From an uncultured Candidatus Saccharibacteria bacterium (lineage in GTDB: Bacteria; Patescibacteriota; Minisyncoccia; UBA6257; UBA11618), in the NCBI GenBank assembly GCA_964373915.1, contig CAYJWP010000002.1, forward strand, positions 4,312-68,311: 64,000 bases of DNA, in the 5' to 3' direction. Below the pieces are notes generated by a model that worked only from the letters and a program-made list of their open reading frames with translations, was not told the origin of the DNA and did no database searches. Every line of letters starts with the position of its first letter. Position 1 is the first letter of the stretch. Positions 1 through 64,000 of this stretch are shown piece after piece. A program made the position numbers and the translations under genes.

Positions 1-848
1 CCTCTTTTAAAACTTTTACCATTGGCTTTCCCGAAGCGGGTTTTGATGAGAGATCATTAGCCAGAACAGTGGCTCAAATTGTGGGCAGTGAACATATTGA
101 GCTGGAGATTAAGCCGGACGCGGTCGAGATGCTTCCTAAATTGATTTATCAATATGAAGAGCCCTATGCGGATTCTTCGGCTTTACCGACTTTTTATCTG
201 GCAGAATTAAGCAGAAAACAGGCAACGGTGGCTTTGAATGGCGATGGCGGGGATGAAGCTTTTGGCGGTTATAAAAGATATTATTATTGGAATTGGCTTC
301 ACTGCTTAAAGAAAGATATCTACTATGATATTGCTACAAGAAATTATTTTGGAGAGTTTTTGCGCAATAAAACTAAGTTGAAAAAGTTGGATGATGTTTT
401 TGCCTTAAGCTTTAACACTTTTCTGCCGGATGATTTATTAGTTAAGGTTGATATTGCCACAATGGCTGTTGGTATGGAGGCGCGGTCTCCTTTTCTGGAT
501 CATAGATTGCTAGAATTTTCCGCTAGTTTGCCGGCAAGTTGGAAGGTTGGCTTGTTTTCTAAAAAGAAAATTTTAAAGGATGTTTTTCGTGGGCAAATCC
601 CAAATGAGATTATGCGTGGCAAGAGAGGTTTTGAGTTGCCGGTGGATGATTGGTTTAGGAATAATCTTTACCCTTGGGCGCGAGAGATTATTTTAGGATC
701 GGGTTTTGCTCAGAGTTATTTTAAAAAATCTGCTTTGGAAAAGTTATTGGATAATCATAAAAATAATCGAAAAAATCATGGCCAAAGAATTTGGACGTTA
801 GTTTGTTTAGAGTTGTGGCGGCAGACATTTATCGCAAGTAAATTATGA
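1..848 (+). CDS. Asparagine synthetase (AsnB)-like amidotransferase, C-terminal part; gene begins upstream of the window
   Basis: The open frame continues to base 1 (in-frame FSIGFPEAGFDE upstream of the annotated GTG). DGGDEAFGGY is an AsnB-type synthetase motif. Sits in a glycan locus (PseA/WbpS-like context). Confidence 0.6.
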   Translation, partial: SFKTFTIGFPEAGFDERSLARTVAQIVGSEHIELEIKPDAVEMLPKLIYQYEEPYADSSALPTFYLAELSRKQATVALNGDGGDEAFGGYKRYYYWNWLHCLKKDIYYDIATRNYFGEFLRNKTKLKKLDDVFALSFNTFLPDDLLVKVDIATMAVGMEARSPFLDHRLLEFSASLPASWKVGLFSKKKILKDVFRGQIPNEIMRGKRGFELPVDDWFRNNLYPWAREIILGSGFAQSYFKKSALEKLLDNHKNNRKNHGQRIWTLVCLELWRQTFIASKL

Positions 849-1576
849 GAACAAAACCATCAAAAGCTTTTCTTATGGATAAGATAACAGAGATGTTGAG
901 AGAGAATCCGGCTTTGAAAATTTTGGATTTAGGATCTGGCGACTCCGGTTTTTTCGACACCATTTTTGAGAAATTTCCAGAGGTTTTTTATTGGGGCATT
1001 GAGCCTAGCGATGGAGCTGTTGTTAAAGCAAAGCTAATAGCAAAAAACTGCCCCAACGTAAGGATTATAAATGACCGAGCGCCTACCACCACTCTTATTA
1101 ATGAACGGTTTGATATCGTAGTTTCTTTGAGTGTTTTAGAGCACTTAAAAGATCCAGAGAGTTTTCTGAGTTTTTCTGCAGAAAAACTTAAAGAGGGTGG
1201 AGAAATGTTTCACCTTTATGACTTAGGACATTTTTTATATTCCTCATCTTTACGGGAAAGATTATTAGTGTGGCTTTGCCAGAAGGATTTTTTGAAAAGA
1301 TTCATTCCTGATACCAGATTTACTCGTTATATCAACCAGCAGGAAGTGGAGTCTATTTTGAAAAAAAATGGAATTAATGTTAAAAATGTGACGTATCATA
1401 ACACCCCGACTCATGTGCGATTGATTAAGTCTTTGGACGAATCTGATGTGTCGTTAAAAGCGTTAGAAATTATTGTAAAAATTGAGGCGGACGTCTCTGA
1501 AGCGATAAAGAGTTTGCCCGTGAGCGCTAGAGAAATGATTTGCCCGAGTATCTGTATCTGGGGAAGAAAATCTTAA
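845..1576 (+). CDS. Class I SAM-dependent methyltransferase
   Basis: ILDLGSGDSG (motif I) and VLEHL motifs. ATGA start/stop overlap with the upstream gene. Confidence 0.7.
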   Translation: MRTKPSKAFLMDKITEMLRENPALKILDLGSGDSGFFDTIFEKFPEVFYWGIEPSDGAVVKAKLIAKNCPNVRIINDRAPTTTLINERFDIVVSLSVLEHLKDPESFLSFSAEKLKEGGEMFHLYDLGHFLYSSSLRERLLVWLCQKDFLKRFIPDTRFTRYINQQEVESILKKNGINVKNVTYHNTPTHVRLIKSLDESDVSLKALEIIVKIEADVSEAIKSLPVSAREMICPSICIWGRKS

Positions 1577-1582
1577 CTAATT

Positions 1583-2752
1583 ATGAACAAAAAAGCGCTA
1601 GTGTTTTCTTTGGAGTATTTCCCCTATGTGGGAGGGGCGGAGATTGCCATTAGGGAAATCTGCAAAAGAATGGAGGGTTTTAATTTTGATTTGATTACCT
1701 GCCACAATGATGCTGATATTGCGGAAAATGAAATTATTGATGGGGTTAATGTTTATCGGGTTGGCGTTGGGCGAAGAGGTTGGGATAAATACTTAATGCC
1801 TATCGTCGGTTTTTTAAAGGCGTTGGAGTTAAATAAAAAAAATCATTATGACCTAATCTGGGCGGTGATGGCTAACACCGCTGGTCTGGCCGCTTTATTT
1901 TTTAAATTAACCCACGGCCGTATTCCTTATTTACTTACCTTACAGGAAGGTGACCCTTTGGAGTATTATCAGCGAAGAACTTGGTTTTGGCTGCCTTTAT
2001 TCAAGTTGATATTTAAAAAGGCTAACCACATACAAATAATCAGCCGCCATTTTGCCACTTGGCCCAAAAATTATGGTTATCAGGGAGAAGTTTCTGTTGT
2101 GCCCAACGGAGTAGATTTTAATCTTTTTAATCAGATAATTGATGAGCGACAGCTCGCTATTGTTAGGCAAAACTTGAGTTTGACTAGTGATGAAAAGATT
2201 GTTATTACCACCTCTCGTTTGGTGAAAAAAAATGGCATCAGCGACTTAATAAAAGCAGTTGGTATTTTAAAAGAAGAAAATAAGTTTATTAAATTACTTA
2301 TTATTGGCCAAGGAGAAGAGGAAAAAAGCTTACAGGATTTAGTAAATGATTTGGGATTGAGAGAAGATATATTTTTTCTGGGGCATATTAAACAGGAGAT
2401 ATTACCTGTTTATTTGAAGATAGCCGATATTTTTGTCAGGCCATCGCTTTCGGAAGGATTAGGCAATAGTTTTTTAGAGGCGATGGCGGCCGGATTGCCG
2501 ATAGTGGGAACTCCAGTAGGCGGCATCCCAGACTTTTTAATTGATAAAAAAACCGGTATTTTTTGCCAGCCGCAAAATCCTGCTTCAGTAGCTGAAGCCA
2601 TTAATTTAATTCTTAGCGATGACGGTCTTCACCTTTCTTTAATAGAGGCCGGTCGTAATCTGGTAAGAGAAAAATATAATTGGGACGACATTGCTAAAAA
2701 AATGAGAGAAATTTATGAAAATATTAATAGTGGCGGGAATATTTCCTCCTGA
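1583..2752 (+). CDS. Glycosyltransferase family 4 (GT-B)
   Basis: EGLGNSFLEAMAAGLPIVGTPVGGIPDF (E-x7-E motif). About 390 aa, typical GT4 size. Confidence 0.8.
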   Translation: MNKKALVFSLEYFPYVGGAEIAIREICKRMEGFNFDLITCHNDADIAENEIIDGVNVYRVGVGRRGWDKYLMPIVGFLKALELNKKNHYDLIWAVMANTAGLAALFFKLTHGRIPYLLTLQEGDPLEYYQRRTWFWLPLFKLIFKKANHIQIISRHFATWPKNYGYQGEVSVVPNGVDFNLFNQIIDERQLAIVRQNLSLTSDEKIVITTSRLVKKNGISDLIKAVGILKEENKFIKLLIIGQGEEEKSLQDLVNDLGLREDIFFLGHIKQEILPVYLKIADIFVRPSLSEGLGNSFLEAMAAGLPIVGTPVGGIPDFLIDKKTGIFCQPQNPASVAEAINLILSDDGLHLSLIEAGRNLVREKYNWDDIAKKMREIYENINSGGNISS

Positions 2753-3890
2753 CATTGGCGGTCCGGCGGGATATACCGAAAAAATAGTCTCAGAGTTTTT
2801 TAAGAGAGGCCACGCCGTTGCTGTTATTTGTTATTCTGACAGCAAGGCCGGTCTAGATTATCCTTATAAAGTTTCTAGAGTTTTTCGCGGAAAATTCTTT
2901 ATCAAAAGATATTTCTTATATTTTTTAACAGTTTTAAAACTAGCTAAGAATTTTGATATTATTTATTGCCAAGATTCTGTTGCCGTCGGTTTACCTTGCG
3001 TTTTTGCCAGTTTGTTTTTGAGAAAAAAATTTGTTTTGAAAATAGTCGGAGATATTTCTTGGGAATATGCCAGAAACTGGAATTTAACTGAAGATGAGAT
3101 TGATTATTTTCAAAAAAGAAAATCATATCCTTTCTTGATTAAAGTAATGAGACGAGCGCAAAAGTTTGTCTGCCAAAGAAGCAAAACGATAATCGTTCCC
3201 AGTTTTTATCTGAAAAAAATTGTTGAAGGTTGGGGCATAACCTCAGAAAAAATAAAAGTTATTTATAACGCGGTTGAGCCCATAATTATAGAAAAAAGCA
3301 GAGAAGAGTTGAGAAATAATTTTGGTTTTTCCGGCAGTAAAATAATTCTATCCGTAGGCAGGCTCGTTTCTTGGAAGGGGTTTGAAGATTTAATTGCAAT
3401 GATGCCGGAATTAATAAAAAAGGAGACTGGGGCGAAATTGGTTATTATAGGCGATGGGCCGCAGAGGAACGGTCTAATTGATTTAATTAAAAAATTTAAT
3501 CTTGAAAAAGAAGTTGTTTTAGTTGGAAGATTATCGCGACAAAAAGTCGGGGAGTATCTCAAAGCCGCCGACGTTTTTGTTCTTAATAGCAGTTATGAAG
3601 GTTTGCCGCATATAGTTTTGGAGGCAATGTCTGTCGGTTGTCCGGTGATGGCTAGCAAAGCCGGAGGCAATATTGAAGTAGTGGAAGATGAAGTGAGTGG
3701 GTTTTTAATAAAAGAAAATAACTTAGACGATTGGCGGCTGAAAATTTTGAATTTGCTTTCAGACGATATTTTGAGAGAAAAGTTTATTAAAAACGGCCAT
3801 CAAAAACTAGAAGGATTTTCTTTTGAAAAGATGATAAGCAGAACATTGCAGACGTTAAGCGTTTTTAATAATAGTTTTAACCGCAGTTAA
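2715..3890 (+). CDS. Glycosyltransferase family 4 (GT-B)
   Basis: N-terminus MKILIVAGIFPPDIGGPAGY. EGLPHIVLEAMSVGCPVMASKAGG motif. Confidence 0.8.
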   Translation: MKILIVAGIFPPDIGGPAGYTEKIVSEFFKRGHAVAVICYSDSKAGLDYPYKVSRVFRGKFFIKRYFLYFLTVLKLAKNFDIIYCQDSVAVGLPCVFASLFLRKKFVLKIVGDISWEYARNWNLTEDEIDYFQKRKSYPFLIKVMRRAQKFVCQRSKTIIVPSFYLKKIVEGWGITSEKIKVIYNAVEPIIIEKSREELRNNFGFSGSKIILSVGRLVSWKGFEDLIAMMPELIKKETGAKLVIIGDGPQRNGLIDLIKKFNLEKEVVLVGRLSRQKVGEYLKAADVFVLNSSYEGLPHIVLEAMSVGCPVMASKAGGNIEVVEDEVSGFLIKENNLDDWRLKILNLLSDDILREKFIKNGHQKLEGFSFEKMISRTLQTLSVFNNSFNRS

Positions 3891-5039
3891 AAGATTCTTT
3901 TTGTGGTTAATTAAAATTGTTTTGCACCCGGCTTGTCTTCCCGCTTCCATGTCGGTATCGCAGTTGCCGACAAAAAAAGTATCGTTTAAATTAATGCGAT
4001 GATCTTTGGCGGCTTGATAAATCAATCCCGGCTGGGGTTTACGGCAGAAACAACTATCCCCTAAGTGGGGGCAATAGTAGATGCCCGAAATTTTCGCTCC
4101 GTTTTTTTCTAATTCTGCAACCATATTTTTGTGGATAATATTCAGGTCATTTTTGGTCATTATTTTTTTAGCGATGCCTCTTTGGTTTGTTATTACCAGA
4201 ATTTTATATTTTTTTTTCGTTAGCAATCTTAAGGCGGTTATCGCTTTGGGAGCAAATTCAAACTGATTCCACTTTTTAACATACTCTCCGGGAATTTCTT
4301 TATTAATCACCCCGTCGCGATCAAGGAGAATGGTTTTTTGTCCAAAATGGCCTTGAGCTTTTTTATAATCAGCTGGCGTGCCGATATCTATAAAATAACC
4401 ATTGGAAATAAAACCAAAAAGGCCGATGCGGGAGTGGTATTTTTCTAAAAAATCCTTTTCTATGGAAAATTTTTCTGGCAAATCAAAGCCGGAAAATATC
4501 TTTTTATTTATAAGATAAACACCTCCATTGATTAGTCCTTGTGCTCTATGCGTTTTCTCCTCAAAATTGATAATGCGATTGTTTTTATCTAATAAGACGT
4601 TGCCATAACGACTGGGCTTAATAATGTTTTTTAAGGCGACAGCAAAATTCGCTTTCTTCTTAAGATAAAATTTGTGAAATTCTGCTAAATCAACATCAAA
4701 AAATGTATCGCCATTAATAACAAAAACTTCATTTATTGATACGTGAGGCAAGGAAAGCTTGATTGAACCGCCTGTTTCTGGCGGTTCAGGATGATAAACA
4801 TAATTGATGTCAAGCTGTTTGTAGCGATTACCGAAGCGTCTCTTAACAAGATCAGACTTATAGCTGACAAAAAGATGGACTTTTTTTATTTTGAAAGAAA
4901 GCAGGTAGTCTAGAAGATATTCTAAAAAAGGCCGCTGATTGACTGGGGCTAGGGGCTTGGGAATTTCCCCTATGACTTTTTGTAAACGCGTGCCATAACC
5001 GCCCGCAAGAACAATCGCTTCTTTAATCATATTGTCCAA
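3855..5039 (-). CDS. Bifunctional sugar-1-phosphate nucleotidyltransferase (HddC-like) / D,D-heptose-1,7-bisphosphate phosphatase (GmhB, HAD family)
   Basis: N-terminus LAGGYGTRL (NTP-transferase G-loop). C-terminus LLDRDGVIN (HAD motif I) and CFCRKPQPGLI (GmhB Zn-binding motif). The two domains are fused in one ORF. Confidence 0.7.
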   Translation of the reverse strand: MDNMIKEAIVLAGGYGTRLQKVIGEIPKPLAPVNQRPFLEYLLDYLLSFKIKKVHLFVSYKSDLVKRRFGNRYKQLDINYVYHPEPPETGGSIKLSLPHVSINEVFVINGDTFFDVDLAEFHKFYLKKKANFAVALKNIIKPSRYGNVLLDKNNRIINFEEKTHRAQGLINGGVYLINKKIFSGFDLPEKFSIEKDFLEKYHSRIGLFGFISNGYFIDIGTPADYKKAQGHFGQKTILLDRDGVINKEIPGEYVKKWNQFEFAPKAITALRLLTKKKYKILVITNQRGIAKKIMTKNDLNIIHKNMVAELEKNGAKISGIYYCPHLGDSCFCRKPQPGLIYQAAKDHRINLNDTFFVGNCDTDMEAGRQAGCKTILINHKKNLLTAVKTIIKNA

Positions 5040-6091
5040 ATTTCCAAACCGCCTTGAGTGAAGTGGTATTTATGAGTGATGCCACCGAATTTTTCCAGTT
5101 CTTTAATCACTTTAAATTTATTATTTTCCGGGCAGTAAAATATCATAAATCCTCCACCGCCGGCTCCCGATATTTTTCCTCCGCTAGCTCCCGCTTTAAT
5201 GGCCGATTGGTAAATATTATCAATGAGATCGCTGGTCATGTTGTCGGCTATTTTTTTCTTGTTTTGCCAGCCAAAATCCAATATTTTGCCCATCTCGTCC
5301 AGATTACCTCTAAGCAGGGCCTCTTTCATAAGAAGGGCCTGTTCCTTAAGTTTGTGAGTAGCTTCAATGTGAGACGCCTTATTTTCTTGGATGTGTTGAG
5401 CCTGATTCTGTATAATTTGCGATGAGACGCGATTTTTTTGGGTGTAATAAAGCACAAGGCGGAATTCCAGCTCATTAAGCGAATGTTGTTTAATGCGCAG
5501 AGGATTAATAATCACTTTTCCGTCTCGGTGGAATTCCATAAAGTTCACTCCTCCGAATGTCGCCGAGTATTGGTCTTGTTTGCCGCCGACCATTTTTAAG
5601 TCAACTCTTTCTATTTCATGGGCTATTTGGGCGATATCATATTCTCCTAGAGGCAATTTTAACCATTCAACGAAAACTCCGACGATAGCCACCACTAAAG
5701 CTGATGAGGTGCCCAAGCCGGAGCCTATCGGGGCTTCTACGAAGGTGCTTAATTCAAAAGACAGCGGCTTTTTAATAAATTTTTCTATTATTTTATTATA
5801 AGTTCCCTTATGAAGAGGAAAGTAACCATCAATGATTAATCTTTCTTGGCTTACTAGTTCACAACTTTTTTGAGTATCAACGGAATTAAGGATAATTTTA
5901 TTGTCTGAACGCGGTTTGAGAGTAGTGTAGACATAAAGATTGATGGTGGCATTGAGGACGGCTCCGCCGTATAAGTCGGAATATGGGCTGACATCCGTGC
6001 CGCCTCCCGCCAGGCCTAATCTTAATGGAACTCGGCTTCGGTAGAGCATTTTATCTAAGGCTAGTATAACAGGTTTTTTCATGTTATCCAT
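5027..6091 (-). CDS. hddA: GHMP-family sugar kinase, D-glycero-D-manno-heptose 7-phosphate kinase (HddA)-like
   Basis: PIGSGLGTSSALVVAIVG GHMP ATP-binding motif. Adjacent to the HddC/GmhB fusion. Confidence 0.65.
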   Translation of the reverse strand: MDNMKKPVILALDKMLYRSRVPLRLGLAGGGTDVSPYSDLYGGAVLNATINLYVYTTLKPRSDNKIILNSVDTQKSCELVSQERLIIDGYFPLHKGTYNKIIEKFIKKPLSFELSTFVEAPIGSGLGTSSALVVAIVGVFVEWLKLPLGEYDIAQIAHEIERVDLKMVGGKQDQYSATFGGVNFMEFHRDGKVIINPLRIKQHSLNELEFRLVLYYTQKNRVSSQIIQNQAQHIQENKASHIEATHKLKEQALLMKEALLRGNLDEMGKILDFGWQNKKKIADNMTSDLIDNIYQSAIKAGASGGKISGAGGGGFMIFYCPENNKFKVIKELEKFGGITHKYHFTQGGLEIWTI

Positions 6092-6103
6092 AGTTTAGAT
6101 TTT

Positions 6104-7219
6104 ATGAATTTATTAATGGTCAGCGGCAATGACCGTTTGGCGACAGGTTTAAGAAGCGGTAATTTTTATAATAATCTTTTACGTTTTAGTCACTCCTTTG
6201 AACGCGTGGACGTTGTTTGTCCTTTTGTAAGCGATGCTTCGGCCGCTACTATCGGCGATAGTATCTTTTTACATGTCTTAAAACGCGGTTTATTATTTCA
6301 GTTTTTTTTTGCATATAAGGAAATCATGAGATTATGTTCACAGCACAAGCCAAAATTAATCGTTGCTCATGCTTATGGGCTACAGTTTATGCTTTTTGGC
6401 GCTTGGTTGGCCAGTAAAAAAACAGGCGTTCCTTTAGCGGTAGAAGTCCATCATATTGAGGGTTATCCGCGGGCGGCAACTTTTAAAGATTGGCTCATGA
6501 AGGTAATCACCTTTACTCTACTGCGTTTGATTAAAAACGACATTAAAATATTTAGAGTGGTGAACAAGGCGGAAGCTTTACCATTATTGTTGTCATTAGG
6601 CATTCCTGAAGAAAAGATAAAAATACTTTATAGCATGTATTTAGACAGGAGTATTTTTTATCCTGCGGTTAAAGAGCCGAAAGAATTTGATCTTATATTT
6701 GTTGGGAGGTTGATAGCCAATAAAGGATTATGGCTTTTTTTGGATGCTTTTGATATTGCTAAGAAAAAAATGCCTCTCATAAAACTGGCAATAGTTGGCG
6801 ATGGGCCTCTAAAGGAGCGTTTGGTTTCGCTAATAGGTAGCCGATTAGATATTTATTTTACTGGCATTCTTGCTCCTGAAGAGGTTGCTGATATGTATCG
6901 TCGGTCAAGGGCGGTTATTTGCACATCATTTGCCGAGGGGGGCCCTCTCTTTGTGGTTGAGGGGATGGCCTGTGGTTTGCCGGCGATTTCAACGCCGGTG
7001 GGTTTAATGAAAGAAATTATAGAAAATGGCAAAAACGGATTTTTAGTTGAGAGTTGGGATGCTGCTAAAATAGCCGAAGTTATTGTGAAAATATTGTCTG
7101 ATGATGAATTAAGAAGAAATTGTTCTTTGGCGGCGGTTGCGACAGCGGCGCGTTTTGATTATGAAAAAATAATCAATGATTATGTCGGAACTTATAAGGA
7201 TTTAGCCGTTGGTTTATGA
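6104..7219 (+). CDS. Glycosyltransferase family 4 (GT-B)
   Basis: EGGPLFVVEGMACGLPAISTPVG motif. Start uncertain: the divergent gap to hddA is only about 12 nt. Confidence 0.7.
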   Translation: MNLLMVSGNDRLATGLRSGNFYNNLLRFSHSFERVDVVCPFVSDASAATIGDSIFLHVLKRGLLFQFFFAYKEIMRLCSQHKPKLIVAHAYGLQFMLFGAWLASKKTGVPLAVEVHHIEGYPRAATFKDWLMKVITFTLLRLIKNDIKIFRVVNKAEALPLLLSLGIPEEKIKILYSMYLDRSIFYPAVKEPKEFDLIFVGRLIANKGLWLFLDAFDIAKKKMPLIKLAIVGDGPLKERLVSLIGSRLDIYFTGILAPEEVADMYRRSRAVICTSFAEGGPLFVVEGMACGLPAISTPVGLMKEIIENGKNGFLVESWDAAKIAEVIVKILSDDELRRNCSLAAVATAARFDYEKIINDYVGTYKDLAVGL

Positions 7220-8307
7220 AGGTACTGGCTATAGTTCAATCTTGGGATAGCAATCATTCCAGTGGCGGTTTTACTGTGGGGTGGATGAATAAGCTGGCTG
7301 AAAGAGTTGATGAACTTGTTGTTCTGGCTTTGGAAAAGAGAGAGGAAACTAACAGAAGAAATATCAAGATTTTTTCTTTGGGTAAGGAGAATTATCGTGG
7401 TTTTGGCCGTTATATTTTTTATTTGTGGCGCTGGCATTGGTTGATGAGAAAGATTATAAAACAACATCGTCCCGATATTGTTTTTACTCATATGACGCCG
7501 ACTTTTTCGGTTTTGGCCTATCCTTATGTTTGCTGGCGCAGGATCCCAATTATTACTTGGTTTATCCACCCTCAATCTTCAGTAATTTTAAAATTAGCTC
7601 ACTTTCTATCGACTAAAGTGGTTTCAGCCACAGTTGATTCTTATCCTTACAAGAAGGACAAACTGTTAGCTATCGGACATGGAATTGATACAGATTTGTT
7701 TTTTCCTAGTAATTTTGTCAGTAATCGAGTAATTTCATTGATAATCTGTGTAGGTAGAATATCTATCGTTAAAGATCATCCGACTTTGTTAAAGGCCGCT
7801 AAGATAATGAAAAATAATTTTGCTAAGCCTTTTAAGATTTTGATTATTGGTAATAAAGAAGCTGGCAGAGACGAGAGCTATGCGGAGCGGTTGTTGAGAT
7901 TAGTTGATATTTTAGGCGTAGGGGATGTTGTTGAATTTAAAGAAGCAGTTATTGGTGAGGATTTGCGTCGGTTTTATCAAGAAGCGTCCGCTTGTGTCAA
8001 TCTGACAAAGTCGGGGTCGGCAGACAAAGTAATTTTGGAGGCAATGTCTTGTGGCAAGCCATCATTGATGGCTAGTATCGCCTATGTCAACTTAATCGGG
8101 CCTCACAAAAATCAATTATTTTTTTCTTATAAAAATAGTGAGGAGTTAGCTAGGAAGTTGATGGATATTTTAGAGATGTCTAAGGAACAACTGACTATTA
8201 TGGGAGATTATTTAAGAGAAGTAGTGGTTGCAAATCATAGCTTAAATCAACTATCAGAAAAATTAGCCGGGATTTTTTATGAAGAAGCAGAAACTAAATT
8301 TAAATAA
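7216..8307 (+). CDS. GT-B fold glycosyltransferase (GT1/GT4-like)
   Basis: SGSADKVILEAMSCGKPSLMAS C-terminal-domain motif. ATGA overlap with the upstream gene. Confidence 0.6.
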   Translation: MKVLAIVQSWDSNHSSGGFTVGWMNKLAERVDELVVLALEKREETNRRNIKIFSLGKENYRGFGRYIFYLWRWHWLMRKIIKQHRPDIVFTHMTPTFSVLAYPYVCWRRIPIITWFIHPQSSVILKLAHFLSTKVVSATVDSYPYKKDKLLAIGHGIDTDLFFPSNFVSNRVISLIICVGRISIVKDHPTLLKAAKIMKNNFAKPFKILIIGNKEAGRDESYAERLLRLVDILGVGDVVEFKEAVIGEDLRRFYQEASACVNLTKSGSADKVILEAMSCGKPSLMASIAYVNLIGPHKNQLFFSYKNSEELARKLMDILEMSKEQLTIMGDYLREVVVANHSLNQLSEKLAGIFYEEAETKFK

Positions 8308-9028
8308 AATTAAAAAGCTTTTTTTAATGTATCTAACTTATGGCTTGTTTTACGTCTATAATTTTTTATTTACTAAAAATAAACAAGTTTACACTAGCGC
8401 TGTGCCGGAACTTAACGAAATCTTAATCAAGACGCAGAAGGCCAGTGATATTTGCGATCATTTAACTACATTGTTTTTAGAGGCCTATGAAATAAGGCCG
8501 CAATTGATTGTTGAATTGGGTGTGAGAAAAGGGGAGAGCACTTTTGTTTTTGAAAGAGTGGCCAAATTATGCCACTCTAAACTGGTGAGCGTAGACTATA
8601 AAGATTGTTCTAGTGCTTCTTCTTGGGAGGATTGGCTTTTTGTGCAGGCGGATGATTTAGAATTTGCTACAAATTTTAAAGCATGGTGTGAACAAAGAGG
8701 AATAGTCCCCGTGATTGATGTTTTGTTTATTGATACCTCCCATAAATTTGACCACACCTGCGCCGAGATAAACAATTGGTTCGGTTTTTTATCTGATAAG
8801 GCAAAAGTTATTTTTCATGACACTAACTTGCAAAAAATATGTTTCCGAAAAAATGGCGCTATTTGTTTGGGCTATGACAATCAAAGGGGCGTTATTATGG
8901 CTTTGGAGAATTACTTTAAAACCTCTTTTAACGAAAAAGAAGAATTTGTTGATGTAAGGTCGGGATGGCTGATAAAGCATTTTCCTTATTGCGCTGGATT
9001 GACTATTTTAAACAAGCTAAACAAATGA
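8279..9028 (+). CDS. Class I SAM-dependent methyltransferase (CmcI/TylF-like O-methyltransferase)
   Basis: LIVELGVRKGEST and FIDTSHKF motifs resemble the CmcI family. Start may instead be the internal Met at about 8327. Confidence 0.5.
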   Translation: MKKQKLNLNKIKKLFLMYLTYGLFYVYNFLFTKNKQVYTSAVPELNEILIKTQKASDICDHLTTLFLEAYEIRPQLIVELGVRKGESTFVFERVAKLCHSKLVSVDYKDCSSASSWEDWLFVQADDLEFATNFKAWCEQRGIVPVIDVLFIDTSHKFDHTCAEINNWFGFLSDKAKVIFHDTNLQKICFRKNGAICLGYDNQRGVIMALENYFKTSFNEKEEFVDVRSGWLIKHFPYCAGLTILNKLNK

Positions 9029-10203
9029 AAATTTTTTATATAGTTAACGCTCGTATTCCTACCGAGAAGGCGCATGGTTATCAAATTATGAAAATGTGCG
9101 AATCTTTTAGTCGAGTCGGGGCAGAGGTGCATCTGGTTTTGCCGGGAAGAAAAAACATCATTGAAGATAGTTCATTTTTTTTTTACGGAATCAGCCCCAT
9201 TTTTAAAATTCATAAATTACCAATAATAGACTTTATTAATCTAAATCCCTTTTTAAAAGCGCCTTTTTCTATTTTTCCTCACATTGTATCAATCGCAACC
9301 TTTTTGTGGCAGGCCGATGATTTTTTGAAGAAAAATTTTCAGAATGGGGATATTATTTATACCAGAGACATGGAAGTATCCTGGCTTTTTCGCAACTATC
9401 CAAAATTATTCTTTGAGGTGCATCAAATTTCTCGTATTTTAAAGTTTTGGGCTGGGCCATGGAAAAGTCCTGCTCGTTTGATTTCTGTAACTAATTCTAT
9501 GAAGGCAATTTTGGTAGGTTGTGGGATACCAGCCGAGAAGATTTTTGTTGCTCCAGACGCGGTTTCTTTAGAAGATTTTAATCTTGTCCCTGATAAGATT
9601 AGTTGTCGCCACAAATTATCGTTATCCACTGATAAAAATATAGTAGGTTATATAGGCAGATTTGTTACTATGGGCAAGGAAAAGGGAATAGCTTGTCTAA
9701 TAAGGGCTTTTGGTATTTTATTTAAAAATAATAGCTTAAAGGACCCAATGCTTCTTTGTGTTGGCGGGCCATTAGAGATGGTTCCTTATTATCTTAATTT
9801 AGCAGACAGAGAAGGTCTACCTCGAGAAGTGATTAAATTTGTAGATCTTGTACCGAATAGAGATGTGCCTTTGTGGGTTAACGCCTGCGATGTGGTTGCT
9901 ATGCCTTTTCCTTGGGAGCGCCATTATGCTTTTGAGGCCTCGCCGCTGAAAATGTTTGAATATATGGCGGCCAAAAAGCCAATTATATCAACAAAATTGC
10001 CTGCAGTGATGGAAATTTTAAATATAAATAATTCAGCTCTTGTTGATTTGAACAACGACCAAGAGTTGGCTAGAAACATAAAAGCTCTTCTTGAAGATAA
10101 AGAGCTAGCTGATAGATTAGCTAATCAGGCGAGAATTGATGTTGAACGTTATACTTGGCTGAACAGAGCAAAAGATATTATGAACTTAATTTCTAGTTGC
10201 TAA
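9025..10203 (+). CDS. Glycosyltransferase family 4 (GT-B)
   Basis: Start moved to MKIFYIV (ATGA overlap with the upstream stop). EASPLKMFEYMAAKKPIIST motif. Confidence 0.7.
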   Translation: MKIFYIVNARIPTEKAHGYQIMKMCESFSRVGAEVHLVLPGRKNIIEDSSFFFYGISPIFKIHKLPIIDFINLNPFLKAPFSIFPHIVSIATFLWQADDFLKKNFQNGDIIYTRDMEVSWLFRNYPKLFFEVHQISRILKFWAGPWKSPARLISVTNSMKAILVGCGIPAEKIFVAPDAVSLEDFNLVPDKISCRHKLSLSTDKNIVGYIGRFVTMGKEKGIACLIRAFGILFKNNSLKDPMLLCVGGPLEMVPYYLNLADREGLPREVIKFVDLVPNRDVPLWVNACDVVAMPFPWERHYAFEASPLKMFEYMAAKKPIISTKLPAVMEILNINNSALVDLNNDQELARNIKALLEDKELADRLANQARIDVERYTWLNRAKDIMNLISSC

Positions 10204-10237
10204 ATTTTTTTAGTTGTCTATAATTAGACTCAAGTTA

Positions 10238-10786
10238 ATGAAAAAGCAAAAGAAGACAGGATTTGTTCTAAACAAGCTAACCATCGCTGCTGCTGTGGGG
10301 ATTGCTTTAGTTCTTGTTATTGTTTGGGGGGTATTTTACTGGTTAAGCAGTAATGACTTTGCTTGGTTAGAAGGCGATGATATTGAAAGTGTTATTTCCA
10401 ATAATGTTGCCGATCACACGGATCCTTCTTATCAAGCCAAGAATCTTGTTGATGGCAATAGTCGTTCAAGAGCTAGTCCTTTTGAGTGTGGGCCTTTGGA
10501 CTATACTATTCAACTTAAGAATAAGTATAAAATAGATAAGGTTGAGTTAATATGGAGAGACCAGGGAACTACAGGAGTTAATGTTCAAGAATGGTCTTTA
10601 GAGGCGGAAACTGGCAATAATCAGTGGGAGTTGATTATAGAGAAAAAGGAGGCGCCAATGGAAGAAGTCACTACTGTGAATGCTAATGTAGAAGCAACAG
10701 CGATTCGTTTAAAAGCAGCTTCTCATAGCAATCAATGCATTTCCGTCTATGAGGTGAAACTTTTCGGAGCCTTAGCAGATAAATAA
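10238..10786 (+). CDS. Membrane-anchored (type II) discoidin / F5-8 type C domain protein
   Basis: N-terminal TM helix (LTIAAAVGIALVLVIVWGVFYW). KNLVDGN...VELIWRD...EWSLE...AIRLKA...SVYEVKLFG matches the F5/8 type C pattern. Paralog of the gene at 36806-37402. ATG at 10238 preferred over the TTG at 10214. Confidence 0.55.
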   Translation: MKKQKKTGFVLNKLTIAAAVGIALVLVIVWGVFYWLSSNDFAWLEGDDIESVISNNVADHTDPSYQAKNLVDGNSRSRASPFECGPLDYTIQLKNKYKIDKVELIWRDQGTTGVNVQEWSLEAETGNNQWELIIEKKEAPMEEVTTVNANVEATAIRLKAASHSNQCISVYEVKLFGALADK

Positions 10787-12903
10787 TCCCAGAATTTTTT
10801 GAGTATTTTTTCTAGAGGAAGAATTATTCCTATAGAGAAGATTATGAGGAATGGGACTAAAGGAGCTAGATATCGGACCTCTTGCTTGCCGAATATTAAA
10901 AGGGCTATTAGTTGGGCCCACACAAACCCCCCAACGATTAAATAGTCTTTTCTTTTACTTTCGGGAGAAAATATCTTGGGCTTGGTAATAAATAGAATTG
11001 AAGAAATTATGAACAAAATAAAAATAGGCCAAAGACTTACGCCATGAGCGCTAGTATCAATTAAGCCCATAAATTTTTCTTGAAGAAAATTTAAATATGA
11101 TATTGGTTCGTCAATTATCCAGCGAATGGTGTCATGTGAGCGACCGTCCAAAATTTTATTTGTCCATTTGAATATAGCAGAATAATCTGTAGCGGATGCT
11201 ATATAATCTTGAGGTATTGGTGTGTGATTTATGAAATTAATCGTTGGATTGCTATTAGACATTAGCTCAAATTGGCCTGAAATAATTTTGTTGCGTATAA
11301 CAAAAGGAGCTATTGTGGCTGTTACCCCAGCTAAAAACACAGCTAAGTACTTAATAAATGATTTACCAAAGCTTAAAACAAACCACAGGGAGATTAAAAA
11401 GAACCACAAGGCGAAGTTGGTTCTCATTAAGAGCATTAACCCCGAGATAATTCCTGATAGAGCGACGAGAGCTAACCACCCACCTCCCTTTTTTATTTTT
11501 TTTTCTGTGAACAAAAGCATGGCCGCGGTGGCAACGGCCAGCATCGTTCCCACTGGAAAAAATTCGGTAATTTGTTGAGTGGCGTGGGGATAAGTCGCTG
11601 ACAAGACAAAGACTGGTAGTAAGAGCCAGAAGTTTTTTATTTGCCCATCTTTTTTAAATAAGTAGAGACTGATAAAAAATGTTAGTAGAGCTGTAATCAA
11701 AACTGATACAAGTTGCAGAAAAGCAATCGGAAATAATGATTCACCGACAATATAGTGGGCAATGGCTAGTGAATGGTAGTAGAGAATTTGCCAGTAATAA
11801 GAGCTTTTTTGATAAGTTTTCATTAACCAGTCATTGGTTAATTGAAGATGGCGAGCGAATGTTTCATAAACTAACGGATCGTTGCCGCCATCAAGAATAT
11901 TAAAATATTCTGATCCCATCGCTTTGGAGAGAGTGGTAGCGGTTAGATAATAAAAGATGACAAAAAATAATATCATCAGATAAGGCTTATAAGAGTAAAA
12001 CCATGTTTTCCATGATGATTTTGCTGTGAAAATATAGAATGTGAAAAAAGTAAGGGCGGCAACCAAAATCTTTATTAATAGGTCAAGTATTCCTAAATAC
12101 CAGTCAAAAACTATTCTCTCTTTCCCATATCTTTGAGGAAAAAGAGAATTTTTAATAGTGGCTTTGCTGCCAAAATTTCCCTCCCAAGATAATCTTAATT
12201 TTTTATAGGGCCTCTCTAAGGCAGTGTAGTTAATTGTTATTGGAAAAACCTTATCTTTAAAATCTTCCCCGATAAGTTCCAGAGACGCTTTGTCCAAAGG
12301 CGTTTCACTGTCATATATTTTTATGTCCTTAATATATAAACTAGCTTTGTCTTTTGTTTCTAAACCAATTGTTGATTTATTAGGCGGTACATAAATATAA
12401 CCTTTCCATTCAACGTGGAATGGAAGGGAAGCCCTACTGCCATCAATAAAATTAAAACGTTCCTTATCATTAAAGAACCAAAGGGGAAATTGTTGAACAT
12501 TAAAAAAATACCCTACTGTTTCAAAATTAATTTCCCTATCTATCCTGGTGCCATCTATTTTAGAACGAATAAATTCTGTTGATTTTTCATAATTTTTACC
12601 ATCAGCGTTGGCATAATAATAGGAACCAACCAATCCTTGGGGAAGAGATAAAAATCCAAGGGCTGCTTTACCAGCGATGAGAACTATTAAGATAGCTGTC
12701 AAATTCCAGTAAATCGCCGATTTCTTTGGCGGCTTAATGGGTAGAAAAAATAAAACAGCGCCCAAAATTGTTAGCGACAAAAGTTCGTGAAGCTGGCTTA
12801 AAGGAAAACCATCAAACCAGCCCGGCCTGCCTGGGATTAAAATAAATAAAAATAAAAGAGTAATAATTAAAAACTTGAAAGCATTAGCTCTTTTTATTAC
12901 CAT
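10747..12903 (-). CDS. Polytopic membrane protein with an N-terminal extracytoplasmic PA14 domain; putative GT-C-fold (ArnT/PMT-like) lipid-linked-sugar transferase
   Basis: At least 12 predicted TM helices. A segment of about 180 aa (GLVGSYYYANADG ... HVEWKGYIYVPPNKSTIGLETKDKASLYIKD ... LRLSWEGN) fits the PA14 pattern. Divergent from an SMR-like gene. An ArnC-like GT2 is in the locus. Confidence 0.45.
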   Translation of the reverse strand: MVIKRANAFKFLIITLLFLFILIPGRPGWFDGFPLSQLHELLSLTILGAVLFFLPIKPPKKSAIYWNLTAILIVLIAGKAALGFLSLPQGLVGSYYYANADGKNYEKSTEFIRSKIDGTRIDREINFETVGYFFNVQQFPLWFFNDKERFNFIDGSRASLPFHVEWKGYIYVPPNKSTIGLETKDKASLYIKDIKIYDSETPLDKASLELIGEDFKDKVFPITINYTALERPYKKLRLSWEGNFGSKATIKNSLFPQRYGKERIVFDWYLGILDLLIKILVAALTFFTFYIFTAKSSWKTWFYSYKPYLMILFFVIFYYLTATTLSKAMGSEYFNILDGGNDPLVYETFARHLQLTNDWLMKTYQKSSYYWQILYYHSLAIAHYIVGESLFPIAFLQLVSVLITALLTFFISLYLFKKDGQIKNFWLLLPVFVLSATYPHATQQITEFFPVGTMLAVATAAMLLFTEKKIKKGGGWLALVALSGIISGLMLLMRTNFALWFFLISLWFVLSFGKSFIKYLAVFLAGVTATIAPFVIRNKIISGQFELMSNSNPTINFINHTPIPQDYIASATDYSAIFKWTNKILDGRSHDTIRWIIDEPISYLNFLQEKFMGLIDTSAHGVSLWPIFILFIISSILFITKPKIFSPESKRKDYLIVGGFVWAQLIALLIFGKQEVRYLAPLVPFLIIFSIGIILPLEKILKKFWDYLSAKAPKSFTS

Positions 12904-12906
12904 AAT

Positions 12907-13245
12907 TTGGTGAACGTCTTCTTTCTTTTTGTTGCTCTTGTTTTAAACTCGTTTGCCCATTTTTTCCTGAAAATTGGAGCCATTCAAGGGTTTTCTTTTT
13001 ATAACCTTCGCCTGTTTGCTGGTCTGGCTATTTTTGCTGTTAGCGCGGGTTTTTACTTTTTGTCGTTAAGAACCATACCCCTATCCACAGCTTTTCCTAT
13101 TATCGTTTTTGGCAGTTTTATACTGACGAACATCGTAGCATATTTTTATCTTAATGAAAATATAAATAATTGGCAGATTATTGGTTATTTAATGATTGTT
13201 TCGGGGCTTGTGTTGGTCTTTTATCATACGGATAAAATTTTTTGA
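12907..13245 (+). CDS. SMR/EamA-like 4-TM small membrane protein (ArnE/ArnF-like flippase subunit)
   Basis: About 110 aa, four hydrophobic helices. Typical size and position for ArnE/F next to a GT-C gene. Confidence 0.45.
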   Translation: MVNVFFLFVALVLNSFAHFFLKIGAIQGFSFYNLRLFAGLAIFAVSAGFYFLSLRTIPLSTAFPIIVFGSFILTNIVAYFYLNENINNWQIIGYLMIVSGLVLVFYHTDKIF

Positions 13246-13251
13246 TTAATA

Positions 13252-14130
13252 ATGATCAATTTTTTAAGAAGGATATTTTTTTTAATCTCCGATAAACCAT
13301 ATGTTTTTTTTGAGTCAATATTTAAAGTAATTTCTTGGCCTTACGATTTTTTTGATAGGCTATATATAAAAATAGACCGTGATTTTGTTGCTCCTCATTA
13401 TATAAAACCAAAGGGATTGAATTTGATTCCACGATTAAGGTATAGAATAGGAGGCCTTTATTCTTACGGTCTATGGTCCTATCTAATAGGAGTTTTTCAA
13501 GTTTTAATTTTTGATAATATTCAAGACAAAGATCACGGCACTATTTTAGATTTTGGCTGTGGCACTGGATTTTTGGCTATCGCTAGCGAGCCTTTGGTGA
13601 GGAGGGGAGTAGAATACATTGGTATAGATGTTAGAAAGCGTGACATTAATTTTTGTCAAGATTACTATAATATGCCCCGATTTAAGTTTATTCACCATAA
13701 TGTCTATAATGCTTTTTACGCTTCTAATCAGAGAAAAGTTTCTGTGACCAGATGGCCTCTGGCCGATAATAGTGTCGATTTGGTCGTTGCTAAATCTGTT
13801 TGGACTCACCTTGATAAAGATGATGCTATGTTTTATTTTGGAGAAGTAAACAGAGTTTTGAAGAATGGTGGTAGGGCGATAATAACTCTACATCTAATTG
13901 AAGAAGGAGGCGGCAATAACCTTTTTTTTAATAAGAATATTAGGGATTCAGGAGAATGGCTTACAACTATGAAAGCCAGTTTACCAGAAATGATTGTGGC
14001 AATAACTAGTAGTGGTTTAAAGAAGATGGTACTTAATACTAATATGAAACTTATTAAAAAATATGATGGTGAGTGGAGAGGCGGGGGTGGTATTTTTTTT
14101 CAAGATATTTTAATTTTTAAAAAGCAATAA
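13252..14130 (+). CDS. Class I SAM-dependent methyltransferase
   Basis: ILDFGCGTGFLAIA motif I. Confidence 0.6.
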   Translation: MINFLRRIFFLISDKPYVFFESIFKVISWPYDFFDRLYIKIDRDFVAPHYIKPKGLNLIPRLRYRIGGLYSYGLWSYLIGVFQVLIFDNIQDKDHGTILDFGCGTGFLAIASEPLVRRGVEYIGIDVRKRDINFCQDYYNMPRFKFIHHNVYNAFYASNQRKVSVTRWPLADNSVDLVVAKSVWTHLDKDDAMFYFGEVNRVLKNGGRAIITLHLIEEGGGNNLFFNKNIRDSGEWLTTMKASLPEMIVAITSSGLKKMVLNTNMKLIKKYDGEWRGGGGIFFQDILIFKKQ

Positions 14131-14132
14131 TT

Positions 14133-15152
14133 ATGAACAATGGCAGAAGAACTGCATTTATAACAGGAGTAGCTGGTTTTCTAGGAAGTCACCTAGCTGA
14201 CAGATTACTTAAGGAGGGTTGGAAAGTTATAGGGTGTGACAATCTTATTGGAGGGTATCTTGATAATGTTTCGCCATTGGTAGAGTTTTATGTCCATGAT
14301 TGTGGTGACCGACAATTTATGGAAAAAATCATGGAAGGAGTTGATTTAGTATTTCACTGCGCCTGTACCGCTTATGAAGGTTTGAGCGTTTTCTCTCCTC
14401 ATTTTGTTACTAGAAACACTTACGATATTACAGTGTCTGTCTTGTCTGCTGCTGTTGCTAATAGAGTGAAAAGGTTTGTTTTCTGCTCTAGTATGGCTAG
14501 ATATGGAAAACAGGATAGATTGCCTTTTACTGAAGATATGAATCCCAAGCCACAGGACCCTTATGGGATAGCAAAACTGGCCGCTGAAAAAACTGTTGAA
14601 AATTTATGCAGAACTCATCGGATGGATTATGTAATAGCTGTTCCCCACAATATTATTGGTCCGCGGCAAAAATACGATGATCCTTATAGAAACGTCGCTT
14701 CTATAATGATAAATTTGATACTACAAAATAGACAGCCCGTGATTTATGGTGATGGCGAACAGAGGCGTTGTTTCTCTTTTATTGATGATGTTTCAGAGCC
14801 TATTTTTAAACTGGGAATTTTAGATAACGTTGTTGGCGAAGTAATTAACATTGGGCCGGATGAAGAAGAAGTCACAGTAAATGAACTGGCCAGGGTTATA
14901 GCCGAGGAACTTTCCTTTTCTTTGAGCCCCATTTATATGCCTGATCGCCCCAGCGAGGTTAAATTTGCTTCTTGTAGCGCTGATAAGGCGCGCAACTTTT
15001 TGGGGTATAAAACAACTGTTGATTTAAGAAGCGGCATAAAATCAATGATTGTGTACATAAAAGAAAGAAAGCCTAGACCATTTCTTTACCACATCAATCT
15101 GGAAATTATTTCTGATATTACTCCAAGGACTTGGAGGGATAAATTATTTTAA
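14133..15152 (+). CDS. NAD-dependent epimerase/dehydratase (extended SDR; UDP-glucuronate decarboxylase/UXS-like)
   Basis: FITGVAGFLGSHLADRLL Rossmann motif. YGIAKLAAE (YxxxK). CDNLIGG resembles the UXS/ArnA C-terminal domain. Confidence 0.75.
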   Translation: MNNGRRTAFITGVAGFLGSHLADRLLKEGWKVIGCDNLIGGYLDNVSPLVEFYVHDCGDRQFMEKIMEGVDLVFHCACTAYEGLSVFSPHFVTRNTYDITVSVLSAAVANRVKRFVFCSSMARYGKQDRLPFTEDMNPKPQDPYGIAKLAAEKTVENLCRTHRMDYVIAVPHNIIGPRQKYDDPYRNVASIMINLILQNRQPVIYGDGEQRRCFSFIDDVSEPIFKLGILDNVVGEVINIGPDEEEVTVNELARVIAEELSFSLSPIYMPDRPSEVKFASCSADKARNFLGYKTTVDLRSGIKSMIVYIKERKPRPFLYHINLEIISDITPRTWRDKLF

Positions 15153-15156
15153 GCCT

Positions 15157-15894
15157 ATGTATAAAGGGAAGTTGGTGTCTGTGGTTATGCCTGTTTATAA
15201 CGAGGTAGAGAACATAAGAAACGCCATTAAGTCTTTCCTTAATCAGCCTTTCGTAGATGAGGTTATTGCCGTGGATAATAATTCTTCTGATGGGAGCGAC
15301 AGTGAAATAAAAAAGACCAATGCAAATTATGTATTAGAAGAAAAACAAGGATACGGCGCAGCGCTTCAAAGGGGTATGAGAGAGGCCACCGGTGACCTAA
15401 TAGTGACTGTTGAGCCGGACGGTACATTTCTTGCAAACGATATTGAAAAACTGCTTATTTATTCTTTGGATTTTAGCGTTGTACTAGGAACAAGGACTTC
15501 TCGGGCGCTTATCTGGTCCAATGCTAATATGAGGTTTGTGTTAAGGATGGGTAATTGGGTAGTAGCCAAATTTTTGGAATATTTATTTAATGGCCCATCT
15601 CTTACTGATGTGGGTTGTACATACAAGCTTATTAACAGACAGGCTTATGAGAAAATAAAAAATAGTTTCACCGTTGATGGTTCTTGGTTTTCGCCAGAAT
15701 TTATGATTAGAATTCTTCAATATAATATTTCATGCGTTGAGGTGCCGGTCCATTATTGCCCAAGAAAAGGATATTCGAAAATAACGGGAGAGACTTATAA
15801 GGTGGCATTTCTTGGATTAAAGATGATTGTTTTTATTATTGGACAGCGTTTCAAATATTTTATGATGAATAAGAAAATAATTAACAAATTATGA
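15157..15894 (+). CDS. GT2 polyprenol-phosphate glycosyltransferase (ArnC/GtrB/DPM1-like)
   Basis: VVMPVYNE ... AVDNNSSDGS ... EPDGTF motifs. About 245 aa, typical of the family. Confidence 0.75.
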   Translation: MYKGKLVSVVMPVYNEVENIRNAIKSFLNQPFVDEVIAVDNNSSDGSDSEIKKTNANYVLEEKQGYGAALQRGMREATGDLIVTVEPDGTFLANDIEKLLIYSLDFSVVLGTRTSRALIWSNANMRFVLRMGNWVVAKFLEYLFNGPSLTDVGCTYKLINRQAYEKIKNSFTVDGSWFSPEFMIRILQYNISCVEVPVHYCPRKGYSKITGETYKVAFLGLKMIVFIIGQRFKYFMMNKKIINKL

Positions 15895-17054
15895 AAATTA
15901 TTCTGGTAAGCGTGGAAATTGAACCTAGATCTGGCTGGGGGACAACGACCCATAATTATGCTCTTTATTTTTTTAGACAAGGCATCCCTTTTACTTTATT
16001 GTTGCCAAAATCGGCTAAGAGAATGGTTTTCCCTTATATAAAAGACGTAAAATATGTTTTGCCTAATCTACCTCTTTCTTTTAGCAATGTTAGAGATTGG
16101 TGGAAGATATTTAAATTATGGCCGGGCGAAATGGATTCAATGAGCGATTCTTCTTTGATTCACTGTCTAGTGGATTTTCCTTATGCTGCTTGGTCTTATC
16201 ATCTTGCTAAGAAAATGAAATTGTCTTTGGTATTCGGCGCCCATGGCACTTATTCGGTGGCTCCGTTTGTCAGATTTCCCGATCGTTATCTGATGTTGCC
16301 TACTTATAGGGGAGCGGCGGCTGTTATGGCAGTTAGTAATTTTACAGCAAATAAAATGAGAGAGGTTTCTGGCTATGATCGTGATATAGATGTAGTTTAT
16401 AATCCGATCAGCCATCCAGTTGATTGTCCAGCCGAGGAGGAAGATTGGATTAATGAAAATTTTTCTCCGGAGGAAAAAGTTATTTTAAGCATTGGTCAGA
16501 TAAAAAAAAGAAAAGGCCTGGATATTTTAATTAAGGCAATGCCTAAAATTCTTGGCAAGATTCCAAACGCTAGGCTGGTAATTGGCTCAAGCATTGGTGA
16601 CGAGAGTATTTATAAGAATTTAGCTGAAGATTTGGGAATTAGTAAAAATATTTTAATAGTTAAGCCTTTAACTTCGGAAAAATTAGCAGGTTTATATTCA
16701 AGGTGTAATATTTTCGCTCTTACTTCCAGATATATAGATCATCAGTTTGAAGGATACGGCGTTGTTTATGGAGAGGCGGGTCTTTTAAAAAAACCAGTGG
16801 TAGCGGCTGATTCGGGCGGCGTAAGCGATGCCGTTCGTGACAATGAAACAGGTATTTTAGTGCCGGAAAATAATGTTGAAGCTACCGCCGAGGCAATTGT
16901 TAAGATTTTAAGCGATGACTCATTAGCTAGGAGATTAGGCGAGGGCGGGTTTAAATTTGCTAACGAGCGCAATTGGGATAATTATATGAAAAAAGTTTTA
17001 ACAATTTATGAAACAGTTTCGACAAATCATTCCAAGCTCTATAAGGTGGTTTAG
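15891..17054 (+). CDS. Glycosyltransferase family 4 (GT-B)
   Basis: YGVVYGEAGLLKKPVVAADSGGVSDAV motif. ATGA overlap with the upstream gene. Confidence 0.75.
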   Translation: MKIILVSVEIEPRSGWGTTTHNYALYFFRQGIPFTLLLPKSAKRMVFPYIKDVKYVLPNLPLSFSNVRDWWKIFKLWPGEMDSMSDSSLIHCLVDFPYAAWSYHLAKKMKLSLVFGAHGTYSVAPFVRFPDRYLMLPTYRGAAAVMAVSNFTANKMREVSGYDRDIDVVYNPISHPVDCPAEEEDWINENFSPEEKVILSIGQIKKRKGLDILIKAMPKILGKIPNARLVIGSSIGDESIYKNLAEDLGISKNILIVKPLTSEKLAGLYSRCNIFALTSRYIDHQFEGYGVVYGEAGLLKKPVVAADSGGVSDAVRDNETGILVPENNVEATAEAIVKILSDDSLARRLGEGGFKFANERNWDNYMKKVLTIYETVSTNHSKLYKVV

Positions 17055-18030
17055 TGTTTCCAGGATACCCAGAACACTAGCGAGCACCGTATTGTTATTT
17101 CTTGCTATAAAAAAAATTAATTTAAAAGCAGACAAAGTTGCTGTTGCTTTTTCTATTTCAGAAAAGCAGGCGCGTTTGTGGCTATATTTTTGTCAGAAAT
17201 TTTTACCAAATAATCAATGGGATTTTTTGATTGTTGATTGCGCCGGTGATATGAATCCGGAAAATTTTCAAGGGGCGCAAGTCGTTAGGTTTTTGAATTT
17301 TTCTCACGGCTTTAAAATAGATTTTTTTCTCCGGCGAATTTTAAAACACAAGCTAGTTTTTATTGGAGACGATGACAAATATCTTATTTCTGAAATTAAT
17401 CAATGCGTTGATCAGTTTAGTAAAGATGAGAAAGCCGCCGTGGTTTCTTTTTGTCCCAGAGTGTATTATCGTCTTCGTTTTGGCAATGAGGAGTTTTCGG
17501 CCATGGGCTCATATTCTTTAATAATTAAAAGGAGAATATTTTTGGATAACAAGTTATCTTTTAGGCCAGTTAATAAAATATCCACGAGAAGATTTTTCTA
17601 TAAAGAAAAACCGGGATATAAACGCAATCTAAAATTTGATACCGGAGACTTTGCCAATGAGCAATTAATAGCGATGGGATACAAAATTATTTTTGCGAAT
17701 GAAAATACAGTTGTAGGTTTTGACGGTTTGAGCCAGACGAGGATACTATTGTTGTTTTGCGGAAAGGAAAAAATTGCGGCAATGCTTGCCTCGGCTGATA
17801 AGTATCGGAGTGACGGAGCGGGAGCTAATTTAAGGCGAGCTTATGGGATTGCTAAAGTTGACTATCTTTTTAGTAATATTTTTCACGAAGAGCCAGAGTT
17901 AAATAAGGGCTTTAGTGAACAGGAATTAAGATTTCTAGTTAACAACAACAAACAGGTAGCGCAAGAAGAAAAATTAGAGGTTTTGAGTTATTTTGACCAT
18001 CTTGATAGGGTAAGCTCACATCTTTTATGA
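17008..18030 (+). CDS. Hypothetical protein (possible GT-A-like, DDD motif)
   Basis: ORF only, 340 aa. Overlaps the upstream gene by 47 nt. No firm motif apart from FIGDDDKY. Confidence 0.35.
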   Translation: MKQFRQIIPSSIRWFSVSRIPRTLASTVLLFLAIKKINLKADKVAVAFSISEKQARLWLYFCQKFLPNNQWDFLIVDCAGDMNPENFQGAQVVRFLNFSHGFKIDFFLRRILKHKLVFIGDDDKYLISEINQCVDQFSKDEKAAVVSFCPRVYYRLRFGNEEFSAMGSYSLIIKRRIFLDNKLSFRPVNKISTRRFFYKEKPGYKRNLKFDTGDFANEQLIAMGYKIIFANENTVVGFDGLSQTRILLLFCGKEKIAAMLASADKYRSDGAGANLRRAYGIAKVDYLFSNIFHEEPELNKGFSEQELRFLVNNNKQVAQEEKLEVLSYFDHLDRVSSHLL

Positions 18031-19379
18031 AAACTGTTTTTTTGATTTTGCCTCGGAGGCATTCTATACGTTATATGGCATCTTCTGGGGCTCTAAATTA
18101 TCTAGCGGATAACAAAGATATTAAATTAATTATCTTAACTTCCTTTAAGGATGATTTTTTTATAAAAGAATGGACTGGAAAAGGAGCAATTATTGAATTC
18201 ATTCCGCGCAGAGAGGGAACGGAAAGCATTATTGATTTACTTGTTTCTTCATCAATGAGGTATCTGCTAAGCATCCAGTATGATTTGGCTACTATTAATG
18301 CCAAGATTAGGATGAAAGGAAGGTTATACCATTTTTTATACCGTTTACTTGTTAATTTACTTTCACCATTAGCGCCATTTTTGCGAAGTGGTTTAAGGTG
18401 GCTTGATTTGAATTTAATCTCTGCTTTTTTGGATAAGCAATATAGGTTTTTATTAAAAAAACATAAGCCGGATTTAGTAGTAGTGCACTCTGTTTTTGAA
18501 GCAACTGCGTATCCAGTGAGCCGTGCCGCTTATCGCAGCTCAATTCCTTTGGTGGGTATAGTTATTAGCTGGGATAATTTAACTGGCAAGGGAGAGACTC
18601 ATGCGCATTTTAATAAATTAATCGTCTGGGGGCAGGCAATGAAACAGCAGGCGATTGCTTACCATGGTTATAGAGAAAATCAGATAGAAATGGTGGGCAC
18701 CCCCCAATTTGATTTTTTTGTAAGTCTTAGAGATAAGATTCCTTCTAGAGAGGATTTTTTGAAAAGTAAAAATTTGGATCCAGAAAGAAGATTAATTACT
18801 TATACCACTTTTTCCCAGAGGGTGGGTGGCAATGAAAAAGAATTTCATGTAATCAATCTAATTCACAACAGTATTATAAAAAATATTTTTTTAAAACCAT
18901 GTCAATTAATTGTGAGGGTTTACGAAAAGAGCATACAGGAGCTATATCAACCATTTGAAAGACTGCCTTTTGTGGCAGTGGATTATGCCCGGCGTTTACC
19001 ATCAGGTTTAAACTATAAAGAGGCGGATGAATATTTTATGCTTAATTTAGCGGCAACAGTAAAATATGCCGATGTGGTGGTCAATTTTTCTTCAACCACA
19101 AGCATTGATGCTTTTATTTTTGATATTCCTACTATCAGCTCTGCTTATAGCAAACGTAATTATTGGAATGAAACCCATCATTTTAGATATTTAGTCAAGA
19201 GTGGTGGCGTGATGGTGGCTCACACTGATGACCAGCTGATTAATTTTATTAATGAATACTTAGTTAATCCGGCTTCAGACACGGATAATAGAAAAAAAGC
19301 GCTTGAGGAGCAGTGTTTTAGAGTTGATGGCCGGGCAGGGGAAAGGATTGCCAATATTGTGTTAAATAGTTTAAAATGA
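18027..19379 (+). CDS. TagB/TagF-like polyol-phosphate transferase family protein (paralog of 24452-25822)
   Basis: VGTPQFDFF resembles the G.PR.D motif of CDP-glycerol glycerophosphotransferases. The N-terminus MKTVFLIL is shared with its paralog. Confidence 0.4.
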   Translation: MKTVFLILPRRHSIRYMASSGALNYLADNKDIKLIILTSFKDDFFIKEWTGKGAIIEFIPRREGTESIIDLLVSSSMRYLLSIQYDLATINAKIRMKGRLYHFLYRLLVNLLSPLAPFLRSGLRWLDLNLISAFLDKQYRFLLKKHKPDLVVVHSVFEATAYPVSRAAYRSSIPLVGIVISWDNLTGKGETHAHFNKLIVWGQAMKQQAIAYHGYRENQIEMVGTPQFDFFVSLRDKIPSREDFLKSKNLDPERRLITYTTFSQRVGGNEKEFHVINLIHNSIIKNIFLKPCQLIVRVYEKSIQELYQPFERLPFVAVDYARRLPSGLNYKEADEYFMLNLAATVKYADVVVNFSSTTSIDAFIFDIPTISSAYSKRNYWNETHHFRYLVKSGGVMVAHTDDQLINFINEYLVNPASDTDNRKKALEEQCFRVDGRAGERIANIVLNSLK

Positions 19380-19398
19380 GCTTTGTAAGGAGAAGTTT

Positions 19399-20211
19399 AT
19401 GAAGGGTAGAGAGCGGGTGGTTTTGATAACTGGGGACTGCCTTCGCCATTCCTATTTGGCGAATCGTTTAGCTGAAAGCGTAGAAGTGGTTGGAGTTGTG
19501 TGTGAAAAAAAGAGGCTCTTACCTAGTGGCCTTGCTGAAGAAAATATTATTATTAGAGAGCATTTTAAAAAAAGAGATGAAGCTGAGCAAAAGCTACTTG
19601 GAGAATACGGGAAGTTGACTTCCTTCTCTGATAGAGTGCTTTATGTGCAGCACGGAGAGTCAAATAGTAATTATGTTTTTGATTGGATAAAGACAAAAAA
19701 TCCTTCAACCGTTGTTCTTTACGGTTGTAGCATTATCAAAAATCCCCTTCTAAGTTTTTATTCTGGCCGTGTAGTGAATATGCATTTGGGGCTCTCTCCT
19801 TATTACCGAGGCGCCGGAACTAATTTTTGGCCGCTAGTTTTTAATGAGCCGGAGTGCGTTGGCGCAACGATTCATTTAGCAACTCTGCAAGTGGACGCTG
19901 GCGATATTCTAATACAGGTTAGGCCGGAGATTGAGCTGACAGACGACTGCTATAGTATGGGATGTAAGACTATTATTAAGGCGGCTGGGGTTTTGCCGGA
20001 AGCCGCGCTTAATTACTTGAAGGGGAAAATAAAAGCAGAGGCGCAGAAAAATGGCGGTCGATTGTTTAGAAACAAAGATTTTAACGCTCAAGCAGTAGAA
20101 AAAATGAAGGCCAACTTTTCTAATGGCATGATAGCTCAATTTCTTGCCGATAAGGACAGTCGTTTACAAAAATATCCTATTATTGAACAAAGTGAAGTTC
20201 TTAGCGGTTAA
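19399..20211 (+). CDS. Formyltransferase (Fmt/ArnA N-terminal/PurN fold), likely sugar N-formyltransferase
   Basis: NMHLGLSPYYRGAGTNFWPL matches the N.H.SLLP..RG formyltransferase motif. Confidence 0.6.
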   Translation: MKGRERVVLITGDCLRHSYLANRLAESVEVVGVVCEKKRLLPSGLAEENIIIREHFKKRDEAEQKLLGEYGKLTSFSDRVLYVQHGESNSNYVFDWIKTKNPSTVVLYGCSIIKNPLLSFYSGRVVNMHLGLSPYYRGAGTNFWPLVFNEPECVGATIHLATLQVDAGDILIQVRPEIELTDDCYSMGCKTIIKAAGVLPEAALNYLKGKIKAEAQKNGGRLFRNKDFNAQAVEKMKANFSNGMIAQFLADKDSRLQKYPIIEQSEVLSG

Positions 20212-21151
20212 CTATCATTATTTCAGTAAAAAAAAAGAGGATGGCTTTGGTATTTATCCCACGTCCATTTCTGATTTTAAGGCCCAGCTATTACAGTTGG
20301 GCCGCGATTTTTCTTTTATTAGCCAGAATGAATTGATTGAAGCAATTGATGGGGTAAGTGATTTGCCGGAGAAATCTTGTTTGATAACTTTTGATGACGG
20401 TTTGAGGTCGCAGTATGAGCAGGCGTTGCCGGTGATAGACGTTTTAGGAATCCCGGCAGTTTTTTTTGTTAATACTTTGCCATATATTAATGGCAAGCTT
20501 TTATCGGTGCATAAAATTCATTGGTGCCGCCACTTTCTTTCTCCCAAAAAATTTATTACTGAAGTTTGTGATGCTTATAATTTTTTTACGGGCCAAGAAT
20601 TTAACCAACATCTTTTTTCTTTAAGCGATGATGACTTACTTAAACAATATCGATATGACGATCTTGATTCGGCAAGGATAAAGTTTGCGTTGAATAATGC
20701 CCTTGAAGAAGATCTGCGCAATCAGATAATAAATGTTATTTTTAAAAAAATTATCAATAACGAGCGGTCTTTTTGCCGAGATTTTTATATTAACCGGAGA
20801 GATTTAAAAAAATTGTATAAAAGAGGTTATCTTGGGACTCACACTCACAGCCATCAGCCTCTGGCATCTTTTGGAGCCGATCGGACCACAAAAGAGATTG
20901 TTCATTCTCTTGACTCACTGGCTGACATTCTAACTATTAGTAGGCAAGTTTTAGAAATAAGAGGGATTTCTTATCCTTACGGCAATTCCCAATCGGTTTC
21001 TCCGGAAACCGGAGCTATTGCTAAGAGTTTGGGTTTGAAGTTTGGTTTTACCATGGAAAGAAGTTTAAATAGTACCTTACAAGAACCGTTATTATTAGCA
21101 CGGGTTGATACTAATGATGTGATTGGCGGGAAAAAGGAATTGTTACTTTAA
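20144..21151 (+). CDS. Polysaccharide deacetylase (NodB homology) family, ArnD-like deformylase candidate
   Basis: LAVNYHYF and TFDDGLRSQ NodB motifs. Start may be the GTG at 20189. Lies directly downstream of the formyltransferase. Confidence 0.6.
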   Translation: MPIRTVVYKNILLLNKVKFLAVNYHYFSKKKEDGFGIYPTSISDFKAQLLQLGRDFSFISQNELIEAIDGVSDLPEKSCLITFDDGLRSQYEQALPVIDVLGIPAVFFVNTLPYINGKLLSVHKIHWCRHFLSPKKFITEVCDAYNFFTGQEFNQHLFSLSDDDLLKQYRYDDLDSARIKFALNNALEEDLRNQIINVIFKKIINNERSFCRDFYINRRDLKKLYKRGYLGTHTHSHQPLASFGADRTTKEIVHSLDSLADILTISRQVLEIRGISYPYGNSQSVSPETGAIAKSLGLKFGFTMERSLNSTLQEPLLLARVDTNDVIGGKKELLL

Positions 21152-22464
21152 TGAATAATTTTATAAAACAGAAAACTATCGCTATTATTCCCGCGCGTGG
21201 CGGTTCGAAAAGGTTGCCGGGAAAAAATATTAAACTGTTAAATGGTAAGCCATTAATTTGGTATGCCATTCGGGATGCTAAAGAAAGCAAGTGCATAGAT
21301 GACTTTTTTGTTTCTACCGATAATCGAGAAATTGCCGAAACAGCAGAGCAATATGGAGCTAAAATAATTAATCGTCCTCCAAAATTAGCGACAGATATTG
21401 CAACTACGGATAGCGTAGTAAAACACGCGGTTGAATATCTTAAGTTCAATGGGAATGTGGTTATATTACAGCCGACAGCGCCCTTGAGAACGGCGAAGGA
21501 TATTGAGGTATGCGCGGACAAATTTTTTCAAAACGAGCCCTCTATTTTAGTTACCATTGGACCCAGAGGGAGCTACACCGGATCGGTTTACATATTTAAT
21601 ACGAAAGATTTTGCAGAAGCTGATTATTGTTGGAAAGAACTTACTTATAAAAATCCTTATGTGTTTATGATGGATAAGTATCATGAAGCGGCTAATGTTG
21701 ATTATTTGGAAGATTTTCTAGCGGCAGAGAGATTTTTAAAGGGCGGATTGTCTGTGGCTGATTTTTCCTTTGCCGATCATTTATCCAAGGAGATTCAATT
21801 TGCGGACAGAATAGGGGATTTACATTTTTATATGTCAGAGAGAGATGGTCTTGATAATTTGCGGCATAAAGATGAGGTTTTGTATAAGAAATTAAGAGAC
21901 AATCCTGAACGAGTGAGATTGTTATCTGAAATTGCTCATGGAAAAAATTGTTTGGATGTCGGTTGCAGTGACGGTCTAATAACTTTGGAAATTGCTAAAA
22001 GAAGCGGCAGTCAAGTATTGGGTATAGATATCAGGGAGGAGGCGATTGATAATGCCCGACGCTTGGCAGGTTCGTTTTCAGATGACGTAAGGCAACGAGT
22101 AGAGTTTGCTGTTTTAAAACCTGAAGAATTGGTGGCAGCCGGAAGGAAGTTTGATACGATGTATTTTACTGAAGTTCTAGAACATATTGATTACCGACAC
22201 CATTCCCAAACCATAGAAAATTTGGTAAAACTAATGCATTCTGGGTCTAATTTGATTATTTCTATCCCCAACCGCTATCCGGCACAGCATTATGAACAAG
22301 AGGGTCGCCATCGTTGGGATGCACCGGCTCACTTGGCCCATTTTAGTAAATTAAGTTTTGAGGACTTGCTTAAAGGGTATTTTAGAGAGGTGAACTTTAT
22401 CACTTTGACTCAAGATAAAAGGCCTCAAGATGGGATTTGGTTAATTTGCGATTGTAAACTATGA
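21151..22464 (+). CDS. Fusion: acylneuraminate cytidylyltransferase (NeuA/CMP-nonulosonate synthetase) + class I SAM methyltransferase domain
   Basis: N-terminus AIIPARGGSKRLPGKNIK (CMP-NeuAc/CMP-Kdo synthetase motif). C-terminus LDVGCSDGLITLEIA ... FTEVLEHI (methyltransferase motifs I and post-I). Confidence 0.7.
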   Translation: MNNFIKQKTIAIIPARGGSKRLPGKNIKLLNGKPLIWYAIRDAKESKCIDDFFVSTDNREIAETAEQYGAKIINRPPKLATDIATTDSVVKHAVEYLKFNGNVVILQPTAPLRTAKDIEVCADKFFQNEPSILVTIGPRGSYTGSVYIFNTKDFAEADYCWKELTYKNPYVFMMDKYHEAANVDYLEDFLAAERFLKGGLSVADFSFADHLSKEIQFADRIGDLHFYMSERDGLDNLRHKDEVLYKKLRDNPERVRLLSEIAHGKNCLDVGCSDGLITLEIAKRSGSQVLGIDIREEAIDNARRLAGSFSDDVRQRVEFAVLKPEELVAAGRKFDTMYFTEVLEHIDYRHHSQTIENLVKLMHSGSNLIISIPNRYPAQHYEQEGRHRWDAPAHLAHFSKLSFEDLLKGYFREVNFITLTQDKRPQDGIWLICDCKL

Positions 22465-23294
22465 AAACAAAAATAATCGCGGAGATAGCATCTTCGCATA
22501 ATGGAGATATTGAATTAGCTAAGGCGATGATAAAGGCGGCGGCTGATGCTGGTGTTGATTATGTTAAGTTTCAGTCTTGGCAGGCAAAAAATGTTAGAGA
22601 TGATGACCCAGATAAAAATCGTTACAGAAAATTAGAGCTTTCTGATGAAGCGCACCGGCTTTTGATAGGGGAATGTGATAAGAACGGCATAGGTTTTTTG
22701 ACCAGCGTTTTTGACCGCAACCGTATTCCTTTTTTAAAAAGTTTAGGTATTAATATTATTAAAATTCCAAGTGTTTATTGCCAATCGGAAGAAATGTTAT
22801 TAGCTTGCCGTGATAATTTTGAGACCATTATTCTTTCAACCGGTTTAAGTTATGAAGGAGAAGTGAGTAGAGCGGCTGAAATTCTTAAAGGCCATGATTT
22901 TGCCCTGCTTCATTGTGTTGCTTCGTATCCTTTGCCAAAAGAGAGGGCTAATTTAGCTAGGATGAGGTGGTTACAATCTATAGCTCCCCGTTGGGGCCTA
23001 TCTGATCATTGCTATGGAGCTGAAGCGGCCAAAGTTGCTGTTGCGATGGGGGCGGATTTTGTGGAAAAGCATTTCACTTTGAGCCGATACTTACCGCAAG
23101 AGACTCACAAAACATCCGATGAAGCGGAAGCTAAAGCAATTACTACTCACATGATTGCTGACGAACCGGATGTTTTTAGAGAGATTTGCCAATGGCGCGA
23201 CCTTGTCTCAAAAATGATAGGTTCCGGGCAAAAAGAAATGATGGCAGAAGAGAAGTCGGTCAGAAAAAAATACACCGGCAGATTAGGAACATGA
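22461..23294 (+). CDS. neuB: N-acetylneuraminate (nonulosonate) synthase NeuB family, TIM-barrel only (no C-terminal SAF/AFP domain)
   Basis: IAEIASSHNGDIELAKAMIKAAADAGVDYVKFQ is a NeuB signature. Only 277 aa. Confidence 0.75.
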   Translation: MKTKIIAEIASSHNGDIELAKAMIKAAADAGVDYVKFQSWQAKNVRDDDPDKNRYRKLELSDEAHRLLIGECDKNGIGFLTSVFDRNRIPFLKSLGINIIKIPSVYCQSEEMLLACRDNFETIILSTGLSYEGEVSRAAEILKGHDFALLHCVASYPLPKERANLARMRWLQSIAPRWGLSDHCYGAEAAKVAVAMGADFVEKHFTLSRYLPQETHKTSDEAEAKAITTHMIADEPDVFREICQWRDLVSKMIGSGQKEMMAEEKSVRKKYTGRLGT

Positions 23295-24442
23295 GAAAAA
23301 TTTGTTTTATTATTACCAGCCGCGCGCATTACGGTCGGCTGAAGTCGGTATTAAGGGCGGTTGACAGGCATCCCAAGCTACAACTTCAATTAGTGGTCGG
23401 AGCATCGGCTCTTTTAAGGAATTATGGCGGAGTGATCGATGTTGTTAAGCAAGACGGCTTTAAAATAGATTCGGTTTTTTATTCTGTGGTTGAAGGAGAA
23501 AATCCGATTACTATGGCAAAAACCACTGGTTTGGCTATTTTAGAATTAACTAATATTTTTAATAATTTGGAGCCTGATATGGTATTTCTCCATGCTGATC
23601 GCTATGAGGTGATTGCGGCCGCTATTTCTGCTAGCTACATGAATATTATGGTAGCTCATAATCAGGGAGGGGAGGTTAGCGGCACTATTGATGAACATGC
23701 GCGCCATGCAATAACCAAACTAGCCCATCTTCACTTTACGGCCAATAAAAGCACCGCTCATCGTATTATTAAAATGGGAGAAAGGGAGGATAGCGTGCAT
23801 GTTGTAGGTTGCCCGTCTTTAGATTTAATAAAAGAAATAGATTTAAATCTGACTGCGGATTTGAAAAATAGTTTATCCGTATTGGGTGTTGGAACGACTA
23901 GCAATTTTAACCAGCCTTATCTTTTAGTGATTTATCACCCAGTTACCACCGATTACAATGATTGCTTTAAGAAAACTCAAATTCTCTTAGAAGCCGTTCA
24001 TCAACTATCAATGTCAACGATTTGGTTTTGGCCCAACGTAGATGCTGGTTCTGACCAGATTTCTAAAGCAATCAGGGAGTTTAGAGAAAAAGCAAAGAAT
24101 AGTAATATACACTTCTTAAAAAATCTTTCCCCGGAAGACTACCTCCGTATTCTTAATGGAGCGTCATGCTGTTTGGGGAACTCCAGCAGTTTTATAAGAG
24201 AGGGATCTTTTCTTGGCGTGCCGGCGGTGATTGTGGGGGATAGGCAAACTGGAAGAGAGAGGGGCGAGAACGCGCTTCATGTTGAATGTAATTTGGGGCA
24301 GATTACAGAGGTGGTCCAGAAGCAGTTGAATCATGGCCGGTATGAGCCAAAAGAAATTTATGGTTGTGGCGAAGCGGCTGTTAAAATAGCTGATGTTTTA
24401 GCAGAAACTAAGATAATTATTCAAAAATCCATTACTTATTAA
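23291..24442 (+). CDS. neuC: UDP-N-acetylglucosamine 2-epimerase (hydrolysing), NeuC-like
   Basis: Start moved to MRKICFIITSRAHYGRL (ATGA overlap with the neuB stop). HADRYEVIAAA ... HNQGGEVSGTIDEHARHAITKLAHLHF epimerase motifs. Confidence 0.75.
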   Translation: MRKICFIITSRAHYGRLKSVLRAVDRHPKLQLQLVVGASALLRNYGGVIDVVKQDGFKIDSVFYSVVEGENPITMAKTTGLAILELTNIFNNLEPDMVFLHADRYEVIAAAISASYMNIMVAHNQGGEVSGTIDEHARHAITKLAHLHFTANKSTAHRIIKMGEREDSVHVVGCPSLDLIKEIDLNLTADLKNSLSVLGVGTTSNFNQPYLLVIYHPVTTDYNDCFKKTQILLEAVHQLSMSTIWFWPNVDAGSDQISKAIREFREKAKNSNIHFLKNLSPEDYLRILNGASCCLGNSSSFIREGSFLGVPAVIVGDRQTGRERGENALHVECNLGQITEVVQKQLNHGRYEPKEIYGCGEAAVKIADVLAETKIIIQKSITY

Positions 24443-24451
24443 ATATTTTTT

Positions 24452-25822
24452 GTGAAAACAATATTTCTTATCCTCTTTCATACATTAGCTTCTAGAAATA
24501 TTCTTACCACTGATGTTTTTAAAATTTTATCAGCCGATAAAACAATAAAATTGGTAGTTTTCGTTCCTTATTATAAAGAGGATTTTTTAAGACAACTTTA
24601 TGGCCGGGAGAACGTTATTTTTATAGGTCTAGATAAAAAATTTTTAATCGGCTCCGGCATTTCCCAATTATTTAAATGGATAATTTTCGCTCTTATTCCT
24701 ACTTACACTATTAAGTTGCGATTATGGGAAGAAGTTTATAAAGAACGTTCTCTAAAGAAAAGAGCAAAATATTTTATATTGAGATTAATTTCTCTGATGT
24801 TTTCTCGTTCTGTTATAGCGTATAATTTTTTTAGACAGGCTGATTATTTTTTTGCTAATCACCAATCGCTCTTACCTTATTTTCAAAAATATCAACCAGA
24901 TTGTGTTTTTGTAGGCGATGCTTTTAGTGATGTTGACTCTGTTTTTGTCCAAGCGGCAAAAAAAATGAATATTTTTTCCATAGGCATGGTGCGGTCTTGG
25001 GACAATACAACCACAAAGGGTTTGATGAGGGCGGTGCCTGATAAATTGATAACAAACAATGATTTAATTAAGGACGAGGCAGTAAAATTTCACGGCGTTA
25101 AAGCCAGCAGTATTTTTGTGGGCGGTATTCCCCAATTTGACAGATTTTTTCGTGGAGTCCCAGTGTCCCGAGAGGATTTTTTTATAAAGATTGGAATTCA
25201 GCCCGATAAAAAATTAATTTTACTGGCTCCGGCCGGATATCTTTTATCGGATACAGATTGGCAAATTTGTGAAATATTAAAAAAAGGAATAAAAGACGGT
25301 CGCTTGCCAAGAAGCATTCATTTCTTAATAAGAAATCACCCCGCTGATCCTGCGTCCCTTGATAAATTTATACCTGATGAAAATTTTACTATTGAAAAGC
25401 CGGGCGTTTATTTTCAAAAGAAATATAAAGCCACGGAAGTGACAGACGAGGACGACAAGCATTTATTAAATTCACTTTTCCATTCGGAGATGGTCGTTCA
25501 CGTTAATTCTACTATTGGCTTAGATTCTTTACCATTTGACAAACCTCAGATAAAAATAGAATTTGATGGATGGGAAAAGCGTCCTTACTTAAACAGCGTT
25601 CGGCGTTATGGAGATGAGGACCATATGGTTAAATATTTAAAAACTGGAGCTAGCCGTATTGTTGAAAGTTCTGACGAGCTTTTTTATTGGATAGATACTT
25701 ATTTGCAGAATCCGAGATTAGATTCAGAGAATAGAAGGGTAGCCATGAGGGAACAATTTTGTTTTTTAGACGGAAAATCTGGAGAGAGGGTAGGAAAGTT
25801 TTTATTGAGCCAACTTGTTTAA
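24452..25822 (+). CDS. TagB/TagF-like polyol-phosphate transferase family protein (paralog of 18027-19379)
   Basis: GGIPQFDRFF motif. Similar N-terminus MKTIFLIL. Confidence 0.4.
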   Translation: MKTIFLILFHTLASRNILTTDVFKILSADKTIKLVVFVPYYKEDFLRQLYGRENVIFIGLDKKFLIGSGISQLFKWIIFALIPTYTIKLRLWEEVYKERSLKKRAKYFILRLISLMFSRSVIAYNFFRQADYFFANHQSLLPYFQKYQPDCVFVGDAFSDVDSVFVQAAKKMNIFSIGMVRSWDNTTTKGLMRAVPDKLITNNDLIKDEAVKFHGVKASSIFVGGIPQFDRFFRGVPVSREDFFIKIGIQPDKKLILLAPAGYLLSDTDWQICEILKKGIKDGRLPRSIHFLIRNHPADPASLDKFIPDENFTIEKPGVYFQKKYKATEVTDEDDKHLLNSLFHSEMVVHVNSTIGLDSLPFDKPQIKIEFDGWEKRPYLNSVRRYGDEDHMVKYLKTGASRIVESSDELFYWIDTYLQNPRLDSENRRVAMREQFCFLDGKSGERVGKFLLSQLV

Positions 25823-26521
25823 TTTCTTAAATTTTATCTCCGCTTCTTGCCAATCTTCTTCAGTGTTAATGTCAATTTCATAAAGGGGATTAGTTTCGTA
25901 AAGTTCAACTTTACTGCCATAAAGCCGTGGCGGGTTTTCATAAAGATTTTGGGGCTTAAGAACATAAACAAGATCGTTGCGAGCATAGCATTTTTGCGGG
26001 AAGTCTTGTCGGCGATTGAGAATGTTTTCTAACGGCACCCCGCCGAAGAGGCAGACACCGCCGTCATTGCTTTTAGTTAAAGTCCAGTAAGGAGTATGGT
26101 TGGCTGGGGTTTCATTGACAGAAACTACCGAGTCGCATTGTTTGGTCTGGAAAATATTAATCGCTTCATTTATATGAAAAGTCTGTCGGAGGGGATTAGT
26201 GGCAAACAATAGGGCAAGCGCGTCAACGGAGTAGCCGTCTTTCAAAAGCCACTGATAAGCATGTTGGAGTACCGGTTCTATGCCGATGGTATCGGTTGCT
26301 AATTCATTAGGTCTGATGAAAGGCACATCAGCGCCATATTTTTTGGCGACCTCCACTATTTCTTGGCTATCGGTGGAAACTATCAATCTATCCATAGGCG
26401 CGCTTTTGAGGGCTGTTTCTATCGTCCAGCCTATTAATGGTTTACCGCAGAAATGCTTAAGATTTTTATTGATTATTTTTTTTGACCCTCCTCTTGCTGG
26501 AATAATTCCCATAATCTTCAT
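25802..26521 (-). CDS. Acylneuraminate cytidylyltransferase family (second CMP-nonulosonate/Kdo-type synthetase)
   Basis: MGIIPARGGSKKIINKNL N-terminal motif. About 240 aa. Confidence 0.7.
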   Translation of the reverse strand: MKIMGIIPARGGSKKIINKNLKHFCGKPLIGWTIETALKSAPMDRLIVSTDSQEIVEVAKKYGADVPFIRPNELATDTIGIEPVLQHAYQWLLKDGYSVDALALLFATNPLRQTFHINEAINIFQTKQCDSVVSVNETPANHTPYWTLTKSNDGGVCLFGGVPLENILNRRQDFPQKCYARNDLVYVLKPQNLYENPPRLYGSKVELYETNPLYEIDINTEEDWQEAEIKFKKLNKLAQ

Positions 26522-27000
26522 CGTCTTTTAAGATAAACGATTTTATCTTAAAAAAAAAGCCTCCGCATGGGGCGGAACATTCATACCGTCAGCTTGGCAT
26601 CTGCTAAATTTTGGAGACTGAAGAAGATATGTGCTTATTTAAAGGCGAGATTTTTTAGAGCTTTTTCACCCAATCACAAAATAATTCTTCAGCCGTTAGA
26701 ATCAGTAATAGAACAAACGATTCCTTTAAAAATAATATTTGCTAAAAATATAAAATTTCTTGTAAAATAGTTTTATAAATGGCCTGGTTTAATTTTTCTA
26801 GTATTAAGTCGGCAAAAGTGCATGTAGCGCCAGCTGGTTTTCGTTACGGATATATAGAAAATCTTTTTAATGATGATTTTTATGAAAATCTTGTTGAAAC
26901 CTTTTGTCCAACAATCAAATTTTGTGAGAGATGTAGACAGTTTGTCGCTTATAAGTTAAAATAGAACTCTGTTCTTTGGCAATCTTTGGAGGTAAAAACG

Positions 27001-27822
27001 ATGACAGATTTTTCTCTTAAAGGTAAGAATGCCCTTTTGACAGGAGCGGCGGGCTTTTTTGGAAGATATTTTGCCGAAGCCTTGGCTGAAAGCGGGGTAA
27101 GGAGGCTCTATTTAATCGATAGAAATAATGAGAGGCTTTTTCAATTAAGAGAAAGTCTTAAAGGAAAATTTAACAAGGGTATGGTGGTGCATGTCTACGC
27201 CAGAGATCTTTATGATTGCAATCCGATCGGACATTTGTTTAATGCTATTGCGAGCAATTATAAGATTGATATTTTGATTAATAATGCTTTTGATTTCAGC
27301 AAAAGAACTGGCTTTAATACTTCGGAAGGTAGATTGGAAAACGCGACTTATGACCAGTTAAGGTCTTGTTTCGAGGCGGGAATTTATTGGGCTATACAAA
27401 CTACACAAACAATTGGATTAAAAATGAAAGAAAGGGGCGGCGGTTCTATTATTAACATCTGCTCTATGTATGGAGTGGTGGTGCCTTCACCTGATCTTTA
27501 TGAAGGAACCGATATTTTTAATCCTCCGGGTTACAGTATGGCTAAGGCGGGGCTTTTGCAGTTTACTAAATATGCAGCTTCGTTTTTGAGTCCCGAAGTG
27601 CGAGTCAACGCTATTTCTCCGGGGGCGATTCCGAATTTGGAAAATCCGACTGACAACCCATCAAGCGATGTGATTTTGGACAGACTGTTAAAAAAGATTT
27701 TACTTAAGCGGGTTGGTCATCCGAAAGATTTGACCGGTGCGATGATTTTCCTGGCGTCGGATGCTTCCAGTTACATTACCGGCCAGAATATTATTATTGA
27801 CGGCGGTTTAACAGTAACTTAA
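27001..27822 (+). CDS. Short-chain dehydrogenase/reductase (SDR)
   Basis: LLTGAAGFFGRYF glycine-rich motif. YSMAKAG (YxxxK). GGAGG SD 7 nt upstream of the ATG at 27001. Confidence 0.75.
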   Translation: MTDFSLKGKNALLTGAAGFFGRYFAEALAESGVRRLYLIDRNNERLFQLRESLKGKFNKGMVVHVYARDLYDCNPIGHLFNAIASNYKIDILINNAFDFSKRTGFNTSEGRLENATYDQLRSCFEAGIYWAIQTTQTIGLKMKERGGGSIINICSMYGVVVPSPDLYEGTDIFNPPGYSMAKAGLLQFTKYAASFLSPEVRVNAISPGAIPNLENPTDNPSSDVILDRLLKKILLKRVGHPKDLTGAMIFLASDASSYITGQNIIIDGGLTVT

Positions 27823-27859
27823 TTTTCAGCGGCTTAACAGCCGCCTTTTTTTAAAAGAA

Positions 27860-29401
27860 ATGAACACTTTAGTTTTAAATTTAGGGATTAAAAGCATTAG
27901 GAGTATTGTTTTTGATAGCAAAGGTAGAATATTGGGCGCCGCTTATCAACTAATACACACATCGGTAAGGCATGGTGTTGTGGAGCAAAATCCCGAAGAG
28001 TGGTGGTCAGCGTCTTTGGAGGTGATGAAAAAATCTTTAAAAAACAGCAATGCTAAAGAACAATTAAAATACATCACCGTCACCGCTTCCTCTTCTTGTC
28101 TTACTGCTGTAGATAAACAAGGCAATATTTTATTTAATTCTTTAATGGTTTCCGATTCTAGAGCTAAAAAGCAAGCTGAATTTATTGATAATCTTCCCGT
28201 TTTTAAGAAAATAATCCAAGATCAAGGCATGTGTTCCAGTCCATCTCTGATGTTACAAAAAGCATTGTGGATTAAGGAAAATAGCCCGACTATTTTTGAT
28301 AAAGTTTATAAATTTTTATCACCCAATGATTTTTTAGTTTTTAAATTGACTGGTAAATTATTAACCGATGAGGATAATGCTTCTAAATTTTACTATAACT
28401 GCTTCAAAAAAAATCCACCTTCAGATTTATTTAATGAAATTGGAATTAGCGTTTCAAAATTTCCGGAAGTGGTGCCGGTTGGAAGTGTGGCTGATAAAAT
28501 AAATAATCAAATAGCTAGTGATTTAGGTCTTTCTTATTGTCCCGATGTTGTTCTTTCTTCTTATGACGCTATTTGCTCCGTTTATGGTTCTGGAGTTACA
28601 AAATGCGGGGATGTGAGTGATGTTTCTGGAACGATTACTTCAGTAAGGGCTATTTGTGATAAGGCCGTAAAAGACCCTTTAGCGAAAGCTTTTCTTAACA
28701 AGCATCTTGAAAGAAACCTTTGGATTTTTGGTGGGTCCAATAATCTTGGTGGTGGGGTAATAGAGTGGGCAAAAGACTTATTGTATTCTGAAGTTAAGGA
28801 TTGTTATAAAAAAATGGAAAGCGAAGTATTATCAACATCACCTGGCGCCAATGGGATTATTTTCTTACCTTTTTTATTAGGAGAGCGCTTTCCTATTTGG
28901 AATCATAAAGCTCGCGGCGTTTTTTTTGGTTTAAATAGAGGTCATTCTCGGAGACATATGATGAGGGCTATATTTGAAGGCGTGGCTTTCAATTTTCGTC
29001 ACATGATAGAATCTTTAGAGGGTCTAGGAGTCGCTTGCGACGAGGTATATGCTTCCGGTGGTCTTGCGAGAATAGATAGTTTATTGAGAATTAAAGCTGA
29101 TGTTTTGGGGAAAAAAATAAATGTTGTAAATAATTTTGAAACGACCGCAGTCGGGGCCTTAATGATTGTTTTAGTGAGTCAAGGAAAATATAAAAATTTT
29201 AATGATGCTAAAAAAGAATTAGTCAGAGTAAAAATGGTAATAAAACCCGTAGAAAATAATTTTAGCGTTTATTCTGATATTTATAACAATTACAAAAAAA
29301 TTTATGAAGCTTTGATTGCTAGATTTGACGAACATCATGAAATTATCAGTAAGCATTTAGATATTCTAGATGATCGTGCATTTGAATTTAGAAACTTATA
29401 A
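27860..29401 (+). CDS. FGGY-family carbohydrate kinase (xylulo-/ribulo-/glycerol-kinase-like)
   Basis: 513 aa. N-domain LNLGIKSIRSIVFD and TVTASSSCLTAVD. C-domain FLPFLLGERFPIWN FGGY signatures. Confidence 0.7.
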   Translation: MNTLVLNLGIKSIRSIVFDSKGRILGAAYQLIHTSVRHGVVEQNPEEWWSASLEVMKKSLKNSNAKEQLKYITVTASSSCLTAVDKQGNILFNSLMVSDSRAKKQAEFIDNLPVFKKIIQDQGMCSSPSLMLQKALWIKENSPTIFDKVYKFLSPNDFLVFKLTGKLLTDEDNASKFYYNCFKKNPPSDLFNEIGISVSKFPEVVPVGSVADKINNQIASDLGLSYCPDVVLSSYDAICSVYGSGVTKCGDVSDVSGTITSVRAICDKAVKDPLAKAFLNKHLERNLWIFGGSNNLGGGVIEWAKDLLYSEVKDCYKKMESEVLSTSPGANGIIFLPFLLGERFPIWNHKARGVFFGLNRGHSRRHMMRAIFEGVAFNFRHMIESLEGLGVACDEVYASGGLARIDSLLRIKADVLGKKINVVNNFETTAVGALMIVLVSQGKYKNFNDAKKELVRVKMVIKPVENNFSVYSDIYNNYKKIYEALIARFDEHHEIISKHLDILDDRAFEFRNL

Positions 29402-29404
29402 AAA

Positions 29405-30121
29405 ATGAAGACTGTTATATTGGCCGCAGGAATTGGTAGTAGATTAGGAGAATTAACCCGTTTTACTCCGAAGTCTTTGCTTTGTATTGATGGCGACATA
29501 ACTATTATAGAAAAGAGTCTGGATGTTTTAAAACGTGGGGGATTAAAGGATATAGTTATTGTTAATGGTTTTGAAAAGGAAAAAATAGAGAAGGTTGTTG
29601 GCAAGAAAGCAGTTTATGTTTTTAATCCCTTATATAACTCAACCAACGTTATCTTTTCTCTTTGGTTGGCTAGAGATTATCTAAAAGAGGGCTTTATTTT
29701 TCTTCACGCTGACACATTATTCCATCCCGATATTTTGGATAGTCTTTTGCTCGGACAAGGAGATGTATTGTTGGCCATTGATTTTAAGCCCTGCGAAGAG
29801 GAGCATATGAAGGTCATGGTCAAAAATGGTCTGGTTTTAGAAATTAACAAAACGATGCCACTTAGGGATGCCGATGGTGAATTTATTGGCTTGGCAAAAA
29901 TTTCCCGGGAAGCAGCTCCGAAAGTCATTGGGACCGTAGATTGGCTGATAAAGAACAAAGAGACCGGCGCTTTTTTTGAACTAGCTATTCAGAAACTAAT
30001 TGACGACGGGTCAATACGTGTTAGCGCCGTTGATACTAAGGGCAATTTTTGGATGGAAGTTGATTTTTTGGAGGACTTGGAAAAAGCGAGAAGTTACTAT
30101 AATGAACAATCCATGCTTTGA
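29405..30121 (+). CDS. Sugar/polyol-phosphate nucleotidyl(cytidylyl)transferase
   Basis: MKTVILAAGIGSRLG G-loop. About 240 aa. Confidence 0.65.
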   Translation: MKTVILAAGIGSRLGELTRFTPKSLLCIDGDITIIEKSLDVLKRGGLKDIVIVNGFEKEKIEKVVGKKAVYVFNPLYNSTNVIFSLWLARDYLKEGFIFLHADTLFHPDILDSLLLGQGDVLLAIDFKPCEEEHMKVMVKNGLVLEINKTMPLRDADGEFIGLAKISREAAPKVIGTVDWLIKNKETGAFFELAIQKLIDDGSIRVSAVDTKGNFWMEVDFLEDLEKARSYYNEQSML

Positions 30122-31070
30122 GTGGTTTTCTCCAACTAGAGTTTTTTTTGGGGTGGGAGAGTCAGCTAAGATTAATAAGTTGGTCGCCTCTTATAAATCT
30201 CCATTGGTTGTCGGAACAAGTAGGCGCTTTTGCGGCATTCTTAATTTTGATTTTACTTTTAAAAATGTTTCTTCTAACCCCAGAATCCAAGAGGTTTCTT
30301 TTATAAATAGTTCTTGTGATGTGGTTATCGGGCTTGGTGGAGGTAGCGCCATTGATGCCGCTAAATATATCGGCTATAAGAAACAAATTCCTGTTATTGC
30401 CGTTCCAACCACCGCTGGTTCTGGAGCGGAAGTTACAAGGGGGGCTATTTTAACTGATATGAAAAAAAAAATAAAATTTGCCGTTAGAGATGATGGTTTG
30501 TTTCCAATGATTGCCGTGTGTGATCCAGAACTTACCGTTTCTATGCCTTCAAAATTAACTGCTATTTCTGGCTTAGACGCTCTCTTTCATGCTGTGGAAA
30601 GTTTTGCTTCCAAAAAATCCACTAAGTTTTCCAGAGTTATTTCAAAACAGATTGCGAATTTAGTTTTCGACAATTTAGAAAAAGTTATTGCTCAGCCTTC
30701 TAATATTGAAGAAAGGAGCAATATGATGTTAGCCGCGCTGTTAGGCGGGTTTAATTTGGCTAATGTGGGTACCTGCTTGCCTCATCGCCTGCAATATTCT
30801 TTAGGTGGTCTCACGGACACAGCCCACGCGGAGGGGGTAGCGGTTTTGTTTCCTGCCTGGATAAAGGAAAATCCGGAAATTGATATTTTTTTTAGCAGAA
30901 ACATCGCAGATTTTATTAAGAAATTTCCAGTACCGAAAAATCTTGGGGATTTCGGAATATTGGAGAAAGATATACCACTTCTTGTTAATAATGTTTCCGG
31001 TTCGCTTGATAATGATCCTTGTTATAAGGATCGGGAAACAATAAAGAGAATCTACAATAATAGCTTATGA
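30102..31070 (+). CDS. Iron-containing (group III) alcohol dehydrogenase / polyol-phosphate dehydrogenase-like
   Basis: GLGGGSAIDAAKYIG and AVPTTAGSGAEVT motifs. Start moved to MNNPCFEWFSPTRVFFGVG. Confidence 0.65.
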   Translation: MNNPCFEWFSPTRVFFGVGESAKINKLVASYKSPLVVGTSRRFCGILNFDFTFKNVSSNPRIQEVSFINSSCDVVIGLGGGSAIDAAKYIGYKKQIPVIAVPTTAGSGAEVTRGAILTDMKKKIKFAVRDDGLFPMIAVCDPELTVSMPSKLTAISGLDALFHAVESFASKKSTKFSRVISKQIANLVFDNLEKVIAQPSNIEERSNMMLAALLGGFNLANVGTCLPHRLQYSLGGLTDTAHAEGVAVLFPAWIKENPEIDIFFSRNIADFIKKFPVPKNLGDFGILEKDIPLLVNNVSGSLDNDPCYKDRETIKRIYNNSL

Positions 31071-32276
31071 TTATAAAAGTCTTATAGCATTAAATAATCT
31101 CTCAGAAGAATTGCCATCAAAGTGTTGAAAGCAAAGTTTTTTTATCTCCCTTCTTTTTTTAATAAAGAGGTCTTTTTTATTTAAAATAAAATTTATTTCA
31201 TTGATCAAACCATTAATATCTAATACTCTTGGACCTGCGACCAGATTTTCATAATGAGACTCCAATCCCTCTTTTTTTAAATATTCTTTATAGTCATGGG
31301 TAAAAAAAACAATGGGTCTGTTCAAAAGCAGGAAATCAAAAAAGATGCTAGAGTAATCCGTTATCAATAAATCAACTTGAGAAAGGAAGGGATAGATATC
31401 CATTTGATTGTCAATTTTAATTATCCGGTGAAAGTTATTATTTTCTAAAGGTAAGTCTTGGAGAAAATGAAATTTGATTAAAAATAACGAATTGTTTTTC
31501 TCCATCAATTTATCAATTGATTCCAGATTATTTATTTTTGTCAACGGAGATTGGATTGGATTATTGTTGGCATATCTAAAAGTGGGGGCGTACAAAATTA
31601 TTTTCTTGTTCTTTTTATTAATTCCTAACTTTCTTAAAGATATTTTGTTTTTGTCAAATAAAATATCATTTCTAGGATATCCGGTAATTAGTATTTTACT
31701 TTTTTCTAAACGAGTCATTTCGGATATTATACCTTGCGTGAAAGTAGATGTAGCCACAAAATAATTGCCGATCTCAATAAATTGCGGAGAACAAACTTCA
31801 GCCACAAATCTTTCAAATCCTTTTAATTTAGGCATTGAAAGTTTCCCTTTTGATTTTTTATACCAAAGATTTTTTATAGGAATGCCATGCCATGTGTTTA
31901 TTTTAACGGCCGCTCCCGAGAGCCAAAAACAAATGTCTTCCAGGTGACTATCGTAAATATAAAATTTTGCTCGAAGCTGATAATAAAGTCCTTTCGGAGA
32001 AAGATGATAAAAGGCTAGAAGATTATTTTTCCTGACTTCCTTTACAACCTTTATATTCTTTGATATCCATACAGCCTTTATTTTTTCTTGATGAGAATCA
32101 TTAATGTATAAGAAAAGATACTTGGGGTTGTCGGCAAATTTAATTCCTTTATAAGAGCCGAAGACCCAAATCTTTTTGCTTCTGGGTGCAAAAAATGATA
32201 AAAAATAGATAATATGTAAAGGTATGAGCTTGGGCAAAAGTCTTACAATGTAGATAATTTTTCTAAATTTAATCAT
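31071..32276 (-). CDS. CDP-glycerol/polyol-phosphate transferase, TagB/TagF family
   Basis: GYPRNDILF and [12 protein letters not shown] are classical TagF motifs. Confidence 0.75.
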
Positions 32277-33201
32277 GGATTATTGTACTCTATGCTGTAG
32301 TAAAGATAACAGATTTTATATGGGTGATTCCAGAATAAAGCAATGCTTAGCCTGCGGTGTTGTTTTTCTTGATTCTAACCAGGAAATAAAAAAACTTGAT
32401 GAATATTACTCATCTTTCGATGTCTGGAAGAATCGTTTGGCTGATGATGAGGAGATTAGATTGGCAGCTAAAGATTCAAAACAGAGATTGGGGTTAATTT
32501 TTAAGTATTTAAACAGGCCGGTGGGAGAATTACGGCTTCTTGATGTCGGTGCTCGTGAGGGTTTTTTTGTCAGCGAAGCTAATAAATTTGGCTTTAACGC
32601 AATTGGAATTGATCCAAACAAACAAGAAGTGGCTAGAGCTCAAAAAAGAGGTATTCATTTAATAGAAGGCGCTGTTGAAGAGTCTCACTTTGAAGGCGAA
32701 AAGTTTGATTTGATAACCATATTTCACGTTCTTGAGCATTTAAAAAATCCTAGAGATGTTTTGGTAAAACTAAAAGATAATTTGAACTCTGATGGATTGC
32801 TGGTGATTGAGGTGCCTAATATTAAAAGTTATCTAGCTCAGAAGCATGGCCTTTCGTGGAAATTTATTTCTTTAGAACACCTTTTTTATTTTTCTCCGGA
32901 AACTCTCACTAGTTTGTTAGTCGAATCCGGTTTTGAAATTTTGATGATAAAAAAGAGAAATTTTTCAATAAGGAATTTAAGTATTAATAAAATTTTCCAG
33001 TATTTTTTTCCGACGTCACAAAACATTGACCGTTTTAAAATGAAATCAAAAAAAAATAATGTTCAAAAAACACCGCTCACAATTTTATTGGCTCACAATG
33101 TTTTGAAAGCTTTGAAAATTAAAAATCTTCTGGCCTTTTTCATTAATTATTTGGGAAGGGGCGACCACGTGCTATTTATCGTCCGTCGCCGTCAGTCGTA
33201 G
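32275..33201 (+). CDS. Class I SAM-dependent methyltransferase with N-terminal Zn-ribbon
   Basis: CTLCCS...CLACG Cys4. [15 protein letters not shown] motif I. VLEHL motif. Confidence 0.7.
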
Positions 33202-34449
33202 TTTTTTCCTGCTTTCTATTTCCCAAATTGAAATATTAAATATTACTCCAAAAATTTTAGAGATAACCATTGCTAGCACCATTCCTTTTAGCCCTCCAAT
33301 AATACCAAGGACGATAATGGTAATAATTTTTATGACGCTGGGTATTGTACTAGTGAGATAACCGGCATAGATCATCTTCTGTGATAAGAAGGCATTAGCT
33401 ACTAAAGCGACGGAAAAAGAAAGAGCAATTTCTATAGCAAGAATCTGGGAGTAGAAGGCGACATTATAATAAAGAGGGAAAATTATCTTAAACACTAAAG
33501 GGGCGATAATTGCATATAATCCGCCGACAATTATACCCATAATCAAAGATTTAACGAACAAACAGTAAAAAATAGAGCGTACTTCTTTTATGCTCTTTTC
33601 GGAAAATTTGGGGAGAATAATCTCGTTGCTTATGAGTTTGATATTTTTTGAAATCTGTCCTGGCAAAGTCTTGATAATCGCATATTGGGCCAAAGTTTGA
33701 GCTCCCCAGAAATTAAACATTATTAAATTATCAGTATAAGTAGCGATTTGGCCCAATATTTTCATAAAAGTGAGGTGTTTGCCGTACTCAATGCATTTTT
33801 TGCCCCCAATATCATTGGGTTTGTATTTTATTAATGTTTTTCTGAATAAAACAAGGTTTATAATAATGTCGGAAATATTGAATGTTAATAAGGTAATTAG
33901 TAAATTGTTGCTAATAAATAAAGCTATGATAGTAGCTCCACTGGTAAATGCGGTGGCTGTTAAATTATAGGCCGTTAATGTCTTGAAATCTTTTTTACCT
34001 TTTAGATATGAACCATAAGATTGAAATATAAAGAAGATGGGGTGAAAAATGGCAAAAATAAATAAGGAAGACGCTACCAAATAGTCATTTCTTACCAGAT
34101 AGTAGTAACTGGCAATTACTAATATTGTTATGGTGAATATAAATCCCCAGCGAAGCCGGAAATAGGCGACGCTTTTTAGGGCTCCTTCTTCGCCTTGGGC
34201 GACAGATCTGACAATGGATAAATTAATGCGATTAAAAAGTAAAAATTGAAAAGCACCCACAATAGAAAAAGCGTATCGGTATATGCCTAATTCTTGGGGA
34301 TCAAGCAGATTGGCTAGAGCTAAAGCTAAGCCTAGTGATATTAAGTTTACAGAAAATTTATCAATGATAATCCAAGAGACGCTGTTTATTAGATAGCGGG
34401 TGCCTGCCGGCCAACTAAATTTAGATGATATTATTTTATGAATCTTCAC
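33172..34449 (-). CDS. Polysaccharide flippase, Wzx/PST family (MOP superfamily)
   Basis: 425 aa, about 12 TM helices. Sits in the glycan locus. Confidence 0.6.
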   Translation of the reverse strand: MKIHKIISSKFSWPAGTRYLINSVSWIIIDKFSVNLISLGLALALANLLDPQELGIYRYAFSIVGAFQFLLFNRINLSIVRSVAQGEEGALKSVAYFRLRWGFIFTITILVIASYYYLVRNDYLVASSLFIFAIFHPIFFIFQSYGSYLKGKKDFKTLTAYNLTATAFTSGATIIALFISNNLLITLLTFNISDIIINLVLFRKTLIKYKPNDIGGKKCIEYGKHLTFMKILGQIATYTDNLIMFNFWGAQTLAQYAIIKTLPGQISKNIKLISNEIILPKFSEKSIKEVRSIFYCLFVKSLIMGIIVGGLYAIIAPLVFKIIFPLYYNVAFYSQILAIEIALSFSVALVANAFLSQKMIYAGYLTSTIPSVIKIITIIVLGIIGGLKGMVLAMVISKIFGVIFNISIWEIESRKKLRLTATDDK

Positions 34450-34903
34450 CTTTACTGAAAGAATCTTTAAATATTAAGATAAATAAGATTGCTAACAAGC
34501 CGTAAGCAAGGAGATTTCCCAGACCTGATTGGGCCACAGTTAAAGCTATTGATTTTACTATTGTATGATTTGATAAATACCAAGCGAAAATTGATAACAT
34601 GGCTATCGTTGCCAAGGATTTTTTGTTTAAATTCAAAAAAACTTTTTGTGAAGTCTTCCGCGCTTCATAATTTATAAGTTCTGGAGCTTTATGAATTATT
34701 GATAGTAAGCTCTCTGCTTCAGGATAGACTTTAAGAGCCAAACTAACTATTAAAAATTGAAGCAAGAGCTTACTATCAATACCAGCTTCTGTGAATGTCC
34801 CCCCGGTTAAAAAGTTCAATATAATGATTGAAAAAATAACAGTAACGTAATACCAAAAACTTTCCGAGTTTATTTTTACTATATATTGAAAAACAGATTC
34901 CAT
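34436..34903 (-). CDS. Small integral membrane protein, unknown function
   Basis: 155 aa, 4 hydrophobic helices. In the operon between the Wzx gene and the 638-aa membrane protein gene. Confidence 0.4.
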   Translation of the reverse strand: MESVFQYIVKINSESFWYYVTVIFSIIILNFLTGGTFTEAGIDSKLLLQFLIVSLALKVYPEAESLLSIIHKAPELINYEARKTSQKVFLNLNKKSLATIAMLSIFAWYLSNHTIVKSIALTVAQSGLGNLLAYGLLAILFILIFKDSFSKGEDS

Positions 34904-34905
34904 AT

Positions 34906-36822
34906 TTAATCAGTATAAAAGGAAAAATGTTCAGCATCCTGCCATTTTTTGAATTTTTTTAATATATTAATCTCGGCTTTAGTTTTATCTTTATTCTTTT
35001 CTATTATCAATAGGTGAACATCGGTTTCTTCTAAGTATTTTCTTTGGCCATCGGTAGCATTAGCTATCAAGCAGTAACGGTAATTATAGCATTCCTCAGG
35101 AAGGAAAACTTTCCTGGGTTCAAAAATCCATCCAAGGTAAACAGCGTCTATATTACCCAAAAAGAGAATATCTCTATCGTTTTTTTTGCTAGCTAATAAT
35201 AACTCCTTTATTTTTTCTTTCTTAATAATATCCACCTCTGCTGTTTTATTTATCATTTCGGTAAAAACGTAGGATTGCTGTTCTAATACTTTGATAAATA
35301 AGTTTGGCACAAGAAAAATAATTGTAAGAAAAATTACAATTTGTCCCATTCTAATAGATAATTTTTCTTTGACTTGTTTTATAAGAACAGAGAGGGGGAG
35401 GAGGCAGAAAACAGCGATGGCGGGATAGAGAAAAATAAAATAGCGAAATTGTTGCCAGCTGGCATAAATGGCGTGATAAGTGACCCAAGGCGTTTTCAAA
35501 TAAATAAATATTAAGGTGAAGCTGATTATTAAAGATAAGAGGGCCGCAGAAATTCTCTTGCTTATTATTACAGTAATCAAAGCTATTAAAAATCCTAAAA
35601 TAGAAAACCAGATAACGCTTATTCCATAAGAGTTAACATAGGGTTGGTCCCAAAGCCCTAGAGGCCGAAGGTAATCATTAAGATAGGCAATGCTACGAAT
35701 ATCTCTGTTGGGTAATAGTTTAAAGAAGTAAAGTAAATAACGGATGATGGCAATAATTGCTAGTGGAAAGGCAATGGCTGTTATTGAGTTCAATATTTTT
35801 TTTATATTTAAAAAAAATTTTTCATACAGCAAACTAGTATCAGCCCAATATTTTTTAATGTAAAGTATTATTATTTCTATAATACTTGCTACACCAATGG
35901 CGATTAAAAAAATAACTAAACTAGCAAAATGAATGTAATAAAAAAGAGCGATAAAGGAAATAATTATCGGCCAGATAATCAAATTTTCTTTAAACCATGT
36001 CCTGTGGTAGTGGATTAATAAAAAACCAAAAATGTAAAGAAAAATTCCTACATTTTGTGGGACTACGGCGGCGGACAGTTGATAATAATTACTCCAGTAG
36101 AAGGAAAAGACAATTAGGGGCGTTAAAATGGCTAATTGCGGTACTGGCAAAATAATGCGTCCAAGTTGGAAAATGGCTAAGGCCTGAAGGATATAAAAAA
36201 AACAACTTATAATCAGGATAAATTTTTGATAGTCATTAAAATTGTCTGCTATGAATGGTATGTAGGAGGCGATTAACAACGCAAATCCCTCTTTGTTGGA
36301 AATGCGCCAAGGCTGAAAAATAGACCTGTTTGTTTCAAGGGGATTATGAAGAAGGCTTTTGGTATAGCCAAACCAAAAATATTGATCAGTTGCCTGATTA
36401 AAATAAGGAACCTCTAGCGAGGAGACTTGATAAGCTACGGTGATAATTAGAATAATAGCAACTAATATCATTGCTCCATCTGAGGCCGAGATTTGTAAAT
36501 TAGTAAAGTTGTTATCGATGAGTTTACGGCTTCTAATTCTTAAAAAAATAATGCTTAGTATTATGAAAAATTCTGCAATAATAATGGTGTATAACTGCAG
36601 ATTATTGGGATAAAAGTAGTTTAGGAGGATAACTCCTAAAGAAATTATTACCTGGGAAGCAAAGCCAAAGAAAGTTGTGAAGAGAAGAAAAGGGATTAGA
36701 TTAAGCTTGTTTTTGTGGATAGCAATTAATGCTAGAATGACACCCGGTAGCAAAAAAGTGATAAAAAATGGAGGGAAAAAGCTAAATATTATAAACTGGA
36801 GCATCTTATAGTGGTCTGCCAA
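34906..36822 (-). CDS. Large polytopic membrane protein (candidate Wzy_C-family polymerase/ligase/O-oligosaccharyltransferase or GT-C); paralog of 37636-39444
   Basis: 638 aa, at least 12 TM helices plus a C-terminal soluble domain of about 130 aa. N-terminal FFPPFFITFLLPG is shared with its paralog. Confidence 0.45.
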   Translation of the reverse strand: MADHYKMLQFIIFSFFPPFFITFLLPGVILALIAIHKNKLNLIPFLLFTTFFGFASQVIISLGVILLNYFYPNNLQLYTIIIAEFFIILSIIFLRIRSRKLIDNNFTNLQISASDGAMILVAIILIITVAYQVSSLEVPYFNQATDQYFWFGYTKSLLHNPLETNRSIFQPWRISNKEGFALLIASYIPFIADNFNDYQKFILIISCFFYILQALAIFQLGRIILPVPQLAILTPLIVFSFYWSNYYQLSAAVVPQNVGIFLYIFGFLLIHYHRTWFKENLIIWPIIISFIALFYYIHFASLVIFLIAIGVASIIEIIILYIKKYWADTSLLYEKFFLNIKKILNSITAIAFPLAIIAIIRYLLYFFKLLPNRDIRSIAYLNDYLRPLGLWDQPYVNSYGISVIWFSILGFLIALITVIISKRISAALLSLIISFTLIFIYLKTPWVTYHAIYASWQQFRYFIFLYPAIAVFCLLPLSVLIKQVKEKLSIRMGQIVIFLTIIFLVPNLFIKVLEQQSYVFTEMINKTAEVDIIKKEKIKELLLASKKNDRDILFLGNIDAVYLGWIFEPRKVFLPEECYNYRYCLIANATDGQRKYLEETDVHLLIIEKNKDKTKAEINILKKFKKWQDAEHFSFYTD

Positions 36823-37402
36823 CTATCTCTATCTCATTAACGCCAATCCAATTTTCTTTTTCTGAAGACGCCTTAATTCTTAACATTGCGGCTGTGAAAA
36901 GTTGGTCTTTAATTGATGTTTCGGAAACACCGGGCACTGTTCCCGTTGCTATTTCTGTCCATTCTTCATCGTCTAAGGATGATTCAAGGCTCCACTTGCT
37001 GATATATTTGGGATCTGTACCTTGCACTCCCCAGAATATTTTGATTGATTTTATCTCATAAACATCAGGCAATTTTACAATGTAATCAATTTCTTTATTG
37101 GCTGGGGCTGCCTGAGTTTTTTTATTACCGTCAACCAATTTGTCGGCTCCTTTGCCGATTTTCAGACTATACTCTGGTGATTCATCAACGTTGCTGACAG
37201 CGGTCATGTCTTGAGCGATAATTTTACTATAACCGCTAAAACTACTGCTTTCTCCCGATCGTGGATTTCCGCAAGCGATAGCTTTAATTGAATCTGGACC
37301 AATTAGAGAGAAACACCATCGCACCCCTATGAAAGTGATTAAGACTGATAAAATAACTGAAGTTTTGATTATTTTTTTTCTGTCTTTTTCGGACAATTCC
37401 AT
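36806..37402 (-). CDS. Membrane-anchored discoidin / F5-8 type C domain protein (paralog of 10238-10786)
   Basis: N-terminal TM helix. KLVDGN ... IKIFWGVQGTD ... KWSLE ... MLRIKAS ... VNEIEIVG pattern. Confidence 0.55.
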   Translation of the reverse strand: MELSEKDRKKIIKTSVILSVLITFIGVRWCFSLIGPDSIKAIACGNPRSGESSSFSGYSKIIAQDMTAVSNVDESPEYSLKIGKGADKLVDGNKKTQAAPANKEIDYIVKLPDVYEIKSIKIFWGVQGTDPKYISKWSLESSLDDEEWTEIATGTVPGVSETSIKDQLFTAAMLRIKASSEKENWIGVNEIEIVGRPL

Positions 37403-37457
37403 TGTTTCGTGGAGTATATTATATTGATAGTTCTTTTACAAGGAAATTTGTCATTAA

Positions 37458-37649
37458 TCATTCATTAGTAATAGTAATTAAAAAGGAAAGATATAAAACA
37501 ATAAAGAGACTGACTGTGAGTCGATAGTTATAGCCCATAGCTTGAAAAATATCAATGATAATTTTTGTTGACTTTTGTTCAAATAAAGACCAGCTTAAGG
37601 CAATGACTAAAGCCCAAATTATTACTTTGAAATTTTTATTTGGCGGCAT
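37458..37649 (-). CDS. Small single-pass membrane protein (hypothetical)
   Basis: 63 aa with one hydrophobic helix. Sits in-operon between the two large membrane protein genes. Confidence 0.3.
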   Translation of the reverse strand: MPPNKNFKVIIWALVIALSWSLFEQKSTKIIIDIFQAMGYNYRLTVSLFIVLYLSFLITITNE

Positions 37650-39444
37650 AGAAAATAAAATTAGGGGTTTCTCTTTGTTTTGAAAAATAATCCACTATTC
37701 CGCGCAAATTCTCCATCTTAGTATTTTTACCTGTTACAAGAAGGTCAATATTTAAGTTATGAAAATAGTCTGCTTTATCAGAAATCCGATTGCTAACCAG
37801 GCAATTGTAATAATCAAAGCAATCTTTATTGATGGTAAAAATTTGCTGAGGAGCGAAAGCGGCCTGAAGGTAGGGCAGGGGAATCCCCTCAACAATCATT
37901 AAAGTATTCTCCTTGCTATTTTTAATTATTTTCTGTTTTTCAAGCATTAATTCATTGAGGATTTGTCGGTAAGTTATTGATTTAGCGGCAGTATTAGAGT
38001 CTTTATACAAATCCGAGAATAAGGATTCGTGTTGTTTCATAATATAAACAAGGAGGGTGGGTAGTGTTATCGTTATTAAGAAACAAACCATTACTTTCCC
38101 AACAGTTTTAGAAATAAATTTTTCTATTATTTTAACCAAAAAAGCAAAAGGTAATAAAGATAAAATGGATAAACTTGGATAGAGGAATAGAAAATATCTG
38201 AATTTCTGCCAAGTAGCTTTAATAGCATGATATGGTATTAGCGGCGCCAAGAGAAGGAGATAAAATAAAATAAAAATTATTCCTAACATAAATGCCGGTA
38301 GTCTTTTTTTTGATATTATGCCGTGAGTTAAAACTATAATAAAACCGATGACCGCTAGCCAAATTATTATTTCTGAATAAGAATTAATGTAAGGTTGGCT
38401 GAAAAGGTTGTGGGGTCTTATATATTCTTCGTAACCATCTATTGTACTAGGAGGGAAATAGGAGATTAATCCAAGGGCAAAAAGAAAGTATCGGACAAGA
38501 AAAATAATCGTAGGCGGAATAGTTAAAGCAGACACAATTTTAAAATTATTAGTTTTAACACCAACCTCCGTTAATCCGATAAGACTTATCATTCCGATAG
38601 CAATAATAAACATCACAAAGGAGCCAATGTTGGTTAAGTAAAACATAAAAAGAAACGGCACAACGAACTTCCAAGAATTTTTTATTAGTAGCAAGCCGGC
38701 AATAAATAAAAAAATTCCCAAATTTTGAGGAACAATTACGGCATAGAGCAGATAGTAATTTATCCAGTAAAAAATAAAGATAATTGGTGGTGCTAAAAGG
38801 GCTAATGACGGTATGGGTAATATTGATCGTGCTAATTGGAAAACAGCTAGAGCGATTAATAAATATTGGAAATAACTCCATGTAGCAATAAAAAATTGGT
38901 AAGAATCGATATCTTCGTTAATAAAAGCCAGGTATGGGGAGATGATAAAGATGAATCCCGGACTTTGGGCGCTTAATAATTTTAAAAACTGTGGACTTAT
39001 TTCTTGAGGTTGACCGATGAAAGATTTAGCAAGCGCTACCCAATAATATTGGTCGGTAGACTGGTTGAAATAAGTATATCCCGTTCCTATGATTTGAATC
39101 GAAATTAAAGCTATGAGTACGATTGTGAATATAATAAATGCAAAATCATGAAATGATGGACGGATTATTTTCCAACGCAAATCTATTTTTATTAAAACTG
39201 CTAATAAGAAAACAACAGAAATAAAAATTATTATAGAACGAAAGTCAAATCTAGTTATCGTATTGATGAAGACGCTTATGGGAGTGGCTATAACTTGAAA
39301 GAAAAAGCCAAAAATTGCAATGTAAAGTAGTAATTTGACTAGATTAACTTCTTTTTTAAGAAAAATAAGACTAAGGAATAATCCCGGCAGTAAAAAAGTA
39401 ATAAAAAAAGGCGGAAAAAAAGACTCTACTAGAAAATCAGCCAT
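37636..39444 (-). CDS. Large polytopic membrane protein (candidate Wzy_C-family polymerase/ligase/O-OTase or GT-C); paralog of 34906-36822
   Basis: 602 aa, at least 12 TM helices, C-terminal soluble domain. Shares the FFPPFFITFLLPG N-terminus. Confidence 0.45.
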   Translation of the reverse strand: MADFLVESFFPPFFITFLLPGLFLSLIFLKKEVNLVKLLLYIAIFGFFFQVIATPISVFINTITRFDFRSIIIFISVVFLLAVLIKIDLRWKIIRPSFHDFAFIIFTIVLIALISIQIIGTGYTYFNQSTDQYYWVALAKSFIGQPQEISPQFLKLLSAQSPGFIFIISPYLAFINEDIDSYQFFIATWSYFQYLLIALAVFQLARSILPIPSLALLAPPIIFIFYWINYYLLYAVIVPQNLGIFLFIAGLLLIKNSWKFVVPFLFMFYLTNIGSFVMFIIAIGMISLIGLTEVGVKTNNFKIVSALTIPPTIIFLVRYFLFALGLISYFPPSTIDGYEEYIRPHNLFSQPYINSYSEIIIWLAVIGFIIVLTHGIISKKRLPAFMLGIIFILFYLLLLAPLIPYHAIKATWQKFRYFLFLYPSLSILSLLPFAFLVKIIEKFISKTVGKVMVCFLITITLPTLLVYIMKQHESLFSDLYKDSNTAAKSITYRQILNELMLEKQKIIKNSKENTLMIVEGIPLPYLQAAFAPQQIFTINKDCFDYYNCLVSNRISDKADYFHNLNIDLLVTGKNTKMENLRGIVDYFSKQRETPNFIFYAAK

Positions 39445-39461
39445 TAAGAGAAAATACCAAT

Positions 39462-39498
39462 AAAAAACACCTCCGCCAAGACCGGAGGTGTTTTTTTA
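39462..39498 (-). terminator. Rho-independent terminator (bidirectional hairpin) immediately downstream of the giant surface protein gene
   Basis: aaaaaacacctccg-ccaagac-cggaggtgttttttt: a perfect 10-bp GC-containing stem flanked by an A-run and a T-run. Confidence 0.7.
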
Positions 39499-39512
39499 TT
39501 CAACTTCAGATA

Positions 39513-42500
39513 CTAATAGACCGTCATTAATTCTGATAGGCGCAATTGAATCTTCTTAATAGTGGCTTGAATCAGTCCGATGAGCAGGTTCTTGACGGCG
39601 GCTTGAGCAGAGCTCTTAACTTCGGCGGTGATGGCATTTCCTTTGGCAAGTTCGCTGATTGCCTTAACAACTTTGGTTACTTCAGCGGTGAGGTCGGTGA
39701 CGCTCATAGAGCCATACTTGTTTGCGGAAGTTGAAGCAACGCTTGCAATATCAGCTTTGGAGCTGTCGATGGCACCGGTCGCCATGTCGGCCTGCGCCAC
39801 CTTGGCGGCTACTTCAGTAGGGATGGTTGCCGCGGGAGCAACAATAACCGGTCCAGTGATTAATCCGCCGCCTCCACCTCCGCCGCTATTTGTTTTAGCA
39901 GAGACTTTGGTAGTGATAGCGGCGGATTCTCCAGAATTATTCAGAGCGGATAAAGTGTAGTAATAGGTCGTGCCAGAATTTAATCCTGTATTGGAATAAG
40001 TACTGACATCGCCAACCGTCGGGTCGCTGCCTACCCTGGGAAAGTCGGCTATTGCCAAGCTGTTGTTGGTGGTGCGGTAAATATTGTAACCGGTGGCGCC
40101 GCTTGACTTTGTCCAAGCAAGATTAATTTGAGAGCCGCTGATAACGGTAGCTGTCAGGCCGGTCGGGGTGGATGGAGCGTCGGCGGCGGCAACAGTCGGG
40201 GCAAAATCGGAAAAGCTGTCAGTCTTGGCGATTAGAAGGTGTTTGTCTGTTCCATTGGCATCTTTAACGAAAGTGGTGGCTAGGTCTTCCCAAGCGCCCA
40301 AATCATTAAGTTTAGAGATTCTAACCTTGTCTCCAGCCGCCAGAATCTGGGCCGCTGTGGAGGTAGCAAACCCCGCGGTTGCCAGATCGGCTGTGGTGAT
40401 AGGAAGCTTCACAATGCCGGTGGCGTCGTGCACTTCTTTGCCAGAGGAATTTGTTGGGGTGATGCTGTATCCAGTGGTTCCGACAACTTTAGACTCCGAT
40501 GTGCTAAAGGCAATCTGGGGCGCCTTTTTCATCTCTAATGTTCCGGAGGTGCTGTCGTTAGCATCGGTAACATCCAATTCTACCGCTAATCCGGCGATAT
40601 TATCATCAATAATGGTGCCCCCGACTGATGGGATAAATGATTTCTTAGTGGTGGTGGCAGAAGAGAAGCCGGGGATACTGGTATCAATGTTTAAGGTGGG
40701 CGAGGAGTTGGCTATATTGTTAGCCGCAACAACAACTGTTGCCGGTGTGCCATCTTGGCGTCCATCATCGCTCTTTACCTCCACTGTCCATGTGCCTGCC
40801 GGCAGAGACATTGAGGCGTTGGCGGTGCTGGTAGCGGTTCTATCAATATCATCAAAGATAACCTTGCCGTCACTGGCTCTGGTAGCGATAACTTTAGCCT
40901 CACCGCCATAATTAGTAGTACTGGAACCTTCTTTAACGGTGATAGAAACATTATCCGCAGAGTTCTGGGCTAAGGACCTCTTGGTTAGTGTGGTATCGGC
41001 TGATACTACCAAAGTTTCTGGCCTGCCGGTAGAGTTGGTGTTGTCTGTAAAACCAGACTTTAGCGACTGAACTGAATAGGTGCCAGCTGGTAAGCTGACA
41101 GAAACGTTAGTGTTGGCGCCGGTTGCTCCGGAAGTGGTGACAAAAGACTTTCTGCCATTGGATTGGTCGGAAAAGACAACGGTAGCTCCCTGGATATTAG
41201 TTCCGGTGGAGTCCTCAATTTCTCCAGTAACAGTGTAGAGAGTGGGAACCACGGATGTTTTATCAATACTGTTAGTCTGTCCGGCAGTGACGACGGTTGA
41301 GGAGGAGAATATTTGGCCGATGCCTTCATTGTTGCACTGGACATTATAGGTGCCAGCGGGAACTTTTAAGCTTAAAGATGATCCTTCATATTTAGCAAAA
41401 GCCCCTCTGCCGCTGGAATCAACTGCGCTGCAGAAAGCACTGGTAACAGTGGCTCCTAAAATCACTGTAACGGTGCCAGGATTACCGACGGCTAGAGTGG
41501 TGTCTGTTGTGGCCCCGCTGGTCACAGCGACTCCTGTTTGCTGGGCCAGCGGACCGGCCCCGGGCAGATTACCATCACAGGTGTAAGTGCCGGTTTTCAT
41601 AGTCAGAGTGACCGTACCATCGGTGCCAGTTTTGCCATGATTGCCGCCGTTTGGTCCATAGCATCCCACAAAAGCTCCTTCAACCGCTGTGCCGCCTTTT
41701 GTAGCCGTTATCTTTACTTTTCCGAAATCAGCGGCGGTGACGGCAATGTTTTGGCCAGTTTTGCTGGTGCCACTCATAGTTATTATTTTACAACCGACTT
41801 CACCGTAAGCCGGAGCAAATCCTGCTAATCTCCACGTGGTTGCGCCGCTTTCATAACCGGGAGGCATATACACGGTGTAGTTACCGTTGGAGTCGGTGGG
41901 GGAGCCGGCAAACCCTCCGGTAGGAGTGAAGTTGGAGCAAGTGTCCCCTGAGGTAACCCTCTGGGCGTCAACGAAGCCATACTTGAGACTATTGCCATTT
42001 TCATCTTGCAATTGGCCGGCTATAGTGACACCGCTCTTGGCTAATTTAATTGTTAGTCCATCTCCTGTGAGAAGGGTGCCGTCTTTGTAAACATCTGCGG
42101 CGGTGTTGCCGTCAGTATTAGAAGAATTAGCTTTAACATCAACGACATTGTCGCCGCTGCAAGGCATGCCGGGAGAACAGGCGGTAACCCTATAGGTACC
42201 GGTAGTGATTTTAAGAACGGCCGTGCCATCAGATTTTGTTTGAGCAAAACTTCCCATCATCTCCACCAAGGCTCCGGTGGAAGAATCAACGCCTTTGCCG
42301 CCTATAGGGAAGGCATCAACATAAACATTAGCAATGCCGGTGGCGCCGTCAGTAACTTTAATTTTAATTTCTTGGTCGGTGGTTTTGAGGGCAAAGGCAA
42401 TGCTTAAATCGGCGCTGGCAACCGCTACTGTTTTAGGTGGCGGGGGCATGAATGTGAATATGGGAACCGGAGGTGGACCGCCATTGTTGAAAGATTCAAA

Positions 42501-45500
42501 AGCAATGTGGGGACCCACAGAACATTGGTATGTGGTATTGGGTTGGAGCTTTATGGTAACGGCGGCCGCTCCACTGCCGTCGGTAGTGCCCTTCTTAACA
42601 ATCGGAGCGGAGAACTGGAAATCAAAGCCTCCGGCGGAACAGAAGACATCAAAATCTGTGGCGGCCGGACCACCGGTAACATTTACTGTCAGAGTTTTAC
42701 CGGTGGTACTCAAATCAACCATTTTAAAATCAATATCTGTCTTATTGCTGTTACTGATATTAACCTGTTTAAATTGTCCGCCACCGCCAAGATTGCCTAA
42801 AGCCGTTGCGTCTTGGCCAAAACTTAACATTACTCCATAGTCGCCGTTATTTAGACTGCCGAATGAATAATCACCGTTGGCGTCGGTTTTTGTCTCAAAA
42901 CGTCCCATGCCCATAAAGGAATCAAGGAAGACTGTTACGCCAGCAATACCGGTATCACCCTCAGCGCAAGCTCCACCGGAAGTTGATGATTTACAAACTG
43001 TTCCAGAAATGGTGCGGCTACCGGCAGTAAGAATATCAAAAGGGGCAAAGTTAACAGTTTGCCCTACTTTTGTTCCGTTAGCGTCTTTTACTATAGCGGT
43101 CACACTTTTTTCTCCGGCGGTGGCAGGATTTTTAATGCCTTTTAACTCAAACATAAGCTGATCTCCTGGAAGCATTACGCTGCCAGTGTGGGTTAGTGTA
43201 ACAGTAAATGTTCTAGCGGCCGCATTGGTTGAGGTAGCGGTAATCGTGGTTGTGCCGGGACCCCAGCCATTGACGTCCTTGTTATCCCATGATTCGGTTG
43301 CTGGAACGACGTTAGCGTTAGTCAGGTCAAATCCAGTAGGAAAAGTGAAAATTACTTGGGCCCCGGTGGTAAGAGCGGCTGGCGCAGGAAATTCACAGCG
43401 GAACTTTCCTGTTTGTTCGGGCAAACGGTTATAAGGGTCACACCTTTCCGGACTTGTCCAGAAATTACCGAAGTTTTTTTGGTCAAAGGTTGGCATATCG
43501 AAACCGCCAAAAGTTCCTCCTTTAGAAGCATCAAAAACAGTACCGCGTCCGAAATCACCAGCACCGGGCACGATTGAGAGCGAGCCGCTGGATTCTTTAA
43601 CATTTTTAACAGTAACCTTAAATTCGGTATTGGGCTGGAAACTTAAACCAGTAACCTCAACAGCCCTGGCTTCGGGACGGGCAGAAAAGGTAGCGCTATT
43701 TAGGTCTATTTTAGTGCCAATGGGATTTTCTACCGTGTAATTTTGCTTATTAATGGCGCCGAATGGACCACCGGTGAAATCAACCGATTGGTCAAATTCA
43801 ATCCACATTCTGTAAGTATCAGCGTCAGCGAACATAACTGTCGGCGCTGTGGCGGTGAAGGCGGCGTCAACAGTGGTGAAACAACTGGTGGCATCTGAAG
43901 CAAAGGCGTTGCCCGTTACATCTTTAACGCCGGTGGTTGCCTTAACACAATATTTGGTGTTTTGGTCTAAGAGCATTTGCAGTCCGACATTAGCGCCAAA
44001 AGATGTTGGGTTGTATTTGAGATTGGCTGTTATAGCCGTCTCGGCTCCGTTGAGCGTTCCACTGGCGTCAGAGTCTTTCCAGAAGATTATGTTACTGGCA
44101 GTCAATGTGGTAGGATCTATAGCTTCGGAGAATTGGGCGAAAATGGAAGGAATGTTCCTTGCTACGCCGGTGGCGTTGGTCTTAGGGTCAACAGAAGTTA
44201 CAGTTGGCGCAGTGACATCAGCGGTGGCGCCAGTGGTGAAGAATAAAATATAGTCTGCCGTTCCGGTTCCGCCAAAACCTAAGCCAGCAACATTAACAAC
44301 ATTTTTCTTAATAGTAAGAACATGTGCTTGATTAGCGGCTAGATTAGCAGCCGGGTCTATTTTTAATAACTTATTAGTAGCGTCCCAAGTTAGGGTGGCA
44401 GCAAGGGCGCTTCCTGACGGAGAGCCAAGAGCGGCTGCTTGGAGGAGGACATTATTGGCGTTGTTAATAGCGTTAGCCGTGCCGTCAGCTAACATATTGC
44501 CAGAATCGCCAGCGGTAAATTGGATATATAAATTGCCGTTGGGAGAAAAACTGGCAGAACCGCTAGACGGAGCGGTGCTTTCTATAGCGGGGGGCAGTTT
44601 AACGTTGGTGGGGTCGTTGGAGCTGGTGCTAAAAGAAATGGTTGAGGTGGCGGCTAGGGCGTTACCGGCCAGGTCTTTAAGGCCGGTGCCGATAGTGACT
44701 ACATAAGTAGAGTTGGGAAGCAGATTAGCTGGAGCGTTATCAAGGCGCAAAGCGGCGCTATTAATAGCGGCGCCTAAGGAGGCAAAGTGGAAGTCATAAC
44801 CGCTTAGGTTGCCCAACGCGCCAGCAGTAGCATGGCCGAAGACGATGTCGCCATCAGACAGGACTGTGGAGTCGGTTACGGCGCCTTGGGCAACCGGTGT
44901 TAACTTACTCATTTGAGTGTTAGCTGCCACACGCGAGTTGGCTGCGGTTTTGCCATCTACAGTGGCAGTTCCTTCAGTGGAATCAGAGGACATATCGCCG
45001 GCGCCTGTCACTATATGCCAGCCATAGCCAGTAGCGCCTGTTAATTGGGCATAAACCATATCACCAACGGAAACCGCCAGAGTTCCGCCGTTAGTAGCGC
45101 CGTTATCGGTAGCGGTAGCGGACGGGGTAATAGCAGAAAAACTGGAACCGGTGCTGAAAGTAGGAGCGGCGCTGCCAACTCCGCTAACACTGGCTAATCT
45201 CAAATCAGCGTTATTAACAGCGGCGCCGGCAGTAGCGATAGCCCAACCATAAGTGTCCCAATTGTTGGAACTAGTGTCGGGATTGGCGCTGGAACTAACT
45301 AAAAGAATATCACCGGTAGAAATGCTTGTAGTTCCGGTGACAACACCGGTGGCATTAGGAGTGGCAATTTTAATTACTCTTTGAGGGCCGTAGAGAGGGA
45401 AATTATTAACAGCGAAGGTGCCGCCTGTCTTAGTGGCGTTAGTTACAATACCGATTTCAGCGGGCATATTTTCATGCTGAAAGAGTACTATATCACCGGC

Positions 45501-46433
45501 GGCGAAAGTGGCGTTGCAGTCAAAGCCGACCGCTATATTATGTTGAAAGTTGGCGAAGCAGTTGGTAGGGCTCCATGGTTTGCTCCAGCGGGTGGAGGCG
45601 GCCCATGCGGGGGCGCCCCCCGACGGCACCAGGTCAAAACCGTTGGGAAAGCGTTTTAAACTAAAAGGCACAGCGGAAGCGCTTCTAGTAAAGGTAATAT
45701 TTGCTGGATTAATCGTTGTCGGATCCATATCGCTGGCGTCAGTGAAATTGGCGTTAAAGAAGGAGCCAAGAGGAACATTGGTATCGCCATTTTTAGGAAA
45801 GGTGCTGGCAGTGTTGAGAACAGGAGCTGTGTTATCAACCACGTGGCTGGTTGTTCCGGTAAGAGCGGTGGTGGTTATAGCAGAGCCGGTTACGGTGATA
45901 CCGTTAGTGGCGACATCCATTTTAAATTTACGGCCTTCGGTAGGGCTTGCCGCTAAAGTGCCCACTACAAAATAAGTGGTGGCGCTGGCTGATCCTGACA
46001 GAGCGTTAGTGCCCGTGGTGATGGTGGTTGCGCTACCGACATTGACAGTGGTCTGGGTGCCGAGCAATGTATCAGTGCCGGCAGAGAATATTCCGTCGCC
46101 ATTGTCTTTGTAAACAGATAAGCTGGCAAAATCGGCGGCTGTAATAGCGGGGGAACCTGCGATGACAGTTACCGCAACGCTGTCTAATGTGTCATCAGAG
46201 ACAGCGTCAGCGTCTTTGAGGCCGAATTTAACGACCGCAAATACGGCGGCCGATTTATGTCCGACTGCTGGGCGAAATTCAACATCCGCCGGCTGGGCGG
46301 TAACGGTTGCGTTACCAGTGGCGGCTTTTGCCGGTAGCAGATAAGCGGTAAGACTTAATAAAAAAATGACAGCGAAAATTGCTGTCCGAACAACCGACCT
46401 ATTATAAAAACGACCGATAAAACTATTTTCCAT
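39513..46433 (-). CDS. Giant secreted surface protein (2306 aa), Thr/Gly/Ala/Ser-rich, with Ig-like/FN3/carboxypeptidase-regulatory-like repeats; candidate S-layer or surface glycoprotein
   Basis: Signal peptide (MENSF...LLPAKA|ATG). FN3-like segment PSTPTGLTATVISGSQINLAWTKSSGATGYNIYRT...TYYYTLSALNNSGES. CarboxypepD_reg-like segment TISGTVCKSS...KTDANGDYSF. GGGGGGG linker. Amphipathic C-terminal tail. Confidence 0.8.
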   Translation of the reverse strand: MENSFIGRFYNRSVVRTAIFAVIFLLSLTAYLLPAKAATGNATVTAQPADVEFRPAVGHKSAAVFAVVKFGLKDADAVSDDTLDSVAVTVIAGSPAITAADFASLSVYKDNGDGIFSAGTDTLLGTQTTVNVGSATTITTGTNALSGSASATTYFVVGTLAASPTEGRKFKMDVATNGITVTGSAITTTALTGTTSHVVDNTAPVLNTASTFPKNGDTNVPLGSFFNANFTDASDMDPTTINPANITFTRSASAVPFSLKRFPNGFDLVPSGGAPAWAASTRWSKPWSPTNCFANFQHNIAVGFDCNATFAAGDIVLFQHENMPAEIGIVTNATKTGGTFAVNNFPLYGPQRVIKIATPNATGVVTGTTSISTGDILLVSSSANPDTSSNNWDTYGWAIATAGAAVNNADLRLASVSGVGSAAPTFSTGSSFSAITPSATATDNGATNGGTLAVSVGDMVYAQLTGATGYGWHIVTGAGDMSSDSTEGTATVDGKTAANSRVAANTQMSKLTPVAQGAVTDSTVLSDGDIVFGHATAGALGNLSGYDFHFASLGAAINSAALRLDNAPANLLPNSTYVVTIGTGLKDLAGNALAATSTISFSTSSNDPTNVKLPPAIESTAPSSGSASFSPNGNLYIQFTAGDSGNMLADGTANAINNANNVLLQAAALGSPSGSALAATLTWDATNKLLKIDPAANLAANQAHVLTIKKNVVNVAGLGFGGTGTADYILFFTTGATADVTAPTVTSVDPKTNATGVARNIPSIFAQFSEAIDPTTLTASNIIFWKDSDASGTLNGAETAITANLKYNPTSFGANVGLQMLLDQNTKYCVKATTGVKDVTGNAFASDATSCFTTVDAAFTATAPTVMFADADTYRMWIEFDQSVDFTGGPFGAINKQNYTVENPIGTKIDLNSATFSARPEARAVEVTGLSFQPNTEFKVTVKNVKESSGSLSIVPGAGDFGRGTVFDASKGGTFGGFDMPTFDQKNFGNFWTSPERCDPYNRLPEQTGKFRCEFPAPAALTTGAQVIFTFPTGFDLTNANVVPATESWDNKDVNGWGPGTTTITATSTNAAARTFTVTLTHTGSVMLPGDQLMFELKGIKNPATAGEKSVTAIVKDANGTKVGQTVNFAPFDILTAGSRTISGTVCKSSTSGGACAEGDTGIAGVTVFLDSFMGMGRFETKTDANGDYSFGSLNNGDYGVMLSFGQDATALGNLGGGGQFKQVNISNSNKTDIDFKMVDLSTTGKTLTVNVTGGPAATDFDVFCSAGGFDFQFSAPIVKKGTTDGSGAAAVTIKLQPNTTYQCSVGPHIAFESFNNGGPPPVPIFTFMPPPPKTVAVASADLSIAFALKTTDQEIKIKVTDGATGIANVYVDAFPIGGKGVDSSTGALVEMMGSFAQTKSDGTAVLKITTGTYRVTACSPGMPCSGDNVVDVKANSSNTDGNTAADVYKDGTLLTGDGLTIKLAKSGVTIAGQLQDENGNSLKYGFVDAQRVTSGDTCSNFTPTGGFAGSPTDSNGNYTVYMPPGYESGATTWRLAGFAPAYGEVGCKIITMSGTSKTGQNIAVTAADFGKVKITATKGGTAVEGAFVGCYGPNGGNHGKTGTDGTVTLTMKTGTYTCDGNLPGAGPLAQQTGVAVTSGATTDTTLAVGNPGTVTVILGATVTSAFCSAVDSSGRGAFAKYEGSSLSLKVPAGTYNVQCNNEGIGQIFSSSTVVTAGQTNSIDKTSVVPTLYTVTGEIEDSTGTNIQGATVVFSDQSNGRKSFVTTSGATGANTNVSVSLPAGTYSVQSLKSGFTDNTNSTGRPETLVVSADTTLTKRSLAQNSADNVSITVKEGSSTTNYGGEAKVIATRASDGKVIFDDIDRTATSTANASMSLPAGTWTVEVKSDDGRQDGTPATVVVAANNIANSSPTLNIDTSIPGFSSATTTKKSFIPSVGGTIIDDNIAGLAVELDVTDANDSTSGTLEMKKAPQIAFSTSESKVVGTTGYSITPTNSSGKEVHDATGIVKLPITTADLATAGFATSTAAQILAAGDKVRISKLNDLGAWEDLATTFVKDANGTDKHLLIAKTDSFSDFAPTVAAADAPSTPTGLTATVISGSQINLAWTKSSGATGYNIYRTTNNSLAIADFPRVGSDPTVGDVSTYSNTGLNSGTTYYYTLSALNNSGESAAITTKVSAKTNSGGGGGGGLITGPVIVAPAATIPTEVAAKVAQADMATGAIDSSKADIASVASTSANKYGSMSVTDLTAEVTKVVKAISELAKGNAITAEVKSSAQAAVKNLLIGLIQATIKKIQLRLSELMTVY

Positions 46434-46539
46434 AATATAGATTTATATTATTTTTTTATATTATTAGCGACTTTATTTTTCAATAAAACAACAAACAAAG
46501 ACCAAATGCCGTGATTGCTAAAATAATAACAAATGTTTT

Positions 46540-47211
46540 TCAAAAAAAGATATGCACAGGGATGTGGATATTTTTAATCGCCTTATTTTTAGTGAATTCT
46601 CCAACACGAGTACGTTCAAGGGATTTGAGATACCCGCCAGTTTTCAATTTGGAGCCAATATCTCTAGCGAGGGAGCGGATATAGACGCCGGGGCCGGTGA
46701 GGACTTTTATTTTTAAAAGAGGCCATTTGTAGCTGATTAAAGATATTTTTTTAATAAAAACTGGGCGAGGAGAGAGTTCGGGGGGTTTGCCCTTACGGGC
46801 TAGAGAATAGGCGGTTTTGCCCTTGATTTTAATAGCGCTATAAATCGGGGGAATTTGTTTGATATTGCCAGTGAATTTTTTAAGAGTCGGTTTTATATTT
46901 TTAAGCGAAGGTTTCGGATAAGCTCTACTCCAAACACTGGTTTTTTCTCCTTCTTCGTCGTCAGTGGAACTTGTACTGCCTAATTTTATCACAGCCACAT
47001 ATTCCTTCTCACCCTTTACAATAGTAGAGAGTTTTTTGGTGGCTTCTCTGCCTATACCTACTATCAAGACCCCCTTAGCTAGGGGGTCTAGAGTTCCGGC
47101 ATGGCCGATTTTTCTAATGCCGGTCAGTCGGCGCAACTGGTTGATTATGTCATGCGAGGTCGGGCCTTTAGGCTTATAAATGGCAAAAATACCCTCTTTT
47201 TTTATTTTCAT
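46540..47211 (-). CDS. truB: tRNA pseudouridine(55) synthase TruB
   Basis: GHAGTLDPLAKGVLIVGIG catalytic-Asp motif. Confidence 0.85.
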   Translation of the reverse strand: MKIKKEGIFAIYKPKGPTSHDIINQLRRLTGIRKIGHAGTLDPLAKGVLIVGIGREATKKLSTIVKGEKEYVAVIKLGSTSSTDDEEGEKTSVWSRAYPKPSLKNIKPTLKKFTGNIKQIPPIYSAIKIKGKTAYSLARKGKPPELSPRPVFIKKISLISYKWPLLKIKVLTGPGVYIRSLARDIGSKLKTGGYLKSLERTRVGEFTKNKAIKNIHIPVHIFF

Positions 47212-47249
47212 TTCAGGATGTCATTTCTTTGAATTATATCATAAATAAA

Positions 47250-47275
47250 AAATCCGCCCGAGGGCGGGAGCATTT
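47250..47275 (-). terminator. Rho-independent terminator downstream of the aminotransferase gene
   Basis: ccgcc-cgag-ggcgg hairpin followed (minus sense) by ATTTTTTATTTAT. Confidence 0.45.
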
Positions 47276-47276
47276 T

Positions 47277-48479
47277 TTATACAAGAACGCTTTTAATAAT
47301 CTCTATCCCTTGTTGCAGGTCTTGCATCGGGATATTAAGCGGGGGCATGAGGCGGATAGCTCTTTCGCCGGCGCCGATAACCAGCAGATTTTTTCTTAGT
47401 AATTCTTCAATGGCGCAATCTCGGGCATGCTGGCTGGGGAATTTTATCCGGCGCATCATGCCGAGGCCTTCCGGAGCCATCTCCGCTAGGGCTTTTATTT
47501 TTTCTTCCAAAGCAATCTTGTCCATTTTTTCCAGAGCATCAATAGTTGCTAAAGAGGCGGCGCAAGCCAAGGGATTGCCGCCGTTGGTATTGGAGTGCTG
47601 TCCGGGAGCAAAATCAAATTCTTTGTGAGTGATGGTCGCTCCCAAAGGCAACCCTCCGCCAAGCGCCTTAGCGAGGCAGATAATATCCGGTTGAATGCCA
47701 TAGTGCTCGCAAGCGAACATTTTGCCGGTGCGCATCAGGCCGGTCTGCACCTCGTCCACAATTACGGAGACGCCATTTACCCAGCAGACGTCAAGAAGTT
47801 TATTTAAGCTATCTTTACTAATAACGTTAATGCCACCCTCCCCTTGGACAAGCTCTAGGATAATCGCGTTAACTTCAAGAAATAAATCAGCATGTTCAAG
47901 AGATTCATTAAATCTAGCAATCGCTTCGGGGTTGTTTTTTTCCGGAAATGGCAAGTGGCGCACCGGAAAGGCTCTTGGAAAGCCGCGGGTGTGAATTTCT
48001 TTGCTTCTATTAAGAGCCAAAGAGCCTAAAGTTCTTCCGTGAAAAGCGCCCTCAAATGCGATAAAATTAGGGCGTTTACAGCGCGCCATACAGAGCTTGA
48101 TGGCGGCCTCAACCGCTTCGGTGCCGGAACTGCTTAAAAAGACTATTTTGTCGTGTTTTTTAACCGGAGCAATCCCGCAGAGCTTTTTTTTCAGAGCCAC
48201 TGCCGGCTCGTTATGCCAATCGTTAGAGCAAAACTGCCAGACACCGCTGTTTAATTGTTCAATAACAGCTCTTTTTACAGCAAAATTATTATAACCAAGG
48301 GCGTTGCAACCCGCACTGGAGCAAAAATCAATGAAATGGCCTTCGTATACATATTCAGCCAACGCGCCAGAAACAATAGAACCGCTAGCCCTCAAGGGCA
48401 TAAAATCACTAGCAATAGTTGACGTAACAGATGTTTTTTGCCCGTCTTGAAAAATTCTTTTTATTTCCGACGGTAGCAT
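47277..48479 (-). CDS. Class III pyridoxal-phosphate aminotransferase (acetylornithine/ornithine aminotransferase-like)
   Basis: SGTEAVEAAIKL and DEVQTGLMRTGKMFACEHYGIQPDIICLAKALGGGLPLGA motifs. Start at MLPSEIK, with an AAGGAGG SD 5 nt upstream. Confidence 0.8.
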   Translation of the reverse strand: MLPSEIKRIFQDGQKTSVTSTIASDFMPLRASGSIVSGALAEYVYEGHFIDFCSSAGCNALGYNNFAVKRAVIEQLNSGVWQFCSNDWHNEPAVALKKKLCGIAPVKKHDKIVFLSSSGTEAVEAAIKLCMARCKRPNFIAFEGAFHGRTLGSLALNRSKEIHTRGFPRAFPVRHLPFPEKNNPEAIARFNESLEHADLFLEVNAIILELVQGEGGINVISKDSLNKLLDVCWVNGVSVIVDEVQTGLMRTGKMFACEHYGIQPDIICLAKALGGGLPLGATITHKEFDFAPGQHSNTNGGNPLACAASLATIDALEKMDKIALEEKIKALAEMAPEGLGMMRRIKFPSQHARDCAIEELLRKNLLVIGAGERAIRLMPPLNIPMQDLQQGIEIIKSVLV

Positions 48480-48562
48480 AGCGCCTCCTTTATTAAAGAG
48501 CCAGATTAGGATAGTATAAAAGCCGCTCTTTGGCAATCCGCCAGCTGGCGGAGGAGGGAAAT

Positions 48563-50173
48563 ATGAGACAGAACTATGATGTTGTTATCGTCGGCGGAGG
48601 CCATAATGGACTTGTAGCCGCATGTTATCTAGCTAAAGCCGGTTTATCCGTTCTCGTTTTAGAACAAAATATTCGTTTGGGAGGAGCGGCCGCCGGCAGG
48701 AAGATGTTTGCTGGAATTGAGGCAGATATTCCCGAATATGCTTATTTGGTGAGTTTGTTTCCTCGGCAGATTGCTGAGGAACTAGTACTTAATTTTTCCA
48801 CAAAGAAAAGAGCGTTTGATTCGTTTACGCCTTATTCCAGGAGGGGAATTTATCAGGGCTTGTCCATTGGGGAGGATCAAGTTTTAACTAAAGAATCTTT
48901 TATTAATTTGACGGGTGATGAGTCTGAATACGAAGCTTTCCAGCGTTTTTCCGAAATGCGCCGAGCTTTTGCGGGCATAGTCTGGCCTACTCTACTTGAG
49001 CCGCTAATGTCAAGGGAGGCGATAAAAAGAAGATTTAGAAGTCCTGTGGAGAAAAAAGCATGGCAGTCTTTTGTGGATTGTGCCCTGGGCGAATGCATTG
49101 AGAGATTTTTTAAAGATGATTTGGTGAAAGGGCTGGTTTTTACTGATGCTAAAATAGGCGTTTTGACCAGAGGTTATGATTTGAATTTTGTTCAAAATAA
49201 AACCTTTATCTACCACATTATCGGCGGCGGAAATGGCAAGTGGCTGGTGCCGGTCGGAGGAACAAAGGCGCTAGTCGGCGAGCTAGGGGCGGCGGTGGAA
49301 AAACTGGGCGTTGATGCTTTATTGAACGCCAAAGTTTATAAAATTGAATTTGATAAGGGGATTTGGGCGGTTAAAGCTGATGTTTTAGGAGAAGGGAAAA
49401 AAATGGAGTTTGGGGGGCGGTTTCTGCTGGCTGATGTAGCCCCGAAAATTCTTTATCGCCTGATAACCGGCGATAACAGCCAATTAAAAGGCAGAAAAGT
49501 GATTGAAGAGGGTTCTTTCTTTAAAATAAACATGCTGGTCAGGCGCCTGCCGAGATTTAAGGCGCTGGCCCACTTGCAGGAGGATCAGCATATAAATGTG
49601 GGATTTTCCGGCACCATTCATATTAACGAGAGTTGCCAGAATATGGAAGAAAGTTACTGGGATGCCAAGGCGGGATTTTTTCCAGAAAATCTCCCGTTTG
49701 AGGTCTACTGCCACACTTTATCAGATCGGAGCATATTTCCTCCAGATTTAAGCGAAAGCTCCTGCCAATCCTTATCAATTTTTGCTTTGGATACGCCTTA
49801 CAGTTTGTTTAGAAACAAAAAATTAACCAATAATGAAGCGGCGCAGAGCTGTCTGCGGGCGTTCAATCGGTACCTGATTGAACCTCTGGAAGAATTACTT
49901 TTGGCGGACGGAAATGGCCGGCCCTGTCTCCAAACAAAAAGTCCGGTAGAAGTTGAAAGAGAATTAGGCATGCCTTTGGGAAACATTTTTCATCGGCCGC
50001 TCCAATGGCCCTTTGCCGAAAAGGAAGAAGAGATTGGCCGGTGGGGGGTGGAGACGGAGTTTGAGAATATTTTTATCTGCGGCGCCGGCGCCAAAAGAGG
50101 CGGAGGTATCAGCGGCATTCCGGGCAGGAATGCGGCGATGGCAGTGTTAGAGCAGTTCAAAACCCCCGCTTAG
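48563..50173 (+). CDS. FAD-dependent oxidoreductase (phytoene desaturase/amine oxidase CrtI-like family)
   Basis: DVVIVGGGHNGLVAACYLAKAGLSVLVLE dinucleotide-binding motif. GGAGG SD before the ATG at 48563. Confidence 0.7.
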   Translation: MRQNYDVVIVGGGHNGLVAACYLAKAGLSVLVLEQNIRLGGAAAGRKMFAGIEADIPEYAYLVSLFPRQIAEELVLNFSTKKRAFDSFTPYSRRGIYQGLSIGEDQVLTKESFINLTGDESEYEAFQRFSEMRRAFAGIVWPTLLEPLMSREAIKRRFRSPVEKKAWQSFVDCALGECIERFFKDDLVKGLVFTDAKIGVLTRGYDLNFVQNKTFIYHIIGGGNGKWLVPVGGTKALVGELGAAVEKLGVDALLNAKVYKIEFDKGIWAVKADVLGEGKKMEFGGRFLLADVAPKILYRLITGDNSQLKGRKVIEEGSFFKINMLVRRLPRFKALAHLQEDQHINVGFSGTIHINESCQNMEESYWDAKAGFFPENLPFEVYCHTLSDRSIFPPDLSESSCQSLSIFALDTPYSLFRNKKLTNNEAAQSCLRAFNRYLIEPLEELLLADGNGRPCLQTKSPVEVERELGMPLGNIFHRPLQWPFAEKEEEIGRWGVETEFENIFICGAGAKRGGGISGIPGRNAAMAVLEQFKTPA

Positions 50174-50186
50174 GCGGGGGATTTTT
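50163..50186. terminator. Bidirectional rho-independent terminator between convergent genes
   Basis: aaaacccccgc-ttag-gcggggg-attttt. Confidence 0.65.
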
Positions 50187-50964
50187 AGCTAGCGATGACC
50201 TCCTCCACCGGTTCTCCGGGGAGGCTGTTGTTGATTTCTGTAAGCCAATTTTCAACTCCATCAAGAAAAGGACCAAGTTCAGAAACGTATCGTTGTTGTT
50301 CTTCATATGTACGTAACCCACTAAGCGGGCACGCGATTATGCCTCCAGAAGCTAATCTTTCAGCGCCAGCATCGTCATTAAGAGGATTCTTACCCTCTGG
50401 GTATATACTGTAAAAGAATTGAGGCCATTCATTACCAAGATCACCGAGCAGAGGATAAGCGTTGAATTTCGGAGGAAGGGCATCGGAAGGCAAGCCTCCT
50501 TTTAAAGAGGAGTTTGACATTTCTTCTCCCAGCGGCGATACAATATTGGTAAAAGATGGAACACCCGCAGAGGCGATTTTATTGGCATCTTCACCCCTAC
50601 TTAATGGTTTAATAGTCGGATCTGGCCGAGTACGGGGACCAAGGCAAAGAAGTGGTCTATTTCCACCGCTAGGTAACCCAACACAGGAATCATTTTTTCT
50701 ACTTGCCCGAGAACAATATAACCATCTATGCACGGGAAATACTGCAGGTCCTTTATATCTTATGCAGGAGTAATTCCAGCCCGGATCTTTCCTCTCGTAC
50801 GCAGCTTTTATTTTTCTCTCTAATAAATCTCTACAAGTCTTCTCATAAAAACGGCAAACTTGGAGATCAGAAGAAGCCGCAGTCATTCTAGTGTAGAAGA
50901 TAAACAAAACAAAAGAAGCCAGCAGAAACAACATCAAAAGTTTATTTTTATTACTGATAACCAT
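50185..50964 (-). CDS. Secreted Cys-rich protein (member 1 of 4 in a Cys-rich operon)
   Basis: Signal/TM anchor (LLMLFLLASFVLFIF). Many Cys. A 3-nt gap to the upstream gene. Confidence 0.5.
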   Translation of the reverse strand: MVISNKNKLLMLFLLASFVLFIFYTRMTAASSDLQVCRFYEKTCRDLLERKIKAAYERKDPGWNYSCIRYKGPAVFPVHRWLYCSRASRKNDSCVGLPSGGNRPLLCLGPRTRPDPTIKPLSRGEDANKIASAGVPSFTNIVSPLGEEMSNSSLKGGLPSDALPPKFNAYPLLGDLGNEWPQFFYSIYPEGKNPLNDDAGAERLASGGIIACPLSGLRTYEEQQRYVSELGPFLDGVENWLTEINNSLPGEPVEEVIAS

Positions 50965-50966
50965 AA

Positions 50967-51593
50967 TTATCTATTAGTCTCTTTCTCTAATTCTTCGACC
51001 TTCTTTTCAAGCGTTACGAGTTCTTCTTCGGCATTTAAAATCTCATCCTCACCAAATAAAGATCTTTGTATTCTGCTAATTCTGGGTAGAATATCTACGG
51101 TTAAATCTTGACTTAACTCCTCAATCATGTGAGAAATAGCCACTAGCGTGTCAAGGGGATAAATAGCTAAAGGATCGCCCGAATTAAGAGCGCAGTTACC
51201 AATATTGCAAAGAGGATTGCTACAGGATACGGGGAGAGCCGGAGCCAGAGCGCAATCGGCCACTTCGGGATGAGCTAGGCAATAGTCGTAGCCGCAGGAG
51301 CCGGCTAACTCTATCTTCTCGCCAATATCTTGGCAGGGGCCGGAGTTGCAGTAGCTGGCGTAGCAAGAGACGATAACCGGGACGCGGTCGCAGGCATCTC
51401 CATCGGCGCCGGTGAAGTCTTGGCAGGCATCGTAATAACAGGTATCGGCATCTTCTATAACCGCTCCCAAACCCGCCGCCTGGGGCTGGGTTTGCGGCCT
51501 GATAATACCCATAAGCAATAAGACAACTATAGCAAGAACAGCCACTATGAGAACTGTCCAGAATATTTTTGAAACGTTCATTGTTTTAATCAT
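50967..51593 (-). CDS. Membrane-anchored Cys-rich protein with C-terminal coiled-coil (member 2)
   Basis: N-terminal TM helix. VSCSNPLCNIGNC motif shared with member 3. C-terminal EEELVTLEKKVEELEKE coiled coil. Confidence 0.55.
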   Translation of the reverse strand: MIKTMNVSKIFWTVLIVAVLAIVVLLLMGIIRPQTQPQAAGLGAVIEDADTCYYDACQDFTGADGDACDRVPVIVSCYASYCNSGPCQDIGEKIELAGSCGYDYCLAHPEVADCALAPALPVSCSNPLCNIGNCALNSGDPLAIYPLDTLVAISHMIEELSQDLTVDILPRISRIQRSLFGEDEILNAEEELVTLEKKVEELEKETNR

Positions 51594-51600
51594 AACACTA

Positions 51601-52590
51601 TTAATTGCATACTACTTCTCCGCAGGTGCTCAAAGAAGCGCCACTAGGCAATGTCTTTACAAAGGGGCCTACATAACGGCACCCGGCAGGGGGAGGAGCG
51701 CACGAACCGCCAGCGGAAAGACCACCACCGTCTTTTTGGGACAACAGGGCGTCAATTCTTGCCTGAAGGGCGGCGATTTGTTCCCGAAGCGCATTTATAA
51801 GACTTTCTCCAAGGGGGCTAGGAAAAGGATCGGGAGATATTTTTGGCCGGCACCAGGTGAGTTCGTTGTTGTCTTTGTTAGCGTTAACACAGGATTCACT
51901 ACTGCAAAGCACTAATCCTGGAAATCGGCTACAAACAAAGTTGGATTTAGGGCAAGTTGACCCAAGAATGCAGTATAATTCAGATGGCGGAGGTGGTGGT
52001 GGCGGAGATATGGGCGGCTGACCGATAGGAGTACAGATAAATCCCGGCACTGTTTTAGCAAGACATCTTGGATTGTTACAGCTGATTACTATGGGAAAAA
52101 TCAGCGGACAACCCCCCGGTTTGTCTTCGCACAAAGAACGATCCACGTCGAAGAGGCACAATTGATCGGTGGGGGGCGGGGGGGTTGTAGGGCCACAAGA
52201 CCAGTTAGGAGCGGGAAAATCTCGCTTACACTGCTCACAAGAAACAGAAAGGAATCGGCAGGGCGGTCCAAGGAAACCTGGACCATCAACCAGACAAAGT
52301 TTACAAGTCTCTCCGGGCACCGGAACTGGCACCGGCACCGGCACAGGAAATGGCCCTCCTGTTGCTTTCACACACTTGCCATTAACATAATCGCAGTCGG
52401 GGTTACTCTCACAAATCTGTCCTCTTCGGGGATCGGGAATACCCATTAAGTTAACGTTAGCGCACTTATCTTCTCTAGCATGAAACGCCTGTGGCTGGAC
52501 CGAGGGGGAGATTAACGCAGGTACAGAAACCAAAACCAGCAGGCCGGCTAGGATGCCCAGTAACAACCAGATTGCCTTTAAATTAGTCAT
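51601..52590 (-). CDS. Secreted Cys/Pro-rich protein with PVPVPVPVPVPG and PPPPPPP tracts and a C-terminal coiled-coil (member 3)
   Basis: Signal peptide. About 30 Cys. ISCNNPRC motif. LINALREQIAALQARIDALL coiled coil. Confidence 0.55.
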   Translation of the reverse strand: MTNLKAIWLLLGILAGLLVLVSVPALISPSVQPQAFHAREDKCANVNLMGIPDPRRGQICESNPDCDYVNGKCVKATGGPFPVPVPVPVPVPGETCKLCLVDGPGFLGPPCRFLSVSCEQCKRDFPAPNWSCGPTTPPPPTDQLCLFDVDRSLCEDKPGGCPLIFPIVISCNNPRCLAKTVPGFICTPIGQPPISPPPPPPPSELYCILGSTCPKSNFVCSRFPGLVLCSSESCVNANKDNNELTWCRPKISPDPFPSPLGESLINALREQIAALQARIDALLSQKDGGGLSAGGSCAPPPAGCRYVGPFVKTLPSGASLSTCGEVVCN

Positions 52591-52594
52591 AGTT

Positions 52595-53446
52595 TTATGA
52601 TTGTAATAATCTTAATCTTTCCTGAAGAGCTTCAATTTGTTTTTTAAGCCTAGCTAGTTCTGTCGCCAACGATGAGTCGTTAATTTGTTGTTTCCTGACG
52701 GCTGCTCTAGCTTCCAATCGTGAAAGTCCTGGCAAAACACTGTCGCGGAGTTGTTCTCTTAACAAAACTAATTGCTTAGACATATTGTCTCCACCAGCCC
52801 GCATTCTCTCTCTGGTTTGGCGGTTGTTGGCGCGGGGGACATCTCCCATCGAAAAAGCGGGGCTATCAAACCCGGCGGTGGAGCAGATATCGTTCTGCTT
52901 ATAGCCACTCTTAGAGTCCACACAAGAGCCATTTTGACTACCGCCTATAAGCAGCCAGACGCATCCTAAAGATTTTTTCTGAGCGCATCTTTCCTTTTCT
53001 AGATTAACGAGCGTGCATTTACCTGAAGCCTCAACCCAGTGGCAGACTTCCCGTCCGCGGCGGCGAGCTTCAAAATCAGACATATTTAACTCACTAGAGG
53101 TAAGAGGGCGCTCGCATTCATCTTTTGTTCTGGCAGTCGTGCATCTTAGTTGCATGAAAGTAACGCTAGAACCGCTTATCCCACCAGGTCTACTTACCTG
53201 TTGTTCTTTTGGTGGTCTCGAGGGAGCGCTGTTTCTTTGAGGAGTAGGTTGTCTGCGTGAGCATCGGATTTTTGCTGCGTCTTGGCATTTTTGAACTTCG
53301 GCTTTACTTTGAGCAGATTTTAAACAGGAGGGATCAGGACGGCATACATGCACAGCCAGAGCTCTGGGCGGGTAAATAAGGAGAGCGGCAAGGACGATTA
53401 AGGCAAAAATAAAAACGAGAGAAAAAGAGAAACTTAATTGTTTCAT
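52595..53446 (-). CDS. Secreted Cys-rich protein with C-terminal coiled-coil (member 4)
   Basis: Signal peptide. Multiple Cys. LVLLREQLRD ... LKKQIEALQERLRLLQS coiled coil. Confidence 0.55.
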   Translation of the reverse strand: MKQLSFSFSLVFIFALIVLAALLIYPPRALAVHVCRPDPSCLKSAQSKAEVQKCQDAAKIRCSRRQPTPQRNSAPSRPPKEQQVSRPGGISGSSVTFMQLRCTTARTKDECERPLTSSELNMSDFEARRRGREVCHWVEASGKCTLVNLEKERCAQKKSLGCVWLLIGGSQNGSCVDSKSGYKQNDICSTAGFDSPAFSMGDVPRANNRQTRERMRAGGDNMSKQLVLLREQLRDSVLPGLSRLEARAAVRKQQINDSSLATELARLKKQIEALQERLRLLQS

Positions 53447-53495
53447 TACCTTTATTTTATCATCCGCAGATTTTTTAAGGCAAGACTAAAGTTAT

Positions 53496-55073
53496 TCACA
53501 CCTTTTTTCCGGGATTAAAAATGTTGTTCGGGTCAAATATTTTTTTAGTTTCTTTGAAGAGTTGGCAGACCTCCCCGCCGAACATCTCTTTAAGGTATGG
53601 AGTGCGGATGAGGCCGTCGTTGTGCTCGGCGGACATAGAGCCGCCAAAGGCAAAGACCAACTGATAAACTTTTTTAGAGAGAGTTTTAATAATTTTTTTA
53701 GACAGGGGATCGGTTAAGTCCATTAAAGGGATGATGTGGAGGTTGCCGTCGCCGATATGGCCGACGATGGTGTATTCAAAATCATACCGGCTAAGGATTT
53801 TTTCCAGTTGAGGAAGAAATTGAGGCAGTTTTTCTGGCCGGACTATTAGGTCGTCAATAAAAGGCGCCGGCTTCTTGTCTTGGAAGTGGCCGCGGAGAAG
53901 ATTAAAACTCTCGCGGCGCATCAGCCAGTATTTTTCGGTGTCTATGCCGGGCCGAGCAACGCGGGCGGGCAATCCCATCTTTTTAATTTCTTTAAGAGCG
54001 TCAGCGGCTGCCATTTTTACCTGACTGTCGGAGTTAGCGGCAAATTGGGCAATCATTACCAATTTAGGGAAGCCTCCCTGCAGAAACATTAAAGATTCGG
54101 GCAGAAAGCGCCAGAAATGCTTCCACATCAAGTAGCGCAATGCCAGCTTCATAGTGTAATTATCAAAAAACTCAAAACTTTCCGGTTTTAGGCGGAGGAT
54201 TTTTTCTGCAATTGCAGGAATCAGGGAGATATCTTTAAGAAAAATAATCAGCAGGCGGGAGTTTCTTTGAGGTTTGATAAGGCGAAATTTAATCTCGGTG
54301 ATGACGCCGAGAGTGCCTTGAGAGCCGGTAAAAAGCCTGGTCAGGTCAAAAGTTTTGCCGTCCCAGACATTCCAAAGAGCGTAGCCGGAGGAGTTTTTGG
54401 AGACTTTAGGCCGGGCATTTTTTAGCAGTTTATAGTTGGCAGTTAGCAATTTGTGGAGCTGGCGGTAAATTTCTCCCTCAAAATCACTCTGTTTAATTTT
54501 CTTATCTAACTGCTGTTTACTAAGGGGTTTAATGGCGTATTCGTTGCCATCGGAGAGGACTACTTTTAATTTCCGGACAAAGTTTTCAGTCTTGCCGTAA
54601 GCGAGAGTTTTCTCTCCGCCGGCATTGTTGGCGACCATGCCACCGATAGCGCAAATTTCGCGGGAGGAGGGATAGGAGGGGAGAAGCAGATTTTTTGCTA
54701 ATGTTTTTTTTTCAAAATCGCGGTAGTAGACTCCCGGCTGGGCGATGGCATAGCCGCCCCGCTGGCTGGCGGAAACTTTTTTTATCTTGTTAAAATACTT
54801 GGTGAAATCCAGAATAATTGAGTCGTTGAGGGGGCCGCCGGTCATATCTGTGCCGGCGGAGCGGGCGGTAAGGGATAATTTATAATTTCTAATTTTGAAT
54901 TTTGAATTAATGAATTTAACCAGATTTTTTATGTCAGAAACTGATTTGGGGGCGATGACCAGTTGCGGCTTTACCTGGAAGATACTGGCGTCGCGGCTAT
55001 ATTTTTCCAGAGTTTGCCGGTCGCTGTAGACCTTCCCCCGAACAATTTTTTGTAATTCTTTTTTAAGGCTCAT
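53496..55073 (-). CDS. FAD-linked oxidase (PCMH-type FAD-binding; GlcD/D-lactate dehydrogenase-like)
   Basis: ARSAGTDMTGG FAD-binding motif. Start moved to the Met at 55073 (MSLKKELQKIV), because a hairpin occupies 55100-55135. Confidence 0.7.
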   Translation of the reverse strand: MSLKKELQKIVRGKVYSDRQTLEKYSRDASIFQVKPQLVIAPKSVSDIKNLVKFINSKFKIRNYKLSLTARSAGTDMTGGPLNDSIILDFTKYFNKIKKVSASQRGGYAIAQPGVYYRDFEKKTLAKNLLLPSYPSSREICAIGGMVANNAGGEKTLAYGKTENFVRKLKVVLSDGNEYAIKPLSKQQLDKKIKQSDFEGEIYRQLHKLLTANYKLLKNARPKVSKNSSGYALWNVWDGKTFDLTRLFTGSQGTLGVITEIKFRLIKPQRNSRLLIIFLKDISLIPAIAEKILRLKPESFEFFDNYTMKLALRYLMWKHFWRFLPESLMFLQGGFPKLVMIAQFAANSDSQVKMAAADALKEIKKMGLPARVARPGIDTEKYWLMRRESFNLLRGHFQDKKPAPFIDDLIVRPEKLPQFLPQLEKILSRYDFEYTIVGHIGDGNLHIIPLMDLTDPLSKKIIKTLSKKVYQLVFAFGGSMSAEHNDGLIRTPYLKEMFGGEVCQLFKETKKIFDPNNIFNPGKKV

Positions 55074-55097
55074 TAACAGAATTTTAACACAAAACAC

Positions 55098-55135
55098 AAA
55101 CCCCGCACCTTTGTGGAATCTTAAGGCGCGGGGTT
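55098..55135 (-). terminator. Putative terminator/attenuator hairpin downstream of the small-protein genes
   Basis: ccccgcacc-(15 nt)-ggcgcgggg stem followed in minus sense by a U-rich tract. Confidence 0.35.
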
Positions 55136-55161
55136 TATTATTCACCGAGTAAATTTTTACT

Positions 55162-55320
55162 CAGTGACGGTTTCGGTGACCGTTGCCGTTAAATCTTCTC
55201 CTAATGTATCTTCGACAGAAACCTCCTCTGTTGGAGTTTCGGAAGAAGTTCTGCTATAAAAGAAGTACCAAGCGCCGGCAACGATAAGTACCAGCACAAC
55301 AACCCAAATCCAAACTTTCA
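55162..55320 (-). CDS. Small membrane-anchored acidic protein (52 aa; not in the ORF track)
   Basis: MKVWIWVVVLVLIVAGAWYFFY followed by a Glu/Thr-rich tail. Similar architecture to the 98-aa neighbour. Confidence 0.3.
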
Positions 55321-55394
55321 TTTAAATTGTTAAGTTTTTTGATAAATAATCACAACGACCTTTTCAATTAAAACTTTGCTAAGTATTAAACAAG

Positions 55395-55691
55395 TTAAAG
55401 ACCGCTGTCAAGAGCCTCTAGGTCTGTTTCGTTGAGGTCTGCCTCAATGGCGGCCACATCATCAGAGGTTCTTATTCGGCTTAAATCTTCAGTTAGTTGG
55501 TCGGGGGAATACGCGGCATCCACACCGGCTTCTTGAAGGGCCTGTTTCTCCGCTTCGGTGAATTCCACAGCATCAAGTTCCTCTCCAACACCGATATATT
55601 CCTTGCCGTACCAATTTCGGCTGAAGAAGAAGGCGCCGGCGGCTATCGCTAGAATGACGACTGCTAAAATAATTATTTTGTTTTTGCTCAT
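55395..55691 (-). CDS. Small membrane-anchored acidic protein
   Basis: One N-terminal TM helix (IIILAVVILAIAAGAFFF) and an acidic C-terminus. Confidence 0.4.
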   Translation of the reverse strand: MSKNKIIILAVVILAIAAGAFFFSRNWYGKEYIGVGEELDAVEFTEAEKQALQEAGVDAAYSPDQLTEDLSRIRTSDDVAAIEADLNETDLEALDSGL

Positions 55692-55697
55692 ATTTTT

Positions 55698-56543
55698 TTA
55701 GTTATTATTAGTGCTGGTAGCGGTGCTGGTGGCATTTTCATCATCCTCGTTGTCGTTACCAGCCCCCTTAAGAAGGTCCTTTATTTTTTGGACGATGTCT
55801 TGGAATTTTTGTTTAAGGGTTTTAATATCATCTTTTAGCTCTTTGGCTATAGCTTTAGCTTCGGCGGTAACTTCTTCCGCGCTTTTCTTGGCGTCCAGAT
55901 AAGATTCAAACTTCTGGCGTAAGGCGTCTATTTTAGCGTCAATGGCAAGCTTGGAATTCTTAGCTTCCTCCATCAAAGGGGTGATACTGGAAACATCTAT
56001 GCCCCTTTCTTGCATTTTTTTCAGTCGAGCCTCAATTCTTTTGGCAATGTGGTCAAAACGGGCGGCGGCATGGCGGAAGCGAAACAAGATTTTCATTGCT
56101 TTACGGTGGGCGTGAACCATGCGGGCGCTGTCTTTGGCCGATTCAACCTTCTCTCTAAAAGTGCTGCGCAACTCTTCTTTTCTGGCTTTAAAGGCTTCTT
56201 TTAGCTCCTCTTGTCCTTTTTTAAGCTCTTCCCTTTTAGCTTTAAATTCCTCTTTTATTTTTTCCCTCTCTTCTTTAGCTAAGTTAGAAAAGTCTCTAAA
56301 CTTGCCGGAGGTTTCTTCTTGTAAAGCGCGGCGTTTTTCTTCTATATCATCTATGAGCAATCGGTGCTTTTCTCGAAATTCGTCCCTTTCTACTTTTAGC
56401 TCCTTTCTTTGAGCTTTAACTTTTTCTTCAAGAGCTTTGCGGGCTTCAGCGTTTTCTTTTCCATGGTCGGCTAGAGCGACCGAGGAAAACAGAGCGACCG
56501 ATGTAATGAGGGCTGTAACAGCCATTTTTTTAGCGTTTTTCAT
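55698..56543 (-). CDS. Secreted Lys/Glu-rich coiled-coil protein
   Basis: Signal peptide (ALFSSVALA). Long KE-rich heptad-like region. Thr/Asn tail. Confidence 0.5.
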   Translation of the reverse strand: MKNAKKMAVTALITSVALFSSVALADHGKENAEARKALEEKVKAQRKELKVERDEFREKHRLLIDDIEEKRRALQEETSGKFRDFSNLAKEEREKIKEEFKAKREELKKGQEELKEAFKARKEELRSTFREKVESAKDSARMVHAHRKAMKILFRFRHAAARFDHIAKRIEARLKKMQERGIDVSSITPLMEEAKNSKLAIDAKIDALRQKFESYLDAKKSAEEVTAEAKAIAKELKDDIKTLKQKFQDIVQKIKDLLKGAGNDNEDDENATSTATSTNNN

Positions 56544-56602
56544 AGTGATTTTGATGGTAGCAGATTGCTAATTTAATTTCAATAGAACGATAATAATGCT
56601 AA

Positions 56603-56630
56603 AAAAGCCCCGAGAAGCTCGGGGCGGGGT
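56603..56630 (-). terminator. Rho-independent terminator
   Basis: gccccgag-aagc-ctcggggc followed in minus sense by TTTTTT, directly after the stop at 56633. Confidence 0.7.
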
Positions 56631-56632
56631 TT

Positions 56633-57223
56633 CTAATAATTTTCCAGAGTTTTTTCCAGCTTTTCTTTAAGAAATCTTATTTCAGACAACTCAATAAAAG
56701 CATTATCAAGACTGGCCGGGCTACCGAGGCAACGAAATCTGGCGTTGTTTATCATTCTGGTCAGGTCGGCGCTTACTTTTCTAGCTCCCAGCTTGACCAG
56801 CCACTGGTCATCAGGCACCTTCTCCAGTTTTTTGGGGATGGCGTCTAGGTCCTTGTCGGTGTTGGCCAAAAATTGGAGAAGCACCTCGTACTCAATCCCT
56901 CTTTCTTTAAAATCAGGATTGGTCAGCCAATTAATCGCCACTTGGGCTCTTGCCAGCTTTTCTGTGATAATAATTTCATAATCGCGGAAGTCGGGGCAGG
57001 ACAAGCGCTGTTCAGCTTCGCTGATTTGCAGGCTGGTCTGGCCTAGATAGACGAAGAAGAATTCTGAAAAGGCGGGGAAGCGGGAATTTGCCCGCTGGCT
57101 TTTTACTTCTTGGGCAAGATTAGCCGTTATTTTTTGATATACCTTCGGAGCGTCGGTCGGCCCAACGCCGGCAGAAGTAATAATTGCTAAAAATGCCGTT
57201 AAACTCACCAACAAAGCTTCCAT
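56633..57223 (-). CDS. Secreted hypothetical protein
   Basis: 196 aa with a signal peptide and a terminator immediately downstream. Confidence 0.45.
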   Translation of the reverse strand: MEALLVSLTAFLAIITSAGVGPTDAPKVYQKITANLAQEVKSQRANSRFPAFSEFFFVYLGQTSLQISEAEQRLSCPDFRDYEIIITEKLARAQVAINWLTNPDFKERGIEYEVLLQFLANTDKDLDAIPKKLEKVPDDQWLVKLGARKVSADLTRMINNARFRCLGSPASLDNAFIELSEIRFLKEKLEKTLENY

Positions 57224-57303
57224 CGGCTCTCCTTTGTGGGTTTTGGAAAGATGCTGTTTAAAACCAGGAAGATATTAATATTTTATCTAAGAAAAGTCAA
57301 CCT

Positions 57304-57480
57304 ATTTTATAAAACCAAACCAACATATCCCTGTCGGCACTGGCGGTTCAGGCGCCCAGCCGCGCCTGCCCGCCTAAAGGCTCGGCACGAAACTTTTTTA
57401 TAAGATTAATTATAATAAAAAAGACCATGCTTTCGTGCCTCCGCCATTTGCCGCACGGGATAGTTGATTTGGTTTTATAA
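57304..57480. other. Intergenic element of about 177 nt: about 25-bp AT-rich imperfect inverted repeats flanking a GC-rich core (structured ncRNA or MITE-like element)
   Basis: ttttataaaaccaaaccaacatatccc at 57304-57330 versus gggatagttgatttggttttataaa at 57456-57480 (reverse complement; about 24/26 match). Core contains ggcgc-ccagcc-gcgcc and ggcacgaaac / gctttcgtgcc pairings. Confidence 0.3.
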
Positions 57481-57530
57481 AGGTTAAGGTTTAGATGGGT
57501 TGTGAACTTGAGGGGGCTATATAAAAAACA

Positions 57531-57560
57531 AAAACCCCCGCTAGGAGCGGGGGTTTTTGT
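57531..57560. terminator. Bidirectional rho-independent terminator
   Basis: aaaaacccccgc-tagga-gcgggggtttttgtttt. Confidence 0.7.
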
Positions 57561-57566
57561 TTTGCC

Positions 57567-57752
57567 TTAAAAGCGGTCTCTGCGAAAAGCAGGACGGCTC
57601 TTTTTGTGGCAATCGCGGCATTTCAGCTGATCAATCCGGCTTGGATCTGGCTCGAAGGGAAGCTCTTTAATTTCAGCTCCGCACTCCGCGCACTTCCAAT
57701 CACCCTGATACATCTTTCTCTGAAAACCGCCACCGTTATTATCGTACGCCAT
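57567..57752 (-). CDS. Small Zn-ribbon protein (CxxC...CxxC)
   Basis: 61 aa. CAECG ... CRDCH. Strong terminator directly downstream. Confidence 0.4.
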   Translation of the reverse strand: MAYDNNGGGFQRKMYQGDWKCAECGAEIKELPFEPDPSRIDQLKCRDCHKKSRPAFRRDRF

Positions 57753-57873
57753 TTATTCACTTATAAACTTAATGACCTTTTAACTGGAAGGCGTGAACAA
57801 AAAGCTTACGACTTACAGTATGTTGCCATTATACAGCGTATCTTGATATTATGCAAGTGGTGGATGTCAAGAC

Positions 57874-58224
57874 ATGATTAAAACTATCTCTCCTATTTTT
57901 CTCTCCCGACTGGCTTTGGCATTTGTTTTTCTTTACGCGGCCATCTCCTCGCTGGCCGATCCCCTAAGCTGGGTGGGTTTTTTCCCTGCTTGGGTCGGGG
58001 CCTCTAATTATTCGTTGGCCTTTTTTTCAATTGGGGAGGGCTTGCTTGCCTTATGGCTAATCTCCGGCAAAAAGGGATTTTACGCCGCCATCGCCGCGGC
58101 TGTGGTTTTGGCGGTTATCGTCCTTACTAATTTAGAATCAATGATTATTGTTTTTCGCGACGTTGGCCTTTTCTTAGCGGCTTTATCTCTGGCGGTTTTG
58201 GAGAAGAAAGCTGATAATTTATAA
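57874..58224 (+). CDS. DoxX-like small membrane protein
   Basis: 116 aa, 3-4 TM helices. Architecture typical of the DoxX family. Confidence 0.4.
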   Translation: MIKTISPIFLSRLALAFVFLYAAISSLADPLSWVGFFPAWVGASNYSLAFFSIGEGLLALWLISGKKGFYAAIAAAVVLAVIVLTNLESMIIVFRDVGLFLAALSLAVLEKKADNL

Positions 58225-59916
58225 AACTGTAAAAATATTAATCCCCTCTACGCGGCCCTTAACTTGGGCGGAGCCCAAAGATTTAAATTGGTAAGCGCCT
58301 TTGATTTTTTTGACAGTCGGTTCGCCGATAATAATAGAAGTTTGGTACTCCTTATTTAAGCTCTCAAGGCGGGAGGCGACATTGACCGTGTCGCCGATGG
58401 CGGTGTAGTCAAAGCGCTGGCTGGAACCCATGTTGCCGACGATAGCCGGGCCGGAGTAAAGGCCGATGCCAATAGCGATTTCTATGCCGATTTCTTTTTT
58501 AAGAATTTGGTTGAACTCCTCCACTTTCTTAATCATGCCCAGAGAAGCTTTCAGGGCTTTTTCGGCGTGGTCGGGGTCGCTGAGCGGCGCTCCCCAAAAA
58601 GCCATGACGGCATCGCCAATATACTTATCCACAACTCCGTCGTTTTTGAGAATTTCTTCGGTGACCGATGTAAAATAGCGATTGATGATATCCACCAGCT
58701 GGTGGGGGCTGGTTTTTTCAGAGAGCGAGGTGTAGCCGCGGATGTCGGAGAACAGGACGGTAATTTCTCTCTCTTCTCCGCCCAGCGCCACTTTTTGCGG
58801 ATTTTGCAGTATCTGCTCCAGCACCTCCGGGGAGACATATTTGCCGAAAACTCCCCGCATCTCCCTTTTTTCTTTATCAACTATTAGATAGCGGAAAATA
58901 ACCAAAGCGATAGTGGAGAGAATCCAAGCAAGATGAATGTGGATGATGTTAGCCGCTATGCCTTGCTGGAAGAGTATAATTTGAGCGATAAGATAAAGAA
59001 CGCCTGCCCCGACGGAGGCAAAAACAAAACTATTAATGGAGCGCAGTTTTAAAGAAAACACTACGGGCATAAGGATGGCAAAAAGGAGCCAGAGATAGGC
59101 GAGCGGGCTAGTGAGAGGGCGGAGGCGATAGCCCATAATGAGCATGTTAGCGATATTGGCATGGATTTCCACACCCGCCATTTCTTCCCCTTTGGAAAGG
59201 GGCGTGGGGCGGCTATCGTGCAGGTCGGGGGCGGTGGCGCCGATGAAAATTAATTTATTACTTAACTGATCGGACAAATCCTCCTCAAATAATCTCCAGA
59301 AAGGGATAGCCCTAACCGAACGGGGAGGGGCGGCGTAAACAATACGATTAATTTCCCCAAGGTTTTGTTCTTGGGGTATTTTTTTGCCAGCGGCTTTCAG
59401 AGCAGAGTAGCCAAGCGAATAAACGCCGTTCTCTGTTCTTAAAGGAAAATTTCTGACAATGCCGTCTTTGTCCTGGATGGTGTTGATGTAGCCGAGAGCG
59501 GTGCGGCCGGTGAATTGAGGCAGGGGACGAGTGAAATTGGGCCCGATTTTTTCCAAGGGCATTACGATTGGAAAAAAGGTTGAGCTCAAAACATTGGAAA
59601 GATAGTAATCATCCTGCGGCCCGAGCCGAGAAGGTTCGGAAAAAATGACATCAAAAGCGACAGCGGCCGGCCTGCTTTGATTTATTTTTAAGAGGGCGCT
59701 GGCAAAAAGGCCGCGAGGCCAGGGCCACTGGCCGAGGCGAGACAGGGACTCATTGTCAATGGCAATAATAAGGATATCCTGATGGATGGGTTTATTAGAA
59801 AACAGTCGGTCTTCAAGAAAATTTTCCAATCCGGAGAAAAGGCCAGCGGAAAAAGAGGCGAAAACTATTAAAAATACTATAAAACTGACCAGACAATATC
59901 CTTTTAAGTTTTTCAT
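58219..59916 (-). CDS. CHASE2 sensor domain-containing class III adenylate/guanylate cyclase
   Basis: N-terminal TM plus extracytoplasmic domain. TM bundle. C-terminal VLFSDIRGYTSLSE ... KYIGDAVMAFWGAP cyclase homology domain. Confidence 0.8.
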   Translation of the reverse strand: MKNLKGYCLVSFIVFLIVFASFSAGLFSGLENFLEDRLFSNKPIHQDILIIAIDNESLSRLGQWPWPRGLFASALLKINQSRPAAVAFDVIFSEPSRLGPQDDYYLSNVLSSTFFPIVMPLEKIGPNFTRPLPQFTGRTALGYINTIQDKDGIVRNFPLRTENGVYSLGYSALKAAGKKIPQEQNLGEINRIVYAAPPRSVRAIPFWRLFEEDLSDQLSNKLIFIGATAPDLHDSRPTPLSKGEEMAGVEIHANIANMLIMGYRLRPLTSPLAYLWLLFAILMPVVFSLKLRSINSFVFASVGAGVLYLIAQIILFQQGIAANIIHIHLAWILSTIALVIFRYLIVDKEKREMRGVFGKYVSPEVLEQILQNPQKVALGGEEREITVLFSDIRGYTSLSEKTSPHQLVDIINRYFTSVTEEILKNDGVVDKYIGDAVMAFWGAPLSDPDHAEKALKASLGMIKKVEEFNQILKKEIGIEIAIGIGLYSGPAIVGNMGSSQRFDYTAIGDTVNVASRLESLNKEYQTSIIIGEPTVKKIKGAYQFKSLGSAQVKGRVEGINIFTVL

Positions 59917-59923
59917 TTTTATA

Positions 59924-60940
59924 TCAACCTCGACTGTCTATTTTTTGAGGTACAAAACCAACAACCTCAAAAAATGGGCTTTGGGCTGTGAATTCTTTGC
60001 CGGTGGCGGAATCTTTCCAACCGACGGCTACAGCCCCTTTGGAGGCGCCTAACTCGGAAACTTCCGGAGCTAATTTAGCGATAAAAGCGCCGGGTTTTTC
60101 AAAGAATCCTATCGGACCGATAACCTGCCATTGGGCGGCAGCGGTAATAATTTTTCTCGAGCCATCGCTATTAACCAGAATTGCGTCAAACAATAGGCGG
60201 TCGTTTTCCACCACTCTTCCAAGATTTGCTTGGGTTTCCAGAATTATTTTTACTGGGGTAGTGTTTGCTATCGTATCAACTTTAGAGGGAACGGCGGCGA
60301 TTTTTTTAGCGACAGTTTCCGGGGTGATTTCAATTTGGTCGCCGGCGGTGACCAGTGTTTCGGTGCCGGGTATTACCTTTCCGGTTGCTGGATTAACAAC
60401 GGAAACAAAGACCGAGTCTTTGACGACTTTTATGTCGGACTTGCCGTTGGCGTAAGCGACACTGAATTCGGTGCCGCGGACGACCGCGACAGCGTTGGGA
60501 GTTTTAACTTCCCATGAGGATTGGGGAGTGGCTAGGGCAACAACTTTGGAAAGTATTTTGCCGGAGTTGATGAAAATACTAACCACTAAACTTTTATCGG
60601 ACTTACCGTAAGAGCTGTTTTTGATAATAAAAGAGGTGTTGGGTTCTATGTAGGCGGCGGAGCCGTCGGCGAAATGCAATTCTCCCACGCCAGCCTCTCC
60701 GGTTTTGACGGTTTGCCCCTCGTTTAATTCGTCTCCGGTGCGGAGTTCGCGATCGCTTTCCGTAACGCGCGGCTTAAAAACTTCTATCCAAGGCTTAGTG
60801 GAGGCTTGTTGATTTTCAATTGGATTGGTTGTGGTTGAGGGGGCTGAAGCGGAGTTGATAAAATAGTAGCCGGCGAGAAAAACAACAAACAAAATTGCTA
60901 AGGCGGTTAAGAGCCTTAACTTAAGAATTTTTGCAAACAT
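59924..60940 (-). CDS. FecR-domain protein (periplasmic, N-terminal anchor)
   Basis: VVRGTEFSVAY FecR signature. N-terminal TM. Confidence 0.65.
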   Translation of the reverse strand: MFAKILKLRLLTALAILFVVFLAGYYFINSASAPSTTTNPIENQQASTKPWIEVFKPRVTESDRELRTGDELNEGQTVKTGEAGVGELHFADGSAAYIEPNTSFIIKNSSYGKSDKSLVVSIFINSGKILSKVVALATPQSSWEVKTPNAVAVVRGTEFSVAYANGKSDIKVVKDSVFVSVVNPATGKVIPGTETLVTAGDQIEITPETVAKKIAAVPSKVDTIANTTPVKIILETQANLGRVVENDRLLFDAILVNSDGSRKIITAAAQWQVIGPIGFFEKPGAFIAKLAPEVSELGASKGAVAVGWKDSATGKEFTAQSPFFEVVGFVPQKIDSRG

Positions 60941-60948
60941 AATATGGC

Positions 60949-61731
60949 TTAATTAGCCCAGATAACAAAGGTGAAGACTTTGTCTCCTTTGCCGAGATTC
61001 TTGACGTGGAGAGAAGACTTGCCGTCGGATGATCTTTTGATTTCCCTACCCCACTGGCTGGGATGATCAAGGTCGGCGCCCCCGTTGCTAGTCGGCTCTT
61101 TACTGCCAATAGTGGTAATGGAATCAAGGTGGGTATAAATAGTTTCTAACTGGTCATAATCATGCAAGTTAGGATGTTCGTTTAAACCGCTGGGGTTGTT
61201 GGTGTAATCCATACAGGTGCCGAGATTGGCGTTGGTAAAAACTTCATCTTGATGGTCAAGACCGAAAGTGTGGCCGACCTCCTGGCACATAACAAAGTTT
61301 CTCCACTCGGGCTTGTTATAGGTGGCGGTATTGAAATAAGTGTCGTTAAGCTTGACAGTGCTTTGAGTGATGTGGTCGCCACTAATCCAAATACTGGCTA
61401 CCCCCAGCCAGCCGTTGAAGCCATACCTGCTGCTGCAGACCTGAACTCCGCCCTTGACCGGCTTGCAGTTCTTGGGGTTGATACTGCCGGAAACGACAGT
61501 AGTGTCCAATGCGTTGGATAAACTCCAATCGCTAGAGGCGGTTGCTAAAAAGGAATCCCAATTAGCGGAAACATTATCGCTTAATTTTAAATTAAAGGGA
61601 TTGGCTGTTCTGGACCAGTGGTAAACGCCCCAAGAGTGACTGGCATAAGCGATCATGCCGCCGAAGCTGGCGACTACCAAAACTACCGCCGAAACGACTA
61701 AAAAATAACCGAAAATAGAAATTCTTTTCAT
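60949..61731 (-). CDS. Secreted zinc metalloprotease, metzincin (M10/M7-like)
   Basis: Signal peptide. HEVGHTFGLDH (HExxHxxGxxH) followed by a Met-turn region. Confidence 0.7.
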   Translation of the reverse strand: MKRISIFGYFLVVSAVVLVVASFGGMIAYASHSWGVYHWSRTANPFNLKLSDNVSANWDSFLATASSDWSLSNALDTTVVSGSINPKNCKPVKGGVQVCSSRYGFNGWLGVASIWISGDHITQSTVKLNDTYFNTATYNKPEWRNFVMCQEVGHTFGLDHQDEVFTNANLGTCMDYTNNPSGLNEHPNLHDYDQLETIYTHLDSITTIGSKEPTSNGGADLDHPSQWGREIKRSSDGKSSLHVKNLGKGDKVFTFVIWAN

Positions 61732-61796
61732 ATTGCATTGATTATCATATAAAGTTAGAAGCTGTCAAATATCCGTTTTATGTTAGAATATTCAGC

Positions 61797-62960
61797 ATGC
61801 GTGGCTGGGGAAAGAAAAGTGATTTTTTAATATTGGGAGCGACTGGCATGCAAGGGCGGATTGTCACTAGGGATTTAGCAGAGAATGGCTACAGGGTTTT
61901 TATCTCCGGGCGAAGCCGGGAAAGATTAGAAAAGCTTCAGGCTCAATATCCAGTTGCCGGTCTAAAAACAGCTGATTTGGGGAATAAACGGCAATTGAAG
62001 GGGATTGTTGAGGGAGTTAAGCCAGCAGTGATTATAAATTGCGCCGAAGGGGATTGGAACGTGGATGTTTATCAAGCTGCTTTAGAGGGCGAGGCGAATG
62101 TGATTGACCTTGGTTCGGAGGTGCCGGCTACTAAAATTCAGCTAGCGATGAGTAAAGATTTTAAGAAAAAAGGGCTGACCGCAATTACCGGCTGCGGCTC
62201 CACTCCGGGGGTGAATAATGTGACTTTAAGCTATGCCGTCAGCCAGTTAGACACTGTGGAGACAATAGAAGTTGGTTTTGCCTGGAACTCCAATATCAAA
62301 AAATTTGTCGTGCCTTTTTCTATGAAGAGTATTGTGGAGGAGTTTACCGACCTAGCTCCTTTGATAAAAAATGAGATGTGGTTGGAGAAAGAGCCTTTAA
62401 AAACAGTGAAGAATAGAAAATTTCGCTGGGTGGGCAGGCAAAAAATTTTTTTAGTCAAGCATCCAGAGACGTTTACCTTCTTTCATTATTTTAAAAATCG
62501 CGGCTTGAAAAACGTTCTTTTCTTAGCCGGTTTTCCGGAACATTCTTTTAATAAAATTATAAGCTATACTGGTAAAAACAGGCGGGGTAATTTAGTTTAT
62601 GAAAATGGTTCGGGATTTGTTTCTTTAAATAATCTTACCAGAATTCTTCAGAAGAAACACAGGCCGCCGAAAGGCTATAAGGAGGTGGAAAATTTATGGG
62701 TGGTTGCCAGCGGAATTAAGGACGGCAAGAAGAAGAATATTTTTATGGAGTGTATTGTGCCAACGTTAAAAGGATGGGAATCGGCTGGCTGTAATATCGA
62801 TACCGGTTTCCCGGCTTCAATTATTGGGCAGATGATTTGGAGGGGGGAGATCAAACAGTGCGGCAGTTTCGCTCCCGAGGTTGTCGTGCCTTACGGGCAT
62901 TTTTTTCAAGATCTAAAAAGAAAGGGAATGAGCGTCTGGCAGAACGGGAAGTGGGTATAA
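61797..62960 (+). CDS. Saccharopine dehydrogenase-family NAD(P)-binding protein (carboxynorspermidine dehydrogenase-like?)
   Basis: N-terminal LILGATGMQGRIV Rossmann motif. About 390 aa. Adjacent to pdaD. Confidence 0.5.
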   Translation: MRGWGKKSDFLILGATGMQGRIVTRDLAENGYRVFISGRSRERLEKLQAQYPVAGLKTADLGNKRQLKGIVEGVKPAVIINCAEGDWNVDVYQAALEGEANVIDLGSEVPATKIQLAMSKDFKKKGLTAITGCGSTPGVNNVTLSYAVSQLDTVETIEVGFAWNSNIKKFVVPFSMKSIVEEFTDLAPLIKNEMWLEKEPLKTVKNRKFRWVGRQKIFLVKHPETFTFFHYFKNRGLKNVLFLAGFPEHSFNKIISYTGKNRRGNLVYENGSGFVSLNNLTRILQKKHRPPKGYKEVENLWVVASGIKDGKKKNIFMECIVPTLKGWESAGCNIDTGFPASIIGQMIWRGEIKQCGSFAPEVVVPYGHFFQDLKRKGMSVWQNGKWV

Positions 62961-62999
62961 AAAACCGGTCGCTTGAGGCGACCGGCACGGTTCGGTGTT

Positions 63000-63554
63000 T
63001 TAGCAAAAAACAACAGCGGAGACGGCCGATGTCCAAAGGCCATCTTTGTGGCCCTCGGCGCTCTGGCAGATGTGGCTGGTTTTGAAGATGTGGCCGCTCA
63101 TCTGGTAAATCTGCTTGCGCTGGTTCCAAGCCTTGTCGGGATTAAACTTAATGCCGAGAGTGGTGGCTAGCATGGTGGCGGCCAAATCTTCAGCATAATC
63201 ACCGGCCTTTTTGGCGGTTTGGCCATAGGTGTGATGTTCAGAGATGTATCCATATTGTTCACTGCCATTATTAGGCAGGGCGATGCCGACAGCCGCGGCC
63301 ACCAAGCGGTTGGGTTCGTCGGTTTCCTGCCGCGCCATGACGCAAAAAACAACCTGGCCTGGTTTGAGCAGCGCCTGTCCTTCTTTGCGGGAAAGACGTT
63401 TGCAGTTAGGCGGCAGAATGCTGGAAACAGTTACCAAATTGCACATTTGAATGCCGGCATCGCGCAGAGCCGCCTCAAAAGCGGCCAGCTTGTCTCTGTT
63501 GATGCCGACGCCATTGGTAACGAAATAGTTTTTCGGAACAACCCCCTCAAGCAT
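63000..63554 (-). CDS. pdaD: Pyruvoyl-dependent arginine decarboxylase (PdaD)
   Basis: 184 aa. VPKNYFVTNGVG ... VTVSSILPP resembles the PdaD family, including the Ser-Ser self-cleavage region. Confidence 0.7.
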   Translation of the reverse strand: MLEGVVPKNYFVTNGVGINRDKLAAFEAALRDAGIQMCNLVTVSSILPPNCKRLSRKEGQALLKPGQVVFCVMARQETDEPNRLVAAAVGIALPNNGSEQYGYISEHHTYGQTAKKAGDYAEDLAATMLATTLGIKFNPDKAWNQRKQIYQMSGHIFKTSHICQSAEGHKDGLWTSAVSAVVFC

Positions 63555-63651
63555 TTTCTCTCCTTTTTTGCTGGTTGGTGAATTATCAAAAAACTAATTT
63601 AATTACAAGGGACTAATTGCTAAAAATTATAGGCAAAATTCTTTCTTGTCA

Positions 63652-63685
63652 AATAAATAATTTGACGATCGTCAAATTATTTATT
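63652..63685. promoter_or_regulatory. Perfect 34-bp palindrome (operator-like) about 100 nt upstream of pdaD
   Basis: aataaataatttgacgatcgtcaaattatttatt is a perfect dyad centred on GATC. GTCAAAT-like half-sites recur in the flanks. Confidence 0.4.
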
Positions 63686-63700
63686 ATTGGCAATTAAAAA

Positions 63701-63728
63701 CAGGGCACAGCATTGTGCCCTGTTGTTT
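63701..63728 (-). terminator. Rho-independent terminator for a minus-strand gene entering from the right edge
   Basis: cagggcaca-gcat-tgtgccctg, followed in minus sense by TTTTTAATT. Confidence 0.55.
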
Positions 63729-63729
63729 C

Positions 63730-64000
63730 TCATGGAGGGGTAATCCTCACCAGACAGAAGGGGCGGGTCCAAGGGCCGCATAGGTAAGCGATCTTACCTG
63801 GGTCCATAGCGCTGGCGCGATAATCGGGATTAGCGACGCCGCAGACTTGAAAAGCGGTAAAAGCCAATTGAGAGCAGAACCAGCTGGGCTGGTTGGCGCT
63901 CTCGCGACGTATCCGCCAGTTGGCGGAGCCAGTAGCGGAGCCAGCAACGGAGCCCCAAACCTCCCGGATAACAGGCACCCTGTAAGGGGTAGCCGCCAAT
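63730..64000 (-). CDS. 3' end of an unidentified GC-rich gene extending beyond the window (hypothetical)
   Basis: Two minus-strand frames are open and a terminator sits directly downstream. No recognisable motif. Confidence 0.2.
   Translation of the reverse strand, partial: LAATPYRVPVIREVWGSVAGSATGSANWRIRRESANQPSWFCSQLAFTAFQVCGVANPDYRASAMDPGKIAYLCGPWTRPFCLVRITPP

Follow-up and report, generated by a model that had tools for sequence, protein, structure and literature searches.

A putative operon of cysteine-rich exported proteins in a CPR bacterium and its possible role at the cell surface

Four consecutive minus-strand open reading frames (ORFs), here called A, B, C and D, together span positions 50185-53446 of the 64,000-nucleotide stretch of DNA that was analysed as a whole, referred to below as the window. 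They are real genes, each of their products begins with a hydrophobic segment, and three of the four (A, B and C) are unusually cysteine-rich. We tentatively propose that A-D form a lineage-specific operon of exported proteins in an uncultured member of the Patescibacteria (CPR), which may build a disulfide-stabilised cell-surface structure involved in attachment or envelope architecture. From the features described in this report we infer that the proteins are disulfide-bonded, form a complex, lie at the surface and act in adhesion.

Gene organization and base composition

A first-pass annotation of this DNA had described four adjacent minus-strand genes, and the ORF limits match it exactly. 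It had put their spacing at 3-8 nt; successive ORFs A, B, C and D are separated by gaps of 4, 7 and 2 nt. The genes and the signals on either side of them are as follows.

52595..53446, minus strand: gene A, 283 aa (ORF call)
51601..52590, minus strand: gene B, 329 aa (ORF call)
50967..51593, minus strand: gene C, 208 aa (ORF call)
50185..50964, minus strand: gene D, 259 aa (ORF call)
53454..53483, minus strand: promoter-like site, TTGCCT, 18-nt spacer, TG-TAAAAT (consensus scan only)
50163..50180, no strand assigned: G+C-rich hairpin CCCCCGC-TTAG-GCGGGGG, flanked by T-runs on both strands

The promoter-like site sits in the 49-nt gap between gene A and the FAD-linked oxidase gene upstream of it. 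At the opposite end, the hairpin is likely to be a bidirectional intrinsic terminator, serving both the A-D unit and the convergent gene at 48530-50173. Judged from sequence, the reading of A-D as a compact, co-directional set forming a single unit is supported by this promoter-like site and strong terminator at its boundaries. The public annotation uses different starts for B and C from those adopted here. In the case of B, the annotated GTG start (P0001) falls within a linker, PVPVPVPVPVPG, downstream of an in-frame AGGAGG, and is probably wrong.

The G+C content of the operon ranges from 0.43 to 0.51. The first-pass annotation had taken this for the local peak once the giant gene is set aside, which does not hold, since positions 63001-64000 also reach 0.51. 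The GC3 of B is an ordinary 0.44, its high G+C content being due to its Pro, Gly and Cys codons, and GC3 across A-D lies within the range of adjacent genes. Horizontal transfer, as a reading of the raised G+C content, was rejected, because GC3 is ordinary and amino-acid composition accounts for the G+C content.

Envelope functions are well represented in the wider neighbourhood, which encodes a 2306-aa Big_5/fn3 surface protein and contains a 39-kb cluster for glycan biosynthesis.

Export segments and cysteine content

All four proteins have strongly hydrophobic N-termini, with a maximum 19-residue Kyte-Doolittle mean of 2.2-3.3; the same measure is below 1.3 for most cytoplasmic enzymes of the window. 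AlphaFold2 places helices at residues 4-25 of B, a predicted N-terminal anchor or signal, and at residues 7-27 of C, a long N-terminal membrane anchor. These values bear out the proposal that each protein carries a signal peptide or an N-terminal anchor.

Cysteine makes up 4.2, 7.9, 5.8 and 2.7% of A, B, C and D (12, 26, 12 and 7 residues, respectively), compared with 0.99% in the other ORFs of the window and 0.96% in 706 ORFs from related CPR loci. A-D therefore stand at 3-8 times the background level, and just two of the 706 ORFs have both a hydrophobic N-terminus and a Cys content of 3.5% or more. The very high cysteine content reported earlier is confirmed, except that B (its 'member 3'), credited with about 30 Cys, has 26.

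Architecture of B and C

The features on which the description of B, C and the tail of A depends are listed here.

52312..52347, minus strand: PVPVPVPVPVPG linker, B residues 82-93; imperfect 6-nt DNA repeat (TRF)
52033..52158, minus strand: six-Cys module B3 (CLFDVDRSLCEDKPGGCPLIFPIVISCNNPRCLAKTVPGFIC), B residues 145-186 (module pattern)
51850..51972, minus strand: six-Cys module B4, B residues 207-247 (module pattern)
51733..51816, minus strand: predicted amphipathic helix of B (ESLINALREQIAALQARIDALLSQK), residues 259-286 (AlphaFold2 pLDDT 74-84, heptad score)
51333..51440, minus strand: six-Cys module C1, C residues 52-87 (module pattern)
51192..51296, minus strand: six-Cys module C2, C residues 100-134, includes VSCSNPLC (module pattern)
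50976..51155, minus strand: predicted long acidic C-terminal helix of C, residues 147-206 (AlphaFold2, heptad score)
52598..52783, minus strand: predicted C-terminal amphipathic helical tail of A (LVLLREQL ... ELARLKKQIEALQERLRLLQS), residues 222-283 (heptad scoring)

Protein B, which contains 50 Pro, is organised into five Cys modules (with 4, 6, 6, 6 and 4 Cys) lying between (PV)5, P4 and P7 linkers and one 28-residue helix, and a 4-Cys mini-domain (297-329) ends the protein on the C-terminal side of that helix. Each of these proline- or helix-delimited modules holds an even number of Cys, and A and C hold 12 each, as intramodule disulfides would give. The PVPVPVPVPVPG and PPPPPPPS tracts that had been reported are both present in B. 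So too is the motif (I/V)SC(N/S)NP(R/L)C, found as ISCNNPRC at B 169-176 and as VSCSNPLC at C 122-129.

In protein C the membrane anchor is accompanied by a QPQA motif and two six-Cys modules; the C-terminal helix spans 60 residues, and the mature protein is strongly acidic (pI 4.1, net charge -22). AlphaFold2 was run on B and C with no alignment supplied and gave mean pLDDT values of 48.7 and 54.7, respectively. It resolves only the membrane and C-terminal helices, the Cys-rich regions having a pLDDT of about 30-40; the tail of C is predicted as two helices, 147-180 and 182-206, with pLDDT 78-95.

Features of A and D

Protein A has a predicted Sec-type signal peptide (residues ~1-31, ...PRALA|VH), all 12 Cys within residues 35-188 and a basic helical tail; mature A has a pI of 9.7 and a net charge of +17. 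Protein D has a predicted signal peptide at residues ~1-30, six Cys in residues 37-107 and one more at 212, and its C-terminal half is Pro/Gly-rich and acidic. Neither the six-Cys module (pattern scan) nor a heptad helix (heptad scoring) is found in D.

Heptad scoring detects an amphipathic helix of at least four heptads at A 256-283 (the best window in A), B 262-286 and C 181-208; those of A and B are short, extending over about 25-28 residues. Coiled-coil ends of LREQ type had been attributed to members 2, 3 and 4, and this stands for A (LVLLREQL) and B (LINALREQI); no LREQ is present in C, although it does have a heptad helix. Similarity of the A tail to vimentin coil segments among PDB sequences is weak and non-significant (E 0.1-0.6).

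Kinship among the four proteins

The four genes had also been taken for paralogs, a view that the comparisons do not sustain. Pairwise BLAST among A-D gives no significant match. For the Cys-rich parts, Smith-Waterman alignment with shuffle controls gives z-scores of 2.1 (B-C), 3.0 (B-D) and -0.8 (A-C); a whole-ectodomain z of 4.0 for A-C is due to the helical tails. The six-Cys module C-x4-8-C-x6-10-C-x8-9-C-x4-C-x4-12-C, a unit of 35-42 aa whose pattern was set post hoc, occurs twice in B, twice in C and in neither A nor D. Conservation of the Cys spacing, by which paralogy was to be checked, is thus found between B and C and does not extend to A and D. Cross-validated HMMs (C modules against B and the reverse) give a best-domain p of ~0.01-0.02, with a full-sequence score that is not significant. 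Furthermore, B and C present the same order of elements: an anchor with the QPQA motif, two six-Cys modules, then a helix. Common ancestry is plausible for B and C only, and even there the relationship is statistically marginal.

Searches for relatives

That A-D belong to no recognised family had been noted from the start, and searches of Pfam, NCBIfam, PHROGs, PDB and protein collections on the billion scale, all negative, uphold it. No match was obtained for A-D in Pfam and NCBIfam at E<=1 or in PHROGs, and PDB sequence searches returned only non-significant coiled-coil or chance matches. In a word-indexed search of 5.8 billion protein clusters, A, B and C each retrieve only themselves. When B was run through a full HMMER scan of 1.84 billion representatives, only B itself and P0004 came back; the latter was rejected as a homolog since it is a translated tandem repeat, its spurious score being the sum of nine weak stretches. 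Protein D is a singleton cluster. One metagenome match to D, of 34 residues on the high-GC contig L044, was discarded because no plausible gene covers it. B and D were also compared with viral sequences, and D with plasmids and phages by tblastn, in each case with no match. D is a less certain orphan than the other three proteins.

A scan of a genome collection with the upstream FAD-linked oxidase recovered 43 loci, nearly all labelled CPR/Patescibacteria, at up to 59% identity. Across these loci, tblastn of A-D and the HMM of the six-Cys module revealed no homolog, and conserved synteny is absent. Orphan status is unsurprising in a lineage so poorly sampled that the nearest conserved enzyme is 59% identical. 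The lack of homologs also means that no conservation, co-variation or phyletic support bears on function.

Comparison with known families and systems

The 35-42 aa six-Cys unit, repeated in tandem and separated by linkers within an extracellular protein, is an organisation that B and C have in common with EGF-like domains and knottins. EGF-like domains contain six Cys including a C-x-C pair. Knottins (inhibitor cystine knots) show I-IV, II-V and III-VI connectivity and short loops, the third canonically of 0-7 residues. No Pfam match to EGF was found for A-D at E<=1, and the six-Cys module lacks C-x-C; its spacing is close to that of knottins, but the third loop has 8-9 residues. The likening of these proteins to eukaryote-like modules is not borne out: there is no Pfam match to EGF, knottin or other Cys modules, no C-x-C, and the third loop appears too long for a canonical knottin. 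Pfam and NCBIfam models of further Cys-rich modules, among them the Myxococcus-type cysteine-rich repeat, Dickkopf, EB and granulin, likewise give no match at E<=1 for any of A-D. Weak Dickkopf_N and EB matches are obtained for an unrelated CPR protein, L043:3749-4702, which serves as a positive control.

That protein (a transmembrane segment, 'CPDGS' and Hint_2) and a second Cys-rich exported CPR protein, L013:4829-5452, resemble A-D in having an N-terminal membrane helix and a Cys-rich ectodomain. They differ in their Cys motif (C..DA..CPDGS.V.R.GP.C.F..CP), in being encoded by single genes and in lacking C-terminal heptad helices, and no similarity to A-D was detected.

Known anchoring and assembly signals were also sought in A-D. 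The class III signal peptide of type IV pilins and pseudopilins, sought as G[FMIVL][TS][LI][IVL]E, is absent, with no N_methyl or pilin match in Pfam/NCBIfam. For sortase anchoring through a C-terminal LPXTG-like motif there are only internal LPSGA, LPSGG and VPRAN, no hydrophobic segment follows them, and the C-termini are polar. The lipobox [LVI][ASTVI][GAS]C occurs only deep in the mature proteins (positions 74, 168 and 209).

An MdbA-like extracytoplasmic thiol-disulfide oxidoreductase, in many cases encoded beside VKOR, is reportedly enriched in CPR bacteria, which makes oxidative folding of secreted proteins plausible in these organisms (PMC6744442). No gene for a disulfide-forming enzyme, MdbA and VKOR included, was found in the window. 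With the MdbA/VKOR-dependent proteins and pilins of monoderms (Actinomyces oris FimA, Corynebacterium), A-D would have in common Sec export from a monoderm-type cell, an extracytoplasmic need for disulfides and a surface role. In contrast to these, A-D have no sequence similarity to them, no sortase signal and no pilin motif, and contain far more Cys per protein.

Proposed model and alternatives

In the model that we tentatively favour, B and C would be held in the membrane by their N-terminal helices, and the very basic A, together with D, would be freed by signal peptidase. B may form a 'beads on a string' stalk, in which small disulfide-knotted modules alternate with stiff proline linkers. 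A, B and C could join through their C-terminal amphipathic helices, and the opposite charges of A (+17) and C (-22) would favour a hetero-oligomer. D has neither module nor helix, so its membership of the complex is suggested by gene adjacency alone. The assembly might then serve an episymbiotic cell in attachment or in the architecture of its envelope. A more elaborate version, which we regard as doubtful, holds that the unit of B and C is a new bacterial six-Cys extracellular module and that these proteins, with A and D, constitute a newly arisen, lineage-restricted, charge-paired heteromeric coiled-coil surface fibre by which a CPR episymbiont would recognise or hold its host, an adhesion apparatus without parallel in sequence databases.

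It is also conceivable, if unlikely, that intermolecular disulfides join A-D into a sheath or a layer resembling a coat rather than a discrete adhesin. Such a layer would suit the abundance of Cys, the Pro-rich linkers and the export signals, and the odd seventh Cys of D (212) could bond intermolecularly; even Cys numbers per module, however, favour intramodule pairing. The analogy is with CotY, CotZ and ExsY of Bacillus, Cys-rich spore coat or exosporium proteins of adjacent genes that self-assemble via disulfide cross-links, but those have no signal peptides, whereas A-D have export segments. Pfam gives no match for A-D to these spore-coat proteins or to other coat or S-layer families, and we know of no CPR bacterium that sporulates. 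Moreover, a singleton operon would be unusual for a major envelope component, and nothing comparable exists in the 43 related loci.

We consider it quite unlikely that A-D are extracytoplasmic metal- or redox-active thiol proteins, whose Cys would stay reduced in an anoxic habitat and bind Zn, Cu or Fe-S or buffer redox stress. Many CPR bacteria inhabit anoxic groundwater, and module 2 of B has CxxC-x18-CxxC, a zinc-ribbon-like spacing. However, CxxC occurs only twice among the 57 Cys and CxxCH, the c-type cytochrome motif, is absent from A-D, which excludes heme c binding and leaves no general metal-cluster pattern evident. Regular six-Cys modules with proline linkers instead resemble structural disulfide domains, and B and C contain little His, which is a common co-ligand.

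Independent secreted effectors or toxins directed against the host or competitors, and clustered only by co-regulation, are very unlikely. Export signals would suit this reading, and extreme divergence and orphan status are typical of arms-race proteins, but the anchors of B and C are long and look uncleaved, no enzymatic or toxin domains are found, and no small immunity-like gene lies nearby. A last reading, that A-D are non-functional (ORFs arising by chance, pseudogenes in decay or an artefact of assembly), could draw on the missing homologs and the differing public starts of B and C. It is hardly credible for four ORFs of 208-329 aa lying 2-7 nt apart on one strand in DNA of roughly 46% GC, each beginning with a canonical hydrophobic segment for export and having GC3 like that of its neighbours, with a promoter-like site ahead of the set and a strong terminator behind it.

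Significance

CPR/Patescibacteria rely on physical contact with host cells, and to our knowledge few of their attachment molecules have been described; a role of A-D in host or cell-cell contact would fit CPR biology. Densely disulfide-bonded extracellular proteins are uncommon in bacteria. The locus also points to probable misannotation of the start codons of B and C. Although a singleton from a single metagenome-assembled genome, A-D illustrate how extensive the lineage-specific surface-protein 'dark matter' of CPR genomes is. If the operon builds a surface fibre, it would represent a new answer to the problem of host attachment, together with a new small Cys-module fold.

Organization of the operon

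Four minus-strand genes, designated A to D in the order of transcription, form an operon that encodes Cys-rich exported proteins and is a genuine orphan. All four start with ATG, their products begin with hydrophobic export segments of textbook type, and the intergenic spacings are 4, 7 and 2 nt (A/B, B/C and C/D, respectively).

Genes of the Cys-rich operon
52595-53446, minus strand, gene A, ORF of 283 aa
51601-52590, minus strand, gene B, ORF of 329 aa
50967-51593, minus strand, gene C, ORF of 208 aa
50185-50964, minus strand, gene D, ORF of 259 aa

Upstream of A lies a FAD-linked oxidase gene (53496-55145), and the 49-nt gap between them contains a promoter-like TTGCCT-18-TG-TAAAAT. At the other end, a terminator-like hairpin (CCCCCGC-TTAG-GCGGGGG, 50163-50180) lies four bases past the stop of D, between this gene and the convergent gene 48530-50173; with its perfect 7-bp G+C stem and T-runs on both strands, it is a plausible bidirectional intrinsic terminator. 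Taken together, the promoter-like site, the tight gaps and the hairpin make A-D look like a single transcription unit.

Public NCBI-derived records start later, giving 247 aa for B (MPVPVPV...) and 192 aa for C. The annotated GTG start of B lies in a PV-repeat region, after an in-frame AGGAGG (codons aca-gga-ggg), and would remove the membrane helix and one 4-Cys module; the ATG 4 nt past the stop of A is the more plausible start.

Features of the four proteins

Cysteine accounts for 12 of 283 residues in A, 26 of 329 in B, 12 of 208 in C and 7 of 259 in D. The background level is 0.99% in the remaining ORFs of the window and, across 706 ORFs of related CPR loci, 0.96%. A Cys content of 3.5% or more coincides with a hydrophobic N-terminus in only two of these 706, a rarity which argues that three such genes in succession are not due to chance.

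Protein A carries a cleavable-looking Sec signal (between PRALA and VH), and its mature form is strongly basic (pI 9.7, net +17). In B, an N-terminal helix (4-25, AlphaFold2) is followed by five clusters of 4, 6, 6, 6 and 4 Cys; the spacers between them are the proline linkers (PV)5, TPPPP and P7 and a single helix of 28 residues (259-286, pLDDT 74-84). In the strongly acidic C (pI 4.1, net -22), a long anchor helix (7-27) leads into two six-Cys clusters, and a helix of 60 residues (147-206, pLDDT 78-95) lies at the C-terminal end. A signal peptide opens D, which has six of its seven Cys within residues 37-107 and the last at 212; its C-terminal half is acidic and rich in Pro and Gly. Heptad scoring identified patterned helices in A (256-283), B (262-286) and C (181-208) and found none in D. 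A motif search of A-D revealed no pilin class III signal, N-terminal lipobox, sortase signal or CxxCH.

Relationships among the proteins

The first-pass annotation, mostly accurate in its description of the locus, had regarded the four proteins as paralogs, a view that is not supported. Its members 1-4, numbered by plus-strand coordinate, correspond to D, C, B and A. BLAST of A, B, C and D against each other yielded no significant match, and local alignment of the Cys-rich parts, controlled by shuffling, gave z = 2.1 (B-C), 3.0 (B-D) and -0.8 (A-C); a z of 4.0 for A-C stems from the helical tails. By eye, B and C share a layout of anchor, P..QPQA, Cys modules and helix. Both contain two copies (B 145-186 and 207-247; C 52-87 and 100-134) of a 35-42-aa six-Cys unit, C-x4-8-C-x6-10-C-x8-9-C-x4-C-x4-12-C, with a conserved core P-(V/I)-(V/I/L)-(S/L)-C; the ISCNNPRC and VSCSNPLC motifs of B and C, respectively, fall inside it, and the pattern is absent from A and D. 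Since it was defined after inspection, it was cross-validated with an HMM of the C copies against B and the reverse, giving p ~0.01-0.02 on the best-domain score and no significance on the full-sequence score. We conclude that distant paralogy is probable for B and C, and that A and D are either unrelated or diverged past detection. The string L..LREQ(L/I), common to the helices of A and B, is too short to weigh.

The proposed likeness to eukaryotic extracellular modules is not supported. The six-Cys module lacks the C-x-C pair of EGF, and it has a longer third loop than canonical knottins. AlphaFold2 models built without an alignment, with a mean pLDDT of 48.7 (B) and 54.7 (C), are confident for the membrane and C-terminal helices, the Cys-rich regions reaching only ~30-40.

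Relatives in other genomes

That the proteins belong to no known family was borne out, as A-D found no match in Pfam, NCBIfam, PHROGs or PDB sequences, and A, B and C recovered among 5.8 billion clusters only themselves, all encoded on a single NCBI contig (72,746 bp). With B as the query, a HMMER scan of 1.84 billion representatives, run without filters, returned beyond B itself a single protein record (P0004); this match is spurious, being to a translated tandem repeat whose E of 6e-5 is the sum of nine weak repeats. D is a singleton cluster, for which scans of metagenomes, viruses, plasmids and phages gave no credible match.

The best 43 relatives of the FAD-linked oxidase, the closest only 59% identical, are nearly all labelled CPR (Saccharibacteria, Paceibacterota, Azambacteria, Daviesbacteria and others), and their loci contain no A-D homologs, no six-Cys module and no conserved synteny. 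Judged from sequence, the source organism is a Patescibacteria/CPR bacterium. Given the sparse sampling of this lineage, orphan status is expected rather than remarkable for fast-evolving exported proteins.

In two further CPR genomes we found TM-anchored proteins rich in Cys (L043:3749-4702, minus strand; L013:4829-5452, plus strand), which share a different motif, C..DA..CPDGS.V.R.GP.C.F..CP, and are unrelated to A-D. The former has 21 Cys and a Hint_2 domain (E 2e-7), besides weak matches to Dickkopf_N and EB; it is a Cys-rich surface protein, possibly autoprocessing.

Genomic neighbourhood

Composition shifts sharply within the window, from ~30-41% GC (1-39500) to 42-51% from the giant gene onward (39500-64000), the latter part including the core gene truB; this could point to a glycan island of low GC or to a mis-joined MAG. 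The earlier remark that GC content in the operon is locally the highest outside the giant gene reduces to a composition effect. The following features were observed around the operon.

1-39500, glycan cluster: at least six GT4 glycosyltransferases, an NTP-transferase/HAD fusion, a GHMP kinase, an asparagine-synthase-like gene, a methyltransferase and a Polysacc_synt flippase
39513-46433, minus strand, giant exported protein of 2306 aa (50% GC) with Big_5 (x3), CarboxypepD_reg (x2), SdrD_B and fn3; likely a surface adhesin; 3.7 kb from the operon
55395-57223, minus strand, three exported hypothetical proteins without family match: 98 aa (TM and acidic), 281 aa (signal peptide, K/E-rich, all-helical) and 196 aa
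58219-60940, minus strand, FecR-domain gene immediately upstream of a CHASE2 sensor/class III adenylate-guanylate cyclase gene; possible envelope-signal sensing pair
60949-61731, minus strand, exported protein of 260 aa with QEVGHTFGLDH, resembling the metzincin zinc site HExxHxxGxxH with Gln replacing the first His; Reprolysin_2 and Met-zincin matches are sub-threshold only (E 0.03-0.07)
61797-62960, saccharopine-dehydrogenase-like gene, adjoining the next
63000-63554, pyruvoyl-dependent arginine decarboxylase gene, in the highest-GC kilobase of the window (0.51-0.53); the two suggest a polyamine biosynthesis pair

With the hypothetical proteins at 55395-57223 on one side and A-D on the other, the oxidase gene has orphan envelope proteins on either side.

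Possible function

The even Cys count of each linker-delimited module, together with the proline linkers and export signals, leads us to picture small disulfide-knotted beads on stiff stalks, which would stand outside the membrane. An MdbA-like thiol-disulfide oxidoreductase is reported to be enriched in CPR bacteria, often beside VKOR (PMC6744442), and this makes disulfide chemistry plausible for A-D, although no MdbA-like or VKOR gene lies within the window. Amphipathic helices towards the C-termini of A, B and C, and the charge opposition between A and C, suggest that these three would form a hetero-oligomer, with B and C membrane-anchored. The neighbourhood is envelope-oriented, comprising the 2306-aa surface protein, the 39-kb glycan biosynthesis cluster and several further exported hypothetical proteins. 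We tentatively propose that A-D form a lineage-specific surface assembly serving attachment or envelope architecture. The same proteins might instead build a cross-linked envelope layer, which we hold to be rather unlikely. That A-D are reduced thiol proteins, metal- or redox-active, appears improbable. Slightly less probable again is that they act as independent secreted effectors. Non-functional ORFs are scarcely credible, as long, mutually abutting frames that each begin with a hydrophobic export segment are very unlikely to arise by chance. As the proposed surface assembly, the operon would be a familiar sort of thing: a set of lineage-specific surface proteins of an episymbiont.
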